Source: Giardia intestinalis (Eukaryota). From it: a DNA stretch of 64,000 nucleotides. How positions within the stretch are numbered: position 1 is the stretch's first letter; the number at the start of each line of letters is the position of its first letter. Positions 1 through 64,000 of this stretch are shown piece by piece. The DNA lies in the NCBI GenBank assembly GCA_000002435.2, contig CM018790.1; one strand, written 5' to 3'. The notes under the pieces were generated by a model. That model saw only the letters and a list, made by a program, of their open reading frames with translations, was not told the DNA's origin and ran no database searches. The translations under genes were made by a program, and so were the position numbers.

Positions 1-969
1 TTGTCCTGAGCTTCCGCGCTTACTTTCCGGGCTCAAGTGTGCATTCGCCTGGTCCTCACTTGCATTCTGGATACTACCGATAACGCTCTCTCTCCTGTCG
101 TCCTCTCTCTTGTCTTTCTTACATAGTGCTTGAGCTGGTTGAGTTGATTGCGCTGGTTGTGGGTTCGAGTCCCGTGACATCTGCTCTATGCCAAGCAGCA
201 ACTGATCAAAGCTAGTACTGATGAGACGACGAAAGTATTTTGCAGGATTGGTGTTGAGAGCAAGGAGTAGCTTTACATAGGATGCTTCTACTAGCCTATA
301 GTTATCGTTCCCCATATATATGATGAAATCTTTGTTAGCATGTGCATTTGCAGAAGGCTTCATACTAAAATAAAGGTTAGATAATGAGGCATTTGTGACA
401 AATTTTGCTAAAACAGAATGCGCGTTGGTTTGATTGAGAAGATGATAGGAAAGGTCGTCGATAAATATTCGCTGATTAGGGGTGAAGGACACAGAACAGT
501 CAGCCCTGCTGGGGTTTGTTGGTGAGTAGGACTGAGAGAGAGTAATGTTGAGCTCGTGGCCTATGCTGGAGGAGCGGCTGATGTACCTCGAAGCCGATGA
601 GGATCCAGGTTGAGTGCCCCGTTGCTTTCCAATGGACGTCATCATGTGGCTAGCGCTATTGAAAGGCATGTTTTCGATTGTAAAGGGAAAACTAGAGTAT
701 GCAAGATTTGTGTGTCCTAAAAAGATGGTCTGAAAGAGGCGAAAGTTGGGGAAGTTTTCCAGTTCCCCTGGATCCAATACCATAATATTCCTTGTGCTCA
801 GCCCGTTGTCAAGATACGTGAACTCTAAATCCCACACGGCCAGTGTGAAAAAGTATGCCTTCTTCAGACACCCCCGCACTCTATAACGATAGATGCGCAA
901 GGAAACGTTTTTTCCTGCATCGTCTGTCTTCCCCCGCTCTACCCAGCCGACATCGTGGCCGAACCACAT
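1..969 (-). CDS. Hypothetical protein, 5' part only; the C-terminus runs off the window edge. It is absent from the ORF track because it is partial.
   Basis: My own reverse-strand translation from an ATG near 967-969 down to position 1 has no stop codon (more than 320 codons). It begins MWFGHDVGWVERGKTDD...NIMVLDPGELENFPNFRLFQTIFLGHTN.... A second possible start is the ATG near 781-783. I recognised no family. Positions carry +/-1 uncertainty. Confidence 0.45.
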   Translation of the reverse strand, partial: MWFGHDVGWVERGKTDDAGKNVSLRIYRYRVRGCLKKAYFFTLAVWDLEFTYLDNGLSTRNIMVLDPGELENFPNFRLFQTIFLGHTNLAYSSFPFTIENMPFNSASHMMTSIGKQRGTQPGSSSASRYISRSSSIGHELNITLSQSYSPTNPSRADCSVSFTPNQRIFIDDLSYHLLNQTNAHSVLAKFVTNASLSNLYFSMKPSANAHANKDFIIYMGNDNYRLVEASYVKLLLALNTNPAKYFRRLISTSFDQLLLGIEQMSRDSNPQPAQSTQPAQALCKKDKREDDRRESVIGSIQNASEDQANAHLSPESKRGSSGQ

Positions 970-1088
970 CCAAACTATGCGTCGCAAACGAAAATCAGTT
1001 AGATTTTTTAATGCAAAATAATTCGTGCCTATCAGGGCTGAATCAAGGCTGAACCAGAGCTGAACTAAAGCTGAACACTTCGGACAAG

Positions 1089-2006
1089 ATGGTCAATGTG
1101 GACGCTCACTATGATCTGCGCTACGTGGATACTCTACAGGCAAGCCAACCGGATCTATGCCCTGACTCTACTGGCTCGGGAGAGTATCACGTTATATTGC
1201 TGAACTATCTGTGGCCTTCGTGGTGGCGAAATGCGATAGCAGACGCCAAGACTGTCATCCTGGCTGATGGTGCTGCGTCGCGGTTGGCCGCAGTTGCTGC
1301 AGGCGAAACTCTTAACGAATGTGGGCGCCATGAGGGCTCCTCCGCCGAGCTGCGCGTTGCCGCAGATACCGTATGTAGGTTGCTATCCTCTGCGCTTGGG
1401 GCTGTCAAGTTTATCAGCGTGGGTGACTATGACTCCATGACGCCCAGAACGGTCGAGTTTTTGGAGACCTACGGGATAGCAAGAAACCATGTTCCTGAGC
1501 AAGACTCGACCGACGGGTCGAAGGCGCTAACTCTATTGTTAAACTTACTGAGTGTGAACAATTCAAGCGGGCCCTCATCTGCGCCAGCTGCGCCAGTTAC
1601 TCCAGTCATCCCACGTGTCTTAATGCTGGGTGCATTTGGTGGACGTTTAGACCACTGCTTATGTCACTTTTGTCTACTCCACAAGTACGGTAGTCAGTGC
1701 ACCATCCATCTGCACGGCGATAATAATGTTGCGCTCCTCATTCCTCCTACACAGGCGAGTTCTCAGAGAGAACCGTCCCCTGTGACTCTGTCTCTGCCGA
1801 GGTCACTGAAGATCGATGCCGTTGGGGTTATTGCCCACAATGGGCCATGCCGTGTGTGGTCCGAAGGCTTGAAGTGGGATATGAATGGGCTCCTCCTGGG
1901 ATACGAAACGATACAGTCTGGGTGTAATGTGCCTCTGAGCAAAAGTGTACGGGTTTCTAGCGATGGCTTTGTAATCTTTACTTTGTCCTACAGCTTGACT
2001 GGTTAA
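1089..2006 (+). CDS. TPK: Thiamine pyrophosphokinase (thiamin diphosphokinase)
   Basis: ATG start, 305 aa. TPK family motifs are present: HVILLNYLWP, ADGAASRL (ADGGANRL in other TPKs), SVGDYDSM, PEQDSTDGSKAL, MLGAFGGRLDH (GG-R-DH catalytic motif), GLKWDM. Confidence 0.8.
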   Translation: MVNVDAHYDLRYVDTLQASQPDLCPDSTGSGEYHVILLNYLWPSWWRNAIADAKTVILADGAASRLAAVAAGETLNECGRHEGSSAELRVAADTVCRLLSSALGAVKFISVGDYDSMTPRTVEFLETYGIARNHVPEQDSTDGSKALTLLLNLLSVNNSSGPSSAPAAPVTPVIPRVLMLGAFGGRLDHCLCHFCLLHKYGSQCTIHLHGDNNVALLIPPTQASSQREPSPVTLSLPRSLKIDAVGVIAHNGPCRVWSEGLKWDMNGLLLGYETIQSGCNVPLSKSVRVSSDGFVIFTLSYSLTG

Positions 2007-2361
2007 CCGATGATTCTGTGCTAGGAGGTAGTTGAAGAAGCTAGGGTCACACTCGGACCTTAGGAGTGCTTCCATGATAGAATATTCTGTACGTATGTTA
2101 TGGCAATCTTAGACTGAGACTTTCGGCCAGACGTAAATTATCTTTTCAATTAGCTGTACTAGGGACCGTCGTAAATAAAGATAGGATTTTAAACTGTAAA
2201 GTTCTCAACAAAAGGGTTTAAATTTTAACCTGCACAAACTCTAATTACTGTAATACTTACTACAGATCGCAAAGATGTCACTGCTTGTCAAGTGGATACA
2301 TCAGAGTAAACATAGTGTGTTAGCAGAAAAAGGTTAGAAAGTAAGTAATCCCTCAGGTAGT

Positions 2362-2787
2362 ATGTTTAGTTTTGAACCTAATGCCACCGATGATTTTACT
2401 TCTAAAAATACGCCCGACGATGGCCTCACAAACACCACAAATCTACTTCAAGCCATCTCTCCGTTTTTATCTAATGTCATAAGCCCGGATGAACTGCCCG
2501 AGAAGGCCCTTGATCAAATTACAATGCTCGGTGGAGACGGTATCCTTTACTTGCTACTGGAGGAAAAGGTTCGCTTCTACTTGAAGATATGCTGCAGAGT
2601 AGAGGCGGGACACCTTTTATCTCGTGAGGGAACCATGTTAATTCAGATATTCGCCAGAACGGGGAGGCCTGCTCTTTTGTATCGAGATTATACGGATGGA
2701 TATATTGGTGCCTTGCAAGAGCTTCTTACAAACAACGTAACGATTCAGCCGGATGGATGGAGTAGTTGGTTCAGATATGCCGAGTAA
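2362..2787 (+). CDS. Hypothetical small protein (141 aa)
   Basis: Isolated ATG-start ORF in an otherwise ORF-poor interval, with no recognisable domain. No recognised family. Confidence 0.35.
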   Translation: MFSFEPNATDDFTSKNTPDDGLTNTTNLLQAISPFLSNVISPDELPEKALDQITMLGGDGILYLLLEEKVRFYLKICCRVEAGHLLSREGTMLIQIFARTGRPALLYRDYTDGYIGALQELLTNNVTIQPDGWSSWFRYAE

Positions 2788-2849
2788 GGCAATGTGGAGT
2801 GTCTCCGGACCTTAGAGATACCTGCACACAGTCCTGAGTCACCTTTACT

Positions 2850-3240
2850 GTGAGGCCGGAAGACGATAGCTCTGGCTATTCTTTTGCTAACGTTACAGCC
2901 TTAATGATCGCTGCCATGCTCGACTATCCAGGCATTTGTCAGGTGCTGCTGGGCCAGGGAGCATGCATGGTTTCACCGGGAAAACTACCACACTAATGAT
3001 TACTTCCTGGTGTGGCAGTCTCAAAACTGCTCGCGTTCTCTTGAATAGAGAAAGAGGATGAGGAAGAGCAGGAACTGGACCGCGCTTATGGAGGCGGCCC
3101 ATAACAACAACAACAACAACAACAGCAACTCAGAACTAGTGGAGTCCTGGCCCCGTACAAAAGCGAACAGAAGAACACAAGCGGATGGACGACGATGATG
3201 ATAGGCGCAGTTCACGGCCATCTGAACGTGGAGATACAGC
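2850..3240 (+). pseudogene. Decayed ankyrin-repeat gene fragment (protein 21.1-like), frameshifted
   Basis: Three ankyrin-like peptides appear in three different plus frames, each cut by stops: TALMIAAMLDYPGICQVLLGQGA, NWTALMEAAHNNNNNNNSNSELVESWP, GWTTMMIGAVHGHLNVEIQ. No ORF of 60 aa or more exists on the plus strand here. Confidence 0.5.
3103..3123 (+). repeat. (AAC)7 trinucleotide microsatellite (then AGC AAC) inside the ankyrin pseudogene fragment; reads as poly-Asn in that frame
   Basis: The sequence aacaacaacaacaacaacaac is directly visible. Position is +/-1. Confidence 0.8.
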
Positions 3241-3447
3241 CAAACTAGTTGCCAAGCCGTGGAGGTACTACAACATACTCGATTTCTTAGATGACTACAA
3301 ATAGAGATAATCTAGTACGCAAATACAGGCAGCATAAAGAATCCTGGAAGAATCTATTGTGATCCGCTACGTGTTCCCCCTCTGTGCAAGTGACTAAAAG
3401 GTTTAGGCCAGATCGGTGAAGTAAATGGGGCTAGTCAATTAAAAACC

Positions 3448-6400
3448 ATGGATACCCTCTTGGTCGCCATAGACCGGCACGATTATGCACACGCGCTCCT
3501 GAAGATCGACCGCCTTAAGAGATCGTCCAACGAGCCCCTCTTTGTCGTGTACATCAGCTTTATGGAGCCGTTCATTCACTATTGTGCATCTCTGCCCACG
3601 GCCTTTTCTACGCTCGCTAATGTTATTGTAGGCATTACACCGGAAATACTGCAACAGAACATGGGGAACTTACTGCACCTATGCGCCGGCGCGGGCCTGA
3701 ATGAGTATATAGCAGACCGTCTTCCGAAAGACCCCGTCGTGACAGTAGAATCATTTCCACATCTGTGTAGATATAAATTAGCATGCAACGATTATGAAGC
3801 CATTGATAAGCTCCTTGTCGGAATCGACAAGCAAAGTGACAGGCACTTTTCGAAGGACCAGGCTCTACGCCACCTGCGATGGAAGGAAGCCTTTGCGCTT
3901 ATGGTTGCCAGGAGCCAAGTCAGCCTTCTGACAGAGAGCTCCCCAGCTCAGACCATTCTCACTAAGAATGCGCGGACACTTTTCAAGTTAGCTTTGTCTG
4001 GCTTCACGCGGAACTTCCTTTCTGATTTCTCACTTTTTGGTAAGACTGTTCCTCAGGGCAACACGCTCTTTCTCCAAAGCCTCCATCGTCAGAGTCCTTT
4101 GTCTATTTTGGCCAACTTGGTAGAGTACGACGTCTTTCTTGTCATAGCATCCGGTATTAATGAACAGGGCATGTTACAGAACTACCTGTTTGATCTGAGT
4201 AAGTTGGAAGGCATTTCCTACGAGGCACAGATGGACCCAACACAGCACAGCTTGGTGTCCGAGACTCCTCTTCAGAAACTTGAGGATACCGATCCAGCAA
4301 CAGAAGAGGCAGTAATTGTCAATGCCTCCAACCCGAGCTCTCTATTGCTCAAGCTCCATGCCATACATCCACGGATAATGGTCGTTCGTTCTTTGCTCGC
4401 CAAACTCCGAGATATGGCTAATGATGCGCCACCAGAGCCTCTCTGGAATCTCGCTTATGCCGAATTCTGGGATGTCTTTCTCTCGCATGATGTGGCTGAT
4501 GCACTGGATGTGTGCAGTGTTATGAGCCTCCACTACCGGCTTCAAATGGATATTATCTTTCTTCTGAGGGATGGAAAGAACGCTGCCAGAGCCCGAGCGA
4601 ACCCTTCTGCGTCTATATCAGCGGAGTTTAACTCATATCAGTCTGTTTTCACCGGCAAGGATGCTTACATTTCCGTCAGGGGTATTCCCATGGAGGTCCT
4701 CCTCAAGATATTATTTATTCTAAGTCGCACAACTTATAATAGCTTTGATATTCTTCCGTTTGGGGTTGCAGAATCAGCTGAGGAAGGATCCCTGCTGTTT
4801 CTCCAGAGGGATGTGAACGCAGCAATAAAACATATTATTCGAACCATATTTGATGCGGTACTGAGTGGAAAGCAACCTCTGTCTGTGCTGATGGAGGTAG
4901 CTAAGATTGTTCAGGACCTCCGCCAGACGGCATATGGGTTTGAGCTGAGAAACTTGGTTGAGATTATCAAGTATGTTTGGGATAAAGAGGCCCAGTACAA
5001 GGAGAACCATGCTCTAACTGTGTGCGTGATGTATGTGGATATTGTCTGTAAGTACACGCAGTTCAAGTGGTATAGCCGTCGAAATGGAAGTCTTGTTCTG
5101 CCAAGCGAAGGCAAGATTCAAATGAGAGACATTTCCAGCCAAAATAAGGAGCTTGAGACAGTCAGACGCGATCCCCTGGGAAATGCTGAGAATATACAAC
5201 GTGCACGAGAAGCTTATATGGAACCTTTTACTCTGAAATCTCTTCAGGTGCACATGGACACTGTTGCGACCGTAGTTGCAGACCTCCTTTATAGAGGCAA
5301 AGACTTTAATTCAGTTGTTGACGACACTATAATTTTGCTTACGGTACCAATGCTGATCTCCTTGCTCAACCTCTTCCAAAACCCATATTTCCACGAGTAC
5401 GTACTGAGGTCCCTTGACAGGTGCAAGACACCTCGAGACAAGAGTGGTCGCTCAGCAAATGGTCAGGGCTCTGCGAAGAAGTCGCACCAAACCAGCGAAT
5501 CACAAAGATCAGGGTCTCCGTTCTCAGCTTTGGTGTTTAAGCGGCAAACAGAAGCAGGAGATGACCCCGCTCTATCTGGGACGGGGGTCACTGCCACCGT
5601 GCGGCAAGTGTCCCTCTCCAGTGACTGCAACAGGAGTATAGATCGAGCGTTCATTGCGCTTGTGGACGTAGCAAATGACCTCTATGGCCATCTCAGCGAA
5701 ATCTTTTCACAGAAGGGGCTTGCAGATGCATATCCCGCGATAGTCTCTAACATGCTCCTCTTGAAACAGCGAATGCGTACATTGAACGTAGAGACTTGGA
5801 AGACTTCTTTAGAAGATGAAGTTCTTTACAACTTTTTTGATGTGGCCAATCAGCAGTACCAGACATTTGGGTCGTTCTTCTGGCGATGGTTCTTGGAGCG
5901 CGGTATTATTACGCAGAAGCCTGCGCATACCATTGTAAGCGGCATCGGTAGCCTTTCAATCGAAGACACGTGCTTGCTTCTGGATGAGGCTGTCGCCCTC
6001 GAACAAGAAACTGCCAAGTCTTCTCGAACCAAACGAAAGCCTACCAGGCCGGCCGGAGACACGCCACTGGGCACATGCAAGAACCCGTTGTGCTTCCCTG
6101 CTCAGTATCTAAACTCACGCAGATCGGCTCGTTTCCCCGCTGTGCCATTCGCCTTCATGCCACTCATCCAGGGCGCAGCACAGTTTGGGCGTGAATTTGT
6201 GACCATCACATACCAATCTATAGGCTCATCAATGCTCGAGCTTGTTAATCCTTATTATATGTTTGATAGTTTGGCGGCCACTGCACGCATGCAAATCTCT
6301 TCTGCATACATTCTTTCAGACTCACTTGAGCTCTTGTACAAGTGGATGAACACCTGTTTGGGGTACAAGACAATAAAGAAGAGCAACCTCATAGGTCTAT

Positions 6401-7401
6401 TTCTCGGGCTGACTGGCGTGTTAGCGGGAGCTGGCGAGCCCTATCTCCGGTATACACAGCACAGGTACTACATCATAGACTCCTTTGATATGAGCTGCTT
6501 TTCGGCTTGCGAGCACCTCTTTAACGATGGCGGTTATTGCAAAGATGAGAACCTTGGGACCCTATGTCCTTGGTCTACCTCCGTCTCCTCAGGTACGGCG
6601 CAGAAGCTTACCAGTGATGCACGACCTTCACAAATAGAGACATCTCTTCCTCTCTCCTCCAACATACTCTACTCAAATATCTGGAACTACCATTTAGGCA
6701 ACCAGCCCAGTATCGCTGCTAAATCGCTTTCTCTAAGCCCCGGGGTCCTTGCCAGCAAGCTCTATGTGCCACTGTCACGCCACGAAAGCTTCTCAAACCT
6801 ACTCAACTACTCATTGAGGATGTTCCTCCAAGGAAGAAATGCAATCTTCACACGAAGATTGTCACGGTCGGACGCCATGGCAACCTTCCTCATATATCAT
6901 ATATGTTCATACGTCTATCTACTGATACATGGCGCGGACAAGGGGGCAATAGAGGTATCGAACAGTGAGCTTACGACCATATTCTGCGATCTGGAATTTC
7001 TTCTGCAGGCAAAGGTCTCCTCTGATCACGATCTTGCCAGCAAGGCCTACGCCGAGTTCTTTGATTACCATGGGTTTACGCAGCGCCTTCCCCCGATGGA
7101 TCTTCTCTTCAACGTTCCGCTCCTTAAGTACTGGCTTGAACGTCTTGGCGCTCTGACTGTGACCCTCCCTATTGCATCTGAAGTCATCGTTAGGTCTTGT
7201 GACCTGTCGGTTACCATCCCTTTAGTAATACTCATCGTTAGCGCAATTATCTTTAAGGAGAAGGGCCTAATGGACGATGTACAGACAAACATAGATGCAC
7301 TCATTGAGTGCATCAGCCGGAAGACAGTGGATCCGCTTGTCGAGCCCACCAAGCAACTCTGTCTAGCGTGTCTTCACAATATCCTCCGGTTCCATGTCTA
7401 A
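3448..7401 (+). CDS. Large hypothetical protein (1317 aa), mostly predicted helical, with a Ser/Gln/Lys-rich linker around residues 650-720
   Basis: Long ATG-start ORF preceded by an AT-rich context (aattaaaaaccATGg). It has no detectable catalytic motifs. All antisense and overlapping ORFs are short. Confidence 0.7.
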   Translation: MDTLLVAIDRHDYAHALLKIDRLKRSSNEPLFVVYISFMEPFIHYCASLPTAFSTLANVIVGITPEILQQNMGNLLHLCAGAGLNEYIADRLPKDPVVTVESFPHLCRYKLACNDYEAIDKLLVGIDKQSDRHFSKDQALRHLRWKEAFALMVARSQVSLLTESSPAQTILTKNARTLFKLALSGFTRNFLSDFSLFGKTVPQGNTLFLQSLHRQSPLSILANLVEYDVFLVIASGINEQGMLQNYLFDLSKLEGISYEAQMDPTQHSLVSETPLQKLEDTDPATEEAVIVNASNPSSLLLKLHAIHPRIMVVRSLLAKLRDMANDAPPEPLWNLAYAEFWDVFLSHDVADALDVCSVMSLHYRLQMDIIFLLRDGKNAARARANPSASISAEFNSYQSVFTGKDAYISVRGIPMEVLLKILFILSRTTYNSFDILPFGVAESAEEGSLLFLQRDVNAAIKHIIRTIFDAVLSGKQPLSVLMEVAKIVQDLRQTAYGFELRNLVEIIKYVWDKEAQYKENHALTVCVMYVDIVCKYTQFKWYSRRNGSLVLPSEGKIQMRDISSQNKELETVRRDPLGNAENIQRAREAYMEPFTLKSLQVHMDTVATVVADLLYRGKDFNSVVDDTIILLTVPMLISLLNLFQNPYFHEYVLRSLDRCKTPRDKSGRSANGQGSAKKSHQTSESQRSGSPFSALVFKRQTEAGDDPALSGTGVTATVRQVSLSSDCNRSIDRAFIALVDVANDLYGHLSEIFSQKGLADAYPAIVSNMLLLKQRMRTLNVETWKTSLEDEVLYNFFDVANQQYQTFGSFFWRWFLERGIITQKPAHTIVSGIGSLSIEDTCLLLDEAVALEQETAKSSRTKRKPTRPAGDTPLGTCKNPLCFPAQYLNSRRSARFPAVPFAFMPLIQGAAQFGREFVTITYQSIGSSMLELVNPYYMFDSLAATARMQISSAYILSDSLELLYKWMNTCLGYKTIKKSNLIGLFLGLTGVLAGAGEPYLRYTQHRYYIIDSFDMSCFSACEHLFNDGGYCKDENLGTLCPWSTSVSSGTAQKLTSDARPSQIETSLPLSSNILYSNIWNYHLGNQPSIAAKSLSLSPGVLASKLYVPLSRHESFSNLLNYSLRMFLQGRNAIFTRRLSRSDAMATFLIYHICSYVYLLIHGADKGAIEVSNSELTTIFCDLEFLLQAKVSSDHDLASKAYAEFFDYHGFTQRLPPMDLLFNVPLLKYWLERLGALTVTLPIASEVIVRSCDLSVTIPLVILIVSAIIFKEKGLMDDVQTNIDALIECISRKTVDPLVEPTKQLCLACLHNILRFHV

Positions 7402-7431
7402 ACCGACAAAATAAATGAAAACACTTTTTGG

Positions 7432-7965
7432 ATGCCGAATCCATTTGGACGCTTGGTCCCTATCCTCATCGATGTCGTCTTGGACAACGTACACGTCTCT
7501 GAGAAGCTCATCTATGACGTGTTTGGAGAGCTAACCCCATTAGGCCTTGCAGAGAGACTCGCAGACGAGTACTGTCTGTCTCCTTTGGCAGCACACCGCC
7601 TGCAAAGGATCGTCACGGCGCAGGCTGCTCCAGACTGCCGACCCCTGCTGGTCCTGATAGACGGCCCACCATGCCTTGTTACAATTCCTCTCTGTATAGT
7701 CATTGACAATATTGGGCTCAAGGATACGCTGTGCCTGGACGTGAATAATAAGCAGTTGGATCTAGATGCAGTCATTGATAATATCATACGAGAGAAGGCG
7801 CTAGGACTGACGCACCTGTCCTACCTTAAATGGAGAAAGGCGATCATGTTTCAGATCCTCACAGAGGTCTACAAGGCTGTAGAATGCTCGATAAAACAGC
7901 TGGACCCCCCACAGAGGCTCACAGATGTGGTCGGGCCGTGCCCTTGTTTGGGGCCGGTGGAGTAG
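7432..7965 (+). CDS. Hypothetical protein (177 aa)
   Basis: ATG-start ORF beginning 30 nt after the upstream stop. No recognised family. Confidence 0.45.
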   Translation: MPNPFGRLVPILIDVVLDNVHVSEKLIYDVFGELTPLGLAERLADEYCLSPLAAHRLQRIVTAQAAPDCRPLLVLIDGPPCLVTIPLCIVIDNIGLKDTLCLDVNNKQLDLDAVIDNIIREKALGLTHLSYLKWRKAIMFQILTEVYKAVECSIKQLDPPQRLTDVVGPCPCLGPVE

Positions 7966-8007
7966 TCTCAAAAAAAGTTCTGAAAGTCAAAGCACGCCAA
8001 CACGCCA

Positions 8008-9240
8008 ATGACCCTTGTGTTTATCATTCTTGTTCATGCAGCCCTCCTGACAGGCACCCATGGAAATAGGGAGATAGACCTGGAGGGGCAGAGCCCAGAG
8101 CATGCATGCACGCTTCCGATCACCCATCGGTCCCGGGCAGGAGCGTTTACATGCTCAGCGTCAACTTGTGAAACCTGTCTCCAGAGCAATGAAGGATGCT
8201 TTTGGTGCGCAACAACCAACAGTTGTCAAGCACTCAGTGAGGGCGCCGTTCCTGATTCATGTCCTCATGCGGAGTGGCACGATATGATCTATGACGCTCG
8301 CAGCTGCTGTGCCCCTTATGGCAGTAGCTATGCCACCTGTCTGGGAGATGTCCGTGTGTCCTATTGTGCGTGGTGTCCCATCACTACCCAAGGGGGATCT
8401 GCCTGTATTTACAAGTTCACAAAGGAGCTCTCCTCTCGATTTTGCAAGGCGCAGCCAGACGAGCTGATCGAGTGCTCTGCGCTTTCTTCCTGTCGCGACT
8501 GCTCTGCAAGCTCCATGTGTGGTTGGTGCGACCTATCTTCTACCTGTGTCACTATCAACACGCTCTACTCCATGGTCAACGACTCATACGTATGCACCGA
8601 GGTCACTACAAACTGTTGTGGCGACTATACCACGTGCGAAGAGTGCTCAAGTCAGTCTGGCCCATTTACCAAGCAGGCCTGTTTGTGGTGTCCAGACGAT
8701 GGTAAATGCAAGAACTACGATGCAGCGATCTCCTCCTGTTCAAGCACCAACAGGATGGGGACAGGGTTCTGCACGGACAGTTGCTACGTTTCTAGTTCGT
8801 CCTGCCACGCGTGCATGCGGGCAGGAGGATGCATCTGGATAGATTCGTACAGCTACACGAGCGCAGGCAGTCCCGTTGCCCCTGGAGACCTTAAGCCTTT
8901 CTGCATAAAAGGAGGCATCAGCGGCCCAGCCAACCGCGCCTTCTTTTATAACAGTTCGAGCCCAGGCAACTATGCGTTTTCGCCCCACTCATTCTACTAC
9001 TTTAGCTGCACGTTGACGGCATCTGGGCTAATCAACACAATGATCGGGGTTGCCGTTTTCGTTGTCTTGGCCATTATTGCGGTCTTGGTGGCGATTACAT
9101 GCATCAAGCGTTGCAAATATATGGTCCTCCTTCGCGAGGCTCTTGCACAGAACAACGAGGTCCTCGTGGACAGCGATGAAGAGAGTGATGACGCACCTGC
9201 TGTGCTTATGGGCGATGTGCAGGCAGTCCCGTGGGAGTAG
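8008..9240 (+). CDS. Cysteine-rich type I membrane protein with repeated PSI-like modules (high-cysteine membrane protein class); not a VSP
   Basis: Signal peptide MTLVFIILVHAALLTGTHG. Repeated C..C..C....C(F/L)WC modules: CETCLQSNEGCFWCATTNSC, CRDCSASSMCGWCDLSSTC, CEECSSQ..ACLWCPDDGKC, CHACMRAGGCIWI. One C-terminal TM (MIGVAVFVVLAIIAVLVAITCI) and an acidic tail. It lacks the CRGKA terminus. Confidence 0.75.
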   Translation: MTLVFIILVHAALLTGTHGNREIDLEGQSPEHACTLPITHRSRAGAFTCSASTCETCLQSNEGCFWCATTNSCQALSEGAVPDSCPHAEWHDMIYDARSCCAPYGSSYATCLGDVRVSYCAWCPITTQGGSACIYKFTKELSSRFCKAQPDELIECSALSSCRDCSASSMCGWCDLSSTCVTINTLYSMVNDSYVCTEVTTNCCGDYTTCEECSSQSGPFTKQACLWCPDDGKCKNYDAAISSCSSTNRMGTGFCTDSCYVSSSSCHACMRAGGCIWIDSYSYTSAGSPVAPGDLKPFCIKGGISGPANRAFFYNSSSPGNYAFSPHSFYYFSCTLTASGLINTMIGVAVFVVLAIIAVLVAITCIKRCKYMVLLREALAQNNEVLVDSDEESDDAPAVLMGDVQAVPWE

Positions 9241-9333
9241 GCCACCCGCTCCTTCCCTGGATATGCGTGGAATGACAGGAGTGAATGTTTTATCCTTGCT
9301 TGAAGATGAATTATTTACAATGCACCGGATTGG

Positions 9334-10629
9334 CTAGTTTCCGACTAGGGATCGGTCTATGTTCGTTATGAGACTCCTGATCTGCTCCTTAGACATGTTT
9401 CCTGAGGCTCTGCTGACAGCTATCGGACTAGCAATAGAGTGAATGGGTGGCCTGTTGGATGCGCCCAGCCCGCTGTTATACTGCGAATAGTTGAGCGCGC
9501 TATTGCTAACAGAGCGGTTATTAGCGTTAGATGTAAGGGCGTAAATATGGTCCACATTGTTGGAAACCAGGTCCTCCTCGAGTGCTCTACGCTCCAGGAT
9601 CTGCAGGCGGCTGCGTGCGCGCTCAGCCCGATCGTTTATTTCGCGCATAAGGTCGCTCTTCGCTGCCCTAGACTCCCTCTCTGCATCTTCACATCGTCGC
9701 TTAGAGTCGTAGTTTTCACGTGCGAGAGCGTCCTGGAGTCTCTTGGACGACTCCAGCTCAGAGTCTTTCACGTGTAATAGGGCATCGCGTGCCCTGACCT
9801 CCTGTTCAAGTCTGTAGGCATCAGTGGCCCTCTGTGCGGCAAGCTGGTCGGCGGCGGCAAGCTTGTCTGCGAGCTCCGCCCGCTTCTGGCGCTCAAATGC
9901 AGCTTCGTTGCGGGCGAAGTCGACGTCCTTGCGGAGCGCAAGGTTCTCCTTTTCAAGTTGCCCAAGGCGCAGTCTCAGATCAGCAATCTCACGCTCCGCA
10001 TCGACAAGCCGCGCGCGAAGGGCGTCGTTACCGCGCAACTGAGACTCCATATCTGTGCACTTTCGCTCGAGAGCGGCGTTGCGCTTGCTTAAGTCTGCAA
10101 AGCGATAATCTGCGTCCCGGAGACGGGCCTCTGCGTCATCGCACCTCTGCCGATATGCACCGATGCTCGATGTCAAATCCTGCTTTTCCTTGCGCAGTGA
10201 CTCTGCTAGGCGGCGCTCCTGTTCTATCGCAAAACTCTTATCCGCAAGTTCCTTTTCTAGCAGGGTCTTCCTTGCAGATGTGCGCGCAAGTGCTCCTTCG
10301 AGGGCATCAACACGCGCAGTCCCCTTCAGCGCCTCCATCTTCGCCATCTCGACTTCGTTCTCCTTTTGGCGCATCAGGTCCTCTACCTCGTGGAGACGCT
10401 CCCTTTGCTGCTGGAGCGCGAGGATAGACTCACGGTCGACGAGGTCCTGGCGAAGCTCCAGGTGTTCTAGATCGTTTATGGGCCCCAAGGTTTGCCTGTG
10501 TGACGTCGACGAGTATGCGCTGGCTGAGCGGTAGCCGTTGTCGTGCAGAGACGACAGGCGCATGGACGCGGCAAGAGCCGGGGACTGCTGGGCACGGCTG
10601 TTATATAGATCTCCTGTGCGCAAAGACAT
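9334..10629 (-). CDS. Coiled-coil protein, the shorter paralog of the gene at 16050..18239
   Basis: ORF track gives 9334..10671, but that start is TTG. The first in-frame ATG is codon 15 (MSLRTGDLYN...), which puts the start at 10629. Continuous heptad-rich sequence (ELRQDLVDRESILALQQQRERLHEVEDLMRQKENE...). The C-terminus SPIAVSRASGNMSKEQIRSL matches the paralog's SPLAVSRASERLTKNQMRDL. Confidence 0.7.
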   Translation of the reverse strand: MSLRTGDLYNSRAQQSPALAASMRLSSLHDNGYRSASAYSSTSHRQTLGPINDLEHLELRQDLVDRESILALQQQRERLHEVEDLMRQKENEVEMAKMEALKGTARVDALEGALARTSARKTLLEKELADKSFAIEQERRLAESLRKEKQDLTSSIGAYRQRCDDAEARLRDADYRFADLSKRNAALERKCTDMESQLRGNDALRARLVDAEREIADLRLRLGQLEKENLALRKDVDFARNEAAFERQKRAELADKLAAADQLAAQRATDAYRLEQEVRARDALLHVKDSELESSKRLQDALARENYDSKRRCEDAERESRAAKSDLMREINDRAERARSRLQILERRALEEDLVSNNVDHIYALTSNANNRSVSNSALNYSQYNSGLGASNRPPIHSIASPIAVSRASGNMSKEQIRSLITNIDRSLVGN

Positions 10630-10713
10630 GGCCTTTATCAGTTTTGCCTTTTTTTCACCGAGGTTTTGCAACCATTGGCGGAAAATCTGTACTTTTTAGA
10701 TATTACATGTGCA

Positions 10714-11145
10714 ATGGCCATTGTTGGCCAAATGTACCCCGAACTGAATGCACTGTCCAACGCATATGCGGTCGACATGGCCATTCAGCACGAGTCTGCG
10801 AGGATCGTTGTAGTACGCTTCGGGCTCCCTGACACCGCTGCCTGCGCTGAGATGGACGAGCTTCTTGCCGAAACGATGGTGCGTCTGTCACGGATGGCCA
10901 TCTTTTACACCGTTGACCGAAATGTTGTGTCAGGATTTGATGAGCTGTATGAGCTAGAGGATGATGATTTTGCGCTCCTCTTCTATTATAGAGGAAGACG
11001 GATGCAGTGTGATTTCGGACGATTTGGAAAGTACAAGTTGACCGTTGTCCCACCAAGCACAGACACCTTCATTGACGTGATCAGCGAATTGTACTATAAT
11101 GCGCAGCTGGGACGGTTTAGCTGTACGTCTCCCTGGCAGCCATGA
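10714..11145 (+). CDS. Dim1 / TXNL4-family thioredoxin-like protein (U5 snRNP 15 kDa type)
   Basis: The ORF-track start at 10666 is TTG. In-frame ATGs lie at 10714 (MAIVGQ) and 10732 (MYPELNA..., which aligns with the canonical Dim1 N-terminus MSYMLPHL). The run ARIVVVRFGLPDTAACAEMDELLAETMVRLSRMAIFYTVDRNVVSGFDELYELEDDDFALLFYYRGRRMQCDFG aligns with Dim1's RVVVIRFGHDWDPTCMKMDEVLYSIAEKVKNFAVIYLVDITEVPDFNKMYELYDPCTVMFFFRNKHIMIDLG. Confidence 0.8.
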   Translation: MAIVGQMYPELNALSNAYAVDMAIQHESARIVVVRFGLPDTAACAEMDELLAETMVRLSRMAIFYTVDRNVVSGFDELYELEDDDFALLFYYRGRRMQCDFGRFGKYKLTVVPPSTDTFIDVISELYYNAQLGRFSCTSPWQP

Positions 11146-11169
11146 TCCAAAATTCTCAAAATCAGACTC

Positions 11170-14100
11170 ATGGCGGACAACGAGTACACCCTTATTTCGC
11201 AGGTCTCTGCCACAGAAAACTGCAAAACTATGCTGGTTCAACATAATGGCACCGGGAATTATGCCTTTAAGTACTTTTATACCTCCTGGCCTGTTCCGAA
11301 TGCGCGCCTCAGGAGTTGCATGGACGCTTACCTGCAACTTACATGTCCACATATTATTCGCCTCCAGACATACTCCATAGATACAGCCTTCACCCTTGTC
11401 ACAGACATGACCAATGGGCCGAGCTTGCGTTCTCTCATTATTAAGCGTCGGATTGCCCAGCAATGGTTTACTTCAGTAGAGATTTGGCTGCTTATTACTC
11501 AACTGTTAGAAGGGGTTAAAGCCTACCAGAGCTTTTATGCTCGTGTAGGCGCAGCCGCTGATACGCCGCCCAATCTTTTTCTTTCCCCGTTCTTCATTCT
11601 TATAAGTGATGAAGAGCGGATGAAGCTTCAGATTACAGAGTTCTATCAGACCCTCTTACTTCCCAGTGTCCAACGGCTTTATGCCACGTCGGGTGTTGCG
11701 CCCCCAGAGGTTTCAAAGCACCTGCCCATCAGTGCTTCTGCAGACATATGGATGATCGGTGCAATTCTTTATGAACTACTGACTTTACAACAATTGGATC
11801 TAGATCGATTGATTGAGCTGAACAGTGATGTGGTCACACTGGCCAAAATTGATAATCTGTATCCAATAGATTATGAGCCCTTGGAGCCATACCAATCTGT
11901 AGCAGTATATAGTTTTCTTGATCATGGAAAAGCTTTTCGTTACAGAGAGCTCTATTCACTGCTCTCATGCATGCTCATCATAAACCCCGATAAAAGGCCG
12001 CCTGTAGAGCTCCTTTTAGATTACGCTCTATTGCACACTCCGGCTCTTGTGCAACCAGGATCACCAGGGTCTTCCCTTTCAAGGCCAGAAGATGGACATG
12101 TGCCAAGAGAAAAAGGAGGCAACGATGCAGCTATCCAGAGTTCTATAATAGTCGGGTCTGATGCTCCAGATGCCACTCTACAAAATACTCTTCTTGTTGG
12201 CGTGAAAACGGAGTTGCACAAGGCCGTCGAAGAAAACAATCTTGACAAATTGTTTATGAACCTCCAGTTTGCACGATCTACCGACATAGACGGAAACACC
12301 GCTCTTGTATATGCCATAAAGGCTAACAATGAAGATGCAGTGAAGATCTTGGCACAGGAGGAAATCGGCGTTCTCACAGGAGAGGGATATTCTCCTCTTC
12401 ACTTAGCTCTGCTTCTCAATCACATACAGCTAGCGAAGTATCTAGACGCCTCCTACGATCTGCAGTTTCTTCATGGGGTGGAGCTATGGGTTGATGAGCA
12501 TGGGGTTAGTAACCTAATGCGCTGCGTTTGCGAGCGGAATCTCGTTGGGGTATACTATTATTCAGATAAGCAACAGAAGTTGCAAGATTATGACGGCAAG
12601 ACTGCTCTGATTAAGGCTGTGTTGAATTATAATGAAGGACTCCCTGCCGGCCAGGAAGACGTCAATCTGGCAATTATAAGGCTCTTGCGATTGCACGAGG
12701 CAAGAATACAGGATAAGCGAGGGCGCACAGCACTAATGTACGCTGCAGAGTGTGGGTATCTAGCGGCCATTGACGTCCTCTCCGGCTCTGAGGCGGGAAT
12801 GCGCGACAACGAGGGTCACAACTCCCTTGAAATGGCGTTCTCCAACAGAAAACTCGAGGCTGCACGGCGGATGCTTCTATTGGAGCCGGTTCCCCATTCG
12901 TGCCCCGACCGCCAGGGACTCACAGACCTAATGAAGGCATGCATTGAGGAAGATGCTTTTTCGCTTTTCTGCCATATGACGCAGACCAGAGCCACAGATA
13001 TTAATGGTAATACAGCCCTCATGCACTGCGTTATTCACGACCGTCCAGAATTTATACCGGAACTCTCTGAAGAGTATAGAATGATTAACAGAATCACAGG
13101 GCATAGCGCTATGATGCTAGCAGTCCAGCTGGAGAGGCGTGCATGCTTTGAGGCCCTTATTAAGCATGAGTCCGGGCTTAAGTCCTCTAGCGGAATGACA
13201 GCGTTGATGATGTGTGCATCACAAGGCCTTAGGCCCTATGTCAATCGCCTTTTGAATATCGAGACCAATATCTTCAATGGCACGTGGAACGCAATGACGT
13301 ATGCAATAGCTGCTAACCATCACGAGATTATCGGCCTTTTGGCACCGTTAGAGCTCAACCTCTCAGCAGTGCTTAAGGACTACGACGCCCTCACTGACAC
13401 AGCCGCTGAGATTCAGCAGGAACTGGAGGGTGCTGCGTCTAGTGTACGATCCACAATATCTCTTAACTCAGGATATACCCCGCTTATGTTTGCCGCCCAG
13501 CAGGCGAACATAAACGCTGTGTGGGGACTAAGAGACAAGTATCTTGGTCGCAAAGATCAGCACGGTTTCACAGCTCTGATCTATGCCACTCGTGTCAAGT
13601 CCTTAGAATGCTGCAGGCTTCTGGTTGATGAGCGAGACATATTGTGCAATCAAGGCCTTTCTGCTTGGTTCTACGCCTATCAGAACGGATATCATGAGCC
13701 ACTGGACATAATCCGTCCCACGATAAAATATGCTAACACAGAACATCGGCTGACAGATCTTCATATGCTCATCCTACGGAATGAAGTGCCGCTGAGTTCG
13801 GTTCAACCAGGAGGTACTGTGTCTTCATCCTTGACAGCAGACAGCACCGTGCGTTCGAGTTCTGCAAAGTCTTCACTGCACCATAGAGACCCTCACGAGG
13901 GCCTTCAGTCAACTTATACACCTAACCGCTTCAGACGCAGTCAAGTAACCACCTCAGCCATTTTGTGTCCTAAGGAGTTATCAAACACTAGCAATATGAT
14001 ATCCTTAGAGTCCTCTCTTGTGCTTCCAGAAGACCCACCAACTAAGACGCAGCCAGATTATCTACAAGATGTTTCCACTCTTCTTTATCTGACAAAGCTG

Positions 14101-16026
14101 TATACCAAGTCTGGTGAAACAGCCCTTATGCTAGCGGCAAAGAGCTACAGAGGTAAGATGGACAAGAATCTACTCGCTCTCGAGGCAGGAATGCGGGATT
14201 CCTATGGAAGATTGGCATCGTGCATTGCCATAGAGCGTGGAAACACAGAGTTTCTCACTGAGGTTCTTCCGTATGAACGGGATGCTCTGATTGCAGATGG
14301 ATTCACAGACCTAATGCTTTCTATTCTTGAGGATGATTATGTTGCCCTGATGCACCACCTTAAGAATCCAGAACAGCAATGCGGTCAAGTCGTCATGTCA
14401 GCTTACACTGCGCTTAACATTTGCATATACTGTGGCAAGAATACGCTTATACCGCTTTTTCTGCCCTACGAAGCCGACATAGAAATCCACGACAAGCTTA
14501 AGCCGTTGGACCTCGCCTATGCGACCCGCAACGTCGAGGCCATACTTCTCTTAATGCCTTACACATACACGGGAGGGCGACTGGCACTCTCCCAGTGCCT
14601 TTCCAACCTCATTCGAGCAGCCATGAAGGAGCAGCGTCTTTCAGATACAAGAGCATATGACCTTCTAGCAGCATTTCACAGCTCAAACTATCGCCAGCTC
14701 AAGGAGGCTCTTCAGAGTAACGACATTCAAAGCATGAAGGCGTTCAAGGAGCTGGCAGATAGTTTCCAGGCCGTTGCTTTGAATATTGAATACCTTGTTC
14801 TCCCAGACGCTGTCTTTGATGACAATGGAAACTCTCAACTACACATCGCTGCCCTGGCTGCAGATACACGTCTTGCAGCTGCGTTTGTACATCTGCATAG
14901 TTTGCGCAACAAAAAGGGAGAAACAGCGCTCATGCTCGCCGCTCGAAGCGGTTCTGAAGCCGTGGTCGACATCCTTCTAAACTACGAGGCGGAGATGCAG
15001 GACAACAACAAAATGACGGCAACGGAACATAGCATTGTGAGCGGCACATTCCACAAAGTTCTGAACCTGTATACACGGGAGAAGGCCTTTCTCGTTAACG
15101 AGTGTGAGCTTTCTCCTCTCATGCTTGCTGTTTTGGAAGGAGACATTAAAACTGTGAGCGCCGGCCTCAAGTATGCAAAGCTGCGCACATCGTCTGGAAT
15201 GACTGCTTTGCATATGGCTATCTACCTCCGGCAGCAAGCACACGCCAATCTCCTCAAGATGGAGAAAGGAATCCTCACATACGATGGCTTGTCACCGTGG
15301 TTCTTAGCTAAAGAGAAGCGCATGGCACATGATTTCTTAGAACCTGACTCCACGGTAGATGCATTGGGCTGTACAGAGCTCCATCGGGCTGCAATCCAGA
15401 ACAATTCGCAACAAGTAAGGAACTACTTACCTCTTGCGCAACAATATAATGCAAATGGTCGCACCTCTCTTATGGAAGCGGCTCTTGCCGGTTCACTAGA
15501 CGCCGCGAAGATACTCGTCGACCATGAACACGGAATGCGGGCAAGGGCCCGTTTCGTTGTGGGCAATAGCTACTTTGATGAAGCCACTGCATTAATGTTT
15601 GCTGCCGCTGCAGGGCATGAGAGCATTGTACGGCTTCTGATCCCCTACGAGTGTAAGATGCACGAGTCGTGCAACGGAAAGACGGCGCTGATGGCTGCCG
15701 CGGCAGCGGGTCACCTTTCCACCCTTAAACTCCTGATTGATAGCGAGGGAGGGCTTACAGGCCAAAATGGCTGGACCGCGCTGATGTCTGTAGTCTCTAA
15801 GCAGTACGTTGATTGCGTCGCTCCCCTGTTGGAGAAGGAGGCAGGAATGCGGGATTCTCAGGGAAACTGCGCTCTTGTGACAGCAATAAGCAACGGGAAC
15901 ATGGACATCGTACGGGTGTTAGCTCCAATTGAGGCGAAGATAATGGGGAAATCTACTCTCATGCGCATCTGGAAGAGCAACATAGCATACGACGAGATAG
16001 TTCGGTATGTTAACAAGCTACTATGA
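11170..16026 (+). CDS. Ankyrin-repeat protein (Giardia protein 21.1 type) with an N-terminal NEK-like pseudokinase domain
   Basis: 1618 aa. The N-terminal ~250 aa have a kinase fold signature (AFK lysine, LVTDM hinge, APPEV, DIWMIGAILYELLT). The HRD catalytic loop is replaced by ADTPPNLFLSP and DFG by EFY, so it is predicted inactive. More than 25 ankyrin repeats follow (GNTALVYAIKANNEDAVKILA, GRTALMYAAECGYLAAIDVL, GKTALMAAAAAGHLSTLKLL...). Confidence 0.85.
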   Translation: MADNEYTLISQVSATENCKTMLVQHNGTGNYAFKYFYTSWPVPNARLRSCMDAYLQLTCPHIIRLQTYSIDTAFTLVTDMTNGPSLRSLIIKRRIAQQWFTSVEIWLLITQLLEGVKAYQSFYARVGAAADTPPNLFLSPFFILISDEERMKLQITEFYQTLLLPSVQRLYATSGVAPPEVSKHLPISASADIWMIGAILYELLTLQQLDLDRLIELNSDVVTLAKIDNLYPIDYEPLEPYQSVAVYSFLDHGKAFRYRELYSLLSCMLIINPDKRPPVELLLDYALLHTPALVQPGSPGSSLSRPEDGHVPREKGGNDAAIQSSIIVGSDAPDATLQNTLLVGVKTELHKAVEENNLDKLFMNLQFARSTDIDGNTALVYAIKANNEDAVKILAQEEIGVLTGEGYSPLHLALLLNHIQLAKYLDASYDLQFLHGVELWVDEHGVSNLMRCVCERNLVGVYYYSDKQQKLQDYDGKTALIKAVLNYNEGLPAGQEDVNLAIIRLLRLHEARIQDKRGRTALMYAAECGYLAAIDVLSGSEAGMRDNEGHNSLEMAFSNRKLEAARRMLLLEPVPHSCPDRQGLTDLMKACIEEDAFSLFCHMTQTRATDINGNTALMHCVIHDRPEFIPELSEEYRMINRITGHSAMMLAVQLERRACFEALIKHESGLKSSSGMTALMMCASQGLRPYVNRLLNIETNIFNGTWNAMTYAIAANHHEIIGLLAPLELNLSAVLKDYDALTDTAAEIQQELEGAASSVRSTISLNSGYTPLMFAAQQANINAVWGLRDKYLGRKDQHGFTALIYATRVKSLECCRLLVDERDILCNQGLSAWFYAYQNGYHEPLDIIRPTIKYANTEHRLTDLHMLILRNEVPLSSVQPGGTVSSSLTADSTVRSSSAKSSLHHRDPHEGLQSTYTPNRFRRSQVTTSAILCPKELSNTSNMISLESSLVLPEDPPTKTQPDYLQDVSTLLYLTKLYTKSGETALMLAAKSYRGKMDKNLLALEAGMRDSYGRLASCIAIERGNTEFLTEVLPYERDALIADGFTDLMLSILEDDYVALMHHLKNPEQQCGQVVMSAYTALNICIYCGKNTLIPLFLPYEADIEIHDKLKPLDLAYATRNVEAILLLMPYTYTGGRLALSQCLSNLIRAAMKEQRLSDTRAYDLLAAFHSSNYRQLKEALQSNDIQSMKAFKELADSFQAVALNIEYLVLPDAVFDDNGNSQLHIAALAADTRLAAAFVHLHSLRNKKGETALMLAARSGSEAVVDILLNYEAEMQDNNKMTATEHSIVSGTFHKVLNLYTREKAFLVNECELSPLMLAVLEGDIKTVSAGLKYAKLRTSSGMTALHMAIYLRQQAHANLLKMEKGILTYDGLSPWFLAKEKRMAHDFLEPDSTVDALGCTELHRAAIQNNSQQVRNYLPLAQQYNANGRTSLMEAALAGSLDAAKILVDHEHGMRARARFVVGNSYFDEATALMFAAAAGHESIVRLLIPYECKMHESCNGKTALMAAAAAGHLSTLKLLIDSEGGLTGQNGWTALMSVVSKQYVDCVAPLLEKEAGMRDSQGNCALVTAISNGNMDIVRVLAPIEAKIMGKSTLMRIWKSNIAYDEIVRYVNKLL

Positions 16027-16049
16027 GGTGACAACCATTTACATTTGAG

Positions 16050-18239
16050 CTAATACCGATACTCTCCAGAACCCACCGAAGCCATCAGATCTCTCATCTG
16101 GTTCTTTGTAAGTCTCTCACTCGCACGGGAAACTGCCAAGGGACTTGCTGTGATGGACATGGCCGGAACCGATGGCGATCGCGGGTGACTGCGGTGGGAG
16201 GCGGAAGTATCCTGTGGCTGCGCATGAATAGAGAAGCTCACAGAGCGATCAATCAGCCCTCTGTTCTCCATTGCTGTCGCTATATCTCTATCCGCGCGAT
16301 CCATTACATATGTACTGCTAGGTGGAGGCGCACAGGATCGATCAAACCCTCCATATCCATAGCCATTTCCTCTGCTAGAGCTTCCAGACAGCCTATTTGC
16401 CTCGCGTGCTGCATCCTCTATTTGATTGCTAATTGCATCTTCCATAACTGCACGGTTTTCTAGGAGCTGGATTCTTCGTCGGGCTCGCTCTGCCCGCTCA
16501 TTCCGCTCCCGTTCAAGTGCTGCCTCAGTTTCCCTCAAAATACGGAGCTTCTCCTCAGCTTCTTTCCGTGTATTCTGCGACTCTATAGCAAGCTGGTCGA
16601 CTACCCGTCTCGTGCTCTCTATTTCTGCTTCCTTGCAGCGTATATTTCCTTGCAGCCTTTGCATATCACGTTCAAGCTGCATATTTCGACGCTCTCGCTC
16701 GTCCATGGACTCTGTCATGATTACAATGCGAGACTTTAGATTGGCCACCTCGTTTATCCGCTGCTCCAGCTCTCCCTCGCATTGCTTCAGGGAGCTAAGT
16801 AAACTATTGAATTCTCTGCACTTAGTATCATGAACGACCTTTAGATCTGTGAGGTTGTCATAGAGGTCCGACACTCTTCTGTTGAGGCCCTCAATGTCTC
16901 CTTCCATTAAGTTTTTGTCCGCTTGAAGGGATGCCACTTGACCTTGTAGTGCTGTGCACTCGCTGCTCTTGCGCATCATGCCGTCCTTTATTTCTCCGTT
17001 GATTTTCTGCAACTCGCAGCAGGTGTCGGAAAGGGTGCGCAGGTCTGTCCTCAGCTCTTTGATTATTTCAGCCATTGTTTTCTTGCCAGTTGCTGAGAGA
17101 AATGCCCACTTATTACGTATCTGCTTCGACGGAGGCCCGGCCCCGCTTATGGACTTGACGAAATTGCACTCCAGATAAATAGCAGACTTAAGAGCGAGAA
17201 GAGTGATGGCATCCTGGCTTCGCATGCTGTTGTACGTTGTGTTATCGATTAGACTAGCTATCTCGGCTATATCATCGGGGCGCAACTTGTTGACAGAACT
17301 ATTGATATTGTCATTGTCGCTTGAAATTTTGTGTCCATACCCTCTTCTGCTTTTCGTCAGCTCCAGAAGTCTACCAACAAAAACAGCTGCCTTACATATG
17401 CTGCGCAACTTCGAGACAGCCTTTGGCGTGCCCTCAAGGATTCGTCGCATACGAAGAGTCTCGTCCAAGAGTAGCTCAAAATGACCAGTGGTGAAGTCCT
17501 TTTGCCGTCGTAGCTCAGCTACCACTCTGTCCAGCTGGAGCACTTTCTTCGCAAGCTCTTTTGTTGCTGTCAGCGACTGGTTCGCTATTTGCTCATTAAG
17601 CAGAACGGCCCTGCTCAGCATCTCATTCTCCTTACGCACAACAGTGAGCTGTGTATCTAAGCCTGACGCTAGCTGCTCTGCTTTCTCTGTGCGGTCCTGA
17701 AGCACCTTAGTGTTCTCAGTAGCAGCATCAACGCGCCGCTGAAGGTCACTCGACAGCTGCATCTGACCGGAAAGTTGCTGCTGGAGATCAGCAGCTTGCT
17801 TATTCGCGGAAAAAAGCGCGGCTCTGAGAGTTTGTATCTCTTTCTCCTGCTCCTCAGCACGAGTGAGCGAAGCCATGTGCTCTGCACGCAAGATATTTGC
17901 ATGTTCCAGCAATCTCTTAACCTCCATGTCCTTCTCCTGTACTTCCCTTTCCAAAACAACCTTGCGTGCAGAGGTTCGTGAGAGTGCATTTTCTAGTGCA
18001 TCCACCCGTGCAGACTCCTTTAGCTGCTGCATTCGCAGGTTTTCCAAGTCTATCTCCTTCTGCACCGCTGCCGCTTTGACTTCATTCAGGAGCACACGCT
18101 GTTGCTCGAGGGCCAGTATTGATTCCTTATCGATCAGCTCCTGGCGCAGCTCCATGTGTTCTGTGTCAGCTCTCGACGAGCCTTGAACCTGCGTCATATG
18201 GAGCGATGTGTCCATGGGTACCATGCGAGACGTGCGCAT
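16050..18239 (-). CDS. Coiled-coil protein (729 aa), the longer paralog of 9334..10629
   Basis: ATG start. The N-terminus HMELRQELIDKESILALEQQRVLLNEV...ARVDALENALSRTSARKVVLEREV parallels the paralog's HLELRQDLVDRESILALQQQRERLHEV...ARVDALEGALARTSARKTLLEKEL. It carries an extra, apparently non-coiled central segment of ~150 aa. Confidence 0.75.
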   Translation of the reverse strand: MRTSRMVPMDTSLHMTQVQGSSRADTEHMELRQELIDKESILALEQQRVLLNEVKAAAVQKEIDLENLRMQQLKESARVDALENALSRTSARKVVLEREVQEKDMEVKRLLEHANILRAEHMASLTRAEEQEKEIQTLRAALFSANKQAADLQQQLSGQMQLSSDLQRRVDAATENTKVLQDRTEKAEQLASGLDTQLTVVRKENEMLSRAVLLNEQIANQSLTATKELAKKVLQLDRVVAELRRQKDFTTGHFELLLDETLRMRRILEGTPKAVSKLRSICKAAVFVGRLLELTKSRRGYGHKISSDNDNINSSVNKLRPDDIAEIASLIDNTTYNSMRSQDAITLLALKSAIYLECNFVKSISGAGPPSKQIRNKWAFLSATGKKTMAEIIKELRTDLRTLSDTCCELQKINGEIKDGMMRKSSECTALQGQVASLQADKNLMEGDIEGLNRRVSDLYDNLTDLKVVHDTKCREFNSLLSSLKQCEGELEQRINEVANLKSRIVIMTESMDERERRNMQLERDMQRLQGNIRCKEAEIESTRRVVDQLAIESQNTRKEAEEKLRILRETEAALERERNERAERARRRIQLLENRAVMEDAISNQIEDAAREANRLSGSSSRGNGYGYGGFDRSCAPPPSSTYVMDRADRDIATAMENRGLIDRSVSFSIHAQPQDTSASHRSHPRSPSVPAMSITASPLAVSRASERLTKNQMRDLMASVGSGEYRY

Positions 18240-18386
18240 TTAGAAGGAAGGCAAAAGTTAGCAGACTTTATTAAAAGTTGTCTATGTGCTCAATAAAATA
18301 TTAGCTCACGGCTACGGAGGGATTGTTGAAAAACTTCGCAGCCCTTAGCAGTATACCAAAGCTTTATTAAATTGTTCGTTGAGCAG

Positions 18387-19496
18387 ATGCCTCTTCTGTC
18401 TGTCAATAGTTGGTTTGGAACCAAGTCTCCCTTCTTCACTCAGAATATGCGGCACTGCGTGCCTAACCCAGGGGTTATCCTCATAATGTCGCTTTTGTTT
18501 ACCGGATCAATAATTTTCCTAATAATCAGCGCGATAGCTTTTTCGTTCAATTCTGCACAAGCATATGGGATAGCACACTACTCTACACCTTCATCTGGAG
18601 CATCTTCTCAAACAGAGCCAGTGACTGTTACTCTCGAACGATTTAATGTGGAAAAGCCCCTTTACGTATACTACCATCTACAAGACTTCCATCAGAACGT
18701 TCGGTTCTATGTCTCTAGCTTTAGTAGGAAGCAGCTCCAATCAGACAGCTTTAAAGCCGCTGGTCTGAACAAGGACTGCAATAAAGGGGGGACGGTAGTA
18801 GATGAGCCATGCGGCCTTATTTATCAATCCTTATTCAACGATACCTTGGCTAGTACCACAACAAACGAAGTAACCTTTTATATCACCAGCACAGACACCT
18901 CCGCAAATCCGTCTCAACCTATAAAGGTTCAGTTGCCTATTAATACAACGGGGATTGCCTGGAAGGAGGACATCAAGAGCACTAGAATGTATGGAAAGGC
19001 ATTCCAAGCTCTTCCAAATAGTGAAGCTGTTGCAGTATGGATGCGAACAGCACCCCTAAGTACATTTGACAAGCTTTACGGACGGTTCACTGCAGAGCAA
19101 CTCAAGGCCCTCGTCACAGACTCTTACACAGCGGAAACCATATATGATGCTTCGAAGGCTGGCGGTGTAACCGTGGAGTTTTCGGTGACAAATAACTTTC
19201 CATACGGGAAGAAGTCCATTGTGCTGCAGCAAATGACCGTTTTCGGAGGATACTATGAAACAAGGAACTTAGCAATCTTATCTATAATCTTAGGGTGTGT
19301 CATGTTTATCTGCGGACTTACTCTTCTCATCATCTTCCTCGAACGCGGACCGCGGAGTGCCAAGTATAAGACAGTCTTAGAACAGTATCCTATAGTTACC
19401 AATAGCAGCATTCTCCTGTCTGAGCTCGAAAGGATGGGGGACGAGAAGGTCCGCAGAACCATACGCCAGGTAAAGGCCGAAATGGGACTCAAGTGA
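18387..19496 (+). CDS. CDC50/LEM3 (TMEM30) family protein, beta-subunit of P4-ATPase lipid flippases
   Basis: The ORF-track start at 18372 is TTG and the first ATG is at 18387 (MPLLSV...). N-terminal TM (ILIMSLLFTGSIIFLIISAIAF). Family motif PLYVYYHLQDFHQNVRFYVSS (PxYVYYxLxNFYQNHRRYV in other members). C-terminal TM (LAILSIILGCVMFICGLTLLIIFL). Confidence 0.8.
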   Translation: MPLLSVNSWFGTKSPFFTQNMRHCVPNPGVILIMSLLFTGSIIFLIISAIAFSFNSAQAYGIAHYSTPSSGASSQTEPVTVTLERFNVEKPLYVYYHLQDFHQNVRFYVSSFSRKQLQSDSFKAAGLNKDCNKGGTVVDEPCGLIYQSLFNDTLASTTTNEVTFYITSTDTSANPSQPIKVQLPINTTGIAWKEDIKSTRMYGKAFQALPNSEAVAVWMRTAPLSTFDKLYGRFTAEQLKALVTDSYTAETIYDASKAGGVTVEFSVTNNFPYGKKSIVLQQMTVFGGYYETRNLAILSIILGCVMFICGLTLLIIFLERGPRSAKYKTVLEQYPIVTNSSILLSELERMGDEKVRRTIRQVKAEMGLK

Positions 19497-19525
19497 CTCT
19501 AGAGGTAAACAAAACGCAGTGTGGT

Positions 19526-21220
19526 TCACACGCTTTTTCCATCGCAACTGAAGATGTCATCAACGCGCAGGATCATACAAGCATTTTCTATAGCGGCCTT
19601 GAGGACCTGCAGCTTTGTGCTCAGTGGGTCCCAGATGCCCTGCTCCTTGCAGTTGACGAGGAGCCCTGTGACCCCATCGACACCCAGCTGACAGTTCGGG
19701 TCACTGGTGTGGGCAGCCTTGAGCTCGGTGATGGTCCTTATTATATTCCCACCGCAGTTCTGCAGCAGCGTCCGTGGGATCACCTCCAGGGATTTGGCGA
19801 CTGCCTTAATGACAAGCTGAGGCTTTCCGACAAGGGTGTCTGCATACTGAGAGAGTGCCGTCGACAAGTGAGCCTCAAAACAGCCTCCGCCAATGACCAG
19901 GCGCGGGTCAAGGATAATATTCCTGCACACGTGCATGGCGTCCTGAATGTTCCGCTCTATCTCCAGCAGGGTGCTCTTGGAGGCGCCTCGAAGCACAATG
20001 GTACAGGCACTGGCCTTACCCCCAGATTGGTGGATGAAGGAAAAGAACTCGTCACCGATCTTCTGGAGCTCATAGAGGCCTGCGTATGTCCCCACATCAC
20101 TTTCTTGAAGCTCCTCCACGCGACTGACAATGGTGGCACCGGAAACTGCCGCAAGGCGCACGTTGTCTGTCTTCCTGACGCGCCTGAGGACTGTCACGCC
20201 GTGCTGGACAAACATATGAGTCGCCTGATCCGCCACACCCTTCTCGGTGATGACCAGGTCGGGCTTGAAGCTGAGGATCTTCTCCACGTGGGTCCTAATG
20301 TAGTCTTCTTCGACCTTGAGTATGTCTCCTAGATCAGACTTCCCTTGGAACAGCTCTACGTTCATCATTGATTGGGCCTTCTTGTACTCTAGAGGGCAAT
20401 CCAGAAGAAGTATGCGGGGATTCTTGATGTACTTCCTCATATCGGGGTGAATGACATCCTTATTAAGCACTACGCCATCGATGACGCAGCAGTCCTCCAC
20501 AGTCGCACCAGGGATCTTCTCTATGCGGCAAAACCTCTTAATATCAATGTCAACTGAAGCACCAAGCTCTGCTTCATCCCCTTTTGAACGCGCATCCTTA
20601 GTGACACCCACTAGACCCTTGCGCACCTCCGCTCCACGTCCTCTAGCGACTATGCTGACCGCCTCGAGCGCAAGGTTGCACATGAGATCCATCCATCTAC
20701 TGACAAACTTCGTGGATAGCGAGTTCTTTAAAACTGTCATAATAGGGCCTGCCGCCTCAGACTTCAGACCCAGGATCTCTATGCCCTTTATATTTATTTC
20801 AAATGAAGATCTTTCTGCCTCACTCAAAAGAAAGTCCAAGGCTTTCTGGTATCCCTGCGTAATGAGAATAGGATGTATCCCACACTTGAGAAGGGGCTCT
20901 GCCATGGCGATCACCTCCCCTGCCAGGATGACAACGCTTGTGGTGCCGTCTCCGACTTGCTCCTCCTGGGCCCGTGAAACCTCCAGCATGGCCTTGGCTG
21001 CGGGGTGTGCCACGTCGAGCTCGCGCAGGATGGCGTTCCCGTCGTTTGTCATGACCACGCTCCCCATTGAGTCCAGGATCATCTTGAGCATGGAGCGTGG
21101 GCCCATCGTTGTCCTGATGACGTCTGCGACTGTCTTACTTGCCTTGATGTTGTTCATGCGGGCCATTTCTCGGCGCTCGCTCTCGGTGCCTTGGCTCAGG
21201 ACATAGACTTGGGGCTGCAT
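19526..21220 (-). CDS. CCT3: T-complex protein 1 (CCT/TRiC) subunit gamma
   Basis: 564 aa. [35 protein letters not shown] aligns with human CCT3 [35 protein letters not shown]. Other matches: [58 protein letters not shown], and the C-terminal ILRVDDIFS. Confidence 0.9.
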   Translation of the reverse strand: [564 protein letters not shown]

Positions 21221-21299
21221 TTTTTATTAAGGCAGTTTTTTGCCACTCTGTTTACTCTGCTCAGGCAGGCTGACGCAATAGTGCACTGGTATTCATGTT

Positions 21300-22700
21300 A
21301 TGGGGATCTCACATAGACGGGAACGAGAGCCCTCTGCTGTCCTTCTTCTTGGGCCCGGCATATGAGGATGTGAGTCTGCTCATTAAAAAATAGAAACAAT
21401 ATTGCTGTAGTTTTGTCTCTTGGCGATGTCGAGGACCGTGGTACCAGGTGGAAAGCATCGATCTTTGCAGGTAGTTCTCATATCCCTCTCCCTTTCCATA
21501 AGTAGCTTGGCACACTCTGTTTTGTAATGATACACTGCCTTCATAAGAATGGTCTAGCCAGTGGTACTCTGGATGCCAGCTTTTTTGTCCATCAATAGCT
21601 TAACACATTCTGAGTGATTATTATGCGCTGCATACATGAGCGCAGTTTGGCCATGTCAATTTTTCATGCCACCTTCGTGCTTTATTAGCAATGTAACCAC
21701 TTCTGTGTGCCCATGCACCGCTGCTAACATCAACGCTGTCTCTTCGTATCCATTCCATCCACTTATGTCAAAATACTTCGCTGTCTTTCCCTTTCGGATA
21801 GAAATAAAACGATTCACAGCCTCCATATCCCGCATTCTACAGCCTGCATGAGCCTGGTGACGCCTTTATTATCTGTCGGATCAAGGAGCTCCACAATATC
21901 TGTGTGCTTCACTAACAAAGCAAGCATCATCGTGGTTTTACCATTGCTATTCACCCCATATTTACCAGACAAATACTCCAATGCAGTGCTCTTGGAAGCA
22001 GCGCTTGTGAGCAGAGTATATGAGAAATCCTGTATAGCTGACTCCTAAAATCCTTTCTAGAGTCATTTATCTCTCCTGATTTGAGGCTAAGGCTGTTCTC
22101 AAGAGGCTCGATCTCCGATTAGCATTGTCTAGAGCAGCCTCTAGTGCCGTGACTCAAGCCCGTAGTCTTCCTTTTAGAACACCAGATTCTTGAAGCAGCC
22201 TACCAAGCTCCCTGGCTGTTGGTCTTTGAGTGGGGTCTAGAACAAGCGCTTTCTTGAGGATACTCCTTATGAGGTCGTCTTCAACTGCACTCAGGCTGAG
22301 CCTTTGCCCATCAACGAAGACATTCCTCGGGTGCTGCTCCCAGGAGATTAGGCATTTGAAAGTGAAGAGCTCATAGGCGGTAGCACCGAAGACCCGACGT
22401 CGAACGTAGGGCCGGTCTCGTCCCTGAGGTGGATCTCGGGAGCCATGTATGCTTGGTTCCCAAAATGGCACTCCCATTGTGCAGGACATCCTTGCAGAGC
22501 CCGAAGTCCGCAAGAGCTGAGCCTGCCATTTCTGCTGACATCGACTTTGTCGGGGTCGTGAAGGTAGGTAAGGATGATGGCGATCTGCTCCATGATGGAG
22601 AGCACTGTATCGGTAGGGTTACCGGTTCTTGCTCAATCGGCAATCACATCTTGAGGCACCGATCTCAGCGGTCCATGATGATGAAGATGGAGTGAGCGTC
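21300..22700 (-). pseudogene. Decayed NEK-kinase/ankyrin-repeat gene (kinase part at 22150-22700, ankyrin part at 21300-22050), with several frameshifts and stops
   Basis: Minus-strand fragments in different frames: kinase C-lobe pieces (NQAYMAPEIHLRDE; RRVFGATAYELFTFK; NVFVDGQRL..AVEDDLIRSILKKALVLDPTQRPTARELGRLL) and ankyrin pieces (GKTTMMLALLVKHTDIVELL; GYEETALMLAAVHGHTEVVTLLIKHEGGM; GQTALMYAAHNNHSECVKLLMDKKAGIQ). In-frame stops separate the pieces. Confidence 0.55.
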
Positions 22701-23046
22701 TCTGAGCACCCGGTAGTGCCTAATGACATCTAGGTGTGAGCGTCTGGAAATGGTGGCCAGCGCGACCCAGTGGCCTCCGTGAGCTTCCCACTCTGAGTCT
22801 TGGATAGCCACCTATCACATGGACAGTACCAAAGCTGCCCACATCAAGCACCCCTCCTCGCATCGATGCAGCTCGTCGGCGGGCACAGGATATCGAGTGC
22901 ACCGTCCCCAGCCATGACGGTGTCAACGGCGCTGTGCAGAGCACGCTCGGGGGCAGGGAAGCGGCCACCCCTGCTCCCGGTTGCTGGCTGGCTGGCGAAG
23001 TACATAAGGCGCACCCGCTTGTCGGCAGCTGCACCACTAGTGACGC

Positions 23047-23053
23047 GTTTACT
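23047..23053 (-). terminator. Giardia polyadenylation signal AGTAAAC (AGTRAAY class), 13 nt past the VSP stop codon
   Basis: Minus-strand sequence after the stop reads TAG ATGTACTTAGGT AGTAAAC GCG. Seen directly; position is +/-1. Confidence 0.6.
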
Positions 23054-23065
23054 ACCTAAGTACAT

Positions 23066-24277
23066 CTACGCCTTGCCCCTGCAGATGAACCACCAGCAGA
23101 GGAAGCCCACGAGGCCCCCGACGACAACGATGACAGCGACGGAGATCCCCGCGATGGCGCCGGTAGAAAGGCCGCTCTTGTTCGTGCTACCGCCATCTTT
23201 CATGAGGTAGCAGAGAACGGGGCCTTGATTATTAGATGGGGGAGCGCAGCTCGCGCAGTTAGCGACGCCCTGAATGTTATTGCTTGTCTCTGTACACAGC
23301 TTGCATGCTTTACTGGCGTCCAAGTAACGGCCAGGTGGACAGGCGCTGCACTTATTGGGCTGATTAGCTTCGGTGCATGTCGCACAAGTGGAGTCGCATA
23401 ATGGACACATGTTCGAGACAGCTGTCAAGCCATTCGCACACGTTTGGCATTTTCCATCCCCAGTGGGCGTTGTGCAGATGCTCTTCCCGGGGAGCCTCGT
23501 CGTCTGGTAGCACCCGCCCTCCTGGATGAAGTATCCGGCGGCGCAGACCGTGCAGGCACCGTTAGCGGCAGTGGTGCAGAACCGAGTCCTGGCCGCATTG
23601 CTTGTGCAGACGCCATTGAGCGGCACGTTGTTCCCCTTGCACTTCGAGCAGTACTTGGTACCTCCAATTGTTAGGCCGCACGTCTCGCACTCCGGGCCCT
23701 CCACGCATTGCTCCACGCACGTGCCGTCTGTAGGATTGCTCTCGTCGGCGTACCTCAGCATCTTCCCGGCGGGACAGGCCGTGCACTTGGAAGCGCCGGC
23801 CCCGCTGCACTCCGCACAGGAGGGGTCGCAGGGCGCGCACGTTTGTCCGGATAGATACGTTCCGACAGGGCAGGCATCTAAGCATGCCTTCTTCGTCGGG
23901 GTCAGATGCTTTCCTGGTTCACATTCTTCGCAAGTCTGCTTGTCCGGGGAGCACGTCTGGCAGTTCACGATCGGGCAGTCGGCCTGCGGCGTGCACTGCG
24001 TCCCGTCGTCGTTGGGGTCGAAGCCAGGGCTACACGTCTCGCACCTTGTGTTGTCGCCAGAGACGCACTGGGCGCAGTTCTGGACTCCGCAGTCGGACGC
24101 GGGGTTCTTGGTGCACTTCTTCGTGGTGGGGTTGAGGGTGTAGCCTGAGCCGCACGTCTTGCACTGCTGGGGGTTGCTTTCCTCGCAGACATCACAGCCC
24201 TCGACCTCGCACGGCGCGGTCTTTTCGTTGTGCTTTGCCAGCACGGTTGCACAAACTAGGAGAAATCCTACCAACAT
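23066..24277 (-). CDS. Variant-specific surface protein (VSP)
   Basis: The ORF track extends to 24334 but begins with GTG. The first ATG (codon 20, at 24277) gives the signal peptide MLVGFLLVCATVLA. About 12% Cys with many CXXC motifs (CDVCEE, CAQC, CQTC, CAEC, CETC, CATC), a GGC/TM region and the invariant tail ...GLVGFLCWWFICRGKA*. Confidence 0.9.
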   Translation of the reverse strand: MLVGFLLVCATVLAKHNEKTAPCEVEGCDVCEESNPQQCKTCGSGYTLNPTTKKCTKNPASDCGVQNCAQCVSGDNTRCETCSPGFDPNDDGTQCTPQADCPIVNCQTCSPDKQTCEECEPGKHLTPTKKACLDACPVGTYLSGQTCAPCDPSCAECSGAGASKCTACPAGKMLRYADESNPTDGTCVEQCVEGPECETCGLTIGGTKYCSKCKGNNVPLNGVCTSNAARTRFCTTAANGACTVCAAGYFIQEGGCYQTTRLPGKSICTTPTGDGKCQTCANGLTAVSNMCPLCDSTCATCTEANQPNKCSACPPGRYLDASKACKLCTETSNNIQGVANCASCAPPSNNQGPVLCYLMKDGGSTNKSGLSTGAIAGISVAVIVVVGGLVGFLCWWFICRGKA

Positions 24278-24862
24278 TAGCCGGAGTTCGTATGCCACTG
24301 CTCTTCTGTCAGGCCGGTGCGTTGCCGCGAGCACTGAGAGACAGCCGCTCTTGCTCTCTTGATCGGTTGGACTGGAGAGGGATAAGATAATAGCACACCC
24401 ACCGGAGGCCGGCTGATGGCACGGTTCCCCCTGGCTTCGATAGGAACAGGACCAGTGAGGAGTAGACTCAGACCGTGCCTCTCTTGTGGAATGATTGATT
24501 GGGGTGCACTCTTGTACATTGCTGTCACTGTATCACTGGGCCCACCTGCAGGTGCGCTCAGAGGCCTCACGGGTAAGCTGCGCCCACTTCTCGACCGTCC
24601 GGAGACGATGGCTGGTTGTGGATAACATACTAAAAGCTCCTCTCCATCGATGCATCCAGAGCTCAGTGTCGTCCCGGTCGGCATACTCTGTCGGGGCACT
24701 CCGCGTCGGCCTCCAGGGTTCGGCCTGCTCAGGGCCATACGAGCCGCTAATGTGCCCTCCTTGGCCTGCCATCAGCAGCTCGCACTAGGCGCCTTACTCA
24801 GGCAGTAGCCAAGGCCACTCCAAAGGGTGGCTCCGGATTGCAGTTAAAATCAGCGGCGGCTG

Positions 24863-27030
24863 TTGACTCCACTCCCTATCCCAGCTGCCGCAGAGGGTGT
24901 CCTGGGAGACGCTAGTAACAGTGCAGTTAGCGGCTTTGCAGGGCCGATGGGCGTTTGGGGAGCGTGCTCAGAAGGGGCCTTCAGTGTTATCTACTCTCTC
25001 AGGGGATGCCCCCACCTCATTGTGAAGGAGATCCGGCTCGACGGTCTGGGTCAGCACGGTGTGGATGCTAAAGCGTGGGCTGACCGCTCTTTTTATCCTC
25101 TTTCACCCGGGGGTCCTCAAGTACCATCAAGTGATTGAAGACGAGGGCCTTATCTATGTCGTCACGGACCGGCACAGCAGGACTCTTGACAACTTCCTCA
25201 CCGAGCACAAGCGAAGGAAGATCCCCGTGTCTGCCGGCGTGATCCTCTCCGTCATGAAGCAGGTCGCCGCCGCCCTCGCCTACCTTCACAGCGTCAGTGG
25301 GGCAAACACTAAAGGCCTCGTCCACTGTGACCTCAGGCCTGCCAGCATTCTTATCAGCGCAGACGGAGAGCGCTTCATCATCGCCGACTTCGGCCTCTGC
25401 AAGGACGCCCTGTGGAGTGAGAGCACTCTCATAGGAATAATGGCGTACATGGCCCCCGAGGCGCTCCTCCGTAATGAGGCCAGCCCCGCCTCCGACGTAT
25501 GGAGCCTCGGGGTCATCATTTATGAACTAGTAACTCTGAGGAGACCGGACTTCTTGGGGGGCAAGGAGCCGGCAGAGGTCTTCGTCGACGGGTGGAGGCC
25601 GGACCTGAGCGGTGTCGCTGATGGCTTCATAAAGAGTGTTCTGGAGAGGATATTCGTGCTGGAGCCAGAGAGGAGGCCGACGGCCAGGGAGCTGCACGAG
25701 ACGTTCGCTACATTCGACATCCCAGTTGGTGAGCTGAGGGCTCAATACGCGGTGCTGAAGTACGAATGCGGCTCCTTGGAGGCTGCGCTGAATGGCGCTA
25801 ACGCCAGGATCGCGCTGCTGGAAGAGGATGTTAAGACTAAATCCACTAAGATCGACGCACTCGAAGACCAAGGTAAGGAACATCTAGCCATGATTAAGGC
25901 ACTGGAGAGTAGGCTTGCACAGTTCAGTGACAGGATGAACACGGCTGACCCTCAGTCCAGCCTCCTTTTGCTGCCCAGGCTGATGCGTGCCGCGCATACG
26001 AACGGCATGGAGACCGTCCGGATGCTGCTTGAAGAAAGACTCGGTGTTGGTCAGCGCGACGCACAGGGGCACGTTGATCCCGTCGAGTTGTTTGTTGGGG
26101 AGGAGAGGGGCCTCCAGGACAAGAACGGCTGGACTACCTGATGATCGCCACAGAGGAGGGCTATGCAAGAACTGCCTCCCTTCTGGTCCCATATGAGAAG
26201 GACTGGATCGACAGCGAAGGCAAGACGGCCTTGGTGATTGCGGCAGAGGCAGGACATGAAACTGTGGTGGAGGCCATCGACCCAACCGATGAGAACGGCG
26301 TCACGGCGCTCATGCGGGCTGTTAATAGAAATGATGTGGGGGCTGTAAAAGCACTCTTACCCATCCAGAGGGGGAGGAAAACATACAAAGAGGTCACAAT
26401 AAGCGGATGGTACATGGGCAAAGGAACAGCTCTGATGGTGGCTGCGGCAAGTGGACACGCAGAACTAGTAGAACTGCTAGCAGAGCACGAAAAGGGGAGA
26501 AAGTAGGCGGTTGGGCCGCTCCCGTATTCGCGGCACTGTGCAATCGTTCCAATGACCCCCTGGTGGACTATATTGGGCACGTTGAGCTTTTGATGGAGTA
26601 TGAGAGCAGTATCTCAGGGTGGACGGAGCTCATGTATGCAGCAGCACGAGGGCACGAAGGAATCGTAGAGCTGCTCAAGCAGGAGACTGGCATAAGGAAC
26701 AACGAGCATCAGACTGCCCTCATGTGGGCAGCACGCAATGATCATCCAGAGTGCGTCAGGCTCCTACTGAAGGACGAAGGCGGCATGCAAACGACCAAGG
26801 GCTGGACCGCTCTTATAAACGCAGCATATAGCAACGCCGTGGAATGTGCAAGACTTCTTAAGGAAAACGAGAAGGAGCTGAAGACAATTTCTAGCTGCCA
26901 TGATCACTCGCCCGGTACCACTGTCCTCAGTATCGCTAAGAAGAAGGATCGCAAAGAGATAGTAGGCATCCTCCCAAACGAGATCTGCTCTTCTTTATCG
27001 AGGTCGGCTTGCCAGCTCCTGTCCGAGTAA
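24863..27030 (+). pseudogene. NEK kinase with C-terminal ankyrin repeats, disrupted by at least 3 frameshifts (reading frames 2, 0, 2, 1)
   Basis: Four consecutive plus ORFs together rebuild one NEK/ankyrin protein: 24863..25138 (GAFSVIYSL..HLIVKEIRLDGL, kinase subdomains I-II), 25059..26141 (HPGVLKYHQVIEDEGLIYVVTD..HCDLRPASILI..IADFGLCK..MAYMAPE..DVWSLGVIIYELVT.., ending ..KNGWTT*), 26141..26506 (TALVIAAEAGHETVV..GVTALMRAVNRNDVGAVKAL..GTALMVAAASGHAELVELL) and 26407..27030 (WTELMYAAARGHEGIVELL..HQTALMWAARNDHPECVRLL..GWTALINAAYSNAVECARLL). At 26141 the sequence tggactacctgatgatcgcc reads W T T stop stop. The paralog pattern GWTALMIAA predicts a 1-nt loss near there. Confidence 0.65.
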
Positions 27031-27049
27031 ACCCGTCCAGGATCCGAAG

Positions 27050-29950
27050 CTTAGATGCCGCCCACTCTGGAGAAGAGCCTTGTGCATCCCGCCTGGAAGC
27101 CGTTGGGTGCTCCACTATGCATTCCGGAGCGTCTCTCCTCTCTGACTGGCTTGGGTCAACCATCGTCTGACATCTAGTGAGCACCCGCTGTCTCGGGCCT
27201 TGCGTCAGTCGTGGCGATCCAGTCTCGAGAGCAGTTAACTCTGGCCATGTACTCTGGAGTAGCTTTGTGGCCCTGGTGCTCTACGACGAGGATCGCACGC
27301 CACGACCCCGGGTGTCGACTCCCGTTCCTCGGGGTGCCTCTTCATCTTCTCGTGGAGGGCACCATCTGTTCCATTATCAAGGATGCGCTCCCCGTGTGCC
27401 TCTATCCTGGAGTCATAGTACGCATTCGTGGATGCCGATGGAGTACTCTTATACGTTGTGTCGGGGGAGAGGCCCACCCCTCTGCTCATGGATCGCAGTG
27501 CGCTCTTGCAGGTGGTCCGTCACCCAGCACGAGACCGTGTCGACGCTCACCCTGTGCAGTGCGTCTGGCTCAGTGACCTGTGGGCTGGTCCATCTGCACT
27601 GCACAACACACTTGGGGGGAATGATTCGGTCTGTCGAGGCGTCGTCCAAAGCATCACGAGCGATCAAGACCGGTTCGCCGTTAGGCCGTCTTTCTCTACA
27701 CCGGCACCCGTCTACTCGAGGGTGTCAGGTACTGCCAGCTGCTGTAGTAGACACCCAGCAGGTGGCCCAGACCACTACTCCTCGGTGCGGACAGGATCAG
27801 TCCGCCTCTGCCAACCAGACACCCCAGGAGCCCCATCTCTTGTCGAGGGACTCACATAGGCCACGTGTGGGTCCATCTCGACCAGCGGGGCGAGTGATTA
27901 GTGCCATCACTGGCTTCAGGTTCTCTGCTGCCTTGAGGGGTCCTTCGAGACCAGCCAGGAAGAAGGCCTCCTGCTCCTCTGTGCTCCTACACCCAGTGCT
28001 GACCGTCGAGCCATGCTGCTTCCCAGGCCTGTCGCCTCTGTGACTATCCTCGCCGCGTCACTGTTGTCGGCATGGGCACTGAGTGGGGTATCTCCTCAGC
28101 TCCCGATGAGCAGGTTCTGTCCCGCGCAGTGTGAAGGCATACTCAGGGCCCCGAGGGACCGAATCCAGGGGTGCAGCGTGTCGCAGCTGAAGGAAGGCCT
28201 CGACGCAGCTCCTCGGGACTACCTTGTGGAGCGAATCATGATCGTCCATTGATTGTGGTCGCCCTGTCTCATTCTTGAGGAAGGACCAGGCGGAACCGTA
28301 CAGAGCACGCATCCCATCCTATGGATCGCGCTGAGGATCTCGTTGAAGGCCTGCACCCGGATGGACTCGCCAGCGCAGACCCGGGGACTTCGAGCCCCGT
28401 GGACTGGCCGTCCGTGCTCTCCGATGGCTGAGGGGCTCGTGTCCCTCAGGGGCCAGGCCGTCCTGATCCGGCCCCTCTGGATAGCAAGGTTCTGGTCGTC
28501 GGTGGCGCTGTCAGGGTGCAGCTCCCCCTCGAGGCGAGGCAGAGGCTGCAGGCCGGGCAGTGGGGTGGTGACTGTTGCTCCTCTGCTTCCCCGCTGTGTG
28601 GGGAGGCACGTCTCCTCGGCTCTCGACTGGAGCTCTGCGGGGTGTTAGGTACCCTCCCCTGAGCACGTTCGCACGACGGGCGCTGAGGGGGATTTCCTTC
28701 TCTATCCCCGCTGCCCCACTCAGCAGCGCCCTGCATCCGGTGTCTGTGCTGCATGCGTCTGGACGGCCTCACCGCGGAGGGTTTTCGCGCAGGACAGGCA
28801 CGTGCTCTTCCGTTCCTACTAGTTCAACGTTCGCCTGGTGCCACTACAGCGTAGGGCGCCCCTCTCCATCAGGTTCCTAAGATCCTCGTTCTCGCTGTGA
28901 TACCTGATCTCTCCCCCGTGAGGGGTGGGGTCCACGGTGCACTGGTGTGTGTCCGGGACGATGCCCCCTCATGGAGCTCTGCAGGTTCCAGGACCCTCTG
29001 GGGACAGCCAGCAACTGGGACCCCTGCTGTGAGCTAGGTTGAACTAGCTCCACCGGGCCACGAGCAGCTTCATGGCACTCTGGTGTTGCTGGTCTCTCAA
29101 CCGCACATGCTTGGCCTGTCCTAGCAGATAGTGGGGTCGTGCCTGAGTACTTTCGAGGAGTCTGGGAAGCGCTCCGGTCCGATGCTTTCTATCCAGAGCA
29201 TCGCGACGGGCAACGGTGAGGGCCCGCGTGGGACACCGCACTTGGGCACCAAGGCTCGGTGTGCGTGAGCTGGCACCGTCTGTCGGTCGAAAAGCTGCAG
29301 AAGGAGCAGCAAGAGGAGCCCAAAGCGGGAGAGGGTTCTCCAGACGTGCTGCTCGAGACCCTTTAGAAGTCGAAAGAGACATGGCAGGAGACGCAGAAGT
29401 GGTCGAGTGGCTCTTCGTGCTGTGGATCGCGTAGGAGGTCCCCGAGGGCGCAGTCTCTTAGTGAACCTGGCGTTCTTGAGCCAGTTCATGTAGTCAGCGA
29501 GTGACCCCTTCAGGGCTAGGTGGTCTCCTAGAGAAACGGTCATTGAGGGCCTGCCACCATGCGCCGCTCTCCATGATAGGGAGATTCAGCGGAGAGAGGT
29601 GTGGGGCCCCTTACTCATTCTATCGGATGCTTTCCAGACTCCATTCTTCGAGCCCCTGAGAACCTTCCTCGGCAGCTCGCTCGTGGGAGCGGTTGCCGGT
29701 CTGCTGCTTGCTGAGGGCTGGGCGTCGGGGCTATCAGCTTTCCGTTTGGGCTTCTTCTCCCGCCGGAACTGGATGGCACTAGATTCCTGGACCCTAGGTT
29801 CGAATGTCGAACAGATGAGTGAGAGAAGACCTGCCTGGTGTGGCGACTCGCACGGAATTTGCTCGGACAGATTGTCTAGAGGTTCCCCAATGGAGTTAAA
29901 TATCTCATAGATTGATGATTTTAGAGACAACAAAGGTGGCAAATTTCAGA
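27050..29950. other. GC-rich interval of about 2.9 kb (hand counts roughly 62-72% GC) without a convincing single coding frame; nature unknown
   Basis: Overlapping 60-290 aa ORFs occur in all six frames, as expected when AT-rich stop codons are depleted. None shows a family motif. Counts I made by hand: 43/60 GC at 28381-28440 and 37/60 at 27481-27540. I found no rRNA signature sequences. Confidence 0.3.
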
Positions 29951-30023
29951 GATGAGTGGATTACGCCGGGTGGTTTACTCAAGCTGCAGCTACCAAGATT
30001 CTAGTTAAAGCTCCTACCTTAAG

Positions 30024-33000
30024 TTACGTGGTAGTTTGCATCCAAATGAGCCTAGCAACCCGAATGGCGTCGCGTGTCGACCTTAGTGGGGCATTGAGTA
30101 ACGAACCTAAATGATTTGCAACCTCGAAGCGCTTGGATTCTAAAAACGAATAGGCCACAGGATCTGCACCAACACCGTATCGAAGCCGGCCAATTGCTGC
30201 TACAATCAATGCGCAGCAGTGGACTATTTTTGTGTTTGCCTCCTTGAGTAGCCTCATGGATTTCTCTAGAAGCACTAGGATGCCCTCTTGATCTAGCTGG
30301 CGGGATGTGACCCGTTGCTCTAGGATTGCTCCGCAAAGAGTGCTAGTAGGCAGATCCTCGAGGAGCTCATTTAAAGAGATAGCTTCAGATATAGTTTGAT
30401 AGGCGTACGTGGTGTTCGTCTCTTGGAGCATCAGTATAGCAGCGTAAAAGGCGGATCTATCTATACACTTTAAAGCTTTCAAGACCGAGGACAGAAAGGA
30501 GTGAAGTAAGCCTATGTCCTGCGAGGCTTGTAGCACAAAGTGCGTTAGTGCGGAGACGATACAAGGCCCATGTGCTCCCAGAGAGGTTATTGTCCCGAGT
30601 AGTCTATTCACGGCATTTATAAATATAGGCATTTCCTCTGGCGAGCACCATTTGAGAGAGTTCATTGCAATAAGCGTACAGTACTGTGCATCGAAGTCAG
30701 TGGTAGCTAACTGTGCACAAATCTTGATGTACTCAGTACGATTGTGGTGAGATAGATATTGTGCAATAAATAAGGCATCTGGAAGTTTATACTTTAAGCC
30801 CTTTTCTATAAGTGCGCAGGCCTCTGGGTGAGAATCAAAGGCGTATAAATGCAGACGTATTGATAAGTGGAGGCAGTACGCTATTACTTGTGCTTGTAAA
30901 TAACTATCTACGGACTTCTCAAGTCTATTGATTCCCTCCGCTAGACTAGCCACTGCTCCCCCAGCTGACGCTCCATCGATGACTTCTCTAACAAGTGTCT
31001 GGAAGTATTCATTATTTAACAGATCCTCAACTAAATCTAAAACTGGCTTATTTTGTGTCAGTATGGATGTGATGAGCAGGCCTTCAAAATCTTTGATGAT
31101 GCTTGCTCTAATATTCTGTCCGTTAAGAGTTGATAAGGCAAAAGGAAGAGGCAAACCCTCATTCAATTGTATCGTCCTTAGAATGTGTAGATCAACACTG
31201 GCCATTATCGAGCAAAGACGATGCCTGACTGTATCTGGTGTTCCAGCCGTATAATTAACTAGACCAAATAATAGAGACGCCTTCAAACCAGCCATGACTT
31301 CCTCTGGCACATGTGATTGGCAAAATGATATTATGTGCTCCCAACTAGGATGGGTAACAGGAAGGTCCAGCCCCACAGAGCTAAGAGCGTAATAGTATCG
31401 CAGTATGCAAAGCAGATCATCAAGGGCCTCCGGTGCTAGAGACGATACAGTATCTATGTACATTTGTATGGTTTCTAGAAGCTGAGAGGATAGGAGAGGA
31501 TCGCTGATTAGGTGACAGTTGCTGAACGATATGGCAAGGACGTGTGTTCTCAGTCCAAATCTGACCCAGTGCTTCTTGGTTGCTTCGCTAAAGAGCATCA
31601 TAAACTTACATGTTTGCAGAGCGTGTCCCTCTGCGAGTACCATGCATTCGTTGAGAATTTCAATAAAGAGAGACCCCTCAATTACATCGCCAGCGGCAAG
31701 GTGTTCTACTAACAAGTTGAAAAATGTCGTTGAAAAGGCTTCCTTCCCCTGGTCAAGCCTACAGTATGTGCATAAGAGCTTGCAGTTGCTAGAAAAGATC
31801 TTCATGTTCTCGGTAGACCCCATAGAGATCTCCCGCTTTATTGTATCTTCCAGGTGCGCAGAAAACGTGCTTGCAACTTCTGTGTCGTAGTGAGAGAGCA
31901 TTAGCAGAAGAGACTCCTTGGCGGGACGGTCTGCCGAAGGAAACTGATCATAAATGAGCTCATTTGTAATTTGATAGAAGAGGTCATCTGCGTATCCAGC
32001 AGGAGTCAGGCTGACGGCAAGCTTGTTGGTAAATAAGTCAGTGAGCAATTGGCTGAACGTGGCGCTCTCCTGCAGCTTATTGAGTTGTTCAGCACTAAGG
32101 TGCATGTTGGAGAACTCAGGTAAGCGCATTCGTGAATGAATGACATTATACGTCTTTTCTGCAAGTAGCGTAAACATAGCTTGGAGAGATGGCAGGTTGT
32201 GCCCAAGTGCTTCGGGAAGTGTTTCTCGAAAGAGCTTTTCAAAGAAGTTAGAGAGGCTAAGGAAAACTGCACTTAATGACACTGATGGTTTGGCATCCTT
32301 GTTAGCAGAGTTGAGAATGGCGGTAAGAACCGCAGGTACGGCACTGATGCTGGAGTGTACTCTAGCGTCGGCAGTAAGAGAAGCTTCAAGTGTCAAAAAG
32401 AGCTGTCTACGCTCCTCTTCAGTGTCTGTCTCCAGAACACGCTCTGCGATCATCTGATACAAGCGCTCAGAGCCACTGGGATGAATTAGTGCTGAAAGTA
32501 GGGCCGCACGTAGTTCATCGGCTGTTAAATTGTCATCTGGATCTGGCGAATACTCTAGTGGAATGTACTCAATGAGAAACTCAAAGACATTTTCATCTGC
32601 ATCATCGTGAAGCTGAGACAAGGTCTCTTCACTGATAGAGAAACTGTAGTGGTGGAGTGATAGCCCGCATACCTCGTTCAGAGTGGGGCAGAGACACTCG
32701 TTGATGAGTAAAATAGCGAAGTGCAAGTACTCAATGAGTGTTCGCAGAATGGCAACAAGCTTTGCTACTAGGAAGATTATCGCCCCGCTTCGTTCTCCAC
32801 GAAAAGCTAAGGTCAGCGTTTTCAGTAATTCAGTGCCTGCCTTATAGCCATCGACAAGATCTACTACCGTTTTAGACGTGCCACTCGATCTGGAAGATGA
32901 TAGCTCTCCTCTCGTTTCCAGCCAATCAAGGAGCAGGGTGCATATGTTCTTCTTAGCCAAAACTTTTGAGTACGTGATGCGTGGACTAAGCTTGAGAAGT

Positions 33001-33419
33001 TTGTTCATGTATCTCCGCATAAGAGATACTTCAGCAAAAGACTGGTCGCTCAAAAAAGCCTCACGAGCTAGAGGAAGAAGATGCTCTGCCACAGCTCCTG
33101 CTTCTAAGAGTGACGAGCACCGAGATATACTAAACTCTGCTAGGGCTGTCTGGATTTCTGCATCCAGCAAGGGCTTACTTTTGGAAATTGCTAGACTGAC
33201 CAGTTCGACAATACGGCATGACTGTGCATCCTTATAGTTCTTCCCAGTGTTCTCTGCGATCTTAATGAAGGCAAGAAGGCATTCTTTTGTGGCGAACGAT
33301 ACCTGCGAACGAATGTCATCCAGCGCCTCCTCGGATGAGATGAGGTTTGTGTAGCTTGTGATCAACCGCTTGAGATCTTCATCGATATCAGGAGGGACAG
33401 CAGAGCCCCTAGCAGTCAT
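30024..33419 (-). CDS. Large hypothetical protein (1131 aa), probably all-helical, leucine-rich and repeat-like (ARM/HEAT-like, unproven)
   Basis: Long ATG-start ORF. Composition and periodicity suggest solenoid helices. No catalytic motif and no family I could name. Confidence 0.7.
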   Translation of the reverse strand: MTARGSAVPPDIDEDLKRLITSYTNLISSEEALDDIRSQVSFATKECLLAFIKIAENTGKNYKDAQSCRIVELVSLAISKSKPLLDAEIQTALAEFSISRCSSLLEAGAVAEHLLPLAREAFLSDQSFAEVSLMRRYMNKLLKLSPRITYSKVLAKKNICTLLLDWLETRGELSSSRSSGTSKTVVDLVDGYKAGTELLKTLTLAFRGERSGAIIFLVAKLVAILRTLIEYLHFAILLINECLCPTLNEVCGLSLHHYSFSISEETLSQLHDDADENVFEFLIEYIPLEYSPDPDDNLTADELRAALLSALIHPSGSERLYQMIAERVLETDTEEERRQLFLTLEASLTADARVHSSISAVPAVLTAILNSANKDAKPSVSLSAVFLSLSNFFEKLFRETLPEALGHNLPSLQAMFTLLAEKTYNVIHSRMRLPEFSNMHLSAEQLNKLQESATFSQLLTDLFTNKLAVSLTPAGYADDLFYQITNELIYDQFPSADRPAKESLLLMLSHYDTEVASTFSAHLEDTIKREISMGSTENMKIFSSNCKLLCTYCRLDQGKEAFSTTFFNLLVEHLAAGDVIEGSLFIEILNECMVLAEGHALQTCKFMMLFSEATKKHWVRFGLRTHVLAISFSNCHLISDPLLSSQLLETIQMYIDTVSSLAPEALDDLLCILRYYYALSSVGLDLPVTHPSWEHIISFCQSHVPEEVMAGLKASLLFGLVNYTAGTPDTVRHRLCSIMASVDLHILRTIQLNEGLPLPFALSTLNGQNIRASIIKDFEGLLITSILTQNKPVLDLVEDLLNNEYFQTLVREVIDGASAGGAVASLAEGINRLEKSVDSYLQAQVIAYCLHLSIRLHLYAFDSHPEACALIEKGLKYKLPDALFIAQYLSHHNRTEYIKICAQLATTDFDAQYCTLIAMNSLKWCSPEEMPIFINAVNRLLGTITSLGAHGPCIVSALTHFVLQASQDIGLLHSFLSSVLKALKCIDRSAFYAAILMLQETNTTYAYQTISEAISLNELLEDLPTSTLCGAILEQRVTSRQLDQEGILVLLEKSMRLLKEANTKIVHCCALIVAAIGRLRYGVGADPVAYSFLESKRFEVANHLGSLLNAPLRSTRDAIRVARLIWMQTTT

Positions 33420-33437
33420 TGGAATTTAACGATTTTT
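33420..33437. promoter_or_regulatory. 18-nt AT-rich divergent intergenic region (tggaatttaacgattttt) between the start codons of the 1131-aa gene (minus) and the RS-rich gene (plus); probably a minimal bidirectional initiator
   Basis: The CAT at 33417-33419 and the ATG at 33438 were read directly. The 18 nt between them are 13/18 A+T. Giardia promoters are short AT-rich elements directly upstream of the ATG. Confidence 0.4.
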
Positions 33438-34283
33438 ATGGGCTTGCTTGGTCCACAAATGCCAACTTCTTTTCGACTGGGCACACTTTGCGAAGACTTC
33501 ACCTCTGTCTCGCAGACCGCCCCTAAAATACTAAATTTAGTTCTAATGCCTCAGACCCCAGAGCTCATAATAGAAGAAATTGACATAGAGCGAGAGTACA
33601 AAGACGAGATAACGTCACTGCAGTCTGCCCTTGACCTGGAACGACGCACAAACGCACGTCTACTACAACGCATCGCAGAGCTCGAAAACGAGCTTCTGAT
33701 GGCCCGGTTGCCAAAGGCATGTGAGCAGTGCAAGATTTACTGTCAACTCCTTGATGAGCTACAGAAGAAGTCTGAGCGGCGCGACCAGGAGCTTGCTGCA
33801 GAGGCCTCGCAGCATCCAGTTCCAAGCGGGCCTGCACGCGCAGTGTACAGTGCTATTCAGCCGCTCCCAGCTCACGCAATAACATGCGAAGAGATAGAGC
33901 CACTTCTCTTGACTCTTAGCAAGCAAAGCCCTCGCAACCAGATACACGGATCAGGCGGCACTCCTCGTCGGCAAACCCCTAGAAACAGGCGCTCTCCACG
34001 GTCTCGGTCGGGATCAGCCACCAGGACCAGAACACCAAAGTCCCGATCAGGGTCTACAAAGATTGGGCCTCGAAGCGGTAGCACTCAAGGAGGTTCGGAG
34101 CAAAATAAAAGCAAGCGGTCACCAGGCAACAAAAGAAGCTCACAGGGAATGCGGAGCGCCAAAATAGTTTCGCAGATACCAGATCACCCCTCAGGAAAGA
34201 AACGCAGCACCTCCAAGCCTTCCAACCCACGCAACTCCCAATCCAGCGTAGCAGGAGCACGGCCGGTTAGATTTGGATTCTAG
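33438..34283 (+). CDS. Hypothetical protein with an N-terminal coiled-coil and a C-terminal Arg/Ser-rich (RS-like) basic tail
   Basis: 281 aa. Residues 40-120 are heptad-like (EITSLQSALDLERRTNARLLQRIAELENELLMARL). The tail reads RRQTPRNRRSPRSRSGSATRTRTPKSRSGS... Confidence 0.6.
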   Translation: MGLLGPQMPTSFRLGTLCEDFTSVSQTAPKILNLVLMPQTPELIIEEIDIEREYKDEITSLQSALDLERRTNARLLQRIAELENELLMARLPKACEQCKIYCQLLDELQKKSERRDQELAAEASQHPVPSGPARAVYSAIQPLPAHAITCEEIEPLLLTLSKQSPRNQIHGSGGTPRRQTPRNRRSPRSRSGSATRTRTPKSRSGSTKIGPRSGSTQGGSEQNKSKRSPGNKRSSQGMRSAKIVSQIPDHPSGKKRSTSKPSNPRNSQSSVAGARPVRFGF

Positions 34284-34309
34284 CTGCATGAAAGCTCGCC
34301 GTGCACTGC

Positions 34310-35428
34310 CTATTTCTTTTCCCCTTTCTTTCCCTTTTTCTTTTTCTGGACGCTAATGTTGGCTTCTTCGCCTGAGAGAAGCGCAAGTAAATTCGTGTAG
34401 CCTGCGTCCGCAGCGAAGTCAACAGCCTTGAACCCCTGCTTGTTACGGATGTGGCCCTCCTTGTCTAAGAGAAGCTCACAAATGTCGCGATTGCCCACAG
34501 ATGCAGCCCACATCAGAGCGCAGCTGTTATCCGCTGGACAAACCATCCCTGCCTCGTATGGAGCCAGCAATTTAGCAATATCATACGCTCCGTGTCTGGC
34601 AGCGCTCATCAGGGCTGTCCAGCCGTCCATTTTTGTCAATTTGGCTTCGTGGGGTACAAGGACTGCCGCAGCATCGAGGTGTTTCTCCTCAACCGCCCCC
34701 ATCAAGGCGGTCCAGCCTGCAAGCGTCTTGAGTCCCTTCTCAGATGGAGCTAGGAGCTTCACGATATTTGTGAAGCCATTCCCTGCAGCAATCATGAGTG
34801 CAGTGACCCCTGATCGAGTTTGGATCCCGGCCTCCGACTTCATAAGAATCTTGACGGCGTCCTCAATCCCGTTTTCTGCAGCCGTCATAAGAGCCGTCCA
34901 GCCATCTCGGCGCCTAGAGCCCGCCTCCCGGGGCGCTAGGATCCTAACAATCTCCACGTTGCCATTCTGCACCGCTTCCATGAGGGCCGTGTTTCCATTT
35001 TTTTGCTGTAGGCCCGCCTCCTTGCCCACGAGTAGCGAGACACAGTCTGCATGACCAAGATGAGCAGCCAGCATCAAGGCAGTGACACCGTTTGGCAGCG
35101 CCATCGTAGCTTCAGAATTCAGGAGGGTCTTCACGGTTCTGACATCGTTCATGATTGTGGCTCGCATGAGGGCGGTGAAGATGTACTGACCTTTAGAGGT
35201 CAGGATGTCATAGATTGCATTAGTCCTTTCCACATTATGCACTACAGCGATGCCAGCGCCCGCCTCCTTCGAGTGGAACCCCTCCTTGTCCATAAAAAAG
35301 TACTGGTTCAACTCCGGCTCTGTGGGAGGCTGTACCTCCATTCCAGTCCGTGGGTCCACCAATCGTTGATTGGTTATATAACAAGAGTTTGGAAGCGCGG
35401 GAGCGTTAGCAATGGGCTGCAGATTCAT
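34310..35428 (-). CDS. Ankyrin-repeat protein (protein 21.1 family, no kinase domain)
   Basis: The ORF-track end at 35431 is a TTG and the adjacent ATG is at 35428 (MNLQPI...). Eight or more ANK repeats (GVTALMLAAHLGHADCVSLL, GNTALMEAVQNGNVEIVRIL, GWTALMTAAENGIEDAVKIL, GVTALMIAAGNGFTNIVKLL...). Lys-rich C-terminal tail. Confidence 0.85.
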   Translation of the reverse strand: MNLQPIANAPALPNSCYITNQRLVDPRTGMEVQPPTEPELNQYFFMDKEGFHSKEAGAGIAVVHNVERTNAIYDILTSKGQYIFTALMRATIMNDVRTVKTLLNSEATMALPNGVTALMLAAHLGHADCVSLLVGKEAGLQQKNGNTALMEAVQNGNVEIVRILAPREAGSRRRDGWTALMTAAENGIEDAVKILMKSEAGIQTRSGVTALMIAAGNGFTNIVKLLAPSEKGLKTLAGWTALMGAVEEKHLDAAAVLVPHEAKLTKMDGWTALMSAARHGAYDIAKLLAPYEAGMVCPADNSCALMWAASVGNRDICELLLDKEGHIRNKQGFKAVDFAADAGYTNLLALLSGEEANISVQKKKKGKKGEKK

Positions 35429-35464
35429 CAATAAATTTTAGCGGAAATTTAGTAGCGCAGCCTT

Positions 35465-35983
35465 CTACTCTGACTTGAGCATTCGGTCGTAGAATGCGAA
35501 TCCTTCTGAAAAGTAATACAGATAGTTATCAATATTGTACCCGTTTGTAGCCATGAAGAATTTTGAGTTCCGAAGCCTCTCGAGCTTTGCAATCTCCAAC
35601 TGCTTGGGAATCCGTTCTATGCGCCGCTTTGTTGCTGCCTGTATGCCAGATTGAGTTGGAAGCACGGAAAGGATGTGCCGATCTGTGAGACGGAGCATCC
35701 TAGGCTTCCCGGGGACTAAGTAGAAGGCGGTAATATCCCTAGCAATGGAGTTAACTATCTGCTTAATCATTCCACTGAAGAATTCGTTGATCTCCCGCAC
35801 CTTTTGAGAATCACTTCCAGCGGGGTCCTTGGCGATTAGAAGGCCGTTTTCCTGCAAGTATGTAACAGCGTCAAATAAAAAACCAGACAACGCATGATTC
35901 CCTGCCCCGGTACTAACCCCCGCAGGGTTCAACGGAGCCATTCTGAAACTTTTTAAAAGGACAGTACATAGAAGAGACTGCAT
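35465..35983 (-). CDS. Hypothetical protein (172 aa, or 158 aa if translation starts at the second Met)
   Basis: ATG-start ORF. The internal Met15 (MAPLNPAG...) is directly preceded by the AT-rich ctgtccttttaaaaagtttcagaATGg, which looks more like a Giardia initiator than the context of Met1. No recognised family. Confidence 0.5.
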   Translation of the reverse strand: MQSLLCTVLLKSFRMAPLNPAGVSTGAGNHALSGFLFDAVTYLQENGLLIAKDPAGSDSQKVREINEFFSGMIKQIVNSIARDITAFYLVPGKPRMLRLTDRHILSVLPTQSGIQAATKRRIERIPKQLEIAKLERLRNSKFFMATNGYNIDNYLYYFSEGFAFYDRMLKSE

Positions 35984-36074
35984 AGAGAAGACTTCGTTTA
36001 CAAGGCATTTAGTTGGACAGAAAGTAGCCAGCGACGATGGTTGGATCGGCTCAGCGCATCAGACGGGGATTAGA

Positions 36075-36650
36075 TTAAAGGTACTTGGAGAGCCACTTAA
36101 AACCGTCCGTGTAGCCAAACCTATTTATTACGCTGCAAGGAAAGACTTCAAGAGGCCTCTGATCACTGCGAAGCTTGGATCCGCCCTTTCCGGTGAGCAG
36201 ATGCTGAATACCGAAACTTTGGACCATGGTCTCCATGGACACGGCTGTCTGGATATCAACCTTGTTGCTCAGGATGAGAATAGGGGTTGTCGCCAGGTCG
36301 TGGTTGTCGAGGAGCTCTTGGAGGGTGCGTCGGCTCTCTTCAAATCGCGATGGATCTGCGGAGTCAACGAGGAAGACTATCCCGTCGCTGTTGGTGACAT
36401 ATTGCTCCCAGAGTTGTCTTGCTACCTCGTGGCCACCGAGATCGAAGGTCTTGAACCTGATGGAGCCCATGACTAGCTCCTGTGATGTCGGCTGTTGGGT
36501 AGGGGCCACTGTAGTAGTGGCAGAGTTCTTGAGCATAGCTAGAAGTGTAGACTTCCCGGCGTTGTCAAGCCCCACAAACACTATCGTGGCCTTCTTCTTA
36601 TAGAGCCCAAGAAAAGACAGTGCCGACTTGAACCAGTCACCAAAGCCCAT
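36075..36650 (-). CDS. SAR1: SAR1 small GTPase (COPII coat assembly)
   Basis: 191 aa. GLDNAGKSTLL (P-loop), FDLGGH (switch II / DxxG), SNKVD (NKxD). The N-terminal amphipathic MGFGDWFKSALSFLGLYKKKATIVFVG aligns with SAR1's [27 protein letters not shown]. C-terminus RPLEVFPCSVINRFGYTDGFKWLSKYL. Confidence 0.9.
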   Translation of the reverse strand: MGFGDWFKSALSFLGLYKKKATIVFVGLDNAGKSTLLAMLKNSATTTVAPTQQPTSQELVMGSIRFKTFDLGGHEVARQLWEQYVTNSDGIVFLVDSADPSRFEESRRTLQELLDNHDLATTPILILSNKVDIQTAVSMETMVQSFGIQHLLTGKGGSKLRSDQRPLEVFPCSVINRFGYTDGFKWLSKYL

Positions 36651-36667
36651 ACTTTTTAAAAGTCTAA
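36651..36667. promoter_or_regulatory. 17-nt AT-rich divergent spacer (actttttaaaagtctaa) between the SAR1 start (minus) and the 1801-aa gene start (plus); a minimal bidirectional promoter
   Basis: Both start codons were read directly (CAT ending at 36650, ATG at 36668). The spacer is 13/17 A+T. Confidence 0.4.
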
Positions 36668-39600
36668 ATGAGCGAAACGCTCCTGACTATCAACACGGTC
36701 CTATCGTCAGGCGCTGTGATAGCTTCGTTCAGAGGGCGGTATTCTGCTGGTGCATCTACTGACGAGCTGCTAATCGTCAGGTCCAACTGTTTTCAAATCT
36801 ATGGAGTAGAGTGTACAAAGTCCGCAGATGCAGCAGGGACCCCCATGGAGGTGTTCCGGCCACTACTAACGGTAGACCTAATCGTTTCTATCGATAGAGC
36901 ATGCCACATTCCAGCGATTTCCTTTGCGAATCAAACGTTTTCACAGGATTTACTTCTCCTTGTCTCTAGCACTTTGCACATCAGCTTATATGGATTTTAT
37001 GGTAATAGTCAGGCGCTTAATTACGTGGAGCTGTTAAATCTCAACCTCGCATTCTATCTGGCCACAGAAGGCCGCATCCCCCTCCCCATACCTAAGAAAT
37101 ACACCATGTCACTGGCGGCTGTTTCGGTGGTACCGACTATGAGTGCTTTAATTTGCTTTTCATACAGAGATTCCCCAACCATCGCGGGCCAGCTAGTGTT
37201 CATTTACTTATTCAACAGCGCCCTCGGGAGCAATTCGTCGTTGAAAAAGAACGCCCACAAGGCAGATGAGCATATCCACGCAAGCATCATTCTCCCAAAT
37301 AAGAACACGGAGACAAGCCAGGTCATAGATGTGAAGCAAGTATGCTTTCTAGAGTCACCTCCTCTTTACGAGCGCTCGGGGGAAACTATGCTCCCAGTCT
37401 TATGTGTCAATGGAAACAGCGACATCTGCTCATTTGAGATATGCCGTGAGTCATTTTTCTCCAGCCCGCAACTACATGGAATTGAATCGCGTATTAATCT
37501 GATAAAACAGGGAATTAAGCTCATGGATGGTCCGTTTTACATGCGTGACCTACCGTTTGGGTCGGTTTTGTGTCCTGTACACTTTTATATAGAGTCACCG
37601 GATGCACTAATGATGTACTTTCCTCTTGCAGTGGCTACCTGCGATTCGTTCAGCCTTGTTCTCAAAATGCGTGACTCCTACAGCATATCGTTTAGAACTG
37701 CAAATCAGCAGACTTTTAAGTCCCTTCATCCACAGGCAGTACCTCTAAATGTCACACAGATAGAAAACAGCCACATTTTTCTGATAGCTTTTGATGATGG
37801 CAACCTTTGCTATGTCTATCTTGACGTTGGACAGCTGTTCATGGTTGCAACTGACAAGAATGAGGAAGACATCAGCAGCACACTGACCACCACGGAGACC
37901 ATATACAGTAACGGTGTAGTAACGCATGCATTGCGTGCCAGGATTTTCACCACAGGCGTGTTTACGTGGCCTAACTACGGGAAGGAGGGCAAGATGTTCC
38001 GGCTCCCTTCATCTATTCATCTGGCATGTATACGGAAACGCCGCTACGGCTTGGTCAGGTCTCGCGGCAGCTCAGGTAAAGCAACATTAAGCCTACTGGA
38101 GGATGCTGCCTTTGCTACTGCGGCGGCACAGCAAGACCAGGGCACGTCTCCAGGATACTTCCAATCGGAGGAGAGCATTAGGCAGGATATGGCATCCGAC
38201 GAGGTCCTCATTTTCCTTGGGAGTCAGACACTCGACAGTACAATTACACGAGTGCAGCTATCAAATCTGTGCAAGGCCCATAACCTTAATGTCGAATGTG
38301 GAAAGGCCGGAAAGCAGCTGTTTGAAACACCCAAGCACGAATCTCTCTACCAGCTAGATCTCATCAACCAGCAGCTGATTCAGGGCGTCGGAGCCGTCCA
38401 AGATTTGTCTCATATCGAGAGCGGGCTTATTTTGACTGCTAGCTCACATGGACGAGACGGCAATCTTGCCTTGATGGAAAAGGGGATGCTCATTAGAAAC
38501 ATGGGAGACGCGAAGTTGCCGAATATGAGCATCGCCAATCTCTTCTTCTACCACTGTCCAGTTGACGCGCAATACTACATCGTTCTGGTTTCAAAGGCAG
38601 GTGATATCTCCATTTATCAAATAAAGCTTGCCAGCAGTTGCATGCACGGAAACCTCCAGAGGCAGAGCCAGCACAAAACTCGAAAACTATCGCAGCTCTC
38701 CGTCACATCGACCAAATCCATTCTAGGGCTTCTTCAAACAACCACTGGCTCCAGCCTACCAAGAGATATAGAGAACCATAGCCTAGTGGACTTTGTTCAC
38801 GTGCCAGATTCGCGAACAATATCTTCTCTGGCTGAAATTGATTTTGAAACCATCAGACAGAAGCACCCCGACTTCGGGATTTTGCTGTCGATGAGTACGC
38901 TCTCTATAGATACGAATAGGCGCATTACTATACGCTTATATAGAGGCGGCGTTTGCGTGGATAATTCAATTCTTTACAAGTTTAGCTCCACAGTCCTCAG
39001 CGGCAGGATCTACAAGGAGTACATTGTCGCTAGCGGTGCAGACAAGAGCATGTTCATAATGAGGGTCAGAACAGATACGCAACCATCCACTGCTCTTGTG
39101 ATGCTCAACAAGTACACGGACGTTCACGTCGCCACGGTGTCCATGGACACCTTAGATGCATCCAGGAACGTATATGCAGCCTTCTTTGGCATGCAGAACA
39201 AAACCATTTTGATATACGCTTTCGATAATTGTAACATGGAAGTTACATCTCTTAGTCCCATTAAAGTGCCGATAGTGCCGTTTAGCGTCTTGCTACTTTT
39301 GTCTGACACACTGGGAAAGGCTCACGAATCGCCAAACGTTGACGTGCTAGAAGGAAAGCTGGTGTTTTCTGGACTAGATGGGTATATCGGCATAATACCC
39401 TTTGAGGTCAGCCAAAAGAAATCCAAGCGAGCCTATACATACACATTAAGCACCTCCAAAATCAATTCAACCACGATCCTGAAGAGTCGTGAGGGGAAAA
39501 TCCCCCTTCAGCTCTATCATGTAATGGACTCGTCCAGTTCTTTTATGGTCCGCGGCTCGCACCTCTTCTACGCCACAATTAGGAAAGAGATTGACCTTAC

Positions 39601-42073
39601 AATTACCAAGCCAAAAGGCACAGATGACGTCAGCTGGCGTATCAACGTCATTCGCATGGTTACAAGGCCCTTGAGAACTATGGTGATGGTTGTTCCGCTC
39701 CCCGTAGAACTGCAAAGGCTGATCTTCAACCATATTGAATGCAATCTGATAACTCCGTACCAATGTTGCATCGAAGCATGCGACGAAATGACGCGTGCTT
39801 CTGTCTATGGCATGACGACCCGCACAGCCAACCGATGCACGGATCTGCAAGCGCAAACTCTAAATACCCTCTTCCTTGTGCTCCTGAATGGACAGCTAGA
39901 GATGAACTCACGCTTCAACACGATACACACGCCGCTGGGGGCATCTGCGGAAGTGCTCCATGGAGACGGACAATGGGGCGAAGGAATAGCCGTCAATCCC
40001 ACGTTCGGATACCACACCGTCCATCGCACATGCCATAAGTCGAGCAAAATCGCTAGCTCAGAGGCGTCTGAAGACCACAAGACTGAGCACAGCGACATAG
40101 GAAAGCAAACGTCAGATGCAGATACGAATGCCACCACTGCTCTTCCATGGTCACGGTATGTGGCCATTCTTCTGCCAACAACAGAGATGCAGATGTCAAT
40201 TATCAGATACTTGCTGCGCAGAACACCTTTACAGATAGAACATGATGCCATCTTGGATCAGAGAAACCACTTCGCGCTGCACACAGAGCAATATCTGAGC
40301 AAATCGCAGTTACGATTCATTAATAGATCGAACTTTACCGTAACCAACAAGATAATCCTTGGAACGGGGCTGATCTGTGTGACGTTCAAGACATTCTCAC
40401 TGAACGGAACAATATACTTAGTGGCTAGTTTGTTTGCAGGAATAGATATTAGCCTTCTACAGGCGGACATAAGCCCGGAAATAGGGGCTGGTGCAGAAAA
40501 GGACATTTCCTCTAATATAATTCGTGAGAAGACAACCATCAATGTCAACGCAATAGAGTCCGACATAACGAGCATAGATACACCCACACTACCGACGCAC
40601 GATCACACCATGCTGAGCTCATTTCCAGGTCCCGACCCCGTAGATGCAGAGGTGATAAGTAACAACAAGATCAGGCCACAAGGCATGTTTCCAAGGCTAG
40701 TATTCTGGGTGGTCCATGAGAACATGCATTATCAATGCGTTGGAATTCTTCCTCTCCCAAGTATCTGTAATTCCATCATAATAGATAAGAACTCAAGTAC
40801 AGAGTTCTGCACAACGCTGGTCTGTGTCGTTGGTAACAGTTTGACACGCTACTTTGTCCATGCCACTCCCGAGCTTCCTGTCGAATCCGCCAGGTCCGTT
40901 AGTCTTTCCACTAAAGACCAAAATCCCATGAAAAGCATGCCTCTAATTACTCTAGAAAATGCTGCAACATATGCCAGCGAACAAGCGAGCAATGTGGACG
41001 TCGATACTCTGTCGTCTGCATATCCCGAACTACTCAACACTGAAAAGCAGTCTCTCTTTTTCAGAATTCCTAGTCAGTTGATGGGGCGGCATGAGGGTAA
41101 AGATGGTGGCGAAGAAGAGGTTGCTACGTGTCTCTCGGGGGCGCAGGAGCAGTTATTAGGGTATGAATTCAGGGCAAGATCCATGAAGCATGATCACGAT
41201 CCCATCTCCACTATCTCAGCAGATGACGTTAACATGATTTTCACTGTACCACGGTCAAAGTATGAGCTAAACGTTACAACGGCAAACTCCGTCCCCCTTG
41301 TGGATAAATTTGATGCTTCGACGATAGTAATGCTCGATAACGATGACAGAACGGCCTCCGTTGCATGTGTTATCAATAGCGGAATTATATCTCTGTACGA
41401 TTTTAAGCTGAATTTGCTGTATTATGACGAAAAGGGCATATGTGCAGATGTGAAAATAGTGTGCGGAATTTCGTCCTCAATTGCAGGGGCGCGCTTTAAG
41501 TCCCCCAATTGTTTCACGTTTATTGCTATAACTCGTGAAAACATGGTGCATTTTGTAGTAGCCAACTTAGAGGACGCATTTTCGCAGGTGCGCAGCATGG
41601 ATTCAATAGCCGTGCTATCCCACGATACTGAGCTGAAGATCAACAACATAGAATCCAACGCCTCTGCTGTATTATCCACTCCGGAAAAGACGTCAAGAGT
41701 GACCATACTTGCCTCCTATCCGTCAAGGCATAACATCACATGTGTCCACAGCTATATGAACGACTTAGTGCACATGGGGACAGACTCAGGTGCAGTTGTC
41801 TCCATCAAGGCAAATGCTACGCAGCTCCTGGCTGCATTGCAGAATAAAATGATTTCGGTGATAGCAGAGAAGTTCAATCTATCGGGAACTGCTTTCGATC
41901 CTGGGCATCTTAAGAAGCTCTCCAACCGAGCAAAGGAGTGCAAGATTATAGACGCGGATTTTCTGAGCCAGTTTTTAACGTTGAACACTGAGCTCCAGGG
42001 AACGATAGCGCGGAGCCTTAATATGACTGTGGAAGACATTGAGGAAGCCCTTACGGAGATCTATTATCTCTAG
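36668..42073 (+). CDS. CPSF_A / DDB1 / SF3b130-family triple beta-propeller protein (1801 aa), possibly the CPSF160 homolog
   Basis: The N-terminal pattern (LLTINTVLSSGAVIASFRG...ELLIVRSNCFQIYGV) resembles the first blade of DDB1/CPSF160. The C-terminus IIDADFLSQFLTLNTELQGTIARSLNMTVEDIEEALTEIYYL matches the family's (I/V)DGDL(I/L)EQF...helical tail. Large low-similarity insertions account for the size. Confidence 0.6.
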   Translation: MSETLLTINTVLSSGAVIASFRGRYSAGASTDELLIVRSNCFQIYGVECTKSADAAGTPMEVFRPLLTVDLIVSIDRACHIPAISFANQTFSQDLLLLVSSTLHISLYGFYGNSQALNYVELLNLNLAFYLATEGRIPLPIPKKYTMSLAAVSVVPTMSALICFSYRDSPTIAGQLVFIYLFNSALGSNSSLKKNAHKADEHIHASIILPNKNTETSQVIDVKQVCFLESPPLYERSGETMLPVLCVNGNSDICSFEICRESFFSSPQLHGIESRINLIKQGIKLMDGPFYMRDLPFGSVLCPVHFYIESPDALMMYFPLAVATCDSFSLVLKMRDSYSISFRTANQQTFKSLHPQAVPLNVTQIENSHIFLIAFDDGNLCYVYLDVGQLFMVATDKNEEDISSTLTTTETIYSNGVVTHALRARIFTTGVFTWPNYGKEGKMFRLPSSIHLACIRKRRYGLVRSRGSSGKATLSLLEDAAFATAAAQQDQGTSPGYFQSEESIRQDMASDEVLIFLGSQTLDSTITRVQLSNLCKAHNLNVECGKAGKQLFETPKHESLYQLDLINQQLIQGVGAVQDLSHIESGLILTASSHGRDGNLALMEKGMLIRNMGDAKLPNMSIANLFFYHCPVDAQYYIVLVSKAGDISIYQIKLASSCMHGNLQRQSQHKTRKLSQLSVTSTKSILGLLQTTTGSSLPRDIENHSLVDFVHVPDSRTISSLAEIDFETIRQKHPDFGILLSMSTLSIDTNRRITIRLYRGGVCVDNSILYKFSSTVLSGRIYKEYIVASGADKSMFIMRVRTDTQPSTALVMLNKYTDVHVATVSMDTLDASRNVYAAFFGMQNKTILIYAFDNCNMEVTSLSPIKVPIVPFSVLLLLSDTLGKAHESPNVDVLEGKLVFSGLDGYIGIIPFEVSQKKSKRAYTYTLSTSKINSTTILKSREGKIPLQLYHVMDSSSSFMVRGSHLFYATIRKEIDLTITKPKGTDDVSWRINVIRMVTRPLRTMVMVVPLPVELQRLIFNHIECNLITPYQCCIEACDEMTRASVYGMTTRTANRCTDLQAQTLNTLFLVLLNGQLEMNSRFNTIHTPLGASAEVLHGDGQWGEGIAVNPTFGYHTVHRTCHKSSKIASSEASEDHKTEHSDIGKQTSDADTNATTALPWSRYVAILLPTTEMQMSIIRYLLRRTPLQIEHDAILDQRNHFALHTEQYLSKSQLRFINRSNFTVTNKIILGTGLICVTFKTFSLNGTIYLVASLFAGIDISLLQADISPEIGAGAEKDISSNIIREKTTINVNAIESDITSIDTPTLPTHDHTMLSSFPGPDPVDAEVISNNKIRPQGMFPRLVFWVVHENMHYQCVGILPLPSICNSIIIDKNSSTEFCTTLVCVVGNSLTRYFVHATPELPVESARSVSLSTKDQNPMKSMPLITLENAATYASEQASNVDVDTLSSAYPELLNTEKQSLFFRIPSQLMGRHEGKDGGEEEVATCLSGAQEQLLGYEFRARSMKHDHDPISTISADDVNMIFTVPRSKYELNVTTANSVPLVDKFDASTIVMLDNDDRTASVACVINSGIISLYDFKLNLLYYDEKGICADVKIVCGISSSIAGARFKSPNCFTFIAITRENMVHFVVANLEDAFSQVRSMDSIAVLSHDTELKINNIESNASAVLSTPEKTSRVTILASYPSRHNITCVHSYMNDLVHMGTDSGAVVSIKANATQLLAALQNKMISVIAEKFNLSGTAFDPGHLKKLSNRAKECKIIDADFLSQFLTLNTELQGTIARSLNMTVEDIEEALTEIYYL

Positions 42074-42081
42074 ATCTGTTT

Positions 42082-42765
42082 ATGGATTACTGGCGCGTCT
42101 TTCCCTGGTTTTTGAGTTTTTATATGGAAAGACGACTGGAAGCGTTGGAGACAAAGATATCGGCCTTGGCACGGTTTGTGGGGGTTCCTGACGATTATGA
42201 CGTGCTGCACATTCTCGCAATAGCATATAAATGCGGCTTCACCCGGCCACTGGCTGTACGGACACCTGAAGACTACTATAACCAAGAGCTCAGCGCGCGT
42301 CCGACCATGCTTGGTTATTGTCGAAGTACAGCGAATCTATGCAAGAGTATAGTGTTAGAGAACACCAAGGCTCCACGGAACGCAGCCGATCCCCTGTTTT
42401 CTCGCTATTACCTTATAGTAGTTCAGTACATCCGTAAGTTCTCGAGCTCGAAGTTTCATAGTGCTATGCGTCGTCTTGCTAAGGAAAGCACCGATACGTA
42501 TCTAAAGTCACTGACAAAGAATGACTATACTTGGAGATTTTGTGAGGAAGACGAGGCTGTTGCTCTTACCGGCGCGCCCCACAATGGCATGGGGCCAATA
42601 GGTACATCTATGAACATTCCGCTTGTCCTAGATGCAAACATTCTGCAGACGGTAGATAACATGTGGGTTGGCGGAATGCATCCCCTTGTCAAGTTACGTG
42701 TCTGCTGCGCAGAGTTCAAGAATCTATTGATGCCCTTAGTGCTTGACTGTACAGATAGTCTTTGA
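42082..42765 (+). CDS. Hypothetical protein (227 aa)
   Basis: The ATG lies only 8 nt after the upstream stop. An alternative start is Met15 (MERRLEALETK) at about 42124, which has an AT-rich context. No recognised family. Confidence 0.45.
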   Translation: MDYWRVFPWFLSFYMERRLEALETKISALARFVGVPDDYDVLHILAIAYKCGFTRPLAVRTPEDYYNQELSARPTMLGYCRSTANLCKSIVLENTKAPRNAADPLFSRYYLIVVQYIRKFSSSKFHSAMRRLAKESTDTYLKSLTKNDYTWRFCEEDEAVALTGAPHNGMGPIGTSMNIPLVLDANILQTVDNMWVGGMHPLVKLRVCCAEFKNLLMPLVLDCTDSL

Positions 42766-42786
42766 ATCTATTAGTGAGAGTGAATC

Positions 42787-45042
42787 ATGGACATCTCCCT
42801 TGATTACGAACTAAAAACAGGTTTTGCGGTTGAAACCGTAATGCGCACTCTACAATATCCAGAAGAGCGGATAAATTGGCTTGAGGAGCACAAAGCCATC
42901 AATAGTGAGTTGGGAGATGAGCTTCGCGCATTCGCAGCGGTTATCGGATTGGATGGACCAGCGCAAATGTACGGTTTTACGAACGACGCCCGCGTTCGTA
43001 GCGCGTCCATAACAAGCCCAATCCGCAGTGCATACGCAGAAATGCGGGAAAACAGTGGCAAAATTAAGGAGATAGTTTGCGAGAATAATGCAAAACGGCC
43101 ATCAAGTCCAAGCTTGGTAGTGACAGACCCATTGACAAATGCTCTTCAGATCGCGCTTGCACAAGCAAAAGTCAGAAGCGACCACGAAGTCTCCAAGTAC
43201 TCGCGGAGAATCCAGGCTCTTGATACAATGAGCGAAAACGTTATTGGAGCGACAATGCTTCCATTGTCCGTCGTTCCCGATGTTCTGATCGATGGCACAA
43301 TGTATACCGTTCCGATTAGTACAGAAGAGCCGTCCGTCGTGGCGGCCTTGGCCCACGCCGCTAAGATTTTCCGTATAGGTAAGGGAGTACGGACACTTGG
43401 GCCAATCAATCCATTCATCCTCGGCCAGCTTATTTTCATGCTGATCGATGGGCAGTGGAAGCACCCAATGAATCTGTCCGAACTCGAAAGCCTCCTATCA
43501 CGATCGCTGGCAACACACCTTCCCAATTCACGTAACTACGGCAAGGGAATCGTCTCTTGCTACCTACGAAAGCTCAATGACTACATATTATTAGAGATAG
43601 GGCTTGATCCCGGAGAAGCTATGGGTGCAAACATGATTAATGGATTCATGGAGGCAATAGCACCAGATGTAGAGCGCTATCTCACGAAGTTTGGTCATGT
43701 GGAGCGGTTGACATCCATTCTTTCTAACTCTGGAGCTGGACGGGAGTACGAAGCAATCGCAAAGATAACTGTGGAAGATTACGCCATGGCGAAGAATATC
43801 CCCATGAAGAAGGCCGAAGACATCCTGCGACGTATAGAGGCCCTCAGCCAGCTTGCAGAGATGGACACCAATAGAAGGATAACTCATAATAAGGGGGTGC
43901 TGAACGGTATCATTGGGGTTGCCCTCGCATGTGGACAAGACACACGTGCCATTGATGTTGCGAACTGCCAGCTCGGCCACACGAAGCCCTTGGTCACCCA
44001 CAGGTTCAACAGCAAGGAGTTGTTTCTTCGACTTACCGCAAGAATCTCGGCACCGGTCGGGGTCATAGGAGGATCATCCAAATTATTCTGGGGACTCTCC
44101 ATTCTTGGCCAGGCTCAGGAGAATCGAATTAGTAGCGGCTCCCTGGGTCGCATTTTGGCTGCCGTCGGGCTTCTGCAAAACTTTGCTGCTTTACAAGCTC
44201 TAGTGACAAATGGGATACAACACGGCCATATGAAGCTTCATAATAGGAAACTAGTGACACGAGAAACGCCAACGCCGGCATCAGCATCAAGCTCTATTTC
44301 AGCCTCATTGCAGGCCGTTAGCATAGAACCTAAAACTACTCCACCCAAGGTGACCACTCCATTCATGGACAGTCAAGATAGAGATAAAAACAAATTGAAT
44401 ACAGCGCTGAATGAGTCCCTCAAGAGGATAGAGGACATTATTTCTCACATCAACTACACGCCAGAAGAGCCTAACTACGAAGCCAAGATGATGTTAACTA
44501 ATGGGGAATCAGATCTGTACAGGTACTTTTCTCCCGCTAAGCTGAGCCCTGTGAGGAACCTCCAGCAACCGTCATTGCGAATGCAAAGTCCGAAACGGCA
44601 ATCGTATGCATTAGAAAAGTTAGCCTCCCAGACACTGTTAGATAGGGTGCGCACCCGGTCCCCAATCCTTTCTCAATCTATCAGCTCTGACAGCCCATTT
44701 GGCGCCGCTAGCACTCATCAACCTACAGTTCTCTCAACACTAGCAAAAGGATTAGGTCAGTCTGCGTCCACTTATAACGGTGGCCAATCTGCAGACTTGT
44801 TCGGTTCAGGACACGGTAAGCCGGCGTCTTCATCTACACTCACCAGGCAGATGTCCTACAGCCCAAACAGACTCAATAGCTTTAGTGTAGTCAGTGACCG
44901 CACAACGTCGCCGGTAAAGAGCCTGGAGATGGAGCACTGGGAAGGGAACTCCGGGGCGAGAAATGAACTTAGCACCAGCAAGAGGCCCTACAATATAGTC
45001 TCTCCGAGTAATTTAAAGCATAATTCTTGGAGAAACTCTTAG
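42787..45042 (+). CDS. HMGR: HMG-CoA reductase of class II (bacterial/archaeal type) with a ~290-aa Ser/Pro-rich C-terminal extension
   Basis: Residues 1-460 align with Pseudomonas mevalonii class II HMGR from the recalled sequence: [20 protein letters not shown] vs [32 protein letters not shown] vs [40 protein letters not shown] vs [42 protein letters not shown] vs [44 protein letters not shown] vs [33 protein letters not shown] (catalytic His). Class I signatures (TTEGCLVAS, DAMGMNM) are absent, as is an N-terminal membrane domain. Confidence 0.85.
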   Translation: [751 protein letters not shown]

Positions 45043-45642
45043 CTAAATTAGTTAGTCAGTCTTGTATCTACAATTTGTTGACAGGCAGGACCTTGATACA
45101 ACATTTTGTAAATGGTATGTCTGTCCTTAGCTCCTTAGGGATTTCTGAAATCTAAAAAAATTTGGTGGGCAAAATTTTCAATCATCCGTGGCATCCCTGA
45201 AGATCATTATGAAAACACTACAACATAATCTACGACATATGTGAACACACTGATAGATGGTCTGTTTCTTGGGCAGTATAACGCCCTGCACAATCTCAGA
45301 CTTACCCTACTTCCAGGTCTGGGCTAATTCTGACATCAGTTTTGGCTTGTAGCTGGTACTTTGATGACTTCTGGGGAAGCACTGCATATGGTTCACAGAC
45401 ACTCACAGGCGGTGTAAACAAGTATGTGATTAAAATGGATCCACTACAAGCGCTTACCAGGGAAGCCTTTAGGTGAGCAGCTGCACTAGAAAAGCTACAC
45501 TAGAAAATTTTTGGTTCACTTTAGTTCCTAGTTCCCGGAGAGGTTGCGAAGGGTGCAAATAAGGGCATGTACTAATGAATTCCCGCAGCCATAGTTACGA
45601 AGTTCCTAGCACCGAAACTCACGGACAGAGAGTGCCAACTGG

Positions 45643-46581
45643 ATGAGCGCATGCAAGAAGTCTGGGAAGCCCCGCTGTTCGGCCATCAAAGAGCAATCTG
45701 CCCCGCGATCTAAGATACGGTCCAAATCATCGTCTAAGCTGCCAGCTAAGCCGGCGAGAGATACGATTAAGAAGTCGCCAAAAGCAAAAGCGCTCTCGGT
45801 GGCGCAGCCCACAGGTCGGAAGTGGACTCTGCAGGAGGAAATACGTCTCTTAGCACTCTTCATCGCGGTTGGACCCGATTGGTTCAAAATTTCTGAGCAC
45901 CTTGACAATCGTCAACCAAGCACGATAAAGTGCAAGTTAAACAATATGCTCAGGTATGCGTTGATGGGGGCGAGTGATCGTATCGATGACGTGGGAAGAT
46001 TCACAAAGCATATAGCAAACGAAATTAAGTCCAAAAACTACACCCTTCTTCAGTACCATTCGCAGCACCTTTCCAAGCTACCCTTAGAAAAAATAGAGCC
46101 CTTTCTTCGTAGAGAGCTCAATATCATATTGCCTCAGTTAGAGTCGCAGGCAAAAAGAGAGCATGTTGATAGTTGTATACTAACAAATAAGAGCGAACAG
46201 AAGACTACGTATCTTCAACCTTTACCTTTTTCAGCGCCGCAGCAGCTCCAGCCGATGCTGGTAAGTGACTATAGCGATGCTCCAACGCCCCAGCCTCCCT
46301 ACTCTTCCTGGTTTAATAACGTATTCCCATATCCTTCTTCTTGCTCCGATTCTCTTGTGCAGTGGAAGCCTCTTCCCTGCGATTCAAGAGGCTCGTGTCA
46401 GCTCTCCCTATCAGAGAGCTCATTCAGGCTCTTCCCACCGGGCCTGGAGGCACCACCTCTACTTCATCCGATAGCCTCATCCAGCAATGCCCACAGCACG
46501 CCAGTGTCTGCCTTGCCCTCACTAGATCCCCCCTATAATAACGAAATCTGCGGGTACTCACTTAGGGTCCCGATTAATTAA
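45643..46581 (+). CDS. Myb/SANT-domain DNA-binding protein
   Basis: One SANT/Myb repeat: RKWTLQEEIRLLALFIAVGPDWFKISEHLDNRQPSTIKCKLNNMLRYA (W..E..L, G.DW..I, R....C). Basic Lys/Ser-rich N-terminus and a Pro/Ser-rich C-terminus typical of transcription factors. Confidence 0.65.
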   Translation: MSACKKSGKPRCSAIKEQSAPRSKIRSKSSSKLPAKPARDTIKKSPKAKALSVAQPTGRKWTLQEEIRLLALFIAVGPDWFKISEHLDNRQPSTIKCKLNNMLRYALMGASDRIDDVGRFTKHIANEIKSKNYTLLQYHSQHLSKLPLEKIEPFLRRELNIILPQLESQAKREHVDSCILTNKSEQKTTYLQPLPFSAPQQLQPMLVSDYSDAPTPQPPYSSWFNNVFPYPSSCSDSLVQWKPLPCDSRGSCQLSLSESSFRLFPPGLEAPPLLHPIASSSNAHSTPVSALPSLDPPYNNEICGYSLRVPIN

Positions 46582-46720
46582 GAGTCCTCAGCCTGTCAGA
46601 CATGCAGTATCCATTTGCTCGTCCTTGTTTATTTGTCCTCCTTTCCCAAATTGTACCTTTTCAGTCCATTTTTTTGGCCGCTTAACATAATTTCCTTCTT
46701 CTGCGAGCCGCTGTGTCGCA

Positions 46721-47116
46721 ATGGACAATGTCCCGGATCGGTACAAAACACTCATACCAGACCGCCGGAGCGCAGAGCTCTTGGAGGTGTACAAAGTCGG
46801 CACTGCGAACGCTCTGGAGTTCCAGATACCTTACCAGGACTATACCATCGGTCACATTCTTCGCAAGGAGCTCCTTTCCATGCCTCAAGTGACGTTCGCA
46901 GGGATGAAGACACCCCATCCGTTGGAGTCCAAGATCGTCATCCGTCTTCAGACGAACCCGTCGGGGTTTCTGTCTGACACAATCCAGGCCACGCCCGAGA
47001 ACTGCTTCCAGAGCGCCCTTACAAAGATAACAGAGTCTATGGAGCTGATAAAGAAAACCTTTATGGCTGCTGTGGACGACTATAGTATCATGCACACCCA
47101 CCCAGGGTCCATCTAA
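46721..47116 (+). CDS. RNA polymerase subunit of the Rpb11/AC19 (RBP11-like dimerisation) family
   Basis: 131 aa. DYTIGHILRKELLSMPQVTFAGMKTPHPLESKIVIRLQTNPSGFLSDTI aligns with human POLR2J [49 protein letters not shown]. Confidence 0.75.
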   Translation: MDNVPDRYKTLIPDRRSAELLEVYKVGTANALEFQIPYQDYTIGHILRKELLSMPQVTFAGMKTPHPLESKIVIRLQTNPSGFLSDTIQATPENCFQSALTKITESMELIKKTFMAAVDDYSIMHTHPGSI

Positions 47117-47228
47117 AACACGGCCCCCACCCCACACGCCCAGTCACCAGAAGCCCAACGCTCAAAGCTCAAAGCTCAACGATCAGTGGGGGCGAAAAGA
47201 AAGTAAAAGAGGCTTTATACATTTACGC

Positions 47229-48764
47229 TCAAGGTTGGTTTGATTCACCCTTCAGGATTTTATACCTGGTGTGAACCTCCTTGATAATCCTGTCTATGTC
47301 TAGAAGAAAGCGGTATTTATTGAGCATGTTGGTCATAGGTACAGAGTGATTAGTATATAAAAGTTTCAGAAGAGAGTCATAGGTGCATGCCCCGTGCATA
47401 GCAACGCCCTTGTAGTAAGTTTTAAAAGACAACTGAATGTCCGAATACCATGTGTCCAGCTTCTTCAGTGTTTCCTTCTGCTTGACTAGGTCGATGCACT
47501 CTCCGGTGCTTTGCTTGAAAATATAAGTTGAGGGATCACAGCCTCTGTTCCCAGCGAAGATGCAGGATTTTCTGAAGCCCAAGATGATGGTGATATCGTC
47601 TGCATATAGGTCTTCCTCTGCGACCTTCTTCATAATGATGTGACTGAGTTCGGACGCGATTAGACAAGGGTTTATGTTATCTATGTTGCCCGTTTCCACA
47701 TAGCTGGACACGTTACGCTGAATAACTGCATGAACTTCTTCGTTGCTAAGGACTGCCCACACTCCATCGGAGCCCAGAATTACATAGTCGACAGGGTCAC
47801 ACATGCTGTTTCCAATCGTCCCTGTTCGCAGGTCATAGAATACAGAGGGGTTCTTCAGTGGCCGGGGGTTGCTGTCATTGGAATGAGGTACACTGCGGGC
47901 AGAGGTCATAGCCAGCTCTGCTGATACGCTCCCCGCAGAGAGCGTGTCCCTGAGGTCGTCATCAGACATCACTATCTTCTTCCGAAAAATGTCCGGGTTA
48001 GCTACCATTGCCTTCCCCTTGCTAAATGTGTTTCCCAACGTCCTAGTGAGCATAAAGCTCCACCAGTGCAGACATGTCTCCGGGAAAAGCCGATTCTGTG
48101 ATATGGTTGCCCCTGCCATTCGGCACCTACTGATCTCTCGGGCGTTGTGGGAGGCACAGTGGTCTATTGACATGGGCTCCACCACCCCGACTGCAGCTGA
48201 CCCTTCAAAGTAGAGGGGCTCTATTCCCCGCATTGCATTGAGTTTGCTTACCTTCACCGTTCCCTTCTCCTGCTCACACTTCTTGACCGTCTCGGATATC
48301 TGGCCGGGGGTGTTCAGCATCGATTGGTAGATATTTAGACTTCCCACACAGGCACGTGAATCGCCCGTATTGATGAAGTAAAGGTCGTTGTTGAGCTCTA
48401 GGCACATGATTACTGTGCTTCCGGACCTAGACGAGTTACCCGGCGGGTCATAGTCCGCATATCGTGCGTCTGCGTTGAGCATGGCGTTGCAGAGAGTGGT
48501 AGCGATGATGACTGACTGGTTTGCATTGAGAGGGGCTTGCTTCAAGGCAGTAGAGACAGCCTTTGCAAGCATGGTAGGCAGGTACTCAGACCCGTACATA
48601 GATGCAAAGTCTGCCAGGCCGTGCCCGTCATAAACGCCAACCACAGTAAAAAACCGCTCCGAATCCTTGAAAAAATCGAGTGAGCGGCAGTCCTGGCCCT
48701 TTGAATTATGGAAGATGGACGATCCCCAGAAGAACGCCGAGTTCTGTGCAGAGAAAAAGGCCAT
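47229..48764 (-). CDS. PP2C-family Ser/Thr protein phosphatase with extended loops
   Basis: The ORF-track end at 48779 is TTG and the first ATG is at 48764 (MAFFSAQN...). PP2C motifs: FFTVVGVYDGHG, YFINTGDSRACV, LTRTLGNTFSK, VDYVILGSDGVWAVLSNEEVHAVI, DDITIILGF. Confidence 0.85.
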   Translation of the reverse strand: MAFFSAQNSAFFWGSSIFHNSKGQDCRSLDFFKDSERFFTVVGVYDGHGLADFASMYGSEYLPTMLAKAVSTALKQAPLNANQSVIIATTLCNAMLNADARYADYDPPGNSSRSGSTVIMCLELNNDLYFINTGDSRACVGSLNIYQSMLNTPGQISETVKKCEQEKGTVKVSKLNAMRGIEPLYFEGSAAVGVVEPMSIDHCASHNAREISRCRMAGATISQNRLFPETCLHWWSFMLTRTLGNTFSKGKAMVANPDIFRKKIVMSDDDLRDTLSAGSVSAELAMTSARSVPHSNDSNPRPLKNPSVFYDLRTGTIGNSMCDPVDYVILGSDGVWAVLSNEEVHAVIQRNVSSYVETGNIDNINPCLIASELSHIIMKKVAEEDLYADDITIILGFRKSCIFAGNRGCDPSTYIFKQSTGECIDLVKQKETLKKLDTWYSDIQLSFKTYYKGVAMHGACTYDSLLKLLYTNHSVPMTNMLNKYRFLLDIDRIIKEVHTRYKILKGESNQP

Positions 48765-48887
48765 TTTACGCTCAGACAAAATCTAATTACGTCTGCAGTT
48801 TTTTTAATGGACTGGAAGTTAAAGGGGAAGGTGGTGACGGGACGTTTACACAGCTTTTAGACAATCTTCTTGAAAATTCCCAACAAA

Positions 48888-50177
48888 CTACTGTAACTCC
48901 TTCTTCACTGTGAAGCTTTCTATCATGGTGGTGTCGACTTTATCTCTTCTTTCCGCATGCTCCTTAATAAGTCCCTGCAGAATGCCTATGAGTGTCGCTT
49001 TGACTTCCCCTGTCAAAAGCTTGCCTGCTTTATAGTCTGCCTTCAATTTTTCCAACTCTGCATCGTCTTTCATGAAGACTTCAAGGTATCGAACACTCAC
49101 GTCCACACTAAGGTCTGCCCCGAAGGCACGGTGTTCCTCTTCTGTGTCCCTGCCGCCTGAAAATGCGTACCTATTGATCTTATTTTTGATCTGTGCGGGG
49201 GTGTCCGTCAAATAGATAGCACTATTTGGGTCCGAGGCGCTCATCTTAGTGCCACTTCCCTGGAGACCAGGCAAGAACTTCCCTAGCAAGTACGCATTTT
49301 TAGGGTGCCCCATACGCGGGGCCAGGTCGCGAGCCAATCGAAAGTAAGGGTCCTGCTCGATACCGGAGGCGATAAGGCACATGGCCTTCTGGTACCTTTT
49401 GCTGTCAGGGAACAGTTCTTCAACAACATGCACAGGAGAAAGGACAGCGTCCTTTTTGGGTGTCTTCTTGGATGCCTTTTTGGTGCTCACTGCATCTGCT
49501 GCATCCTCGTTACCAGTGCCGACAGGGAGGGGTACTCTCGTAAAAGGAAGGCCATCAAAGTAGGTGCTGTATACAGGTAGCATCTGTTTCGGGGGGAACG
49601 CTGCATATCCTACGTTTGCGTCGTTACTGAAGCCAAAGGAGGCACGCAGCTGACTGATAGGGAGCATGCGGTCGACGAGGCAAGAGAATCTATACCTGTT
49701 TTTGAGGCTCAAGTACTGCGAATTGATAAAAATAAACGTCTTATCCGGATCAAAGCCGCATGCAATAATGTCCTTGATGTTTTCCCTGGTATAGCTATCT
49801 ACCTCTGCATAAGAAAGGCTTCTATTTCTGAGGAACTTTTCGTCGTCCGTGATCTGTATAACTACGTAACACTTGAATGCATCCTGGAGGTACTTGGTGA
49901 AAATGAAGGGTAGAAGGTGTCCAAGGTGCAGAGCCCCCGATGAAGGGCCGCGACCCGTATATATGTAAATGGGATGTCCCTTTTCGTAGTAGCTGAGGAA
50001 CTCTTCAAAGTCCCTGTGGGCGTAGAACAAACCACGACGGAGCATGGGATGAGCCTTGGTGCCCGTGACAGTCTCGAACCTCTTCAGAAGATCATCCGTA
50101 ATTGGCGCAGCGCCAAATCTAGTGATAATATCCTCATAAGCAACCGCTGCTGCCTCAGCCGTGGCGTCCGTCTCCAT
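48888..50177 (-). CDS. WARS: Tryptophan--tRNA ligase (eukaryotic cytosolic type)
   Basis: [46 protein letters not shown] aligns with human [47 protein letters not shown]. Also [32 protein letters not shown] (KMSAS motif). Confidence 0.9.
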   Translation of the reverse strand: [429 protein letters not shown]

Positions 50178-50242
50178 CTCTGCAAGGCAGGGAAAAATTA
50201 AAAAAAACTCCCCAACATTTTTTGGTTCTTAGACCCTCCATC

Positions 50243-51001
50243 ATGCTCACCGTGCCACTGACGTTTCCCCTTGACTATCTCTACCCGGGAGAGACGTCAC
50301 ACAATGCTGCATCAGTAACCAAGCTCATGCATCGGCTGATGCAGCTGGCAAATACCCCCATTACAGAGGAAAACAAAACGTTTCTTCTAGAATGCGCTAA
50401 GGACATGCAGGCACACAGCGTAGCATATAGAGTAGCACCTCACATAGAATACCTCAACTTCCTAACGCGGCACGTCCCCAAGACCTCAGAGCAGACAGAG
50501 ATCTTGGAGATTTTCTCTTCTTTATACTTGGCTCAAAGGCGCATTGGGGACCACATAAATATTCCGCAGCACTTTCACAAGGAAGACCCCGCCCTGTCTC
50601 AGGCTACGAAGGATGCGATATCTAACTTGTGTAAGACAGCTGATGGCCTCGCGATAATGCTTGCTAAGACACCGGAGATGCAGCAAAGGATTGCTGACCT
50701 GGAGAGGCTTGGGAAAAACACCTGCAAGGAGAGCATACTGGCGGAGATGGAGTGTCAAAAGGCAATCCTGGAGTCTGTTGCACAAGCGAAAGCAGCCTTG
50801 AACGAGGCCTTCGAAAGCCTTCGTGCCGAGTACCGAACAAAAAAAGATGAGCTAATGGTTGCGTATAAAGAGAAGCTTGACAATGTGGTCAGCGGACAGC
50901 GGGCCTTGTTTATGGATGCTCAGGATGTCCAGGACACCGCAGAGTCTGAGAACAATGAAACAGATGAGTGTGGAGCTGAAGATCCTTCTGTGGATGCATA
51001 G
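50243..51001 (+). CDS. Hypothetical protein, helical and acidic toward the C-terminus
   Basis: The ORF-track start at 50222 is TTG and the first ATG is at 50243 (MLTVPL...). The gene diverges from the Trp-tRNA ligase gene across a short AT-rich spacer. No recognised family. Confidence 0.5.
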   Translation: MLTVPLTFPLDYLYPGETSHNAASVTKLMHRLMQLANTPITEENKTFLLECAKDMQAHSVAYRVAPHIEYLNFLTRHVPKTSEQTEILEIFSSLYLAQRRIGDHINIPQHFHKEDPALSQATKDAISNLCKTADGLAIMLAKTPEMQQRIADLERLGKNTCKESILAEMECQKAILESVAQAKAALNEAFESLRAEYRTKKDELMVAYKEKLDNVVSGQRALFMDAQDVQDTAESENNETDECGAEDPSVDA

Positions 51002-51093
51002 GTGTAACAGATATAAAAGATGTAAATTACTTTCCTTTAATCTTTCCTTTAATCTAAACCTTAATCTGAGGCTTATCTGAGGCCTGGAAAAAA

Positions 51094-54000
51094 ATGAAAG
51101 GCCTAAATGTTGAGATTAACTCCATGGTAACACCGTCGTACGCAGTTAAGGTTGCGCCGACAGTCTTCCTACAGCATATAGTTTTGGATAAAAGCTTGTT
51201 GGCGGGCCATATGCTTCATGGCTTTTACCCCGACTTGCATATTATATTCAAATTAATGACACCGCCAGACACACTCTTAGCTCCTCCAATGAACTCTTCA
51301 ATCCAGAGTACTATTATTTGCAAGAAAACACAACTCACATACGTTTGGAACTCCCAGCAGCTCACCTTCCCCATTTCGATCTCCAACCTGCCACAAGCAG
51401 CACACTTCCACATTAGTATCTATGTACATGGTGTCCTTTTAGGTTCTACAGAGTTCCCCCTTTATAATGAGCACTTTGCCCTACGATGCATGATGCACAC
51501 ATGCCTTATCAAGCCCATAGCCTACACAGATGACCAGATTAGCGAGGAGCTTCCACCGATAGAGCTTTCGTTTGAGCTGGCGCTCCCTCATTCTGAGGAC
51601 AGGACAAGAACCATTGCTAATACTGTCTGCTACGCGCCAGAAGGCCTCTTTCGGAAGACTTCAATGGGGTCTATTACTACCACTGCCGATGCTCATCTCG
51701 CCACAGCCAAGAGCCCTGCGCACGTCTCGCTTCTGGAGATGAATGCGCTCCTGTCCTCCTCTATTACAACTGATATGGATCTTGCTCTTGCACACAAGGT
51801 TATAGAGCACTACTACCGCGTTGCCATGAAAGAGGCCCTTTACCTCAACAAGCCCCACATTCAGAAGCAGTTGACTGCAAGCCTATTCAACCAAGAAGCC
51901 ATTGCTGTCTCAAATTATGCCGCGATAACGGTCCAAAACTATATACCATGCATGCAGTTTTACGATTGTGAGCAAGTGCTTGCAAAGTTCACAGCAGATC
52001 AGGAAGCCGGGGCCTTCTCTCGTCTGGCTGTTGCACTCAAGACCGCCACGGAGAAACCTCTCTCGGACGTGGATCTCTTTGGGCTCAAGAGTGCAACATC
52101 CACATACACTAATGCAGAGACTCTTTCTCATCTACGGAACATAATAGCACGCTCCTTCAATAAGTACCAAGCCGATCCCACACCCACTTCTTCCCAAAAT
52201 GATGACACTTCCCCTAGCCAGGATTCATCCTACACACTCACACACAATGTGCGGGCAGCTACAAGTATTGATGAGATCAAGCTCGACCAGTTTAACCCAA
52301 CAGATTACGCTTTGGCTCTAAACTACAAGATCTCTTCTAAATGCAAGGTGCGCGACCAGAACGAGCATATCTTGTCAGCAATCGCACCACAGTACGATGC
52401 AGATCCGTCGACATTGGTCCCAGACAATGCCAGCGCTGGAAAATTGGCGAAACTATGCGACGTTCTATTTACTCACCAACTAAGGAGTCAGGACAAAGAC
52501 TTAATTTGGAAGTATAGATATTACATGCGTAAGTATCCCAGAGGACTGATAAAGGTTATAAGTTCCATACCACAGAGCTATAGGAACGTGTTGATAAGGC
52601 AGCGTTCAGTCAAGGACAAAGGCCAGGACAGCGGTCAAAATTTTGGCGATTCTATTGATGAATCTACTAATCAGGACCTTCGACACATTGTGGGAGAGCT
52701 CAAAACCCTTCTATACACGTGGAATGATCCTGCAATCGATCAGCTTCTTCTCCTTCTCTCACAAGAGTACTCTCTGTATAATTTGAACACTAACGTGATA
52801 CGTGAGTATGCTATCAATAAGCTTAACCAGTTTGCAGACTCTGTGCTACTCCAGTTTTTGCTGGAGTTGACGTTCAAAATAGATCTTGACGAAAGCCTCT
52901 GCATTGTCGACCTATTTAATTATAAAGAATTGTACCAGTCCATTGAGGACCAGATGATTGATCAGCAGGAAACGTTAGCACGAGAGAAGAAGAAGCGCCT
53001 AGAAACTGCCGAGCAAGACCTTCTCAATATAACACCCATCATAGAAACTAAATCGTTACCTTTCAAGGGGACAAAGAAGAATGCGCTTCAATCAAAATCG
53101 ATTTTGTCGGGGATGAGTGCTTCTCCGGCAGAATTTTTTGATCTGCGGGGATCCAAGGACCCAATTGTGGACCCCAAAACAAGCAAAACAAGCATAGCAA
53201 GCATCCCTGTTGCTGGTAACACATTTAGCAGCTCATCTAAGCTTTCGATAAAGTCCTTTACGCACCACTCCTTTTCAGTGGAGATTCCGACTCAAAGCTA
53301 TGGTCGCAGTCAGGTTATGCCGAAGTCTACGCTTCAGAAAGCAACCATACTGAACGAAGAGGAGGTGTCCTCGTTCTGTGAAGCAAGGTTTGGCAATATG
53401 GCAGATTTGCAATTCGATACAATGGACATGTCATACACTGACTCATCTGACGAGGCGCCCACCATTCTCCTCAGAAGTGCTGACGATCACACAACAAGTG
53501 ACGACACGAAGGGTACCATTGGGGAGCACTCCCAAACTTCTGGAAGGGAAGAGTCTGCACTGGTGCACAATCCTGCAGAGCCTCAGAGGTATCTCACATT
53601 TAAAAACCTTTCAGATATGTTGATAGCCAGAGCTATCTCAGCGCCATACACATTCTATCTGTTTTATTTTTATGTAGATTTATGGTATAGCAATTCGATT
53701 AGACAACAGGATGAGAATGCACAGAGAAAGCTGCTGGCATGCAGAGATGGTTATTATGCTATCATGAAGGAGAAGGACCCAGAGTTTTACTCCTGTCTAC
53801 GCTCCACAATCTTATTCTCTCAGCAACTTATTAACATTTCAAAGAAATCTTCAGAACTAGGCTCTGTTAGGCATGCAGACCAGGAGAAAATGATCAAGAA
53901 GATGATTCAGGATGGCACTCTTCTCACAGCCCTAGAGCGTAAGCAGAACTCGGACCCGAGTATGGATGATGAGCACAGTGACCCTAGACTTGATAGCGAC

Positions 54001-56010
54001 AAACTCGGAGTCATCTTCCCATTTGTCATGCTTAAGAACCATCAGACCACCGCTAGTGACGATGCCTTCGTTACAGCAATTAATCTGCGCAGGCCCATGC
54101 GCCACAGACGGATAGAGTCCCTCAATGCAGCCAGCTTCTCAACCGAGTTTAATATTTTTGTGACCGAAACGGAGAATAGCAACCCATCAACCGTTGTTCA
54201 GTCATCACCCAAGAAGCTCTGTTCAGACGCTGTTACCGATGCTTCTGGAACATCGTCCATACCACAGTTCTCCGTGTCTCCACTGCAAGAAGAAGGAGAC
54301 ACTAAGGCAGTCAAGAATGACGTGGAGAAGAAGCCTGGAAACGTCCTGGTCGTAGATAAGAACGAGACCTATGCAGACTTCCACAAAAAGTTTGTCCACA
54401 TATGCGGCATAAACCCAGATAATGTTAAGGTAATGACCTCTGCAAAGCGTCCCATCCTGTACCACCTTATCCAGGCAGAAACGGGGAAGGAAATCCCTGT
54501 ACTGCTTAAGATTAACGACGATGTGCGACTAGACATGCTCTACGTCCACTTGTTCTCTCTTATGGATAGCTACATGCAGACGCACAACTTAGACATGAAG
54601 TTCACCATATACTCCTGTTTCGCCCTGTCACCATCTATCGGATTCATAGAGTGCATCTTACCATCAGAATCCCAAGACGACATATACAAGAAGAAGGAAC
54701 TGGGAACAATTACTGACTACTTCAACGCCATGCTCTGCAAATACAGAAGCCAAGTTTCTCCATCTGTCCTCTCGCAGGCCCTGGTGAAGCTACCCTCCCT
54801 ACTCTCGGAAATATCTGCAAAACTGCTGGCCGACGAATCGCTGTGTCTCAGCAGTCTTATAAGTGAGTCTATTCTGGATGGAAAACTACCTCCACAATCA
54901 CCCTACGCCTTTTCCGAATTTAGTGACAAAACAATTCCGTCTGTTGCGGGCAAAGGATCTCTTCCGTTTGGAGAGGAGTCATACCAAATGGTTAAGAAGA
55001 GAACCCGGCCATCAAACCTCTCTTCCACCAGCGTACATATACCAAACATGTCCACGTCTATGGACGATCTTATGGGAGGCATAAGGAGCACAAAGGGTGC
55101 CCACAAAAGCGTCTTTAGTGATGACGGTGTGGAGAAGCGACAAGAGAACTCTCGTGGACACTCAAGGCATGTCTCAACTTCAGACTGCTCCTATGGAGGG
55201 TCAGAAGCCAAGGGCAGTGGAGACAAGGGATCAGAGACTATAGAATCTGACAAGGTGATGAGTGCAGGGGCAACACCGTCGATCCAAAGTCGCCACACCC
55301 GAGGGGTACCATCAAACCTGTCTCTACAAATAGGAAATCGTCCGTTGACACAGGACATCGTTCAGAAGTGGTTAGTGGAGCAATTGACCGTCAAGGGCAT
55401 AGAGTCCTTACCCCAGAAGGTGTACGCAATAATTGGCTCAGTGATTGACAAGGTGTATAGATTCAACGGTCCCTTAAATTGCATGAATGATATCACAGCA
55501 GAAGCTCAAATGTCAAATTTTGTCAAGTCCACCGCCGCATACAGTGTTGCAACATATTTATTGAGAGCGGGAGACAGACATGGGGAGAACCTCCTCATTC
55601 GCCCAGACGGGAGGATGTTCCACATAGACTTTGGCTGGTGCTTTGGGAAAGATCCCAAGCTTATGGCTCCGAAGATGAAGGTCTCCAAGGACTTGGTCAA
55701 GGCCATGGGCGGAGAGGGAAGCGCAGATTTTGAGAGTTATCTCAATTATGTAGCTGAAATCTTCTGTATGTTGAGACAAGATGTGTACATCATAATATCA
55801 TTACTGTACATACTTCAGGGCGGGGGAATGGCCTATCTCGATGAAGCAGCCCAGTCACACTTTTACGTCATCGAAGACAACTATCAGCTTTCGCTTGAAA
55901 GGGACGCAGCAATCTATTACATACTAGATGTGGTGAAGGCCTCCATGAAGGCGATCATGGGGCAGTTCATCGACGCCTTCCACAGGTTCACCCAGGGCTT
56001 TAAGAAATAG
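51094..56010 (+). CDS. VPS34: Phosphatidylinositol 3-kinase, class III (Vps34-like), with very large insertions (1638 aa)
   Basis: The C-terminal catalytic core RAGDRHGENLLIRPDGRMFHIDFGWCFGKDPKLMAPKMKVSKDLVKAMGGEGS aligns with Vps34 [48 protein letters not shown]. Lipid-kinase unique residues precede it (KINDDVRLDMLYVHLFSLMD...GFIECI). There is an N-terminal C2-like beta region and about 700 aa of low-complexity insert in between. Confidence 0.85.
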   Translation: MKGLNVEINSMVTPSYAVKVAPTVFLQHIVLDKSLLAGHMLHGFYPDLHIIFKLMTPPDTLLAPPMNSSIQSTIICKKTQLTYVWNSQQLTFPISISNLPQAAHFHISIYVHGVLLGSTEFPLYNEHFALRCMMHTCLIKPIAYTDDQISEELPPIELSFELALPHSEDRTRTIANTVCYAPEGLFRKTSMGSITTTADAHLATAKSPAHVSLLEMNALLSSSITTDMDLALAHKVIEHYYRVAMKEALYLNKPHIQKQLTASLFNQEAIAVSNYAAITVQNYIPCMQFYDCEQVLAKFTADQEAGAFSRLAVALKTATEKPLSDVDLFGLKSATSTYTNAETLSHLRNIIARSFNKYQADPTPTSSQNDDTSPSQDSSYTLTHNVRAATSIDEIKLDQFNPTDYALALNYKISSKCKVRDQNEHILSAIAPQYDADPSTLVPDNASAGKLAKLCDVLFTHQLRSQDKDLIWKYRYYMRKYPRGLIKVISSIPQSYRNVLIRQRSVKDKGQDSGQNFGDSIDESTNQDLRHIVGELKTLLYTWNDPAIDQLLLLLSQEYSLYNLNTNVIREYAINKLNQFADSVLLQFLLELTFKIDLDESLCIVDLFNYKELYQSIEDQMIDQQETLAREKKKRLETAEQDLLNITPIIETKSLPFKGTKKNALQSKSILSGMSASPAEFFDLRGSKDPIVDPKTSKTSIASIPVAGNTFSSSSKLSIKSFTHHSFSVEIPTQSYGRSQVMPKSTLQKATILNEEEVSSFCEARFGNMADLQFDTMDMSYTDSSDEAPTILLRSADDHTTSDDTKGTIGEHSQTSGREESALVHNPAEPQRYLTFKNLSDMLIARAISAPYTFYLFYFYVDLWYSNSIRQQDENAQRKLLACRDGYYAIMKEKDPEFYSCLRSTILFSQQLINISKKSSELGSVRHADQEKMIKKMIQDGTLLTALERKQNSDPSMDDEHSDPRLDSDKLGVIFPFVMLKNHQTTASDDAFVTAINLRRPMRHRRIESLNAASFSTEFNIFVTETENSNPSTVVQSSPKKLCSDAVTDASGTSSIPQFSVSPLQEEGDTKAVKNDVEKKPGNVLVVDKNETYADFHKKFVHICGINPDNVKVMTSAKRPILYHLIQAETGKEIPVLLKINDDVRLDMLYVHLFSLMDSYMQTHNLDMKFTIYSCFALSPSIGFIECILPSESQDDIYKKKELGTITDYFNAMLCKYRSQVSPSVLSQALVKLPSLLSEISAKLLADESLCLSSLISESILDGKLPPQSPYAFSEFSDKTIPSVAGKGSLPFGEESYQMVKKRTRPSNLSSTSVHIPNMSTSMDDLMGGIRSTKGAHKSVFSDDGVEKRQENSRGHSRHVSTSDCSYGGSEAKGSGDKGSETIESDKVMSAGATPSIQSRHTRGVPSNLSLQIGNRPLTQDIVQKWLVEQLTVKGIESLPQKVYAIIGSVIDKVYRFNGPLNCMNDITAEAQMSNFVKSTAAYSVATYLLRAGDRHGENLLIRPDGRMFHIDFGWCFGKDPKLMAPKMKVSKDLVKAMGGEGSADFESYLNYVAEIFCMLRQDVYIIISLLYILQGGGMAYLDEAAQSHFYVIEDNYQLSLERDAAIYYILDVVKASMKAIMGQFIDAFHRFTQGFKK

Positions 56011-56173
56011 ACGAGGATTTGTAAAATAAACTATTTTAAATTCAATTCTGTAAAATAAATTTTTTATTTTTTGACTCTAGGCTGAAGCTGCCAAGGTGCG
56101 TGATCCCTCGGTGATGCCTTGAGTGTTGCTTCACCAAAGAACAACCACACGGCACAGCCGAATCTCTCATTTT

Positions 56174-59100
56174 TTAAACTTTCTCGGATCCTTTGGGGTC
56201 TGTCAGCCCCTCTGATGCCTTCGCTAAGGACACTGCTGACTCTATGAGCTCTGCGCACGCAGGGAAGTTGTAAGTGCGGGCCCACTCGGCTGCTGTTTTC
56301 CGTGCAAAGGTTCTTGTGTATGCTTCTTGCGTAAGCTCTAAGAGAATTCTCACGCACTCTTCGTGACCCCCAGTCGCTGCAAAGTGTAGGGCTGTAAATC
56401 CACGCTGAAGGGAACTCAGAGCTGTCACGCAGAGCCCGCCCTCAAGTGGCGCCAGCGCCTCCACCGCACGCGCTTGCCCGCTTCTTGCTGCCAGCATCAA
56501 CGCGGTTTCGCCGTCTACAGTGGTAAGTCTCGCCTCTGCAGTCTTGAGGAGCTCTACCCCCTCTGTATTGCCGCTTGCTACTGCCCACATTAAAGCCGTC
56601 CAACCCTTTTGCGTTTGCTTCTGAAGACACGTCGAAAAGTGTGGGCTGGTGATAACCTCATTCATGCCGTACTGCGCTGCGTACATAAGGGCAGTTTGGC
56701 CAGTCTTGTCTGCCAGATCAGATTCCTTCCCAAGGAGAACTTGGGCCGCCTCTTTGTTGCCGCAGAGGATAGCGTATACTAGAGCAGTGTATCCGTTCTT
56801 GTCTTGCTTCCCTGCGCAATCCATGTATGGCTCGATATTCTTGTGTGTGGCAGCGGCTACCATCAGATGGGACACCCTGTCAAGAGGTAGGTACCGCTCC
56901 TCACGTTCGATCAGCTGCATGGATATATCTGCCATGCCGTTAGTTAACGATGCATACAGAGCGTAGTGTCCAGACGGAGATATTAGTCCGGCATTCCACG
57001 GCAGTAGTAGCTGTGCAATGTTCTTCTGCTTCTTCTCTATGGCCGCATAGAACGGATATTTGCCTTGCTTATTCAGGATTTTGGCTTCGTACTGGCACAA
57101 CACCGCACACCCTTCTTCATAGCAGTTGTCTATTGCCATAAAGAGTGCACTCTTTCCGTTCCTTTTATTTTTCAGTCCACAAAAGTATGGAGCTAAGAGC
57201 TCAATGGTAGCTATATCCCGCACGAGAACAGCTGTCATAAGCGGTGTGTTGCCTTTGTTGTCATATATGTCGCCCCTATCGATTTCGTACCGTGACAATG
57301 CCTCTGCAGCCACTGTGTTTCTCACAGCGATCGCCAAATATAAGGGTGATTTTCCAGATGCCGTGCTTATGGTTCTCTCCTTGATGTACAGAGCACTCAG
57401 GGTGCTTTCACAACACCCCTGTGCCTGTATATATAGGTGAAGGGCTGTCAAGCAGTCTTTATCTACGGCAGCAAGGATCTTGTGCTGAAGATAGCAGTCG
57501 TGAGGGAAGCGACACTGCTTTCTTGACATAGTTGTGCCGGCATCCTCCAGGGTCATCTCGATGAGGCGTTCCATTTTAAAATGGCAGGAATACATAAGTG
57601 CGGTCCATCCTCTACCATCCTTGACTCCCAGATACTCTGGCTTGAATAGCAGTTCTGCGATCTTTTCGTTTCCAGCCTGGCACGCAATCATGAATGAGGT
57701 GTGCCCGCGCCTGTCAGTGATGTGACTCTCCTTAGAGATCAGCTTGGTAGACACAGGGTTCAGCTTTTTGTTAAATACTGAATAGTGCAAAGCGCAATGC
57801 CCAGACACATCCACAGCTCCGGCCTCTCGCTCGATCAGGGCGTTTGCAAGTTTGATGTTGCCACACTGGATGGCATGCATCAATGCCGTCCGACCCTGTG
57901 TATCGGTAATACCCGACTCCTTGACCAGGTGCTCTAGGATCTTACAAGAAATCAGAGGCTCTTTGCTACAGTGCATGAGCGCAGTCTCTCCACTTATGGT
58001 TCTAAGGTACAGCTCCTTCCCTACGAGAAGCTTTGTTAAGTTGATATTATTGTATTGAGCACAATACATTAAGGCCGTCTTGCCGTTTTTATCCCTCATT
58101 CCAGCCTGGGCATCCACGAGCGCGTATAATTCGCTAGTGAAAATGTCTGTGTAGAAGCTTTTGCAGTCTAGGCTCAGTTCAGGGCTCTGAATATCGACCT
58201 CATCTGCTTCACAGTTAATACGTTTTACACCTCGCATCTTGCGGCTAGAATAAACAGCATACTTCATAAGAGGCGTTCGTTCTAGGGTATCTCGAGGAAC
58301 AGGAGTGTTACCATTAATGTAATTAAGGATTTGTTCCGATGCGCACACTCGTTGTATTAGTTGCAGCTCTGTAAGCTCTTCCTGGGTCTCCTTATCAACG
58401 TACAGGAGACCGCATTCATACCTATAAAGCAGCTTGACTTGCTCTATATTCCCGCACATGCACGCATGTATTAAGGCCGTCTTTCCCTCCTTATCACGCA
58501 GACTGACTTCGCTCTGCAATAGTAGCTGAGTGCAGCGCAGACCCTCTGTGGTCTCCGGGCTCCTGCTAAGGTGCATTAGGGCTGTGCGTCCGTCGTCATC
58601 AATGATTCCCACCTCCGATCTATAAAGGGCGCAGGTGAGCGCATAGTTGGCATTCATGCATGCGTTCATCATGCGCGTTCTCTGTCCTGGGAGTCTCTTC
58701 GGATATGGATGCGTGGCCAGAATCTGCACTATTTCCTCGTCGTTTAGCTCTATAGCATAGTCAATCGGGAATATACCCCTACTATCAACTACGTCAGACT
58801 CTCCAGGAGCCAAGATTGACACGATATCCTGCAGTATTTTGTGACGCTCATCCAATCCCAACTCCTTCCAAAGGTCTGGCGAAGATTTCAGACAAGTCAG
58901 ACAACTCTTTAAAAGCCTCAGCAGCGCTGTGTTTCCATTCTTGTCGCGATGCTTAATCTCATGAGGTGCGAGCATTTTTACAATTGCCGTATGACCACGG
59001 TCGGCTGCCAACATGAGGGCTGACGTGCCATCTGTTAGATATGCATTCTTCTGATCTATAAAGTGTGGGACCCAGGCAGATGCGTTATACACTGCCGCGA

Positions 59101-60472
59101 GCATCAAACACGTGTGGCCACTAATCAGCTTTCTGTCGGCATGGGGCAGCAACAGACTCAAATCTGGTAGATCCTCCGGTTTATGAGAGATTGTGAGCAC
59201 AAGAGGGGTAATACCGGATGCCTTATACTTGTGCGCCTCCTTCTCCTTCAGCATGGAAAACAACTCTAGATTGCCTGATGCCAATGCATAGCAAGATGCA
59301 CATCCACCATTGCTATCAATGTATGAATTTTCGTAGTCAATGAGGAATCCAACGACGCGTTGATTGCGAGCTGAAGAAGAAGCACAGCCTTCAGATGTCA
59401 CAGTGGCGAGAGAATATTCGCGAGGGGATGGGTAGAGTGAGCCGACTGGTTGACTCGCTAGATGAATCAGCGATGTGCGTCCCACTCTATCTACACGGCC
59501 AGCAAAGTGTAGAAGATAGAGCGTGTTCTCGCTGAACCAGCTATCTCCTGCCAGCATAGATTCAATAAGTGGGCAAAGGAAGTACTTCGATGTGTCTAGT
59601 TTTTGTGTGTAGCTTTGTTTGATGGGCTCCATGAGCTTGTGGATATTCGGGGTATTCAGCAGTGCTTCTGCCGTCATAATGACATTGAATGAAGGGGAGT
59701 TCATTAACGCAAGAACATACTTGAGTGTTGGTATACAGAGGGAGGCGTTTGCCGATGCTTCTAGAGATGATTTGGCTGGTCTCGACGTCGCCCGCCGAAC
59801 GGACAAGGAGATCTCTGTGGAAAATCGTATCATGTTTACCGGAGTCCTTGCACGCATAGCTGACTTGATAGCTCTTTTCTCGGTAGGAACACTACCTAGT
59901 GCATTGTCTCTGTCCAACGTGTCAGACCCATCCTGCTCTGCCCCCAGCCGACAACGCCGAGTGACAAGGGCATTATGTTCCACTAGATCATTGACGCATG
60001 CATGTAGACCCATCAATTGGTCCAATAGGCTTTTATCGAGATGCAGAGTCGAGACGCTGATCGCATGGGGAATGGAGATCTGGACCATCCCATTCTCTAG
60101 GAGGAGTACGGACTGTTGAGAAATCAGCTGGATGGTCGAGATCTTATTGAGCTCGAGATGCTGGATTGCATGGAGAAGGCAATAGAAAATGCGCCAGAGA
60201 AGCTCCTCGGCAATCTCCATGTGTTGTATTCGGTATTCTGTCACCAGATCGCTGAGTAAAATAGAACCTTTTGGCCTGTAGTAATGGATAAAGCAGTGCT
60301 GCTCGCGCTTCATTATTTTGTGGGGCCGCAGGATGTACGGGGATCCTAGCTGCAGAAGTGGTGCCATGTACTCGCTCATGCATGTCGCAGTTCCATTCTC
60401 TCCAAAGGCTTCTCGCAAGTCGATGACTGGCTCAATAATTAAAACCTCCTCTTCAAATCCGAAGTGTTCCAT
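56174..60472 (-). CDS. Ankyrin-repeat protein (protein 21.1 family) with an N-terminal kinase-like remnant
   Basis: 1432 aa with an ATG start. More than 25 ANK repeats over the C-terminal ~1000 aa (GRTALMHAIQCGNIKLANALI, GKTALMYCAQYNNINLTKLLV, GWTALMWAVASGNTEGVELLK, GFTALHFAATGGHEECVRILL). The first ~150 aa keep only C-lobe-like kinase traces (CMSEYMAP) and no catalytic motifs. Confidence 0.85.
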   Translation of the reverse strand: MEHFGFEEEVLIIEPVIDLREAFGENGTATCMSEYMAPLLQLGSPYILRPHKIMKREQHCFIHYYRPKGSILLSDLVTEYRIQHMEIAEELLWRIFYCLLHAIQHLELNKISTIQLISQQSVLLLENGMVQISIPHAISVSTLHLDKSLLDQLMGLHACVNDLVEHNALVTRRCRLGAEQDGSDTLDRDNALGSVPTEKRAIKSAMRARTPVNMIRFSTEISLSVRRATSRPAKSSLEASANASLCIPTLKYVLALMNSPSFNVIMTAEALLNTPNIHKLMEPIKQSYTQKLDTSKYFLCPLIESMLAGDSWFSENTLYLLHFAGRVDRVGRTSLIHLASQPVGSLYPSPREYSLATVTSEGCASSSARNQRVVGFLIDYENSYIDSNGGCASCYALASGNLELFSMLKEKEAHKYKASGITPLVLTISHKPEDLPDLSLLLPHADRKLISGHTCLMLAAVYNASAWVPHFIDQKNAYLTDGTSALMLAADRGHTAIVKMLAPHEIKHRDKNGNTALLRLLKSCLTCLKSSPDLWKELGLDERHKILQDIVSILAPGESDVVDSRGIFPIDYAIELNDEEIVQILATHPYPKRLPGQRTRMMNACMNANYALTCALYRSEVGIIDDDGRTALMHLSRSPETTEGLRCTQLLLQSEVSLRDKEGKTALIHACMCGNIEQVKLLYRYECGLLYVDKETQEELTELQLIQRVCASEQILNYINGNTPVPRDTLERTPLMKYAVYSSRKMRGVKRINCEADEVDIQSPELSLDCKSFYTDIFTSELYALVDAQAGMRDKNGKTALMYCAQYNNINLTKLLVGKELYLRTISGETALMHCSKEPLISCKILEHLVKESGITDTQGRTALMHAIQCGNIKLANALIEREAGAVDVSGHCALHYSVFNKKLNPVSTKLISKESHITDRRGHTSFMIACQAGNEKIAELLFKPEYLGVKDGRGWTALMYSCHFKMERLIEMTLEDAGTTMSRKQCRFPHDCYLQHKILAAVDKDCLTALHLYIQAQGCCESTLSALYIKERTISTASGKSPLYLAIAVRNTVAAEALSRYEIDRGDIYDNKGNTPLMTAVLVRDIATIELLAPYFCGLKNKRNGKSALFMAIDNCYEEGCAVLCQYEAKILNKQGKYPFYAAIEKKQKNIAQLLLPWNAGLISPSGHYALYASLTNGMADISMQLIEREERYLPLDRVSHLMVAAATHKNIEPYMDCAGKQDKNGYTALVYAILCGNKEAAQVLLGKESDLADKTGQTALMYAAQYGMNEVITSPHFSTCLQKQTQKGWTALMWAVASGNTEGVELLKTAEARLTTVDGETALMLAARSGQARAVEALAPLEGGLCVTALSSLQRGFTALHFAATGGHEECVRILLELTQEAYTRTFARKTAAEWARTYNFPACAELIESAVSLAKASEGLTDPKGSEKV

Positions 60473-60523
60473 TTTTATTTACTAGATGATTATTAAGTAA
60501 TTACTGATTGATTGCGTCAATGC

Positions 60524-62785
60524 CTAAAGAACTCTTGCAAAAACGTCATAGTTTTCAGAAAGATCTATCCACGCGCCCCTGTCTAGAAGCTTGAAACATA
60601 TATTGTAGTCCCCTACCGATGAAAGGTGAATAGAGTCCACGTATTTTCCTCCCACAAGAAGGTCGAGAACTTGCGGACCAGCAATGATTGTCACATCCCA
60701 TTGGAAGTGAGATTGCCCCATGATCACATGACCCTCGGCGAGGCCTCCGTACTCCTTTGTGAACTCAACGTACACTAATATAGTACCATCGCCACACTTG
60801 AATTTGAGATGGTAGAACTTGTCTTCCCCGTTGGGCCCTCTGTTAGAAAATGGTTCATTGCATTGCTTCTTGGCGCACTGGGACACCATGACTTTCGTGT
60901 AGTTAATGGGACTCTCTGTAGTTGAGGTCACTGCTGTTATACGCTTATATGTCTCTGTCCCGTTGCAAGTTGTCTGTGCAACTAGTTTTGGTTCGTGCTT
61001 TAAGCCATCTTTGGTTGCAGCCACTGATAGAAATGGAGGCAACGCCTCTTCCTTAGATTCATCTTTTTTCTTTAGTAACTTACCGAACACTAGTTTGGGC
61101 TTTGACCTGCTGAATGACGTCATTGGACGCTTGTTTTGAACAATGGGCGAGTCACTCCTACTAAGCTCCGACAGATCCTCTTTATCTACCACCTTTGCAT
61201 ATGCGTTTGCGTTACACACATCAAGCAACTCTTCGTTTGACTGATAAGCGCTGAATTCATAGGTATTATCTAAGTCGCACTTCTGGTTTAATTGACCTAT
61301 GCAGCTGTCCTTCATATCCTTCAAGGCCTGCTCTGCTGGTAGCATCGAAGCACTGTTCACATGCGGCCCCTTCACAAGGCCGCTCTCGGTGTTTGTTACC
61401 GGCACCAGTAAGCTCTGAGGATTGGCTTCATATCTAACACTGGAGCGACGGTAAATGTCGGTAGCTCCCCCCAGAATGCGTGTGCCAGGTACGAAGGGAG
61501 CTGTGGCGCTGGGGACTTTTGTGTGGTCTATGTTTTTGAGTATCTTCTCAGATGGAGTGCTGCTATTGGCCCCGGTCTGGAGAGTAAGGGTATTCACAAC
61601 GACATTTCCTAGTACATTGAAAACCTCAGGGCCAGGCTCTGTAAATGTTCCAGTAACGCTACTAGTGGGCCCACAGTTGGCATGGAGTGGAACGTGAAAA
61701 TAAGATGCAAGGACATCTGGGCTAAGTATGGTTTGGTCTGAAGGTATCGGGGTTGAAAGAGAAGGGTTGTAGTTGGACCACCACGGAAAGAACTCGGAGG
61801 ATGAAAAGATAAAGGGGTTCTGCAGTTTGACAACGACGTCAGGGAAATTAGCCGTTACCTTATTTGATCTATGACTCGAGATATTCTTTGAGTCGCAGAG
61901 CTCAAATGTCGGGGTAGAAACAAGCGTCGCTGTGAGTAGGAGAACTCTACGCAGAAAGATCTGGCACGAATAACGGCCATACTGCCGAAAGGAGAGATCG
62001 TTAACAACGGTATAAGCAGCCATGCCCTGGCGGCCACGGGGGAAGCGCGGGGTACTCATGTTAAATAGTAGTGAGCGCATCAGATCGGTCTGGACCACAA
62101 TCCGCGTCTCGTCGTCATAGGAAGCAGAGCAAGACATGTTAAGGTTCTTTATAGAGTGTACTATGGCATTTTCCACGCTAATACCTGAAAGCTTTTTATA
62201 TCTAGTAGTTGTAGTAGACAGAAGAGAGCAGAAAGCACTGATATCCGAGTCAAGACAGCTGAAAGGCCCATGCGTGTCTGTATAATCCTTATCTCCTAGC
62301 CTAACGCCGATTGATATTTCGCTTTGGTACTCATTTCCACTGGCAACCTCTCCAGGAAAGAGTCCAGCGGCCCGCTTGCCTTTACTACAGGGTTCAATCC
62401 GAGTAACAATCTCGTAAGCTATGCTTCGCTGAACATTTGAGTCCTGAAGAGTATTGAGTGTGGATGATCGTATTACCATGACCAATATTCCAGAAATATT
62501 AGACATTAAAGCTATATTCTTAGGATACAAGAAGTAGTACTCAGAGTCTTTGACAGACGGGAGCCACGGTGCAGCAGCCTCCAGGCAACTGTAGAGATAA
62601 TCTCCATGCGCAGAGTCGCGCCGCGCCTTGTTGGTGACGCTTTTTAACCGCTGAGAAAAATCTGTTGCTGTATGCTCTGAGCAATCCGAACGTTGAGAAG
62701 GAATCCTGTTTCGGGTATGTGACCCCGGAACAGCACCAACCTTTGATATTTCATCGGTGTGGCTTGCTGTGCGTAGATGTGCCAT
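60524..62785 (-). CDS. Hypothetical protein (753 aa)
   Basis: Long ATG-start ORF with a Ser/Thr-rich middle and a C-terminal ~120 aa predicted beta-rich (FYHLKFKCGDGTILVYVEFTKEYGG...). No recognised family. Confidence 0.6.
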   Translation of the reverse strand: MAHLRTASHTDEISKVGAVPGSHTRNRIPSQRSDCSEHTATDFSQRLKSVTNKARRDSAHGDYLYSCLEAAAPWLPSVKDSEYYFLYPKNIALMSNISGILVMVIRSSTLNTLQDSNVQRSIAYEIVTRIEPCSKGKRAAGLFPGEVASGNEYQSEISIGVRLGDKDYTDTHGPFSCLDSDISAFCSLLSTTTTRYKKLSGISVENAIVHSIKNLNMSCSASYDDETRIVVQTDLMRSLLFNMSTPRFPRGRQGMAAYTVVNDLSFRQYGRYSCQIFLRRVLLLTATLVSTPTFELCDSKNISSHRSNKVTANFPDVVVKLQNPFIFSSSEFFPWWSNYNPSLSTPIPSDQTILSPDVLASYFHVPLHANCGPTSSVTGTFTEPGPEVFNVLGNVVVNTLTLQTGANSSTPSEKILKNIDHTKVPSATAPFVPGTRILGGATDIYRRSSVRYEANPQSLLVPVTNTESGLVKGPHVNSASMLPAEQALKDMKDSCIGQLNQKCDLDNTYEFSAYQSNEELLDVCNANAYAKVVDKEDLSELSRSDSPIVQNKRPMTSFSRSKPKLVFGKLLKKKDESKEEALPPFLSVAATKDGLKHEPKLVAQTTCNGTETYKRITAVTSTTESPINYTKVMVSQCAKKQCNEPFSNRGPNGEDKFYHLKFKCGDGTILVYVEFTKEYGGLAEGHVIMGQSHFQWDVTIIAGPQVLDLLVGGKYVDSIHLSSVGDYNICFKLLDRGAWIDLSENYDVFARVL

Positions 62786-62989
62786 GCTTTCTTTAAAGTT
62801 ATTTTCTCTTTCTTGAGAAACTTAGAAACGTTAAGACGAGCAAAGAGACTATGCTCATTCAATGCGCTGGCTTGTAGCTTGATCTGAGCCAGTACTAACA
62901 GGTCTTGTTATCGAAAGCCTCTAGCATCTCCTTCTTGCTGACTTCCCCCGACTGATTTATCAAAAAAAGATAGTGGCAGAGTTCAAGCC

Positions 62990-64000
62990 ATGGCCACACT
63001 GCGGCAGGAGAAAGTCGATTTTATTACGCAAAAGCTAGCGGAGGCGTACACAAGTCGGCCTCGCTCCACTGCGTTTCATGGGGGCTCAAAGCCTTCCGAC
63101 TTTTATAGCATGGGACTTCCCTCCAGTCTAACGAAGAGTATGGATACGGTCCACTCTCGCTTAGCTTCTGCCAAGATGACCTCCATAAACCCTAAAAAGT
63201 CCGTGTCAGTCTTGGCGGAAGCAAATCACGAATATAACGGAATGGACCACAATCTCTTCCTCGCCGTGCATCACAGCTCCAATCTCAATGACGACAAGAG
63301 ACTAGAATCAGTTATAGCTGCAAGGATCAAGGACTCTCAGAGACCTATCAGTACCACTAGACCGATGGGCTCTGCTGCCTCTACAATAGGGATCACATCT
63401 GTTTACGAGCAAAAAGCCCCTGACTCTGCACGCCTGTTTGATGGAGCAACGGCTTCGAGCCATTCGCGGCTGTCAACCAAGACTATTGACAGCCCCGCTG
63501 TGTCCAGGCCGACGTCAAGCCTCTCTCAGTCTGGGTACACAAAGGGCACCGTCATAACCGTGTCGCGTGAAGCACACGAAGCAATGGAGGCCAACCGTGA
63601 AGCTCATCAAGATCAGCTTCAGACACCCGCAGGTGGCTCGCGAACAGATGCAAGTTTACACAAGTATAGGCAGGGAGGCTCAAGATCCAGTTCACGAAGA
63701 GAGTCGCGGACAGGGTCACGTGTCCCAAGCGCCATAAGAAAGTCGACTGCACTGGATATAGATGCACTTGTGGTAGATGATGCGCATTCCGGGGCACTTC
63801 AACAGATCACAGACGCTGACAAGCAGGATGTTGCGGTATCTCCCCAGGAATCAGGCAGCTTGACTGTCCTTCCATATGCGCCCCATGTCCGTCCGATTCA
63901 AAAGCACGTTACACTCAATCGGTTGAACGACGGTCTCCGCATTCTTCGAGAGACAAATATGAGGTATGGGCTGGGGAATATGGAGCCAAACAACCGTCCC
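62990..64000 (+). CDS. Hypothetical protein, N-terminal 337 codons only; continues past the window end and is absent from the ORF track because it is partial
   Basis: My own translation from the ATG at about 62990 (MATLRQEKVDFITQKLAEAYTSRPRS...) to position 64000 has no stop. Ser/Thr/Arg-rich and low complexity. Start position is +/-1. Confidence 0.45.
   Translation, partial: MATLRQEKVDFITQKLAEAYTSRPRSTAFHGGSKPSDFYSMGLPSSLTKSMDTVHSRLASAKMTSINPKKSVSVLAEANHEYNGMDHNLFLAVHHSSNLNDDKRLESVIAARIKDSQRPISTTRPMGSAASTIGITSVYEQKAPDSARLFDGATASSHSRLSTKTIDSPAVSRPTSSLSQSGYTKGTVITVSREAHEAMEANREAHQDQLQTPAGGSRTDASLHKYRQGGSRSSSRRESRTGSRVPSAIRKSTALDIDALVVDDAHSGALQQITDADKQDVAVSPQESGSLTVLPYAPHVRPIQKHVTLNRLNDGLRILRETNMRYGLGNMEPNNRP

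Follow-up and report, generated by a model that had tools for sequence, protein, structure and literature searches.

An ancient pair of paralogous coiled-coil proteins of the Giardia cytoskeleton, probably derived from a long ancestor by local duplication and loss

The window analysed here, i.e., the whole stretch of DNA under study, comprises 64,000 nucleotides of contig CM018790.1 from Giardia intestinalis WB. It holds two genes for coiled-coil proteins, both open reading frames lying on the minus strand, with a pair of plus-strand genes between them. The shorter, GL50803_15499, is an exact match to XP_001708676 (431 aa), and the longer, GL50803_17412, is an exact match to an older model of 729 aa; a newer model, XP_001708672.2, starts at Met8 (position 18218) and gives 721 aa. 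In comparisons these are sequences A (short) and B (long). The genes and their features are as follows.

9334..10629, minus strand: short paralog GL50803_15499 (DAP15499), from the reading frame, exact match, heptad scan and published localisation
9340..9447, minus strand: C-terminal tail of the short paralog, residues 395-430, ASPIAVSRASGNMSKEQIRSLITNIDRSLV, from alignments
9553..9744, minus strand: C block of the short paralog, residues 296-359, RLQDALARE...ERAERARSRLQILERRALEED, 44% identical to the long paralog
10246..10482, minus strand: N block of the short paralog, residues 50-128, D.EHLELRQDLVDRESILALQQQR...ARVDALEGALARTSARK, 58% identical to that of the long paralog
10732..11145, plus strand: Dim1, U5 snRNP thioredoxin-like protein (PF02966, E=2.7e-27)
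11170..16026, plus strand: GL50803_11775, NEK-family kinase-like domain and ankyrin repeats (Pfam: Ank_2 E=1.8e-96, Pkinase E=1.3e-8)
16050..18239, minus strand: long paralog GL50803_17412 (DAP17412), from the reading frame, identity, AlphaFold and published ventral disc localisation
16056..16163, minus strand: C-terminal tail of the long paralog, residues 693-728, ASPLAVSRASERLTKNQMRDLMASV, from alignments
16419..16610, minus strand: C block of the long paralog, residues 544-607, from alignment
16878..17687, minus strand: central segment of the long paralog, residues 185-454, from the alignment gap map, heptad scan, AlphaFold and dN/dS
17352..17411, minus strand: basic amphipathic helix KLRSICKAAVFVGRLLELTK within the central segment, residues 277-296, conserved in other long forms
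17940..18176, minus strand: N block of the long paralog, residues 22-100, from alignment
18372..19496, plus strand: CDC50/LEM3 gene, head-to-head with the long paralog (PF03381, E=2.9e-33)
19526..21220, minus strand: CCT chaperonin subunit, synteny anchor of the long paralog in a block shared with G. muris

The two intervening genes are those originally predicted, a Dim1 gene and a pseudokinase-ankyrin gene. Dim1 adjoins the short paralog head-to-head; its mechanically called reading frame begins at 10666, and the likely start codon at 10732 is taken from the G. muris ortholog. The same head-to-head pairing is found in assemblage B and, with a 28-bp spacer, in G. muris. GL50803_11775 encodes 1618 aa, its Pkinase match is weak (35 bits) and its catalytic motifs are degenerate, with ITE aligned to the DFG position, which would fit a pseudokinase. 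It is recorded as 'flagellar NEK kinase GK301', at the basal bodies and the caudal and posteriolateral axonemes (PMC13322205).

The short paralog consists of a disordered Ser-rich N end, a continuous coiled coil of ~290 aa (heptad periodicity at roughly residues 68-361 in the heptad scan), and, after a linker rich in Ser and Asn, the conserved C-terminal tail. The long paralog has two long coiled-coil rods with a central hinge between them, a longer disordered linker and the same tail. For this protein AlphaFold predicts helices at residues 23-245, 251-295 and 389-615 and short helices in the tail at 700-706 and 712-721, with low pLDDT at 268-391 and 618-699. Matches in the PDB and Pfam were generic coiled coils (tropomyosin, crescentin, ATG16 coil), all under curated thresholds, the best in Pfam being ATG16 coil PF08614 at 21.8 and 16.8 bits, below its gathering threshold of 33.7 bits. 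Both paralogs are under strong purifying selection, with dN/dS of 0.019 for the short (95.4% amino acid identity) and 0.051 for the long (85.3%), values of 0.040-0.052 being obtained for neighbouring genes.

The proposed kinship of the two genes was borne out by pairwise alignment. BLASTP with composition correction aligned the N ends at 35% identity over 218 aa (E=1e-23) and the C ends at 28% over 205 aligned columns, 57 of which were gaps (E=4e-9). Shuffles of the long paralog (300 global and 300 local-window) gave best scores of 26-29 bits corrected and 43-50 bits uncorrected, as against 90.5 and 112 bits for the real sequence. Identity is concentrated in the N block (79 aa), the C block (64 aa) and the C-terminal tail, ASP[IL]AVSRAS..K.Q[IM]R[SD]L, and the N- and C-terminal motifs first noticed are present in both genes; the coiled coil that joins the two blocks reaches only 18-19% identity. 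Judged by sequence, GL50803_15499 and GL50803_17412 are true paralogs, homologous beyond coiled-coil composition. The notion that they are unrelated genes with a generic coiled-coil resemblance (heptad, low-complexity) could draw on these divergent rods and on generic models (ATG16 coil, tropomyosin) that match both proteins at weak scores, but it deserves next to no credence, being effectively refuted by the corrected alignment scores, the non-heptad signature residues of the N block, the shared non-coiled tail, the same blocks in synteny-defined G. muris orthologs, and an exhaustive profile search in which generic coiled-coil proteins were few and always weakly scoring. The window contains only two members of the family, and only two types were returned from G. 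intestinalis by the family profile.

This profile was searched against 1.84 billion representative proteins and gave only 23 matches at E<=1e-3. The top matches were all family members, namely GMRT_11479 and the GMRT_15515 cluster of G. muris, SS50377_23153 of Spironucleus, KIPB_013051 of Kipferlia and the metagenomic proteins P0004, P0055, P0061 and P0064. The family N block reads D.E[HNQ][LMI]EL[RK].[ED]L[IVL][DN][KR]ES[ILMV]L, then ...AL[EGN].AL.R.S.[RK]K; it occurs in both window genes, both G. muris genes, both genes of the Giardia-like metagenome contig L004, P0004, Spironucleus, P0061 and P0064, and E, E and S (E..E, ES) are invariant across all members. Both window genes carry the C-block motif RR[VL].D.LA.E ... 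ER.ERAE[RK]A[RK].R...LE.R, a block conserved as far as a Kipferlia fragment, and the family tail motif ASP[LIM].V[ST]RAS...[ST]K.[QE][IM][RK].L. The tail is also present in G. muris, in metagenomic relatives including P0061 and in the Kipferlia fragment KIPB_013051; it is degenerate in GMRT_11479 of G. muris and absent from an apparently truncated Spironucleus model. Within the reach of the searches, the family looks confined to Fornicata, with members in Giardia, Spironucleus, Kipferlia and uncultured relatives.

G. muris has a single copy of each type, short and long, and so does the third Giardia-like lineage, that of L004. In neighbour-joining trees of 242-349 columns of coiled-coil alignment, the short copies of G. 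intestinalis, G. muris and L004 formed a clade with 100% bootstrap, and the long copies of G. intestinalis and G. muris one with 99-100%, which the L004 long copy joined at 45-93%. The positions of P0004, P0055 and Spironucleus were weakly supported (14-93%), P0004 branching with the short clade though a long form. Since both types occur in each lineage, with dS between the paralogs saturated, the sequences place the duplication before the G. intestinalis / G. muris split and before that of the third lineage; it is ancient. A recent tandem duplication within G. intestinalis, followed by gain of a new central insert in the long copy, would suit two same-strand genes 5.4 kb apart and the low constraint on the centre of the long copy, but is very improbable. 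It is refuted by G. muris, which like the L004 organism carries both types in well-supported clades, and opposed by the saturated dS, an overall identity of ~35% and a central motif in Spironucleus and other long forms outside the Giardia long clade.

The extra material in the long copy is larger than the ~150-aa non-coiled insert first proposed. According to the alignment gap map, ~262 central residues (within 185-454) and 64 further residues in the C-terminal linker have no counterpart in the short copy. The central segment consists of coiled-coil flanks and a non-heptad hinge of ~120 aa; only the latter, roughly residues 258-375, is without heptad periodicity or of low AlphaFold confidence. 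A role as cargo or interaction module found no support: AlphaFold gave no confident fold for the centre (pLDDT 52; below 50 in the central segment), and its dN/dS of 0.109 is the highest inside the gene. All long forms, including Spironucleus and P0004, carry a helix KLR.I..A..FV.RL with flanking segments, and the basic amphipathic helix is common to GMRT_11479, P0055, P0004 and SS50377_23153. Given that long relatives which fall outside the short clade also have the central motif, the short copy would have lost about 270 central residues. Of the domain gain or loss originally envisaged, the size difference is thus best read as loss from the short copy and not as gain by the long one, a reading that rests mainly on the shared motif, the tree placement of the outside long forms being weak.

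In assemblages A and B of G. intestinalis the paralogs lie close together on the same strand, as they do, 6 kb apart, in L004. In G. muris they lie 105 kb (~57 genes) apart on the same chromosome, where the block of CCT, CDC50 and long paralog is also found; CDC50 is near the long type in L004 too. G. intestinalis and L004 do not have the short and long types in the same relative order; given this difference and the distance in G. muris, ancestral adjacency is something we infer. A local origin of the pair fits the data, and the idea of a local duplication that diverged in situ agrees with these neighbouring arrangements, the separation in G. muris being a caveat. We regard as unlikely a dispersed duplication, with the G. 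intestinalis adjacency arising secondarily through rearrangement or loss of intervening DNA. It would accommodate the 105-kb separation, with each G. muris gene in its own conserved micro-block (CCT-CDC50-long and Dim1-short), the rearrangement of surrounding gene order between species, the altered order in L004, and the fact that the G. muris gene which best matches the window NEK, an ankyrin gene of 1495 aa with 49% identity across the C-terminal 649 aa, lies on the other side of the short copy. Against it, the copies lie within 10 kb on the same strand in two of three lineages and share chromosome, order and strand in the third, and one local duplication with later separation in G. muris is more economical.

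Both genes are already published as disc-associated proteins (DAPs), named in the Dawson laboratory catalogues with GFP at the ventral disc (Hagen 2011; Nosala 2018, 2020; Hagen 2026 atlas), and by the literature both belong to the class, i.e., tagged proteins at the ventral disc or lateral crest. DAP15499 has been placed at the dense bands, disc margin, basal bodies, posteriolateral axonemes and cyst wall (PMC4931700; bioRxiv 10.1101/361105; PMC5450421; PMC13322205), all basal bodies being labelled together with the dense bands and margin of the disc (PMC4931700; bioRxiv 10.1101/361105). DAP17412 is listed as ventral disc only, no basal-body or dense-band site being recorded (PMC13322205 supplementary table); this entry combines 'ventral disc' with a GO id absent from the paper's own GO list. 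The GFP localisations agree with the disc- or axoneme-type cytoskeletal pair that had been predicted. Published work found on either gene consists of localisation data, and neither a loss-of-function phenotype nor an experiment on dimerisation or on docking by the end blocks was found in it. Like many DAPs of the 'hypothetical coiled-coil' type, both paralogs are without a Pfam domain. In their searchable texts the catalogues treat the pair as unrelated 'hypothetical proteins', whereas here they are paralogs; no statement of the paralogy, the shared end blocks or the Spironucleus and Kipferlia relatives was found in searchable published texts, and the kinship and wider family look unreported. 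Beta-giardin, delta-giardin and SALP-1 (SF-assemblin / giardin type) are likewise cytoskeletal coiled-coil proteins of the Giardia ventral disc, but the paralogs are much longer and have specific end motifs, and no family member has an SF-assemblin match in Pfam.

Taken together, the genes probably represent an ancient Fornicata paralog pair that arose from a long ancestor by local duplication and loss from the short copy, and that supplies structural coiled-coil struts or tethers. The ancestral protein would have been of the long type, with a short N-terminal motif, a conserved N block starting the coiled coil, rod 1 and a hinge with the basic amphipathic helix; beyond the hinge would have come rod 2, the C block with its conserved charges, a disordered linker rich in Ser and Pro, and finally the conserved tail. 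After local duplication, before the known Giardia lineages split, one copy would have lost about 270 central residues, namely the hinge and flanking coil, so that what remained was one unbroken rod of ~290 residues, with a length of roughly 43 nm should the helix be continuous. Both proteins may dimerise into elongated coiled coils and serve microtubule organelles as structural struts or tethers, with the N block and the C block plus tail as putative docking ends kept by both paralogs, and the poorly conserved rod as a spacer that in one copy is shorter and in the other longer and more flexible. A short and rigid build might then suit one copy to the basal bodies, dense bands, disc margin and posteriolateral axonemes, while the hinge and greater length of the other might suit it to the disc. 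So read, the outcome is ordinary biology with a small gain for annotation.

A bolder version, which we consider distinctly improbable, takes the family to be Fornicata-wide tethers of the basal body or MTOC, with N block and tail docking at microtubule-nucleating sites and the Giardia copies acting as rigid and hinged spacers, possibly as heterodimers, that help to template the ventral disc. If true, a pre-existing protein of the flagellar apparatus would have been recruited to build the Giardia attachment organelle.

Less probable still is that the family is the diplomonad counterpart of gamma-tubulin-complex tethers (Spc110, CDK5RAP2, pericentrin), the N block binding or activating the nucleator, the coil forming a spacer and the tail targeting microtubule-organising sites. 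The layouts are alike, since Spc110, CDK5RAP2/centrosomin and pericentrin also have a short N-terminal block, a poorly conserved coiled-coil spacer and a C-terminal targeting element, and the basal bodies, dense bands and disc margin labelled by DAP15499 are microtubule nucleation sites (PMC4931700; bioRxiv 10.1101/361105); moreover, no CM1 protein turned up among the sequences that this analysis covered. However, DAP15499 additionally labels axonemes and cyst wall, and the only site recorded for DAP17412 is the ventral disc. The known tethers have no detectable sequence relationship to the family and offer a functional analogy only: at permissive thresholds no member matched CM1 / Cnn_1N (PF07989) in Pfam or any Spc110/CDK5RAP2 chain, and the N-block profile found nothing better than E=0.13 among PDB sequences. 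To our knowledge the invariant residues of the family are unlike the CM1 consensus, which also counts against this reading.

Three existing labels do not suit these proteins. 'Chromosome segregation protein SMC', the automatic name of some orthologs, is a coiled-coil artefact; the long coiled coil is the sole likeness, and a Pfam search of 16 family members at E<=0.1, and of both window proteins at E<=0.01, detected neither SMC_N head (PF02463) nor hinge (PF06470). For GL50803_15499, the label DUF390 (PMC4931700) has no PF04094 match at E<=0.1 in current Pfam, and the label START domain protein (PMC5450421) has no PF01852 match by Pfam in the window proteins or family members. The START label also stands on the nearby row GL50803_5800 of the table in PMC5450421, where a table slip is possible.

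The two coiled-coil genes on the minus strand of the window, which comes from Giardia intestinalis assemblage A (WB), are paralogs which carry common blocks at both ends, and they lie in the following neighbourhood:

9334..10629, minus strand: short paralog GL50803_15499 (disc-associated protein DAP15499), ORF identical to XP_001708676, 431 aa
between the paralogs, head-to-head with 15499: Dim1 (PF02966, E = 2.7e-27)
11170..16026, plus strand: GL50803_11775, 'flagellar NEK kinase GK301', 1618 aa, a weak Pkinase match (E = 1.3e-8) and then many ankyrin repeats
16050..18239, minus strand: long paralog GL50803_17412 (DAP17412), exact ORF match, 729 aa in the older model
far side of 17412, head-to-head with it: CDC50 gene
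far side of 17412, away from the intervening Dim1 and NEK genes: CCT chaperonin subunit gene

In the current model GL50803_17412 begins at Met8 (nt 18218) and is 721 aa long. In GL50803_11775 the residues ITE are aligned at the DFG position, which agrees with the pseudokinase label it had been given from sequence. The head-to-head Dim1 and short paralog are separated by ~ 100 bp in G. intestinalis (10629..10732) and by a 28-bp spacer in G. muris (locus L005, 9972..10001), i.e., a tiny divergent promoter region common to a splicing-factor gene and a cytoskeletal gene is conserved between the two species. The tail-to-tail neighbour of the short paralog, at 8008..9240 (plus strand), encodes a type I membrane protein of 410 aa that is rich in cysteine and matches PSI, the plexin repeat (E = 4.6e-8); it is kept in assemblage B (415 aa).

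Composition-corrected BLASTP aligned 15499 and 17412 over 218 aa at the N end (35% identity, E = 1e-23) and again at the C end (28% identity over 205 aligned columns including 57 gaps, E = 4e-9). Identity is concentrated in an N block (79 aa, 58%), a C block (64 aa, 44%) and, as a third site, the non-coiled tail ASP[IL]AVSRAS..K.Q[IM]R[SD]L. Generic coiled-coil resemblance fails as an explanation, because the real pair scored 90.5 bits against a best corrected score of 29 bits when the long protein was shuffled 600 times, either globally or inside windows of 20 residues, and because identity lies in the blocks and tail and not in the coil separating the N and C blocks, where it is only 18-19%.

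An exhaustive HMMER search of 1.84 billion representative proteins with the family profile (E ≤ 1e-3) returned only 23 matches. The strong ones were G. muris GMRT_11479 (long type), the cluster holding G. muris GMRT_15515 (short type, 59% identity to 15499), Spironucleus salmonicida SS50377_23153, a Kipferlia bialata fragment bearing the C block and tail, and the metagenomic proteins P0004, P0055, P0061 and P0064. G. intestinalis was represented by two types only in this search and the window likewise holds two members; the ORF at 25026..26138, a weak profile match (15 bits), proved to be a kinase fragment. The fragment P0064 was the sole return of a homolog search with the N-block profile. 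No Pfam family scored above threshold in any of the 16 family members scanned, and the labels SMC, START, DUF390, SF-assemblin and CM1 were rejected on this basis; an 'Sm' label on these genes was not reproduced in the current Pfam scan. Profiles of the whole family and of the N block alone found no solved-structure relative beyond generic coiled coils. Two further proteins appear to be artefacts of assembly or frameshift in public data: in P0003 (a Logan contig of 950 nt) the N terminus of an unrelated membrane protein (PF15795) is fused to the last 172 residues of 15499, which are matched exactly, and P0057 runs out of frame after the first 142 residues of 17412.

Neighbour-joining trees gave 100% bootstrap support to a short clade made up of the G. 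intestinalis and G. muris genes and that of the Giardia-like metagenome contig L004. The G. intestinalis and G. muris long genes grouped together at 99-100%, and the L004 long gene joined them at 45-93% support. These groupings place the duplication before the divergence of the three lineages, and the saturation of synonymous sites between the paralogs is consistent with an old event. The L004 organism (JGI 3300010163, 60% GC), with a short and a long copy, and that of L002 (an ENA metagenome contig, 37% GC) could help to date it; both contigs are diplomonad-like and hold family members, and their sources, which differ greatly in base composition, appear to be uncultured Giardia relatives.

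The original prediction of a local duplication stands as far as proximity is concerned. The gene order CCT, CDC50, long, NEK, Dim1, short is the same in assemblage B, and L004 has a 419-aa gene of the short type and the long-type P0055 on one strand, separated by 6 kb that includes CDC50. However, the duplication is ancient, and in G. muris the genes are kept in separate micro-blocks, CCT-CDC50-long and Dim1-short, 105 kb apart on one chromosome with order and strand unchanged. This last arrangement, each paralog in its own micro-block, speaks for a secondary juxtaposition of the paralogs, which we consider unlikely given that they are near each other in two of the three lineages. For the same reason, a local duplication in the ancestor, with the copies later separated in G. 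muris, is favoured.

Selection was measured as ortholog dN/dS, as paralog dN/dS is not computable at saturated dS. Between assemblages A and B, 15499 retains 95.4% protein identity with a dN/dS of 0.019 and 17412 retains 85.3% with a dN/dS of 0.051, while the adjoining NEK and CDC50 genes give 0.040 and 0.052. By these ratios both genes are functional, with unusually strong constraint on the short copy.

The long copy had been credited with an extra insert of ~ 150 aa, possibly a cargo or interaction module. The excess instead comprises ~ 262 central residues (within 185-454) and 64 residues of C-terminal linker, and only ~ 120 central residues are non-heptad or of low confidence. AlphaFold placed helices at 23-245, 251-295 and 389-615 in the full-length protein (pLDDT 64), with pLDDT < 50 over 268-391 and 618-699; the centre modelled alone (165 residues, 8-sequence alignment) gave short helices only at pLDDT 52, so that neither model contained a confident central fold. 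Within the gene, constraint is also lowest in the centre (dN/dS 0.109 vs 0.023 in rod 2). Because of this low confidence and weak constraint a folded module is not supported, and the centre is better described as a flexible hinge bearing one conserved helix. This basic amphipathic helix, KLR.I..A..FV.RL, and its flanking segments are common to all long forms, including those of Spironucleus and P0004, the latter of which tends to group with the short clade. The two copies do differ in size as had been noted, but loss from the short copy is favoured over gain by the long one on account of this distribution, the simplest reading being that the ancestor was long and that the hinge and adjacent coil were deleted in the short lineage.

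The expectation that the pair is cytoskeletal, of disc or axoneme type, agrees with its publication as disc-associated proteins. GFP-tagged GL50803_15499 is seen at every basal body, on the lateral crest of the disc and on the cytoplasmic posteriolateral axonemes (PMC4931700); the protein has been assigned to the dense bands, with the disc margin marked as well (bioRxiv 10.1101/361105), and a further study reports its in-vivo foci level as up 3.4-fold and the cyst wall as marked (PMC5450421). The latter labels it 'START domain containing protein', a label also given to GL50803_5800 three rows higher up; despite this no START domain is detectable in 15499. A 2026 localisation atlas enters DAP15499 and DAP17412 ('ventral disc') as hypothetical proteins (PMC13322205 supplement), and its identifier for DAP17412, GO:0097952, occurs nowhere else and is missing from the same paper's GO list. 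The literature searched yielded no mention of GL50803_17412 or DAP17412 in main texts, no loss-of-function data for either protein and no statement of their kinship. The same atlas (PMC13322205 supplement) localises the NEK GL50803_11775 to basal bodies and to two sets of axonemes, the caudal and the posteriolateral, and its basal-body and posteriolateral sites overlap the DAP15499 pattern. Its closest G. muris match, a 1495-aa ankyrin gene (L005 15519..20006; 49% identity over the C-terminal 649 aa), lies < 5 kb from the short paralog, on the opposite side compared with G. intestinalis; linkage of this co-localising gene and the short paralog may be conserved across species.

Both proteins would dimerise into elongated coiled coils and serve microtubule organelles as struts or tethers, with the N block and the C block plus tail as probable docking ends kept by both paralogs and the fast-evolving rod as a spacer. 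The short copy is predicted to be a single uninterrupted rod of ~ 290 residues and the long copy two hinge-joined rods of ~ 225 residues each, a difference which plausibly underlies their distinct sub-localisations. A bolder reading would make the family a nucleator tether. By published localisation DAP15499 sits at the microtubule nucleation zones of the disc, the composition of which is said to be undefined (bioRxiv 10.1101/361105), and the architecture fits; however, neither the Pfam scan nor the N-block profile against solved structures lends it sequence support, and we regard it as distinctly improbable.

The observation is thus confirmed, and most of its interpretation holds. The genes and their cytoskeletal nature were already known, both having been annotated, GFP-localised and named, so no new element is described; what is added is the recognition of the paralogy, of a family that spans Fornicata and has defined motifs at its ends, and of loss as the direction of the size change. 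The annotation gain is modest, turning two 'hypothetical' disc-associated proteins into one family, and the N block, C tail and central hinge provide handles for experiments on how disc-associated proteins reach their sites. Since relatives occur in free-living and parasitic fornicates without a ventral disc, the family suggests an older coiled-coil protein, of basal bodies or axonemes, as the source of part of the Giardia attachment disc.

Elsewhere the window contains a GC-rich island (22000..30000; 57-61% GC vs 45-50% elsewhere) and these features:

23066..24334, minus strand: VSP gene inside the island (PF03302, E = 1.5e-119)
25059..26141 (Pkinase) and 26407..27030 (Ank): apparent split NEK kinase and ankyrin gene, as separate ORFs with non-ATG starts
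56077..56171, plus strand: Giardia U4 spliceosomal snRNA (Rfam RF02493, 126 bits, full length)

The U4 snRNA is the only Rfam match in the window, and the split NEK/ankyrin gene in the island may be a pseudogene or a frameshifted gene.

What the first reader, a model, noticed from the sequence alone, without database searches (positions are those of the whole stretch)
21300..27030. VSP gene bracketed by two inverted, mutually paralogous NEK-kinase/ankyrin pseudogenes
The intact VSP (23066..24277, minus) lies between two decayed NEK/ankyrin genes that face opposite ways: minus strand at 21300-22700 and plus strand at 24863-27030. The two pseudogenes are recognisably related at protein level (RNVFVDGQRL..AVEDDLIRSILKKALVLDPTQRPTARELGRLL versus AEVFVDGWRPDLSGVADGFIKSVLERIFVLEPERRPTARELHETF), so they descend from one duplicated gene. 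An inverted repeat flanking a surface-antigen gene is what an inversion, duplication or gene-conversion cassette would leave behind. Giardia switches VSP expression and expands VSP repertoires, but the recombination substrates are poorly defined. This layout could mark a VSP-mobilising rearrangement hotspot.
Basis: partly seen in the sequence, partly recalled or inferred. Interest (0 to 1): 0.7.

Follow-up and report, generated by a model that had tools for sequence, protein, structure and literature searches.

The report
VSP island with two unrelated NEK pseudogenes
An intact Giardia surface-antigen (VSP) gene does sit between two dead NEK-kinase/ankyrin genes facing opposite ways, but the two are unrelated members of a roughly 500-gene family, not a repeat pair, and the instability at this locus maps to the VSP gene itself, a pattern already described for Giardia.

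Summary
The window is Giardia intestinalis WB, on the 1.54-Mb chromosome. The layout is real. It holds an intact VSP (23066-24277, minus; KAE8302411.1), a badly decayed NEK/ankyrin pseudogene L (about 22860 to 21383, minus) and a younger pseudogene R (24863-27030, plus).

The claimed kinship is not real. Over 231 shared kinase columns in 116 family members, L and R are 37% identical, below the family median of 48%. R ranks 51st of 115 for L, and L ranks 102nd of 115 for R. They are never sisters in 100 bootstraps. At DNA level they share 596 nt at 70% and a longest exact match of 15 nt, the same as L against an unlinked NEK gene. They are not a recombination substrate.

The locus is nonetheless unstable. 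Against isolate DH (assemblage A2), identity drops from 98-99% to about 85% across a GC-rich 6-kb island (23.2-29.25 kb). The VSP body is replaced upstream of its conserved 3' end. The adjacent 24-gene block appears inverted. R is a mosaic with a paralogue elsewhere, which indicates gene conversion.

All of this matches published descriptions of VSP-associated, gene-poor, high-variation regions at synteny breaks. Interest is low.

The parts
19526..21220 (-). TCP-1/CCT chaperonin gamma subunit. This conserved core gene marks the left edge of the island.
   Evidence: Identical to KAE8302410.1/XP_001708669.1. Pfam Cpn60_TCP1. 98-100% identical to DH.
21383..22860 (-). Left NEK-kinase/ankyrin pseudogene (L). 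It is old and heavily decayed, and no protein accession falls between its two neighbours.
   Evidence: At least 7 frame changes and about 6 in-frame stops. The stitched product hits Pkinase and Ank_2. The best relatives are only 33-53% identical. Present in DH at 89-97% nt identity, where the stitched L translation likewise maps in several frames with in-frame stops. Accession numbers of CCT-gamma and the VSP are consecutive.
23044..23224 (-). Conserved VSP 3' end (last 53 codons, stop and poly(A) signal). This is where WB-DH orthology ends, so it is the inferred recombination breakpoint.
   Evidence: WB-DH identity is 86-92% up to 23224 and about 50% beyond it. An unrelated DH VSP also matches 23044-23182 at 84%. 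A third haplotype (L019) matches to 23188 and then diverges.
23066..24277 (-). Intact, single-copy VSP gene (403 aa).
   Evidence: PF03302 at E=1.2e-119. Equals KAE8302411.1 and forms a singleton 90% cluster. Has CXXC x18, GGCY, CRGKA and AGTAAAC.
24278..24862 (.). Divergent intergenic region between the VSP start and the R start, upstream of the VSP and presumably holding its promoter.
   Evidence: About 89-92% identical to the start of DH contig AHGT01000024.1. That contig also carries the first ~60 nt of this VSP's coding sequence, with the first 45 nt identical.
24863..27030 (+). Right NEK-kinase/ankyrin pseudogene (R). It is younger than L, and its kinase region is a mosaic with a paralogue at another locus.
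   Evidence: Pkinase and Ank in three frames. Lesions were mapped against P0001 and P0005. Collinear with P15 NEK P0005 (769 aa) to the C-terminus. 87.8% nt identity to the DH P0001 gene over 25022-26152. Of 210 informative sites, 110 group WB-R with that paralogue and 48 with the positional DH copy; the sites are clustered, p=0.0035.
28460..28965 (-). Decayed relic of a C2H2-zinc-finger-like hypothetical gene that is intact in P15.
   Evidence: tblastn of the P15 gene (L017 22316-23396, minus) gives 36.5% over 145 aa and 50% over 36 aa, with stops and a frameshift. There is no coding signal otherwise.
23224..29250 (.). GC-rich, gene-poor, hyper-divergent island holding the VSP body, R and the zinc-finger relic.
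   Evidence: GC is 0.593 for 22300-29300 against 0.494 and 0.482 in the flanks. WB-DH identity is about 85% (75-98% per 100 nt) from 24200 to about 29250, then 96-99%. Short-read contigs end at about 22342 and about 29518.
30024..33419 (-). Conserved hypothetical gene GL50803_0017408, the right edge of the island and the first gene of the block that is inverted in DH.
   Evidence: Equals KAE8302412.1, the accession directly after the VSP. Orthologues: DH 99%, P15 88%.

Best explanation
This is an ordinary Giardia 'variable island'. It is a GC-rich, gene-poor stretch of roughly 6-7 kb between two conserved core genes (CCT-gamma and GL50803_0017408). It holds one live VSP gene and three dead genes: two NEK/ankyrin pseudogenes and a zinc-finger-like relic.

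The two NEK pseudogenes are independent members of the very large NEK/ankyrin family and died at different times. L is old and has no close living relative. R is recent and belongs to a subfamily with many intact members. They do not form a functional inverted repeat.

The instability of the locus comes from two other kinds of dispersed homology. (1) The conserved 3' end shared by all VSP genes. Recombination there has exchanged the VSP body between lineages. With a second, oppositely oriented VSP about 60 kb away, it most likely inverted the intervening 24-gene block between assemblages A1 and A2. (2) Close NEK paralogues elsewhere in the genome, which have gene-converted patches of R.

Shown: the anatomy, the lack of L-R kinship, the divergence profile, the position of the orthology break, the mosaic in R, and the opposite gene order in the two annotated assemblies. 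Inferred: that the exchange was homologous recombination in the VSP 3' ends, that the partner is a VSP next to GL50803_0017401, and that GC-biased conversion explains the GC excess.
For: Organism and locus.

L and R are unrelated beyond the family level. R ranks 19th (full length), 16th (kinase C-lobe) and 49th (ankyrin part) among L's blastp hits. Over 231 shared kinase columns and 116 sequences, L-R is 37.2% against a family median of 48.5%; the reciprocal ranks are 51/115 and 102/115. In NJ bootstraps L and R are sisters in 0 of 100, R's sister is P0016 in 84 of 100, and the smallest clade holding both contains 96 of 116 leaves. At DNA level L-R shares 596 nt at 70% with a longest exact match of 15 nt. 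L against an unlinked NEK gene gives 456 nt at 70.6%. R against that same gene gives 1762 nt at 82% with a longest exact match of 39 nt.

Different ages: lesion counts.

Instability. WB-DH identity is 98-100% in CCT-gamma, 89-97% in L, 86% in the VSP 3' end, about 50% in the VSP body and about 85% from 24200 to 29250. DH has a different 603-aa VSP joined to the same L/CCT-gamma flank. The DH copy of this VSP's upstream region and first 60 nt sits next to R at the start of the same contig, 59 kb away.

Gene order by sequential accessions. WB: CCT-gamma 410, VSP 411, 17408 = 412 ... 17401 = 435. DH: 17408 orthologue = 594 ... 17401 orthologue = 617, VSP603 = 618, CCT-gamma = 620. Both blocks hold 24 genes. 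The old WB numbering gives the same WB order.

R mosaic. GC.

Literature. VSP, NEK, Protein 21.1 and HCMP genes sit at synteny breaks, and repeated areas hold pseudogenes (PMC3091692). Regions around VSPs are gene-poor with more allelic variation (PMC7000408; PMC4570179). There is recombination in conserved vsp 3' regions (PMC2996952). Inversions are the commonest structural variant and several dozen SVs are VSP-enriched (PMC7048089). Gene-conversion tracts of about 3.3 kb are GC-rich and VSP-enriched (PMC12669663).
Against: The inversion rests on one 454-era DH contig (AHGT01000024.1). A false join through the conserved VSP 3' end cannot be excluded. No independent A2 contig spans the junction: the A2-like short-read contigs stop at about 22342, and VSP603 was found only on the DH contig.

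The predicted partner VSP lies outside the window and was not seen. WB has no VSP at least 90% identical to DH VSP603, so a simple reciprocal exchange needs further divergence afterwards.

L is so decayed that a very old common origin with R's lineage cannot be formally excluded. That origin would predate most of the family's radiation.
Confidence: 0.78

Rival explanations
1. L and R are the two arms of an inverted duplication of one NEK/ankyrin gene. The arms bracket the VSP and act, or acted, as the substrate for inverting, duplicating or converting the VSP cassette.
For: The arms have opposite orientation and both show kinase-plus-ankyrin architecture. tblastx gives about 46% identity in collinear blocks. 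The locus is variable between isolates.
Against: L-R similarity is below the family median. R has at least 50 closer relatives from L's point of view, and L at least 100 from R's. Bootstrap support for a sister relationship is 0 of 100. DNA similarity equals that between L and an unlinked NEK gene, with a longest exact match of 15 nt. The WB-DH break lies in the VSP 3' end, while L stays attached to CCT-gamma and R to GL50803_0017408 in both isolates. The VSP is single-copy.
Confidence: 0.04
2. Nothing has rearranged. The WB-DH differences are assembly artefacts: a chimeric DH contig joined through the conserved VSP 3' end, with paralogous sequence collapsed into the island. The locus would then be a static stretch of VSP plus pseudogenes.
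For: DH is a fragmented 454 assembly. All short-read assemblies break inside this island. VSP 3' ends of unrelated genes are about 84% identical. PCR verified only 59-70% of predicted synteny breaks in comparable draft assemblies (PMC3091692).
Against: The DH contig runs without a break from unique 98.5%-identical sequence into the 85% island on the R side, and from CCT-gamma and L into VSP603 on the other side. VSP603 is one continuous ORF. A third, independent haplotype (ENA contig L019) also diverges from WB and from DH at 23188. P15 has a different content at this position. The mosaic in R is patchy, not a clean paralogue swap.
Confidence: 0.13
3. The island is a deep allelic or introgressed haplotype. 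An old polymorphism would be kept between A1 and A2, possibly because the inversion suppresses recombination. Ectopic recombination would not be involved.
For: There is a sharp switch from 98.5% to about 85% identity at about 29250. A third haplotype exists. Higher allelic heterozygosity around VSPs has been reported (PMC7000408, PMC4570179).
Against: Only about 5 kb next to the breakpoint is divergent, while the rest of the fetched part of the inverted block (window 29250-43419) is 98.5% identical. In the kinase region WB-R is up to 97% identical to a DH gene at another locus, in patches where the positional DH copy is 72-78%. That points to ectopic exchange rather than simple allelic divergence.
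Confidence: 0.05

Closest known systems
VSP/NEK/ankyrin-rich non-syntenic regions of Giardia genomes (Jerlstrom-Hultqvist et al. 2010, PMC3091692; Xu et al. 2020, PMC7000408)
   Same: A VSP sits together with NEK/ankyrin family members and pseudogenes in a gene-poor stretch. Synteny and sequence identity break down there between isolates, and allelic or assembly variation is elevated.
   Different: Nothing essential differs. Here the NEK members are unannotated pseudogenes, and the breakpoint can be placed within about 180 nt at the VSP 3' end.
Inverted VSP gene pairs, head-to-head or tail-to-tail (Adam et al. 2010, PMC2996952; Xu et al. 2020, Table 2)
   Same: Inverted arrangement involving a VSP locus. 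One published head-to-head pair (117472/117473) has a NEK kinase between the two VSPs.
   Different: In those pairs the repeated arms are the VSPs themselves. Fourteen of the 19 pairs in Adam et al. are identical ORFs, and they lie 2-12 kb apart. Here the flanking elements are NEK relics about 37% identical in the kinase domain, and the VSP is single-copy.
Structural variants (mostly inversions) enriched for VSPs (Pollo et al. 2020, PMC7048089), and GC-rich, VSP-enriched gene-conversion tracts (PMC12669663)
   Same: There is an apparent ~60-kb inversion with a VSP at the visible breakpoint. The island is about 6 kb with GC 0.59 and shows mosaic similarity to a paralogue. The published conversion tracts have a median of 3.3 kb and GC 0.54, against 0.49 for the genome.
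   Different: Those studies are genome-wide statistics. This is a single locus where the breakpoint and the mosaic can be read directly. The mosaic seen here is in a NEK pseudogene, not in the VSP.

Membership tests
Giardia variant-specific surface protein (VSP) | Match to the VSP family profile | tested here: met
   PF03302 at E=1.2e-119, 400 bits against a 31.4 cut-off. Identical to the annotated VSP KAE8302411.1.
Giardia variant-specific surface protein (VSP) | N-terminal signal peptide, CXXC-rich ectodomain, GGCY, C-terminal TM segment ending in CRGKA, and a poly(A) signal just after the stop | tested here: met
   MLVGFLLVCATVLA start, 18 CXXC, 1 GGCY...GFLCWWFICRGKA*, and AGTAAAC 15 nt after the stop. 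The signal peptide was judged by eye, not by a predictor.
Giardia NEK kinase (kinase domain plus ankyrin repeats) | Protein kinase domain followed by ankyrin repeats | tested here: met
   R: Pkinase 2e-28 and Ank_2 in adjoining frames. L, stitched: Pkinase 41 bits (cut-off 31.7) and Ank_2 3e-31. The best database hits for both are Giardia 'Kinase, NEK' proteins.
Pseudogene | Reading frame disrupted, and the disruption reproducible in independent sequence data | tested here: met
   Frameshifts and stops were mapped against intact homologues. Short-read contigs from different runs are 99.98-100% identical over 21383-22342. The DH copies of both are also disrupted. No protein accession lies between the neighbouring genes.
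Inverted repeat / inverted segmental duplication flanking a cassette | The two arms are each other's closest relatives | tested here: not met
   Reciprocal ranks are 51/115 and 102/115. Sisters in 0 of 100 bootstraps. R's nearest relatives are 70-79% identical in the kinase domain, against 37% for L.
Inverted repeat / inverted segmental duplication flanking a cassette | Extended nucleotide identity able to support homologous recombination | tested here: not met
   596 nt in 7 patches at a mean of 70%, with a longest exact match of 15 nt. This equals L against an unlinked NEK gene.
Inverted repeat / inverted segmental duplication flanking a cassette | Rearrangement breakpoints between isolates fall in the arms | tested here: not met
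   The WB-DH break lies at 23044-23224, in the VSP 3' end. L and R each stay with their outer flanking gene.
VSP-associated structural variant (inversion between oppositely oriented VSPs) | Opposite order or orientation of the intervening block in two isolates | tested here: met
   Alignments of DH contig AHGT01000024.1 and sequential accession numbers in both annotations, 24 genes each. The caveat is that there is only one DH assembly.
VSP-associated structural variant (inversion between oppositely oriented VSPs) | A VSP at both breakpoints, in inverted orientation | not testable with these tools
   The near breakpoint is in the window's VSP. The far one, next to GL50803_0017401 about 60 kb to the right, lies outside the window. 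In DH the gene at that position is VSP603.

The most novel reading that the evidence does not exclude
The conserved ~160-nt 3' end shared by VSP genes acts as a dispersed recombination site. Here a crossover between this VSP and an oppositely oriented VSP about 60 kb away would have flipped a 24-gene block between sub-assemblages A1 and A2 and re-partnered the VSP bodies with new flanks. GC-biased ectopic conversion of the neighbouring NEK relic would then help produce an island about ten times more divergent than the genome average. If confirmed with long reads, this would be a base-pair-resolved example of how VSP repertoires and chromosome structure co-evolve. The NEK pseudogenes would be bystanders.
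Probability: 0.5. Interest if true: 0.4.

Novelty: already known. Interest (0 to 1): 0.22.

Why it matters
It matters mainly as a correction. Two family members flanking a gene in a genome with about 490 NEK/ankyrin genes should not be read as an inverted repeat without a family-wide baseline.

The positive result is modest. This locus gives a clean, checkable example of a published generalisation, that VSP genes sit at synteny breaks in gene-poor, variable, GC-rich regions. The orthology break is narrowed to the conserved VSP 3' end, there is an apparent 24-gene inversion between A1 and A2, and a visible gene-conversion mosaic sits in a neighbouring NEK pseudogene. That could guide PCR or long-read tests of VSP-mediated rearrangement. 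It does not open a new question.

Tried and rejected
1. Exact-product look-ups of the VSP (403 and 422 aa versions) and of R's 360-aa ORF found no record in the contig index. Context therefore came through the flanking core genes.

Via its cluster id, only the DH contig itself was found, so the DH junction has no independent confirmation.

3. Two metagenome scans used 32-nt and 44-nt strings conserved between WB and DH at the L/VSP and VSP/R junctions. Both gave 0 hits.

4. tblastx of 27000-30100 against the P15 locus gave hits in all frames with stops. This is nucleotide-level conservation, not a coding gene. Only the zinc-finger-like relic emerged. Pfam found nothing in ORFs 27177-28043 or 24277-24738.

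5. I looked for a repeat to explain why short-read contigs all stop at about 22342. No k-mer of 14 or more is shared with the rest of the window or the fetched loci, so this remains unexplained.

6. I considered P0121, the top-scoring hit for L, as a P15 orthologue of L. I rejected it because it is only 33-44% identical.

7. I considered the P0001 gene (DH contig AHGT01000153.1) as the DH orthologue of R. I rejected it because the positional orthologue is on AHGT01000024.1. The P0001 gene is a paralogue that shares conversion patches with R.

8. The Adam et al. 2013 paper on DH and GS (PMC3879983) is not held.

Full report
IDENTITY OF THE WINDOW. The 564-aa product of 19526-21220 (minus) is identical to TCP-1/CCT gamma of Giardia intestinalis WB (KAE8302410.1 / XP_001708669.1), on a 1,539,535-bp chromosome. 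The window is therefore from the assemblage A1 reference isolate.

CHECK OF THE OBSERVATION. The VSP is real and intact.
- 23066-24277 (minus) hits Pfam PF03302 at E=1.2e-119.
- It carries 18 CXXC motifs, one GGCY and a TM segment ending in CRGKA. It is followed by AGTAAAC.
- It equals the annotated VSP KAE8302411.1 and forms a singleton 90%-identity cluster, so it is single-copy.

The left pseudogene (L) lies on the minus strand from about 22860 to 21383. Guided by intact homologues, its kinase and ankyrin segments are spread over all three frames. There are at least 7 frame changes and about 6 in-frame stops. The stitched translation still passes the Pfam Pkinase cut-off and hits Ank_2 at 3e-31.

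The right pseudogene (R) lies on the plus strand at 24863-27030 and is much less damaged. Compared with intact P0001 and P0005, it has three frameshifts (about 25069-25080, 26135 and 26497), an 11-codon deletion and the loss of one ankyrin repeat.

The lesions are genuine.
- Nine short-read contigs from different runs are 99.98-100% identical to the window over the 3' two-thirds of L.
- The DH isolate carries L at 89-97% nt identity, and the stitched L translation maps there in several frames with in-frame stops. DH also has a frameshifted R.
- No protein accession lies between CCT-gamma (…410), the VSP (…411) and the next gene GL50803_0017408 (…412). Neither relic therefore carries a protein accession.

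L extends about 160 nt further than stated.

ARE L AND R A PAIR? No.
That stretch is a family-wide kinase C-lobe motif, and P0144 (60%) and P0145 (57%) match L better there.
- Among blastp hits of stitched L, R ranks 19th over the full length, 16th for the kinase C-lobe and 49th for the ankyrin part.
- I aligned 116 family members and restricted the alignment to the 231 kinase columns present in both relics. L-R identity is 37.2%, below the family median of 48.5% (5th-95th percentile 30-71%). R is 51st of 115 for L, and L is 102nd of 115 for R.
- R's nearest relatives are 70-79% identical. These are P0001, P0024 and P0016, and they include genes on other WB chromosomes.
- In neighbour-joining bootstraps L and R are sisters in 0 of 100 replicates. 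R pairs with P0016 in 84 of 100. The smallest clade holding both L and R contains 96 of 116 leaves.
- At DNA level L and R share 596 nt in seven patches at 70% identity, with a longest exact match of 15 nt. L against an unlinked NEK gene from DH gives 456 nt at 70.6%. R against that same gene gives 1762 nt at 82% with a 39-nt exact match.

There is therefore no inverted repeat beyond family-level resemblance, and no plausible substrate for homologous recombination between the two relics. WB has 184 NEK and 305 ankyrin-repeat genes (PMC7000408). This window alone has three more ankyrin-family loci. Such a flanking pair is expected now and then by chance; that step is my inference.

WHAT THE LOCUS LOOKS LIKE IN OTHER ISOLATES. 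I recovered orthologous contigs through the flanking core genes.

DH (assemblage A2, contig AHGT01000024.1):
- The left flank is collinear with the window from 9526 to 23224 at 98.2%.
- Identity falls in a gradient towards the VSP. It is 98-100% in CCT-gamma, 89-97% in L, 86% in the last 160 nt of the VSP and about 50% beyond 23224.
- Upstream of that point DH has a different 603-aa VSP. It is 53% identical over 335 aa. It is followed by a 1906-aa gene and an ankyrin gene that have no match in the window.
- The right flank is found at the start of the same DH contig. It is 98.5% identical for window 43419-28873, then about 85% across 28881-24712 (R plus the sequence to its right). It is 89% across the VSP upstream region and the first 60 nt of the VSP coding sequence, where the contig ends. 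A per-100-nt profile puts the return to 96-99% at about 29250.

In DH the two halves of the locus are therefore about 59 kb apart and in opposite relative orientation. Sequential accession numbers tell the same story.
- WB: CCT-gamma 410, VSP 411, 17408 = 412, HMG-CoA reductase 419, PI3K 425, 17405 = 427, 17401 = 435.
- DH: 17408 orthologue 594, reductase 601, PI3K 607, 17405 orthologue 609, 17401 orthologue 617, VSP603 618, CCT-gamma 620.
- Both blocks hold 24 genes. The older WB numbering gives the same WB order.

The simplest reading is an inversion of the 24-gene (~60 kb) block between A1 and A2. The visible breakpoint lies at the conserved VSP 3' end (23044-23224). The other lies beside GL50803_0017401, outside the window.

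Further points:
- A third haplotype (ENA contig L019) follows the window to 23188 and then diverges from both WB and DH.
- P15 (assemblage E) is 86% identical up to about 28884. It then has only weak similarity to 27155-28874, an SLFN/AlbA_2-like gene and a second, inverted copy of that similarity. It has no R, no VSP and no CCT-gamma within 10 kb.

Caveat. The DH arrangement rests on one 454-era contig. I could not obtain an independent A2 contig across the junction.

R IS A MOSAIC. I made a three-way alignment of WB-R, the positional DH copy and the DH paralogue encoding P0001 (contig AHGT01000153.1, where it lies downstream of another VSP).
- WB-R tracks the positional copy outside the kinase domain (88-100% per 100-nt bin).
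- Inside the kinase domain there are patches (25216-25316 and 25516-25716) where WB-R is 91-97% identical to the paralogue but only 73-78% to the positional copy.
- Of 210 informative sites in 25018-26140, 110 group WB-R with the paralogue, 48 with the positional copy and 52 group the two DH sequences. The patterns are clustered, with a longest run of 15 and permutation p=0.0035.

This is the signature of ectopic gene conversion among close NEK paralogues. It explains part of the excess divergence. L takes no part in it.

THE REST OF THE ISLAND. The stretch 27030-30024 has no convincing coding signal. The exception is a decayed relic of a C2H2-like gene at 28460-28965 (minus), which is intact in P15. 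The island (22300-29300) has GC 0.593 against 0.494 and 0.482 in the flanks.

COMPARISON WITH WHAT IS KNOWN. Each element has precedent.
- VSP, NEK, Protein 21.1 and HCMP genes are the families found at synteny breaks. Repeated areas with pseudogenes were proposed as sites of plasticity (PMC3091692).
- Regions around VSPs are gene-poor and show more allelic variation (PMC7000408; PMC4570179).
- Recombination occurs in the conserved 3' part of vsp genes, and inverted VSP pairs exist (PMC2996952).
- Inversions are the commonest structural variant, and several dozen SVs per isolate are VSP-enriched. The authors suggest VSPs may be recombination hotspots (PMC7048089).
- Gene-conversion tracts of about 3.3 kb are GC-rich and VSP-enriched. 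Conserved VSP regions were proposed as the homologous substrate (PMC12669663).

The locus is a member of this known class. It fails every test for 'inverted repeat cassette formed by the two NEK relics'.

VERDICT. The specific interpretation, a paralogous inverted pair acting as a recombination substrate, is refuted. The looser idea of a rearrangement-prone VSP locus is correct but already established, and the responsible homology is in the VSP 3' end and in NEK paralogues elsewhere. Interest is low (0.22). The most novel reading left open is a VSP-3'-end-mediated 60-kb inversion between A1 and A2. It would be a useful worked example rather than a new principle.

Noticed in passing
window 22289-22471 and 29518-29993: Short-read contigs from many independent A1-like and A2-like isolates all end at about 22342, inside L's kinase C-lobe. 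On the other side they end at 29518-29993. No repeat of 14 nt or more explains this within the window or the fetched loci. Allelic heterozygosity, or a 31-mer shared with a paralogue elsewhere, is likely.
   Followed up: partly
window 28460-28965 (minus); L017 14792-17140 and 20408-23370: This is a decayed relic of a C2H2-zinc-finger-like hypothetical gene. In P15 the homologous sequence occurs twice as an inverted repeat. The two copies flank an 837-aa SLFN/AlbA_2-domain gene that is absent from the WB window, and one copy is an intact gene.
   Followed up: partly
proteins P0099 (GS, 923 aa) and P0102 (DH, 1031 aa; contig AHGT01000153.1 = L010): These database proteins are named 'VSP' but carry kinase, ankyrin and VSP Pfam domains. 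They are probably gene models that fuse a VSP with an adjacent NEK gene. They show that VSP-NEK adjacency recurs at other loci.
   Followed up: no
proteins P0017, P0066, P0086, P0097: These NEK kinase/ankyrin proteins in a 'Giardia duodenalis' assembly carry unrelated names: CH-TOG protein, SSU ribosomal protein S8E, ATP-dependent protease subunit and splicing factor 3A subunit 2. These look like annotation-transfer errors.
   Followed up: no
L019 1-87 (ENA ERZ27317378 k141_97172): This is a third haplotype of the CCT-gamma/L flank. It is 93.5% identical to WB and 96.5% to DH over 2.5 kb. It continues into yet another VSP sequence beyond window position 23188, so at least three different VSP bodies are joined to the same flank.
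   Followed up: partly
window 21700-23065 versus L011/L018: WB-DH divergence rises in a gradient towards the VSP, from about 1% in CCT-gamma to 5-11% across L. There is no sharp step, unlike the sharp step at about 29250 on the other side.
   Followed up: partly
window 11170-16026, 34310-35431, 56174-60472: Three further ankyrin-repeat family genes lie in the same 64-kb window (tblastn with R, 24-37% identity). This illustrates how dense the family is.
   Followed up: no

Follow-up and report, generated by a model that had tools for sequence, protein, structure and literature searches.

What kind of sequence is the tract at positions 27050-29950 of the 64,000-nucleotide stretch of Giardia DNA analysed here (the window), which is GC-rich and in which no reading frame can be resolved? 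A preliminary description, made from the letters of the window, assigned it no function because no reverse transcriptase (RT) motifs were found; it named a decayed duplication, a long non-coding RNA and a breakpoint as candidates, and among the settings in which such sequence may occur it listed dead GilD-type retroelements. When other Giardia assemblages are compared, these candidates give way to a retroelement copy, and the tract is itself that copy rather than a neighbor of one. We consider it highly probable that a Giardia non-LTR (LINE-like) retrotransposon fitting the GilD/Genie 2 family accounts for the tract, as one dead copy, internal to the chromosome, on the minus strand.

Results

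Composition and coding signal

The GC content of the tract is 0.606, as compared to 0.498 across the whole window, and no other 2.9 kb of the window is richer (the peak among all 2.9-kb segments is 0.611, starting at 27001), so that the tract was correctly singled out against a background of about half GC. The figures of 62-72% that accompanied this claim were somewhat high, with 500-nt segments of the tract ranging from 0.59 to 0.66 and 200-nt segments from 0.48 to 0.705. All six frames carry ORFs (60-288 aa), numerous and short because stop codons are scarce in GC-rich sequence, and the absence of a resolvable frame was borne out: there is no 3-base signal in the tract, its period-3 signal-to-noise ratio being 1.5 as compared to 17-32 in five real genes of the window, and scoring by codon usage, with the long genes of the window as the training set, favored none of its frames.

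The lack of domain-level signal was likewise reproduced, as Pfam gave nothing significant with the tract's own ORFs (ten ORFs, then four stop-to-stop frames), and Rfam at the gathering threshold identified no rRNA or other RNA family in the tract, in agreement with the reported absence of an rRNA signature. The sole Rfam match in the window is a Giardia U4 snRNA (56077-56171). A search of 5.8 billion proteins with the concatenated minus-strand ORFs (1863 aa) gave no match among the 8000 candidates scored, those with the most words in common with the query, a procedure that may miss true relatives because low-complexity GC-rich frames may crowd them out. Exact-protein look-ups of ORFs 27177-28043 (+), 29121-29543 (-) and 26407-27030 (+) returned no further assemblage A contigs over the tract, and the window compared with itself contained one copy of the element and no second.

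Relatives in assemblages E and B

By blastn, the tract matches at least four copies in P15 (assemblage E), collinear at the DNA level, with E values from 1e-32 to 0. Window 27153-29587 is collinear with dispersed copies at L008 7474-11138, L009 725-4099 and L006 20408-23370, and also with a syntenic copy at L006 13396-17140, which adjoins the orthologous 1131-aa gene. Three P15 contigs together carry at least five copies, complete or partial, which are 82-99% identical among themselves; the units measure ~3.75-4.2 kb. Their ORFs match Pfam RVT_1 at 37.0 and 36.6 bits (cut-off 29.6) and, in one case, zf-C2H2_4 at 28.5 bits (cut-off 27); P0006 is recorded as 'Reverse transcriptase [Giardia lamblia P15]', and the best matches of its RT region among solved structures are to LINE-1 ORF2p (E 1.5e-4 to 4.6e-4). 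A protein from assemblage B, P0163, matches RVT_1 at 94.4 bits over positions 1-203 of the 205-position profile. Relatives in both assemblages are far less decayed than the window copy: their ORFs measure 657-957 aa, and identity between copies reaches 99%. The clear identity to a known retroelement that the preliminary description had set against its own reading is present, at the level of family homology.

Parts of the remnant

Matches to P0163 and P0007 (GLP15_192) form a series on the minus strand from residue ~56 to residue ~897; the frame changes repeatedly along the series, and in-frame stops occur (Table 1). In the N-terminal region, tblastn places P0007 residues 56-286 at window 29726-29133 (E 9e-12) and residues 108-399 at 29598-28861 (E 3e-15), in different frames, and the P0163 matches are collinear with them. 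Both minus-strand ORFs that had been suspected of being remnants of a frameshifted gene fall in this region, the second of them in part; the first, 29121-29543 ('...GSLADYMNWLKNARF...'), has its counterpart near the N-terminus of the element protein (P0007 '...GSIADYMNWLKEARV...'). Downstream, the P15 zinc-finger ORFs match window 28852-28460 (E 1.5e-13, 37% identity) with stops inside the match, and P0163 residues 382-497 correspond to 28852-28538.

Table 1. Features of the element remnant and its neighborhood (positions in the window)
Feature	Coordinates	Strand	Basis or content
Whole non-LTR (LINE-like) retrotransposon remnant, ~2.9 kb	26985..29890	-	blastn to P15 copies, MAFFT alignment
5' terminal inverted repeat and 5' leader remnant (probable, boundary uncertain)	29768..29890	-	Alignment through the syntenic copy only
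N-terminal region of element ORF, remnant	29121..29726	-	tblastn of P0007; includes ORF 29121-29543 and part of ORF 29586-29942 (basic patch)
C2H2 zinc-finger region remnant, in-frame stops	28460..28860	-	tblastn of P15 zinc-finger ORFs
Reverse transcriptase domain remnant	27941..28420	-	P0163 and P0012 matches
C-terminal (putative restriction-like endonuclease) region remnant	27334..27541	-	tblastn of P15 ORF L006 20365-20943
Element 3' terminal sequence	26985..27035	-	Local alignment to L006, L008 and L009 3' ends
Intact VSP	23066-24334	-	Pfam VSP, 400 bits
Broken (frame-shifted) NEK kinase/ankyrin gene	25059-27030		Includes ankyrin ORF 26407-27030 (+)

In the RT domain, residues 679-708, 816-840 and 847-897 of P0163 match window ~28400-28312, 28222-28148 and 28146-28024, and P0012 matches 28222-28085 (E 1e-13). 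The earlier finding that no RT motifs exist holds literally for the window copy, because they have been deleted: motifs 1-3 are gone through a ~211-nt deletion, and YADD is lost too. However, flanking RT sequence is still recognizable via homology, the surviving segments being pre-RT 'QAFNEILSA' and 'EAFLQLRHAAPLDSVPRG'. In the C-terminal region, P15 ORF L006 20365-20943 matches window 27541-27479 and 27435-27334 (E 3.5e-9). This ORF carries a motif-like pattern (RHDAIS..., KPGLFLPD...VDIGVV), and in the window the equivalent of 'KPGLFLPD...VDIGVV' is broken by 33-nt and 10-nt deletions, the putative endonuclease core being gone. Judged by eye from the motif pattern, the C-terminal domain is probably a restriction-like endonuclease; Pfam matched no endonuclease profile on the P15 ORFs, and one pairwise comparison of the same ORF with the C-terminus of P0022 (full RT/endonuclease-type) gave a weak match (E 1e-5).

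Extent and termini

On the strength of the alignments, the remnant can be placed securely over 26,985-29,767, and its 5' side probably reaches ~29890. At the 3' terminus, window 27034-26988 aligns with L006 17357-17405 at a score of 39 (36-39 for the L006 and L008 3' ends) as compared to a shuffle maximum of 25; this end runs in antisense into the ankyrin ORF, whose last codons and stop codon it covers. On the 5' side, window 29767-29743 aligns with L008 7250-7274 at a score of 45 (shuffle maximum 27), and direct alignment tests of the interval upstream, 29768..29890, gave none above shuffles.

No direct LTRs were seen in the P15 copies, whose ends are inverted repeats: ~190 bp of 5' terminal sequence recur in reverse complement at the 3' terminus (in L008, 7075-7266 and 11217-11409, 92-93%). 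The syntenic L006 copy retains 44 nt at 73% complementarity (13560-13603 and 17333-17376) plus 30 nt at 97%. In the window copy just a repeat core of 17-25 nt (TCCGGCGGGAGAAGAAG) is recognizable, and when its own ends were tested for pairing none scored above shuffles.

Decay and divergence

Where it aligns to the coding sequence of P0006, the window copy shows 38 indel events, of which 29 shift the frame, and three projected stops; its 26 deletions of at least 10 nt sum to ~1.0 kb. The copy in isolate DH, from an independent assembly, is as broken, and several deletions (e.g., 47 nt at 29316) are present in the window, in DH and in the syntenic P15 copy while the other P15 copies lack them. 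These deletions, frameshifts and stops, together with the missing codon periodicity, agree with the earlier characterization of the tract as GC-rich non-coding or heavily decayed sequence. Identity between the window and the syntenic P15 copy is 74.3%, with approximately one third of the alignment columns being gaps, and the neutral reference, 466 four-fold sites of the adjacent gene, stands at 75.8%. The divergence thus matches the neutral rate, and there is no sign of sequence constraint.

Neighborhood

The locus is chromosome-internal, a gene-poor island with VSP and NEK/ankyrin genes, flanked by conserved single-copy housekeeping genes syntenic with P15 and DH. The tract had been placed immediately downstream of a VSP cluster, which is incorrect; the VSP there is a single intact gene, and the frame-shifted kinase/ankyrin gene is in between (Table 1). 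Over a block of ~24.2-29.3 kb the window is 11-18% diverged from DH, both isolates belonging to assemblage A, as compared to 1.7% at neutral sites next door, and short-read assemblies end inside the element.

Discussion

The ancestral element would have been ~3.9-4.2 kb long with one ORF, in which C2H2 zinc fingers in the N-terminal region were followed by a central RT and a C-terminal region, probably a restriction-like endonuclease, and would have been flanked by terminal inverted repeats of ~190 bp. The high GC content of the tract is that of the element family. The insertion beside the 1131-aa gene predates the divergence of assemblage A from E; the timing of the element's death is inferred. 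Neutral drift and many internal deletions, frameshifts and stop codons followed, leaving a remnant that now encodes nothing and is inert as a mobile element. The P15 ORFs resemble R2-type animal elements in domain order, which runs from N-terminal C2H2 zinc fingers through an RT to a C-terminal Cys/His motif and what may be a PD-(D/E)XK-like endonuclease. However, nothing points to site specificity for rDNA here, and in the sequence search of solved structures LINE-1 ORF2p alone was recovered and R2 was not.

WB contains three retrotransposon families, two of them telomeric, and RT, VSP and HCMP genes form GC-rich islands in its genome (PMC3091692). The dead family occupies gene-poor internal regions beside VSP genes, not telomeres (PMC2861651), and in the WB reference now in use, pseudo-RTs and remnants of RTs are annotated close to VSPs (PMC7000408). 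The kind of element found here has therefore already been described, and the finding is in this sense ordinary.

By elimination and by its described features (location, internal deletions and, in the P15 relatives, inverted repeats), the family appears to be GilD (= Genie 2). Like the tract, GilD/Genie 2 is RT-derived and LINE-like, dead through internal deletions, substitutions and frameshifts, and chromosome-internal in a gene-poor GC-rich island with a VSP adjoining; the likening is to the published description, from which no difference emerged. GilD, reported by Arkhipova and Morrison in 2001, is the 'dead' non-LTR family of Giardia lamblia WB and is considered one family with the Genie 2 of Burke et al. 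in 2002, copies of which reportedly have inverted repeats of up to 172 bp; terminal inverted repeats would be a further feature in common with the P15 relatives of the tract. The WB copies have been published as 'exclusively dead', whereas the P15 and assemblage B relatives identified here are much less decayed.

The divergence from DH raises a question about the surroundings of the element. Non-allelic conversion or exchange between assemblage A paralogs, with the element and the broken NEK/ankyrin gene forming one duplicated block (~24.2-29.3 kb), would explain both the 11-18% divergence of that block and the breaks in short-read assemblies there, although we regard such a history as rather unlikely. 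The same observations can be taken further, to a remnant that has been co-opted as a long non-coding or antisense transcription unit, as a source of small RNAs or as a recombination substrate shaping the VSP/NEK island. Giardia retrotransposons have been reported as small-RNA sources (PMC10999387), and the remnant has been kept at one position since before the A/E split. However, it has diverged from the syntenic P15 copy at the neutral rate, with about a third of the columns gapped, and it matches no Rfam family, so that co-option is very unlikely.

A decayed GilD/Genie 2 copy has also to be distinguished from a fragment of GilM or GilT (Genie 1), two families that are associated with telomeres and may be active. 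These share with it the host and the basic architecture of a single-ORF non-LTR element with an RT and a C-terminal endonuclease-type region, and related Giardia 'Reverse transcriptase/endonuclease' proteins do exist (P0018). Going by their names, P0018 and P0022 appear to be GilM/GilT proteins, but the RT region of P0006 is 30-37% identical to them (BLASTP) as compared to 66-97% to fragments of its own family, and neither gives a tblastn match on the window. GilM and GilT form sub-telomeric head-to-tail arrays with intact ORFs, whereas the tract is an isolated dead copy with no intact ORF at an internal locus, between conserved single-copy genes and outside any head-to-tail telomeric array; moreover, GilM measures 5.5 kb (5,474 bp; PMC7000408) as compared to the P15 units of 3.75-4.2 kb. 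We thus consider membership in GilM or GilT extremely improbable.

There is next to no chance that the tract is an ordinary GC-rich gene whose frame was lost to errors of sequencing or assembly, or else filler of rDNA-related or subtelomeric origin. It does have ORFs of up to 288 aa and is GC-rich like Giardia rDNA, but it has neither a period-3 nor a codon-usage signal, and its concatenated minus-strand ORFs found no counterpart among the 8000 candidates scored. Its deletions and frame breaks are seen again in DH, which was assembled independently, and in part also in P15 (ruling out a gene with sequencing errors); it has no rRNA match (ruling out rDNA), and housekeeping genes syntenic with P15 lie on either side. 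A decayed VSP or HCMP was dropped as a candidate after the RT and zinc-finger homology emerged.

With the tract read as a dead non-LTR copy, no ORF inside the 2.9 kb should be called a gene in annotation, and this includes the two protein-like ones. Because the remnant is older than the A/E split and has diverged at the neutral rate, it can be used as a local neutral yardstick. It also provides a worked example of how frame-less GC-rich islands in Giardia can be identified by assemblage comparison despite the loss of their catalytic motifs. If the block conversion considered above is true, dead GilD copies would be recombination substrates that remodel VSP islands. Assemblages B and E have much better-preserved members of the element family than A does, and with ORFs as long as 957 aa and 99% identity between copies there, this 'dead' family may have been active much longer in those two assemblages.

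Results

The GC-rich tract at 27050–29950 is a genuine feature, rightly spotted in the preliminary description: its GC content is 60.6%, slightly below the 62–72% counted there by hand, as compared to 49.8% for the window, and among all 2.9-kb windows the highest-GC stretch (61.1%) begins at 27001. The claim that it has no resolvable reading frame held. Open frames of 60–288 aa occur in all six frames, as described; period-3 power is 1.5 times background, compared to 17–32 times in five real window genes; and log-odds scoring by codon usage, with twelve long window genes as the training set, favored no frame over 27000–29950 and clearly resolved the frames of the two flanking genes, kinase/ankyrin and 1131-aa. 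A Pfam search of the tract ORFs gave no match and an Rfam scan of the tract found no rRNA or other RNA family, which bears out the reported absence of domain and rRNA signal. The placement "immediately downstream of the VSP cluster" requires correction: there is one intact VSP, and the kinase/ankyrin gene (25059–27030) lies in between.

Features of the locus, limits of the window copy, and full element units in P15
Feature	Position	Strand	Evidence
VSP	23066–24334	minus	Pfam VSP, 400 bits
NEK-type kinase and ankyrin-repeat gene, broken over three frames	25059–27030	plus	ORFs below
Kinase part	ORF 25059–26141	plus	Pkinase
Ankyrin parts	ORFs 26141–26506, 26407–27030	plus	Ank
Element 3' terminus	27034–26988	minus	score 36–39 vs shuffle maximum 25
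Element 5' side, secure limit	29767	minus	conserved core TCCGGCGGGAGAAGAAG
Single-copy 1131-aa gene	30024–33419	minus	
Full P15 units	L009 508–4396; L008 7233–11426; L006 13660–17410		

The concatenated minus-strand ORFs had no match in a protein database (8000 word-sharing candidates scored). The syntenic loci of DH (assemblage A2; contig L003) and P15 (assemblage E; contig L006) were retrieved via the 1131-aa neighbor gene, and by blastn window positions 27155–30024 were collinear with L006 13396–17140, a 4.2-kb gene-free stretch after the orthologous gene in P15, and also matched a second, inverted copy 3 kb onward (L006 20408–23370). The P15 copies are less decayed than the window copy, and their ORFs contain 'LVLIPKDETGSKYRPIAISE', 'SLDMTNAFNSIP', and 'IAYADDTLIF' as well as several C2H2 fingers; Pfam identified RVT_1 (37.0 and 36.6 bits; cut-off 29.6) and zf-C2H2_4 (28.5 bits; cut-off 27). 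With a composite of these ORFs as query, we found P0006, 'Reverse transcriptase [Giardia lamblia P15]' (657 aa), and P0007 (GLP15_192, 720 aa). An exhaustive HMMER search gave 592 relatives of P0006, and the ten relative clusters looked up included an assemblage B protein, P0163 (QR46_4912, 957 aa), that is 71% identical to P0006 and has an RVT_1 match of 94.4 bits covering the whole profile. Remoter relatives are Giardia 'Reverse transcriptase/endonuclease' proteins (30–37% identity by BLASTP) and Spironucleus RTs (33%), and the element's RT region is similar in sequence to LINE-1 ORF2p structures.

The three full P15 units give an element length of 3.75–4.2 kb, and P15 copies are mutually 82–99% identical. 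Their domain order is an N-terminal region, C2H2 fingers, RT, and a C-terminal segment whose pattern (RHDAIS..., KPGLFLPD...VDIGVV) suggests a putative restriction-like endonuclease; a Pfam search gave no match for this segment, and pairwise comparison with the C-terminal part of an RT/endonuclease-type protein gave a weak one (E 1e-5). A ∼190-bp terminal inverted repeat takes in the ORF start (L008 7075–7266 vs 11217–11409, 92–93%); in L009, what adjoins the 5' end is instead an inverted copy, 500 bp long, of a segment from the element's internal 3' part (1–498 vs 3520–4018). Inverted termini are unusual in a non-LTR element. P15 L008 also carries a more divergent copy (3154–4422, 3583–5567), which shares ∼67% identity with the main P15 copies, has a 422-aa ORF matching RVT_1 (45 bits), and may represent a second subfamily. 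Between two inverted element copies on P15 L006 lies an AT-rich (GC 0.36–0.41) 837-aa gene with an SLFN_AlbA_2 domain (17596–20109), which is missing at the corresponding place of the window and may be an assemblage-specific insertion or laterally acquired.

In the window copy, the position of the 3' terminus implies antisense overlap with the last codons and stop codon of the ankyrin ORF 26407–27030, and alignment via the syntenic P15 copy probably extends the 5' end to ∼29890. Matches to P0007 and P0163 run collinearly from ∼29726 down to ∼28024 with repeated frame changes and in-match stops ('TL*WHQ', 'PR*GRP', and 'S*GDTPLSAHADNSDAARIV' replacing 'RLIAYADDILIFHSDDSDATEII'). The two minus-strand ORFs suspected of being remnants of a frameshifted gene proved to be such: 29121–29543 is the N-terminal region, its 'GSLADYMNWLKNARF' and 'GLEQHVWRTLSRFGL' pairing with 'GSIADYMNWLKEARV' and 'GLEQHIWGNLTHLGL' of P0007, and the basic patch of 29586–29942 lies close to the element ORF start. 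Relative to the P0006 coding sequence, 38 indel events were counted, of which 29 shift the frame, plus three projected stops; the figure of 905 nt deleted from the coding part counts ∼270 nt of insertion private to the L008 reference. Over the whole element, 26 deletions, each 10 nt or longer, remove ∼1.0 kb in total, one of ∼211 nt having eliminated RT motifs 1–3 and two of 33 and 10 nt having broken the putative endonuclease core. Terminal inverted repeats appear eroded in the window copy, where a 17–25-nt core is recognizable and the two ends do not pair above shuffled sequence.

The majority of these deletions are common to DH, and several (e.g., 47 nt at 29316) occur in the syntenic P15 copy as well but not in other P15 copies; insertion and part of the decay are thus older than the assemblage A/E split. 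The window and syntenic P15 copies are 74.3% identical over aligned columns (about one third of columns being gapped), as compared to 75.8% at four-fold degenerate sites of the neighboring 1131-aa gene (n = 466), and on this sequence comparison the tract evolves neutrally.

Proteins neighboring the tract have orthologs at 99% (DH) and 88% (P15) identity; together with the U4 snRNA described below, this places the window on a chromosome of Giardia assemblage A. The NEK/ankyrin gene is probably a pseudogene; its DH ortholog is broken up likewise, and P15 has an intact 769-aa paralog (L008 12113–14422). A second kinase C-lobe remnant lies at 22154–22513 (minus strand), 69% identical to 25383–25498, inside another 1.8-kb stretch devoid of long ORFs (21220–23066) that is flanked by a CCT chaperonin gene and the VSP. 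The entire 21.2–30.0 kb forms a gene-poor island. Elsewhere in the window, the Giardia U4 spliceosomal snRNA lies between two long genes (56077–56171, plus strand; Rfam RF02493, 126 bits).

Divergence from DH is uneven. Four-fold sites of the 1131-aa gene differ by 1.7% (98.3% identical), as compared to 11–18% (82–89% identity) in a block that begins at ∼29.3 kb and extends leftward as far as the end of the DH contig, at least to 24.2 kb. Transitions outnumber transversions 4.3 to 1 in this block, and the derived changes fall evenly on the two lineages (139 and 121). Four short-read contigs carrying the 1131-aa gene were checked (L001, L002, L004, and L005), and all end 300–500 bp beyond that gene, at positions mapping to ∼29518–29720 within the element 5' part. 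This pattern suggests that assemblage A genomes carry near-identical repeats at other sites, or that coverage falls there for GC-related reasons.

Discussion

Retroelement origin of the tract is very secure. Of the three retrotransposon families in WB, two are telomeric and may be active, and RT, VSP, and HCMP genes give rise to GC-rich islands of atypical composition (PMC3091692); pseudo-RTs and RT remnants near VSPs are annotated in the current WB reference (PMC7000408). Copies of the 'dead' family, GilD, lie in gene-poor regions adjoining VSPs and are broken by microhomology-mediated deletions (PMC2861651). Compared by published description, the window copy agrees with GilD in location and mode of decay; it is unlike GilM and GilT, being non-telomeric, outside any array, and not close to RT/endonuclease proteins. 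The family is reportedly also called Genie 2, with inverted repeats said to reach 172 bp (Burke et al., 2002). Such repeats are seen in the P15 relatives, whereas those of the window copy appear to have eroded past detection. The name GilD/Genie 2, assigned by description, is probable.

The divergence from DH and the contig breaks, the sole part of the locus without a full explanation, together suggest paralogous NEK-element blocks in assemblage A; three exact-protein look-ups for such copies found none. Candidate causes are exchange (a paralog swap), gene conversion, a chimeric DH contig end, or simply repeat-induced assembly breaks.

We conclude that the tract is a dead non-LTR retrotransposon copy, probably of GilD/Genie 2 type, whose biology is already known. 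The family, dead in assemblage A, is far better kept in assemblages B and E, where long ORFs, a complete RVT_1 domain, and near-identical copies (L008 45–1393 vs 9519–10868, 99.3%) are present. These features hint that the family was active more recently in those assemblages or that segments were duplicated there in the recent past.

Follow-up and report, generated by a model that had tools for sequence, protein, structure and literature searches.

A class II HMG-CoA reductase in Giardia intestinalis with a lineage-specific insertion and C-terminal tail

The locus and its class II catalytic domain

An open reading frame (ORF) of 751 aa lies on the plus strand at positions 42787..45042 of the window, i.e., the whole 64-kb stretch of DNA that was analysed. 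The ORF is confirmed, and its sequence is 100% identical to RefSeq XP_001708651.1, the HMG-CoA reductase (HMGR) of Giardia lamblia ATCC 50803. Hence, this is an annotated, known gene. Version.2 of the RefSeq protein is 733 aa long. The first-pass annotation placed the 5′ end at 42787; the conserved start is instead M19 (nt 42841), which is shared by all orthologues, by G. muris and by RefSeq version.2. The HMGR coding sequence accordingly extends from M19 to the TAG stop (42841..45042, +) and gives a product of 733 aa. Comparison of Giardia lineages shows that the 18-codon 5′ extension (42787..42840, +) is not conserved: in assemblage E the ATG at 42787 is frame-shifted relative to the ORF, and stops break the extension both in assemblage B and in another, fourth Giardia lineage. 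This segment is probably 5′ flank or promoter and not coding. It contains an A-rich element, GAACTAAAAACAGG (42808..42821, +), which lies ~20-33 nt ahead of M19, recurs in similar form in each of the four Giardia lineages (4/4) and is a candidate initiator or promoter. Residue numbers below are those of the 751-aa ORF unless M19 numbering is indicated.

The catalytic domain (residues 132-485; 43180..44241, +) is supported by PF00368, TIGR00532, PDB and AF2/Foldseek comparisons. Pfam PF00368 matches residues 132-485 over profile positions 17-367/368 with 200.6 bits (cut-off 27; E 5e-59). The class II model TIGR00532 scores 187.5 bits, below its equivalog cut-off of 259.95 bits, vs 24.6 and 30.3 bits for the class I models TIGR00533 and TIGR00920 (cut-offs 441.8 and 778.35 bits, respectively), and the class I profiles cover just ~60-75 residues of the protein, around ENVIG. 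In a PDB sequence search (phmmer) every significant match is a class II enzyme (109-149 bits), while human and plant class I enzymes reach 19-21 bits. Moreover, the catalytic domain of the AF2 model has pLDDT values of 85-97, and Foldseek ranks class II structures first. Apart from two Giardia fragments, the best 150 matches in an exhaustive sequence search span the catalytic-domain profile positions. The assignment is based on the profile, PDB sequence and fold scores; the trees discussed below cover class II-type sequences. Collectively, these data make it solid that the Giardia HMGR is the prokaryotic, class II form and not class I, as had been proposed from the sequence at first reading.

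The TIGR00532 scores of G. muris (178.6 bits), the environmental sequence P0151 (185), Carpediemonas (226), Dysnectes (254) and a bacterial MAG, P0235 (236), are likewise all below 259.95 bits. Since its score falls short of the cut-off, the Giardia protein is not filed under that equivalog (HMG-CoA reductase, degradative), and the term "degradative" should not be carried over to it.

Relative to bacterial class II structures (S. pneumoniae 5WPJ/3QAE, E. faecalis 7M1Z, P. mevalonii 1QAX and B. burgdorferi 9ZW6) the fold is shared (Foldseek E ~1e-30; TM to target 0.7-0.8), with just ~30% sequence identity. The ENVxGx3LP element and the Glu, Lys, Asp and His motifs are common to these enzymes and Giardia HMGR, and all are soluble, with no membrane domain. 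The class I enzymes (human 1DQ8 and Arabidopsis 7ULI) catalyse the same reaction and share the same, distantly related superfamily fold (Foldseek ~4e-19 and 16% identity for the human enzyme). Unlike class I, Giardia HMGR carries no N-terminal membrane or sterol-sensing domain. The highest 19-residue Kyte-Doolittle window (1.69, at residue 456) is inside the catalytic domain, and there is no hydrophobic segment outside the catalytic core, which agrees with the earlier view that an N-terminal membrane anchor is absent.

Upstream of the catalytic domain, the N-terminal helices (residues 19-52; 42841..42942, +) align with, and are homologous to, the prokaryotic class II N-terminus (ERLxxL). Helices 7-16 and 22-34 (M19 numbering) are modelled with pLDDT ~78, and the N-terminal sequence MRxxxxxERLxWL is common to Giardia HMGR, G. 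muris and P0151. Within the catalytic domain, residues 150-159 (43234..43263, +), starting with ENVIG, fit the class II dimerisation element ENVxGx3(I/L/V)P (PMC10070635). Invariance of the catalytic residues was scored in an alignment of 42 sequences. EEPSVVAA (residues 180-187; 43324..43347, +), with the catalytic Glu, and THNKG (residues 366-370; 43882..43896, +), with the catalytic Lys, are invariant; in GQDTRA (residues 383-388; 43933..43950, +), which has the catalytic Asp, the D and R are invariant. The DAMGAN-type motif EAMGANMIN (residues 277-285; 43615..43641, +) has an invariant MGAN. The His motif (residues 476-485; 44212..44241, +) ends in GHMKLH (480-485), of which the G, H and L are invariant; His481, the catalytic residue, belongs to the first flap helix. 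We take the equivalents of the catalytic set in P. mevalonii to be Glu83, Lys267, Asp283 and His381. The first-pass annotation had reported an ORF with class II motifs, and all four of the motifs are present at the residues it had assigned to them.

Flap, cofactor helix, insertion and tail

A C-terminal flap of three helices is a trait of the crystallised bacterial class II enzymes (PMC10070635). This canonical flap is not kept in Giardia. The AF2 model has the first helix only (459-474, M19 numbering), which carries the catalytic His and is followed by disorder; flap helices 2 and 3 of the bacterial enzymes are absent and the 266-aa tail is found in their place. A one-helix flap with the catalytic His is common to class I and Giardia HMGR. 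The three-helix flap is not universal in class II: 45 of 250 sampled class II-type sequences end <25 residues past the His motif, including those of G. muris, Carpediemonas and a Myxococcales-like MAG. We therefore regard the short flap as a subtype difference rather than exclusion from class II. The idea that fornicates share the short flap as a derived trait was rejected, because many prokaryotic class II enzymes have a short flap and Dysnectes lacks it.

The cofactor-helix segment LPNSRNY (residues 245-251; 43519..43539, +) aligns with YPSIVKR of S. pneumoniae. The motif for NADH is Dx(V/L)xxxL and that for NADPH (H/Y)xSxxxR (Miller & Kung, via PMC13488460). LPNSRNY differs from both of these published consensus sequences, and its first position is not Asp. 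In relatives the helix is NADPH-like (HPSMHAR in Dysnectes and IPSMLTR in G. muris); the G. muris segment, unlike that of G. intestinalis, has retained both the Ser and the Arg that define the NADPH-type motif. "Undefined" cofactor motifs of the B. burgdorferi type are known as well. Because LPNSRNY falls outside both consensus sequences, cofactor use is not readable from the sequence.

The G. intestinalis complex has an insertion of its own between the N-terminal helix and ENVIG. Based on length comparison and alignments it is ~76-90 aa long and spans approximately residues 53-128 (42943..43170, +), including KRPSSPS. ENVIG is preceded by 130 residues in G. intestinalis, by 41 in both G. muris and P0151 and by a median of 50 in prokaryotes; the insertion is not present in G. 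muris, and it is extra relative to the bacterial class II structures. Its identity among Giardia lineages is 88-97% and its dN/dS 0.023-0.06. The constraint on it is very strong: at 0.023 vs 0.038 for the catalytic core, the insertion is the more constrained of the two. The AF2 pLDDT is <50, with just four near-identical sequences in the input. This insertion had been overlooked at first reading, and it is better conserved than the tail.

The C-terminal tail (residues 486-751; 44242..45039, +) is 266 aa long, rich in S/T/P, basic and predicted to be disordered, as judged from composition, pLDDT and alignments. Its composition is S 17.3%, T 7.9%, P 7.5%, K+R 12% and Q 4.5%, with a net charge of +10, and the pLDDT is <50 except in short helices. 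Given that the catalytic His is residue 481, the tail starts at ~486-492 and is ~260-266 aa long. An extension of ~290 aa (460-751) rich in S, P, Q and basic residues had been described before; the enrichment in S, P and basic residues holds, while the start moves to ~486, the length becomes 266 aa and, with Q at only 4.5%, the tail is not Q-rich. No counterpart was seen in prokaryotic enzymes among the best 150 matches listed in the exhaustive search, and length comparison likewise bears out the first-pass statement that the extension lacks a prokaryotic counterpart. The tail is also not present in G. muris, P0151, Carpediemonas and Dysnectes, as determined by alignments and length comparison. 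Its absence from G. muris indicates a later origin, inside the G. intestinalis complex, so that the tail did not come with the acquired gene. A profile search with the tail returned one Giardia fragment only, a weak negative given that the same search also missed full-length Giardia proteins. No entry for Giardia HMGR is present in the Giardia PTM dataset (PMC5913674 supplements).

The lack of a homologue outside Giardia in these searches, the low-complexity composition and the low AF2 confidence could suggest that the tail does not belong to the functional protein at all, and that it is an annotation artefact, a second gene fused to the first or non-coding DNA reached by read-through. We regard this as exceedingly improbable. 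In four lineages whose synonymous sites are at or near saturation (pS 0.63-0.84), the frame stays open for about the same length, with no internal stop or restart. Moreover, the dN/dS of 0.145-0.166 indicates clear purifying selection, weaker than that on the insertion. Tail identity is 85/64/53%, with long invariant islands that include SPVKxLExxHWEG and KRPYNIxSP, and seven invariant S/T-P sites and several basic-x-x-Ser sites are kept. The conserved residues T558, S582, S587, S601, S625, S708 and S739, along with an RVRSAS site, are candidates for phosphorylation. These features suggest that the tail might serve as a phospho-regulatory or docking module.

Eukaryotic relatives and the origin of the gene

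The first-pass annotation regarded class II enzymes as otherwise bacterial or archaeal. This does not hold for this lineage, as class II HMGRs are carried by G. muris, Carpediemonas membranifera (KAG9391082.1), Dysnectes brevis (EukProt) and three environmental eukaryote contigs (P0151, P0181 and P0249), all of them class II by profile score. P0151 sits on a compact eukaryotic contig; P0181 adjoins a DHHC gene and P0249 a GPI-mannosyltransferase gene. The G. muris protein (TNJ29788.1, 389 aa) was not returned by a word-index search and was recovered, as the second match (347 bits), by the exhaustive search of 1.84 billion representatives. It is the nearest relative outside the G. intestinalis complex, with 47-48% identity over the catalytic domain, the same N-terminus and the same short flap, but without the insertion and the tail; 18 residues follow its His motif. 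The enzymes of Carpediemonas and Dysnectes, both free-living fornicates, are eukaryotic, class II by TIGR00532 and among the nearest to Giardia by distance (~36-37% identity), and both are without insertion and tail. Unlike Giardia HMGR, that of Dysnectes has a full-length flap and the HxSxxxR motif.

Neighbor-joining (NJ) bootstrap analysis, a simple distance method run here in a numpy implementation, was applied to sets of 150 and 267 sequences. G. muris and G. intestinalis group together (99%), as do Giardia and P0151 (74.5%, 150-sequence set) and Giardia, P0151 and P0249 (76%, 267-sequence set). The nearest prokaryotes in the NJ trees are Myxococcales-like MAG sequences, with weak support. 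Given this weak support and likely long-branch attraction, no donor is claimed. The searches point elsewhere: with a single sequence the best non-Giardia matches are Streptococcus, Leptotrichia and Staphylococcus (33-39% identity), whereas with a fornicate profile the best named matches are mostly archaeal MAGs (Hadarchaeales, Bathyarchaeia, Thermoplasmatota and Thaumarchaeota). Lateral acquisition, as proposed at first reading, is still the most economical explanation; it is, however, not specific to this organism, and it would be old. The presence of class II in G. muris, Carpediemonas, Dysnectes and the environmental contigs means that any transfer was probably old and not a recent acquisition by the parasite. 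The acquisition would date to at least the Giardia ancestor and possibly to the base of Fornicata.

A catalytic domain of prokaryotic type could in principle stem from bacterial contamination of the assembly, which the genomic setting refutes. The neighbours of the gene encode a VSP, a kinase, PI3K, PP2C, Myb and Trp/Tyr-tRNA synthetase; Giardia or eukaryotic genes flank it on both sides at 22-600 bp in one contiguous 64-kb window, the gene order is the same in independent assemblies of assemblage E, assemblage B and the fourth Giardia lineage, and the GC content agrees with that of the surrounding DNA. The single-sequence matches mentioned above might suggest that Giardia alone acquired the gene recently, with a Gram-positive inhabitant of the gut, for example Streptococcus, as the donor. 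This is disfavoured and very unlikely: identity to any prokaryote is just ~30-39%, with no close donor, class II enzymes also occur in the relatives discussed above (G. muris, P0151, Carpediemonas and Dysnectes), the best named matches of the fornicate profile are mostly archaeal, and the nearest prokaryotes by NJ are Myxococcales-like and not Firmicutes. The archaeal profile matches, together with a 2024 survey in which Asgard, bacterial and eukaryotic sequences are intermingled in HMGR2 trees (PMC11052028), would also fit vertical inheritance, in which the ancestor of eukaryotes already had class II (through the archaeal host or an early partner) and this lineage alone has kept it, all others having lost it. 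We consider this improbable. Class II would have had to be lost independently many times, or class I retained in parallel, throughout the other eukaryotes; eukaryotes are treated as class I in the HMGR literature (PMC13488460; PMC10070635), and no specific Asgard affinity emerged in the present analyses. A possible alternative, to which we give appreciably more weight while still holding it the lesser prospect, is that class II genes were transferred from prokaryotes into separate fornicate lineages several times instead of in one old event. Monophyly of all eukaryotic class II sequences has no NJ support (1-12%; 2/200 bootstraps and 25/200 with P0259 added), and Carpediemonas and Dysnectes are not stably grouped with Giardia. 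Against this, the fornicate sequences are mutually near by distance and form one 13-tip neighbourhood in the NJ tree, and with long branches and a simple distance method low support is expected even under a single origin. Overall, we estimate a probability of about 0.85 that the locus is a single-exon HMGR gene of G. intestinalis assemblage A (WB) encoding a soluble class II enzyme, which is old in the lineage and later gained the insertion and the tail.

Proposed function, regulation and implications

As judged from sequence, Giardia HMGR would convert HMG-CoA to mevalonate using two NAD(P)H, and so catalyse the committed step of the mevalonate pathway, which serves dolichol and polyprenol synthesis and protein prenylation. 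The pathway is present in Giardia and absent from Spironucleus (PMC3916229; PMC7762791). In this lineage, class I, the usual eukaryotic enzyme, was probably displaced long ago by the prokaryotic class II form. The G. intestinalis complex later gained two elements that G. muris lacks, the insertion ahead of ENVIG and the 266-aa tail, the latter fused directly behind the His-bearing first flap helix.

Both elements are putative regulators, which would act through phosphorylation or docking on the activity, stability or location of the enzyme. As they adjoin the mobile flap, they could gate its closure. The Giardia kinases include CDKs, ERK1/7, GSK, AMPK-family, PKA and Akt, and there is one 14-3-3 protein (PMC3218828). 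Taken together, these observations raise a broader possibility, which is tentative and, in our estimate, has the odds against it: the insertion and the tail might constitute a newly evolved eukaryotic control module, in which proline-directed and basophilic phosphorylation, possibly read by 14-3-3, would tune flap closure, stability or localisation, with class II being ancestral in Fornicata and having replaced class I once. Such a module would have evolved independently and be convergent with the post-translational control of class I enzymes by a membrane domain and a C-terminal phosphosite. In class I HMGR, control is exerted by extra regions outside the catalytic domain and by phosphorylation close to the C-terminus.

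The class of the enzyme bears on Giardia HMGR as a drug target. Statins inhibit class I ~10^4-fold better than class II HMGR (PMC10070635), so class II enzymes are poor statin targets. A 2026 study motivates the use of atorvastatin against Giardia by HMGR inhibition, with the enzyme class unmentioned (PMC13268923). Class II-selective inhibitors might spare human HMGR. We found no statement in the open-access literature that Giardia HMGR is class II; an earlier publication is possible. The recent HMGR literature describes class II as "exclusive to bacteria and archaea" (PMC13488460), to which Giardia spp., Carpediemonas, Dysnectes and the environmental relatives are counter-examples. Moreover, the insertion and the tail are lineage-specific and under purifying selection, which bears on how regulation evolves. 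In this context, G. muris and G. intestinalis offer a clean natural experiment, in which a transferred prokaryotic enzyme can be compared before and after acquiring what would be eukaryotic regulatory appendages.

Locus and translation start of the Giardia HMG-CoA reductase gene

The HMG-CoA reductase (HMGR) ORF at 42787..45042 (+) comprises 751 codons without interruption. It lies in a window with ~48% GC and long intronless ORFs spaced 10-100 bp apart, as is typical of a Giardia chromosome. The surrounding genes encode a variant-specific surface protein, protein kinases, a PI3-kinase, PP2C, a Myb protein, and a class I tRNA synthetase. Gene order was compared with independent assemblies of assemblage E (P15), assemblage B, and a more divergent fourth Giardia lineage, and the order 1800-aa ORF, 213-aa ORF, HMGR, Myb, RNA polymerase subunit, PP2C is common to all three. 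The possibility that HMGR represents a bacterial contaminant is therefore ruled out, given the Giardia/eukaryotic neighbours and the gene order kept across these assemblies.

The ATG at 42787, from which residues are numbered here, does not hold up as the start codon. It is not conserved (the assemblage E copy is out of frame), and the extension upstream of Met 19 (M19) is broken by stops in assemblage B and in the fourth lineage. All orthologues, together with G. muris and the metagenomic homologue P0151, begin at M19 (nt 42841) with the motif MR(T/S)xxxxxxRLxWL/FL. In all four lineages, M19 is preceded by an A-rich element (GAACTAAAAACAGG, 42808-42821). On the basis of these comparisons, the translation start is taken as 42841. 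The 751-aa translation is identical to RefSeq XP_001708651.1, HMGR of Giardia lamblia ATCC 50803, and the current RefSeq version (.2) of the protein has 733 aa.

The 227-aa ORF at 42082-42765 (+) begins 9 bp past the preceding stop and ends 21 bp ahead of ATG 42787 and 75 bp ahead of the conserved HMGR start. The gene calls for its orthologues give 213 aa, so that this start may be over-extended as well; a YbaK/tRNA_edit-like match is weak, with 23.8 bits against a cut-off of 25.5. For the 1801-aa ORF directly upstream [36668-42073 (+)], no Pfam family matches at E <= 0.001; the position of this ORF is kept in other Giardia lineages, where its length is ~1800 aa. The downstream neighbour at 45643-46581 (+) encodes a Myb-domain protein (PF00249, 28.4 bits) and is found beside HMGR in all four lineages. 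Further away, the block 22000-30000 has a GC content of 0.57-0.61 versus ~0.48 elsewhere and carries a variant-specific surface protein ORF [23066-24334 (-); PF03302, E 1.5e-119] and a protein kinase ORF [25059-26141 (+)].

The catalytic domain and its cofactor helix

Class II HMGRs are homodimers that carry out the two-step, NAD(P)H-dependent reduction of HMG-CoA to mevalonate, and closure of a flap brings the catalytic His into place. The first-pass annotation regarded the Giardia enzyme as class II without a membrane anchor, and both points are confirmed. The four motifs it quoted, EEPSVVAA (residues 180-187), EAMGANMIN (277-285), THNKG (366-370), and the C-terminal catalytic His motif (476-485), are all in place, and ENVIG (150-154) and GQDTRA (383-388) were found as well. 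The Pfam PF00368 match spans residues 132-485 (E 5e-59), and HMGR contains no hydrophobic segment fit for an anchor.

The class II assignment is borne out by profile scores, PDB sequence searches, and fold searches. Among the NCBIfam models, class II TIGR00532 scores 187.5 bits, which is below its curated equivalog cut-off of 259.95 (as are all eukaryotic relatives and one bacterial MAG homologue), versus 24.6 and 30.3 bits for two class I models, whose matches are confined to ~60-75 residues. The term "degradative" in the TIGR00532 name should not be carried over to Giardia HMGR. In a search of all PDB sequences, 11 of 11 matches at E < 1e-3 are class II enzymes (S. pneumoniae, E. faecalis, B. 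burgdorferi, P. mevalonii, Delftia, Burkholderia, Elizabethkingia, plus entry 9v7y). With the catalytic domain as the sole query, class II chains score 109-149 bits versus 19-21 bits for human, plant, and other class I enzymes. The AlphaFold2 model has pLDDT values of 85-97 across the catalytic core, and its top fold matches are class II (E ~1e-30, 30% identity, TM to target 0.7-0.8), with human class I behind them (E ~4e-19, 16% identity). Giardia HMGR shares with the bacterial structures the ENVxGx3(I/L/V)P element of class II dimers. Grouping inside class I, which would have refuted the first-pass reading, was thus not seen by profile, PDB, or fold scores.

In class II enzymes, the cofactor-helix motif is Dx(V/L)xxxL for NADH and (H/Y)xSxxxR for NADPH (PMC13488460); the P. 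mevalonii cofactor residues are Asp146, Leu148, and Leu152 (PMC10070635). The Giardia segment LPNSRNY, aligned to YPSIVKR of S. pneumoniae, fits neither motif. Dysnectes has the full NADPH motif (HPSMHAR), G. muris IPSMLTR retains the Ser and Arg, and the NADPH-disfavouring Asp is absent from all three segments. From these alignments we infer that the HMGR lineage belongs to the NADPH type, with drift in G. intestinalis to a motif outside both published forms.

An insertion, a tail, and a short flap

The residues ahead of ENVIG number 130 in the G. intestinalis complex versus 41 in G. muris, which is without the extra material, and P0151; the prokaryotic class II median is 50. The first ~34 residues align with ordinary N-terminal helices, and their model confidence is moderate (pLDDT ~78 for residues 11-30); the extra material is therefore an insertion of ~76-90 aa (~ORF residues 53-128) rather than an N-terminal extension. 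Its identity across the four lineages is 88-97%, and its dN/dS (0.023-0.06) is equal to or below that of the catalytic domain (0.038-0.047).

In prokaryotic enzymes, the catalytic His motif is followed by a median of 44 residues, corresponding to flap helices 2 and 3, whereas the G. intestinalis complex carries a 266-residue tail instead. G. muris has 18 residues, a short flap and no tail; P0151 has 9 and Carpediemonas 5, and such a short end is present in 45 of 250 sampled class II-type sequences. The tail had been described as ~290 aa from residue 460. Its presence and confinement to the G. intestinalis complex stand, while its boundary (after the motif ending at 485) and composition (17% Ser, 8% Thr, and 7.5% Pro, net charge +10) are corrected. 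Except for short predicted helices, its pLDDT is < 50. Tail identity to the three other lineages is 85, 64, and 53%, with long invariant islands, and the dN/dS is 0.145-0.166; 7 of 13 S/T-P sites are invariant (T558, S582, S587, S601, S625, S708, and S739). Among the matches listed in the exhaustive and tail-profile searches, no tail homologue was detected outside Giardia, a weak negative. The word-index homology search did not recover the full-length Giardia proteins themselves when queried with the tail profile, and it missed G. muris, which ranks second in the exhaustive search; hence, its negatives are weak for divergent or low-complexity queries.

Class II HMGR in fornicates, its origin, and a working model

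Recent HMGR literature still confines class II to bacteria and archaea (PMC13488460), and the first-pass annotation did likewise for all organisms but this one. This view is contradicted by G. muris, Carpediemonas, Dysnectes, and the metagenomic proteins P0151, P0181, and P0249, which score as class II (eukaryotic relatives, 142-254 bits on TIGR00532 versus 18-65 on class I models). An exhaustive search of 1.84 billion cluster representatives with a four-sequence Giardia profile placed P0149 (Giardia muris TNJ29788.1; 347 bits) and P0151 (239 bits) next after the G. intestinalis complex; among the matches listed, all prokaryotic ones score <= 185 bits. The P0151 gene (10001-11287) resides on a compact 57-kb contig (L002, SRR31929897) that is eukaryotic, with neighbours including eIF2A, ribosomal protein S8e, prefoldin, and WD40 proteins; its source is probably another diplomonad relative. 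P0181 (L005, 346-1641) and P0249 (L007, 1361-2578), likewise on compact environmental contigs, adjoin genes of eukaryotic type, one for a DHHC palmitoyltransferase and one for a GPI mannosyltransferase, respectively. The free-living fornicates Dysnectes brevis (EukProt) and Carpediemonas membranifera (KAG9391082.1) are among the closest sequences by distance. According to published metabolic reconstructions, the mevalonate pathway is present in Giardia and in retortamonads, whereas Spironucleus and the other Hexamitinae have lost it (for Giardia and Spironucleus, PMC3916229; PMC7762791).

Neighbour-joining (NJ) trees (Kimura distances, 200 bootstraps) were built from prokaryotic and eukaryotic class II-type sequences alone. 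With 150 sequences and 353 columns, the G. intestinalis complex is recovered at 100%, with G. muris at 99%, and with P0151 at 74.5%; with 267 sequences, Giardia, P0151, and P0249 group at 76%. P0181 pairs weakly with Carpediemonas (21/200). In the 267-sequence tree, only 1% of replicates unite the ten eukaryotic sequences, or 12% when a further sequence is allowed in the group, and the NJ trees favour neither one transfer nor several. In the point tree, the closest prokaryotic HMGRs lie in an operon-like CDP-diglyceride synthase/HMGR/mevalonate kinase arrangement, and at genome level they are matched best by MAGs of uncultured Myxococcales and proteobacteria; this placement (L009, L006, and L010-L012) is without statistical support. 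These contigs encode short-flap enzymes (L009 gene, 8001-9167). Single-sequence searches favour Streptococcus, and the named matches of the fornicate profile favour archaeal MAGs, such that no single prokaryotic group is singled out as donor. Separately, eight metagenomic proteins (P0167, P0192, P0205, P0233, P0260, P0262, P0265, and P0276) are large multi-domain fusions starting with class II HMGR, followed by GHMP (mevalonate) kinase with or without NUDIX, polyprenyl synthase plus squalene/phytoene synthase, SQS plus NAD-epimerase, or a squalene-hopene cyclase-like domain.

Class II HMGR is older than the G. muris/G. intestinalis split and probably old within Fornicata. The first-pass interpretation is supported in part: lateral acquisition stays the simplest account, but the enzyme is common to other fornicates, and acquisition, if lateral, was probably old.

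Giardia HMGR is already on public record, both by name and by sequence. A statement that Giardia HMGR is class II was not found in the searchable literature, which leaves older key papers uncovered, and priority is not claimed. As far as could be checked, no earlier description exists of the insertion or the tail, of their absence from G. muris, or of the short flap. Judged by its sequence, the Giardia enzyme is class II with a lineage-specific tail, and has a soluble catalytic domain with its catalytic set and dimerisation element intact. Giardia kinases include CDKs, ERK1/7, GSK, three AMPK-family members, PKA, and Akt, and there is one 14-3-3 protein (PMC3218828). The insertion and tail, both with conserved phospho-acceptor motifs, are predicted to flank the N-terminal and flap region, with a possible regulatory effect on activity, turnover, or location. 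The enzyme would be biosynthetic, supplying polyprenol/dolichol synthesis and protein prenylation.
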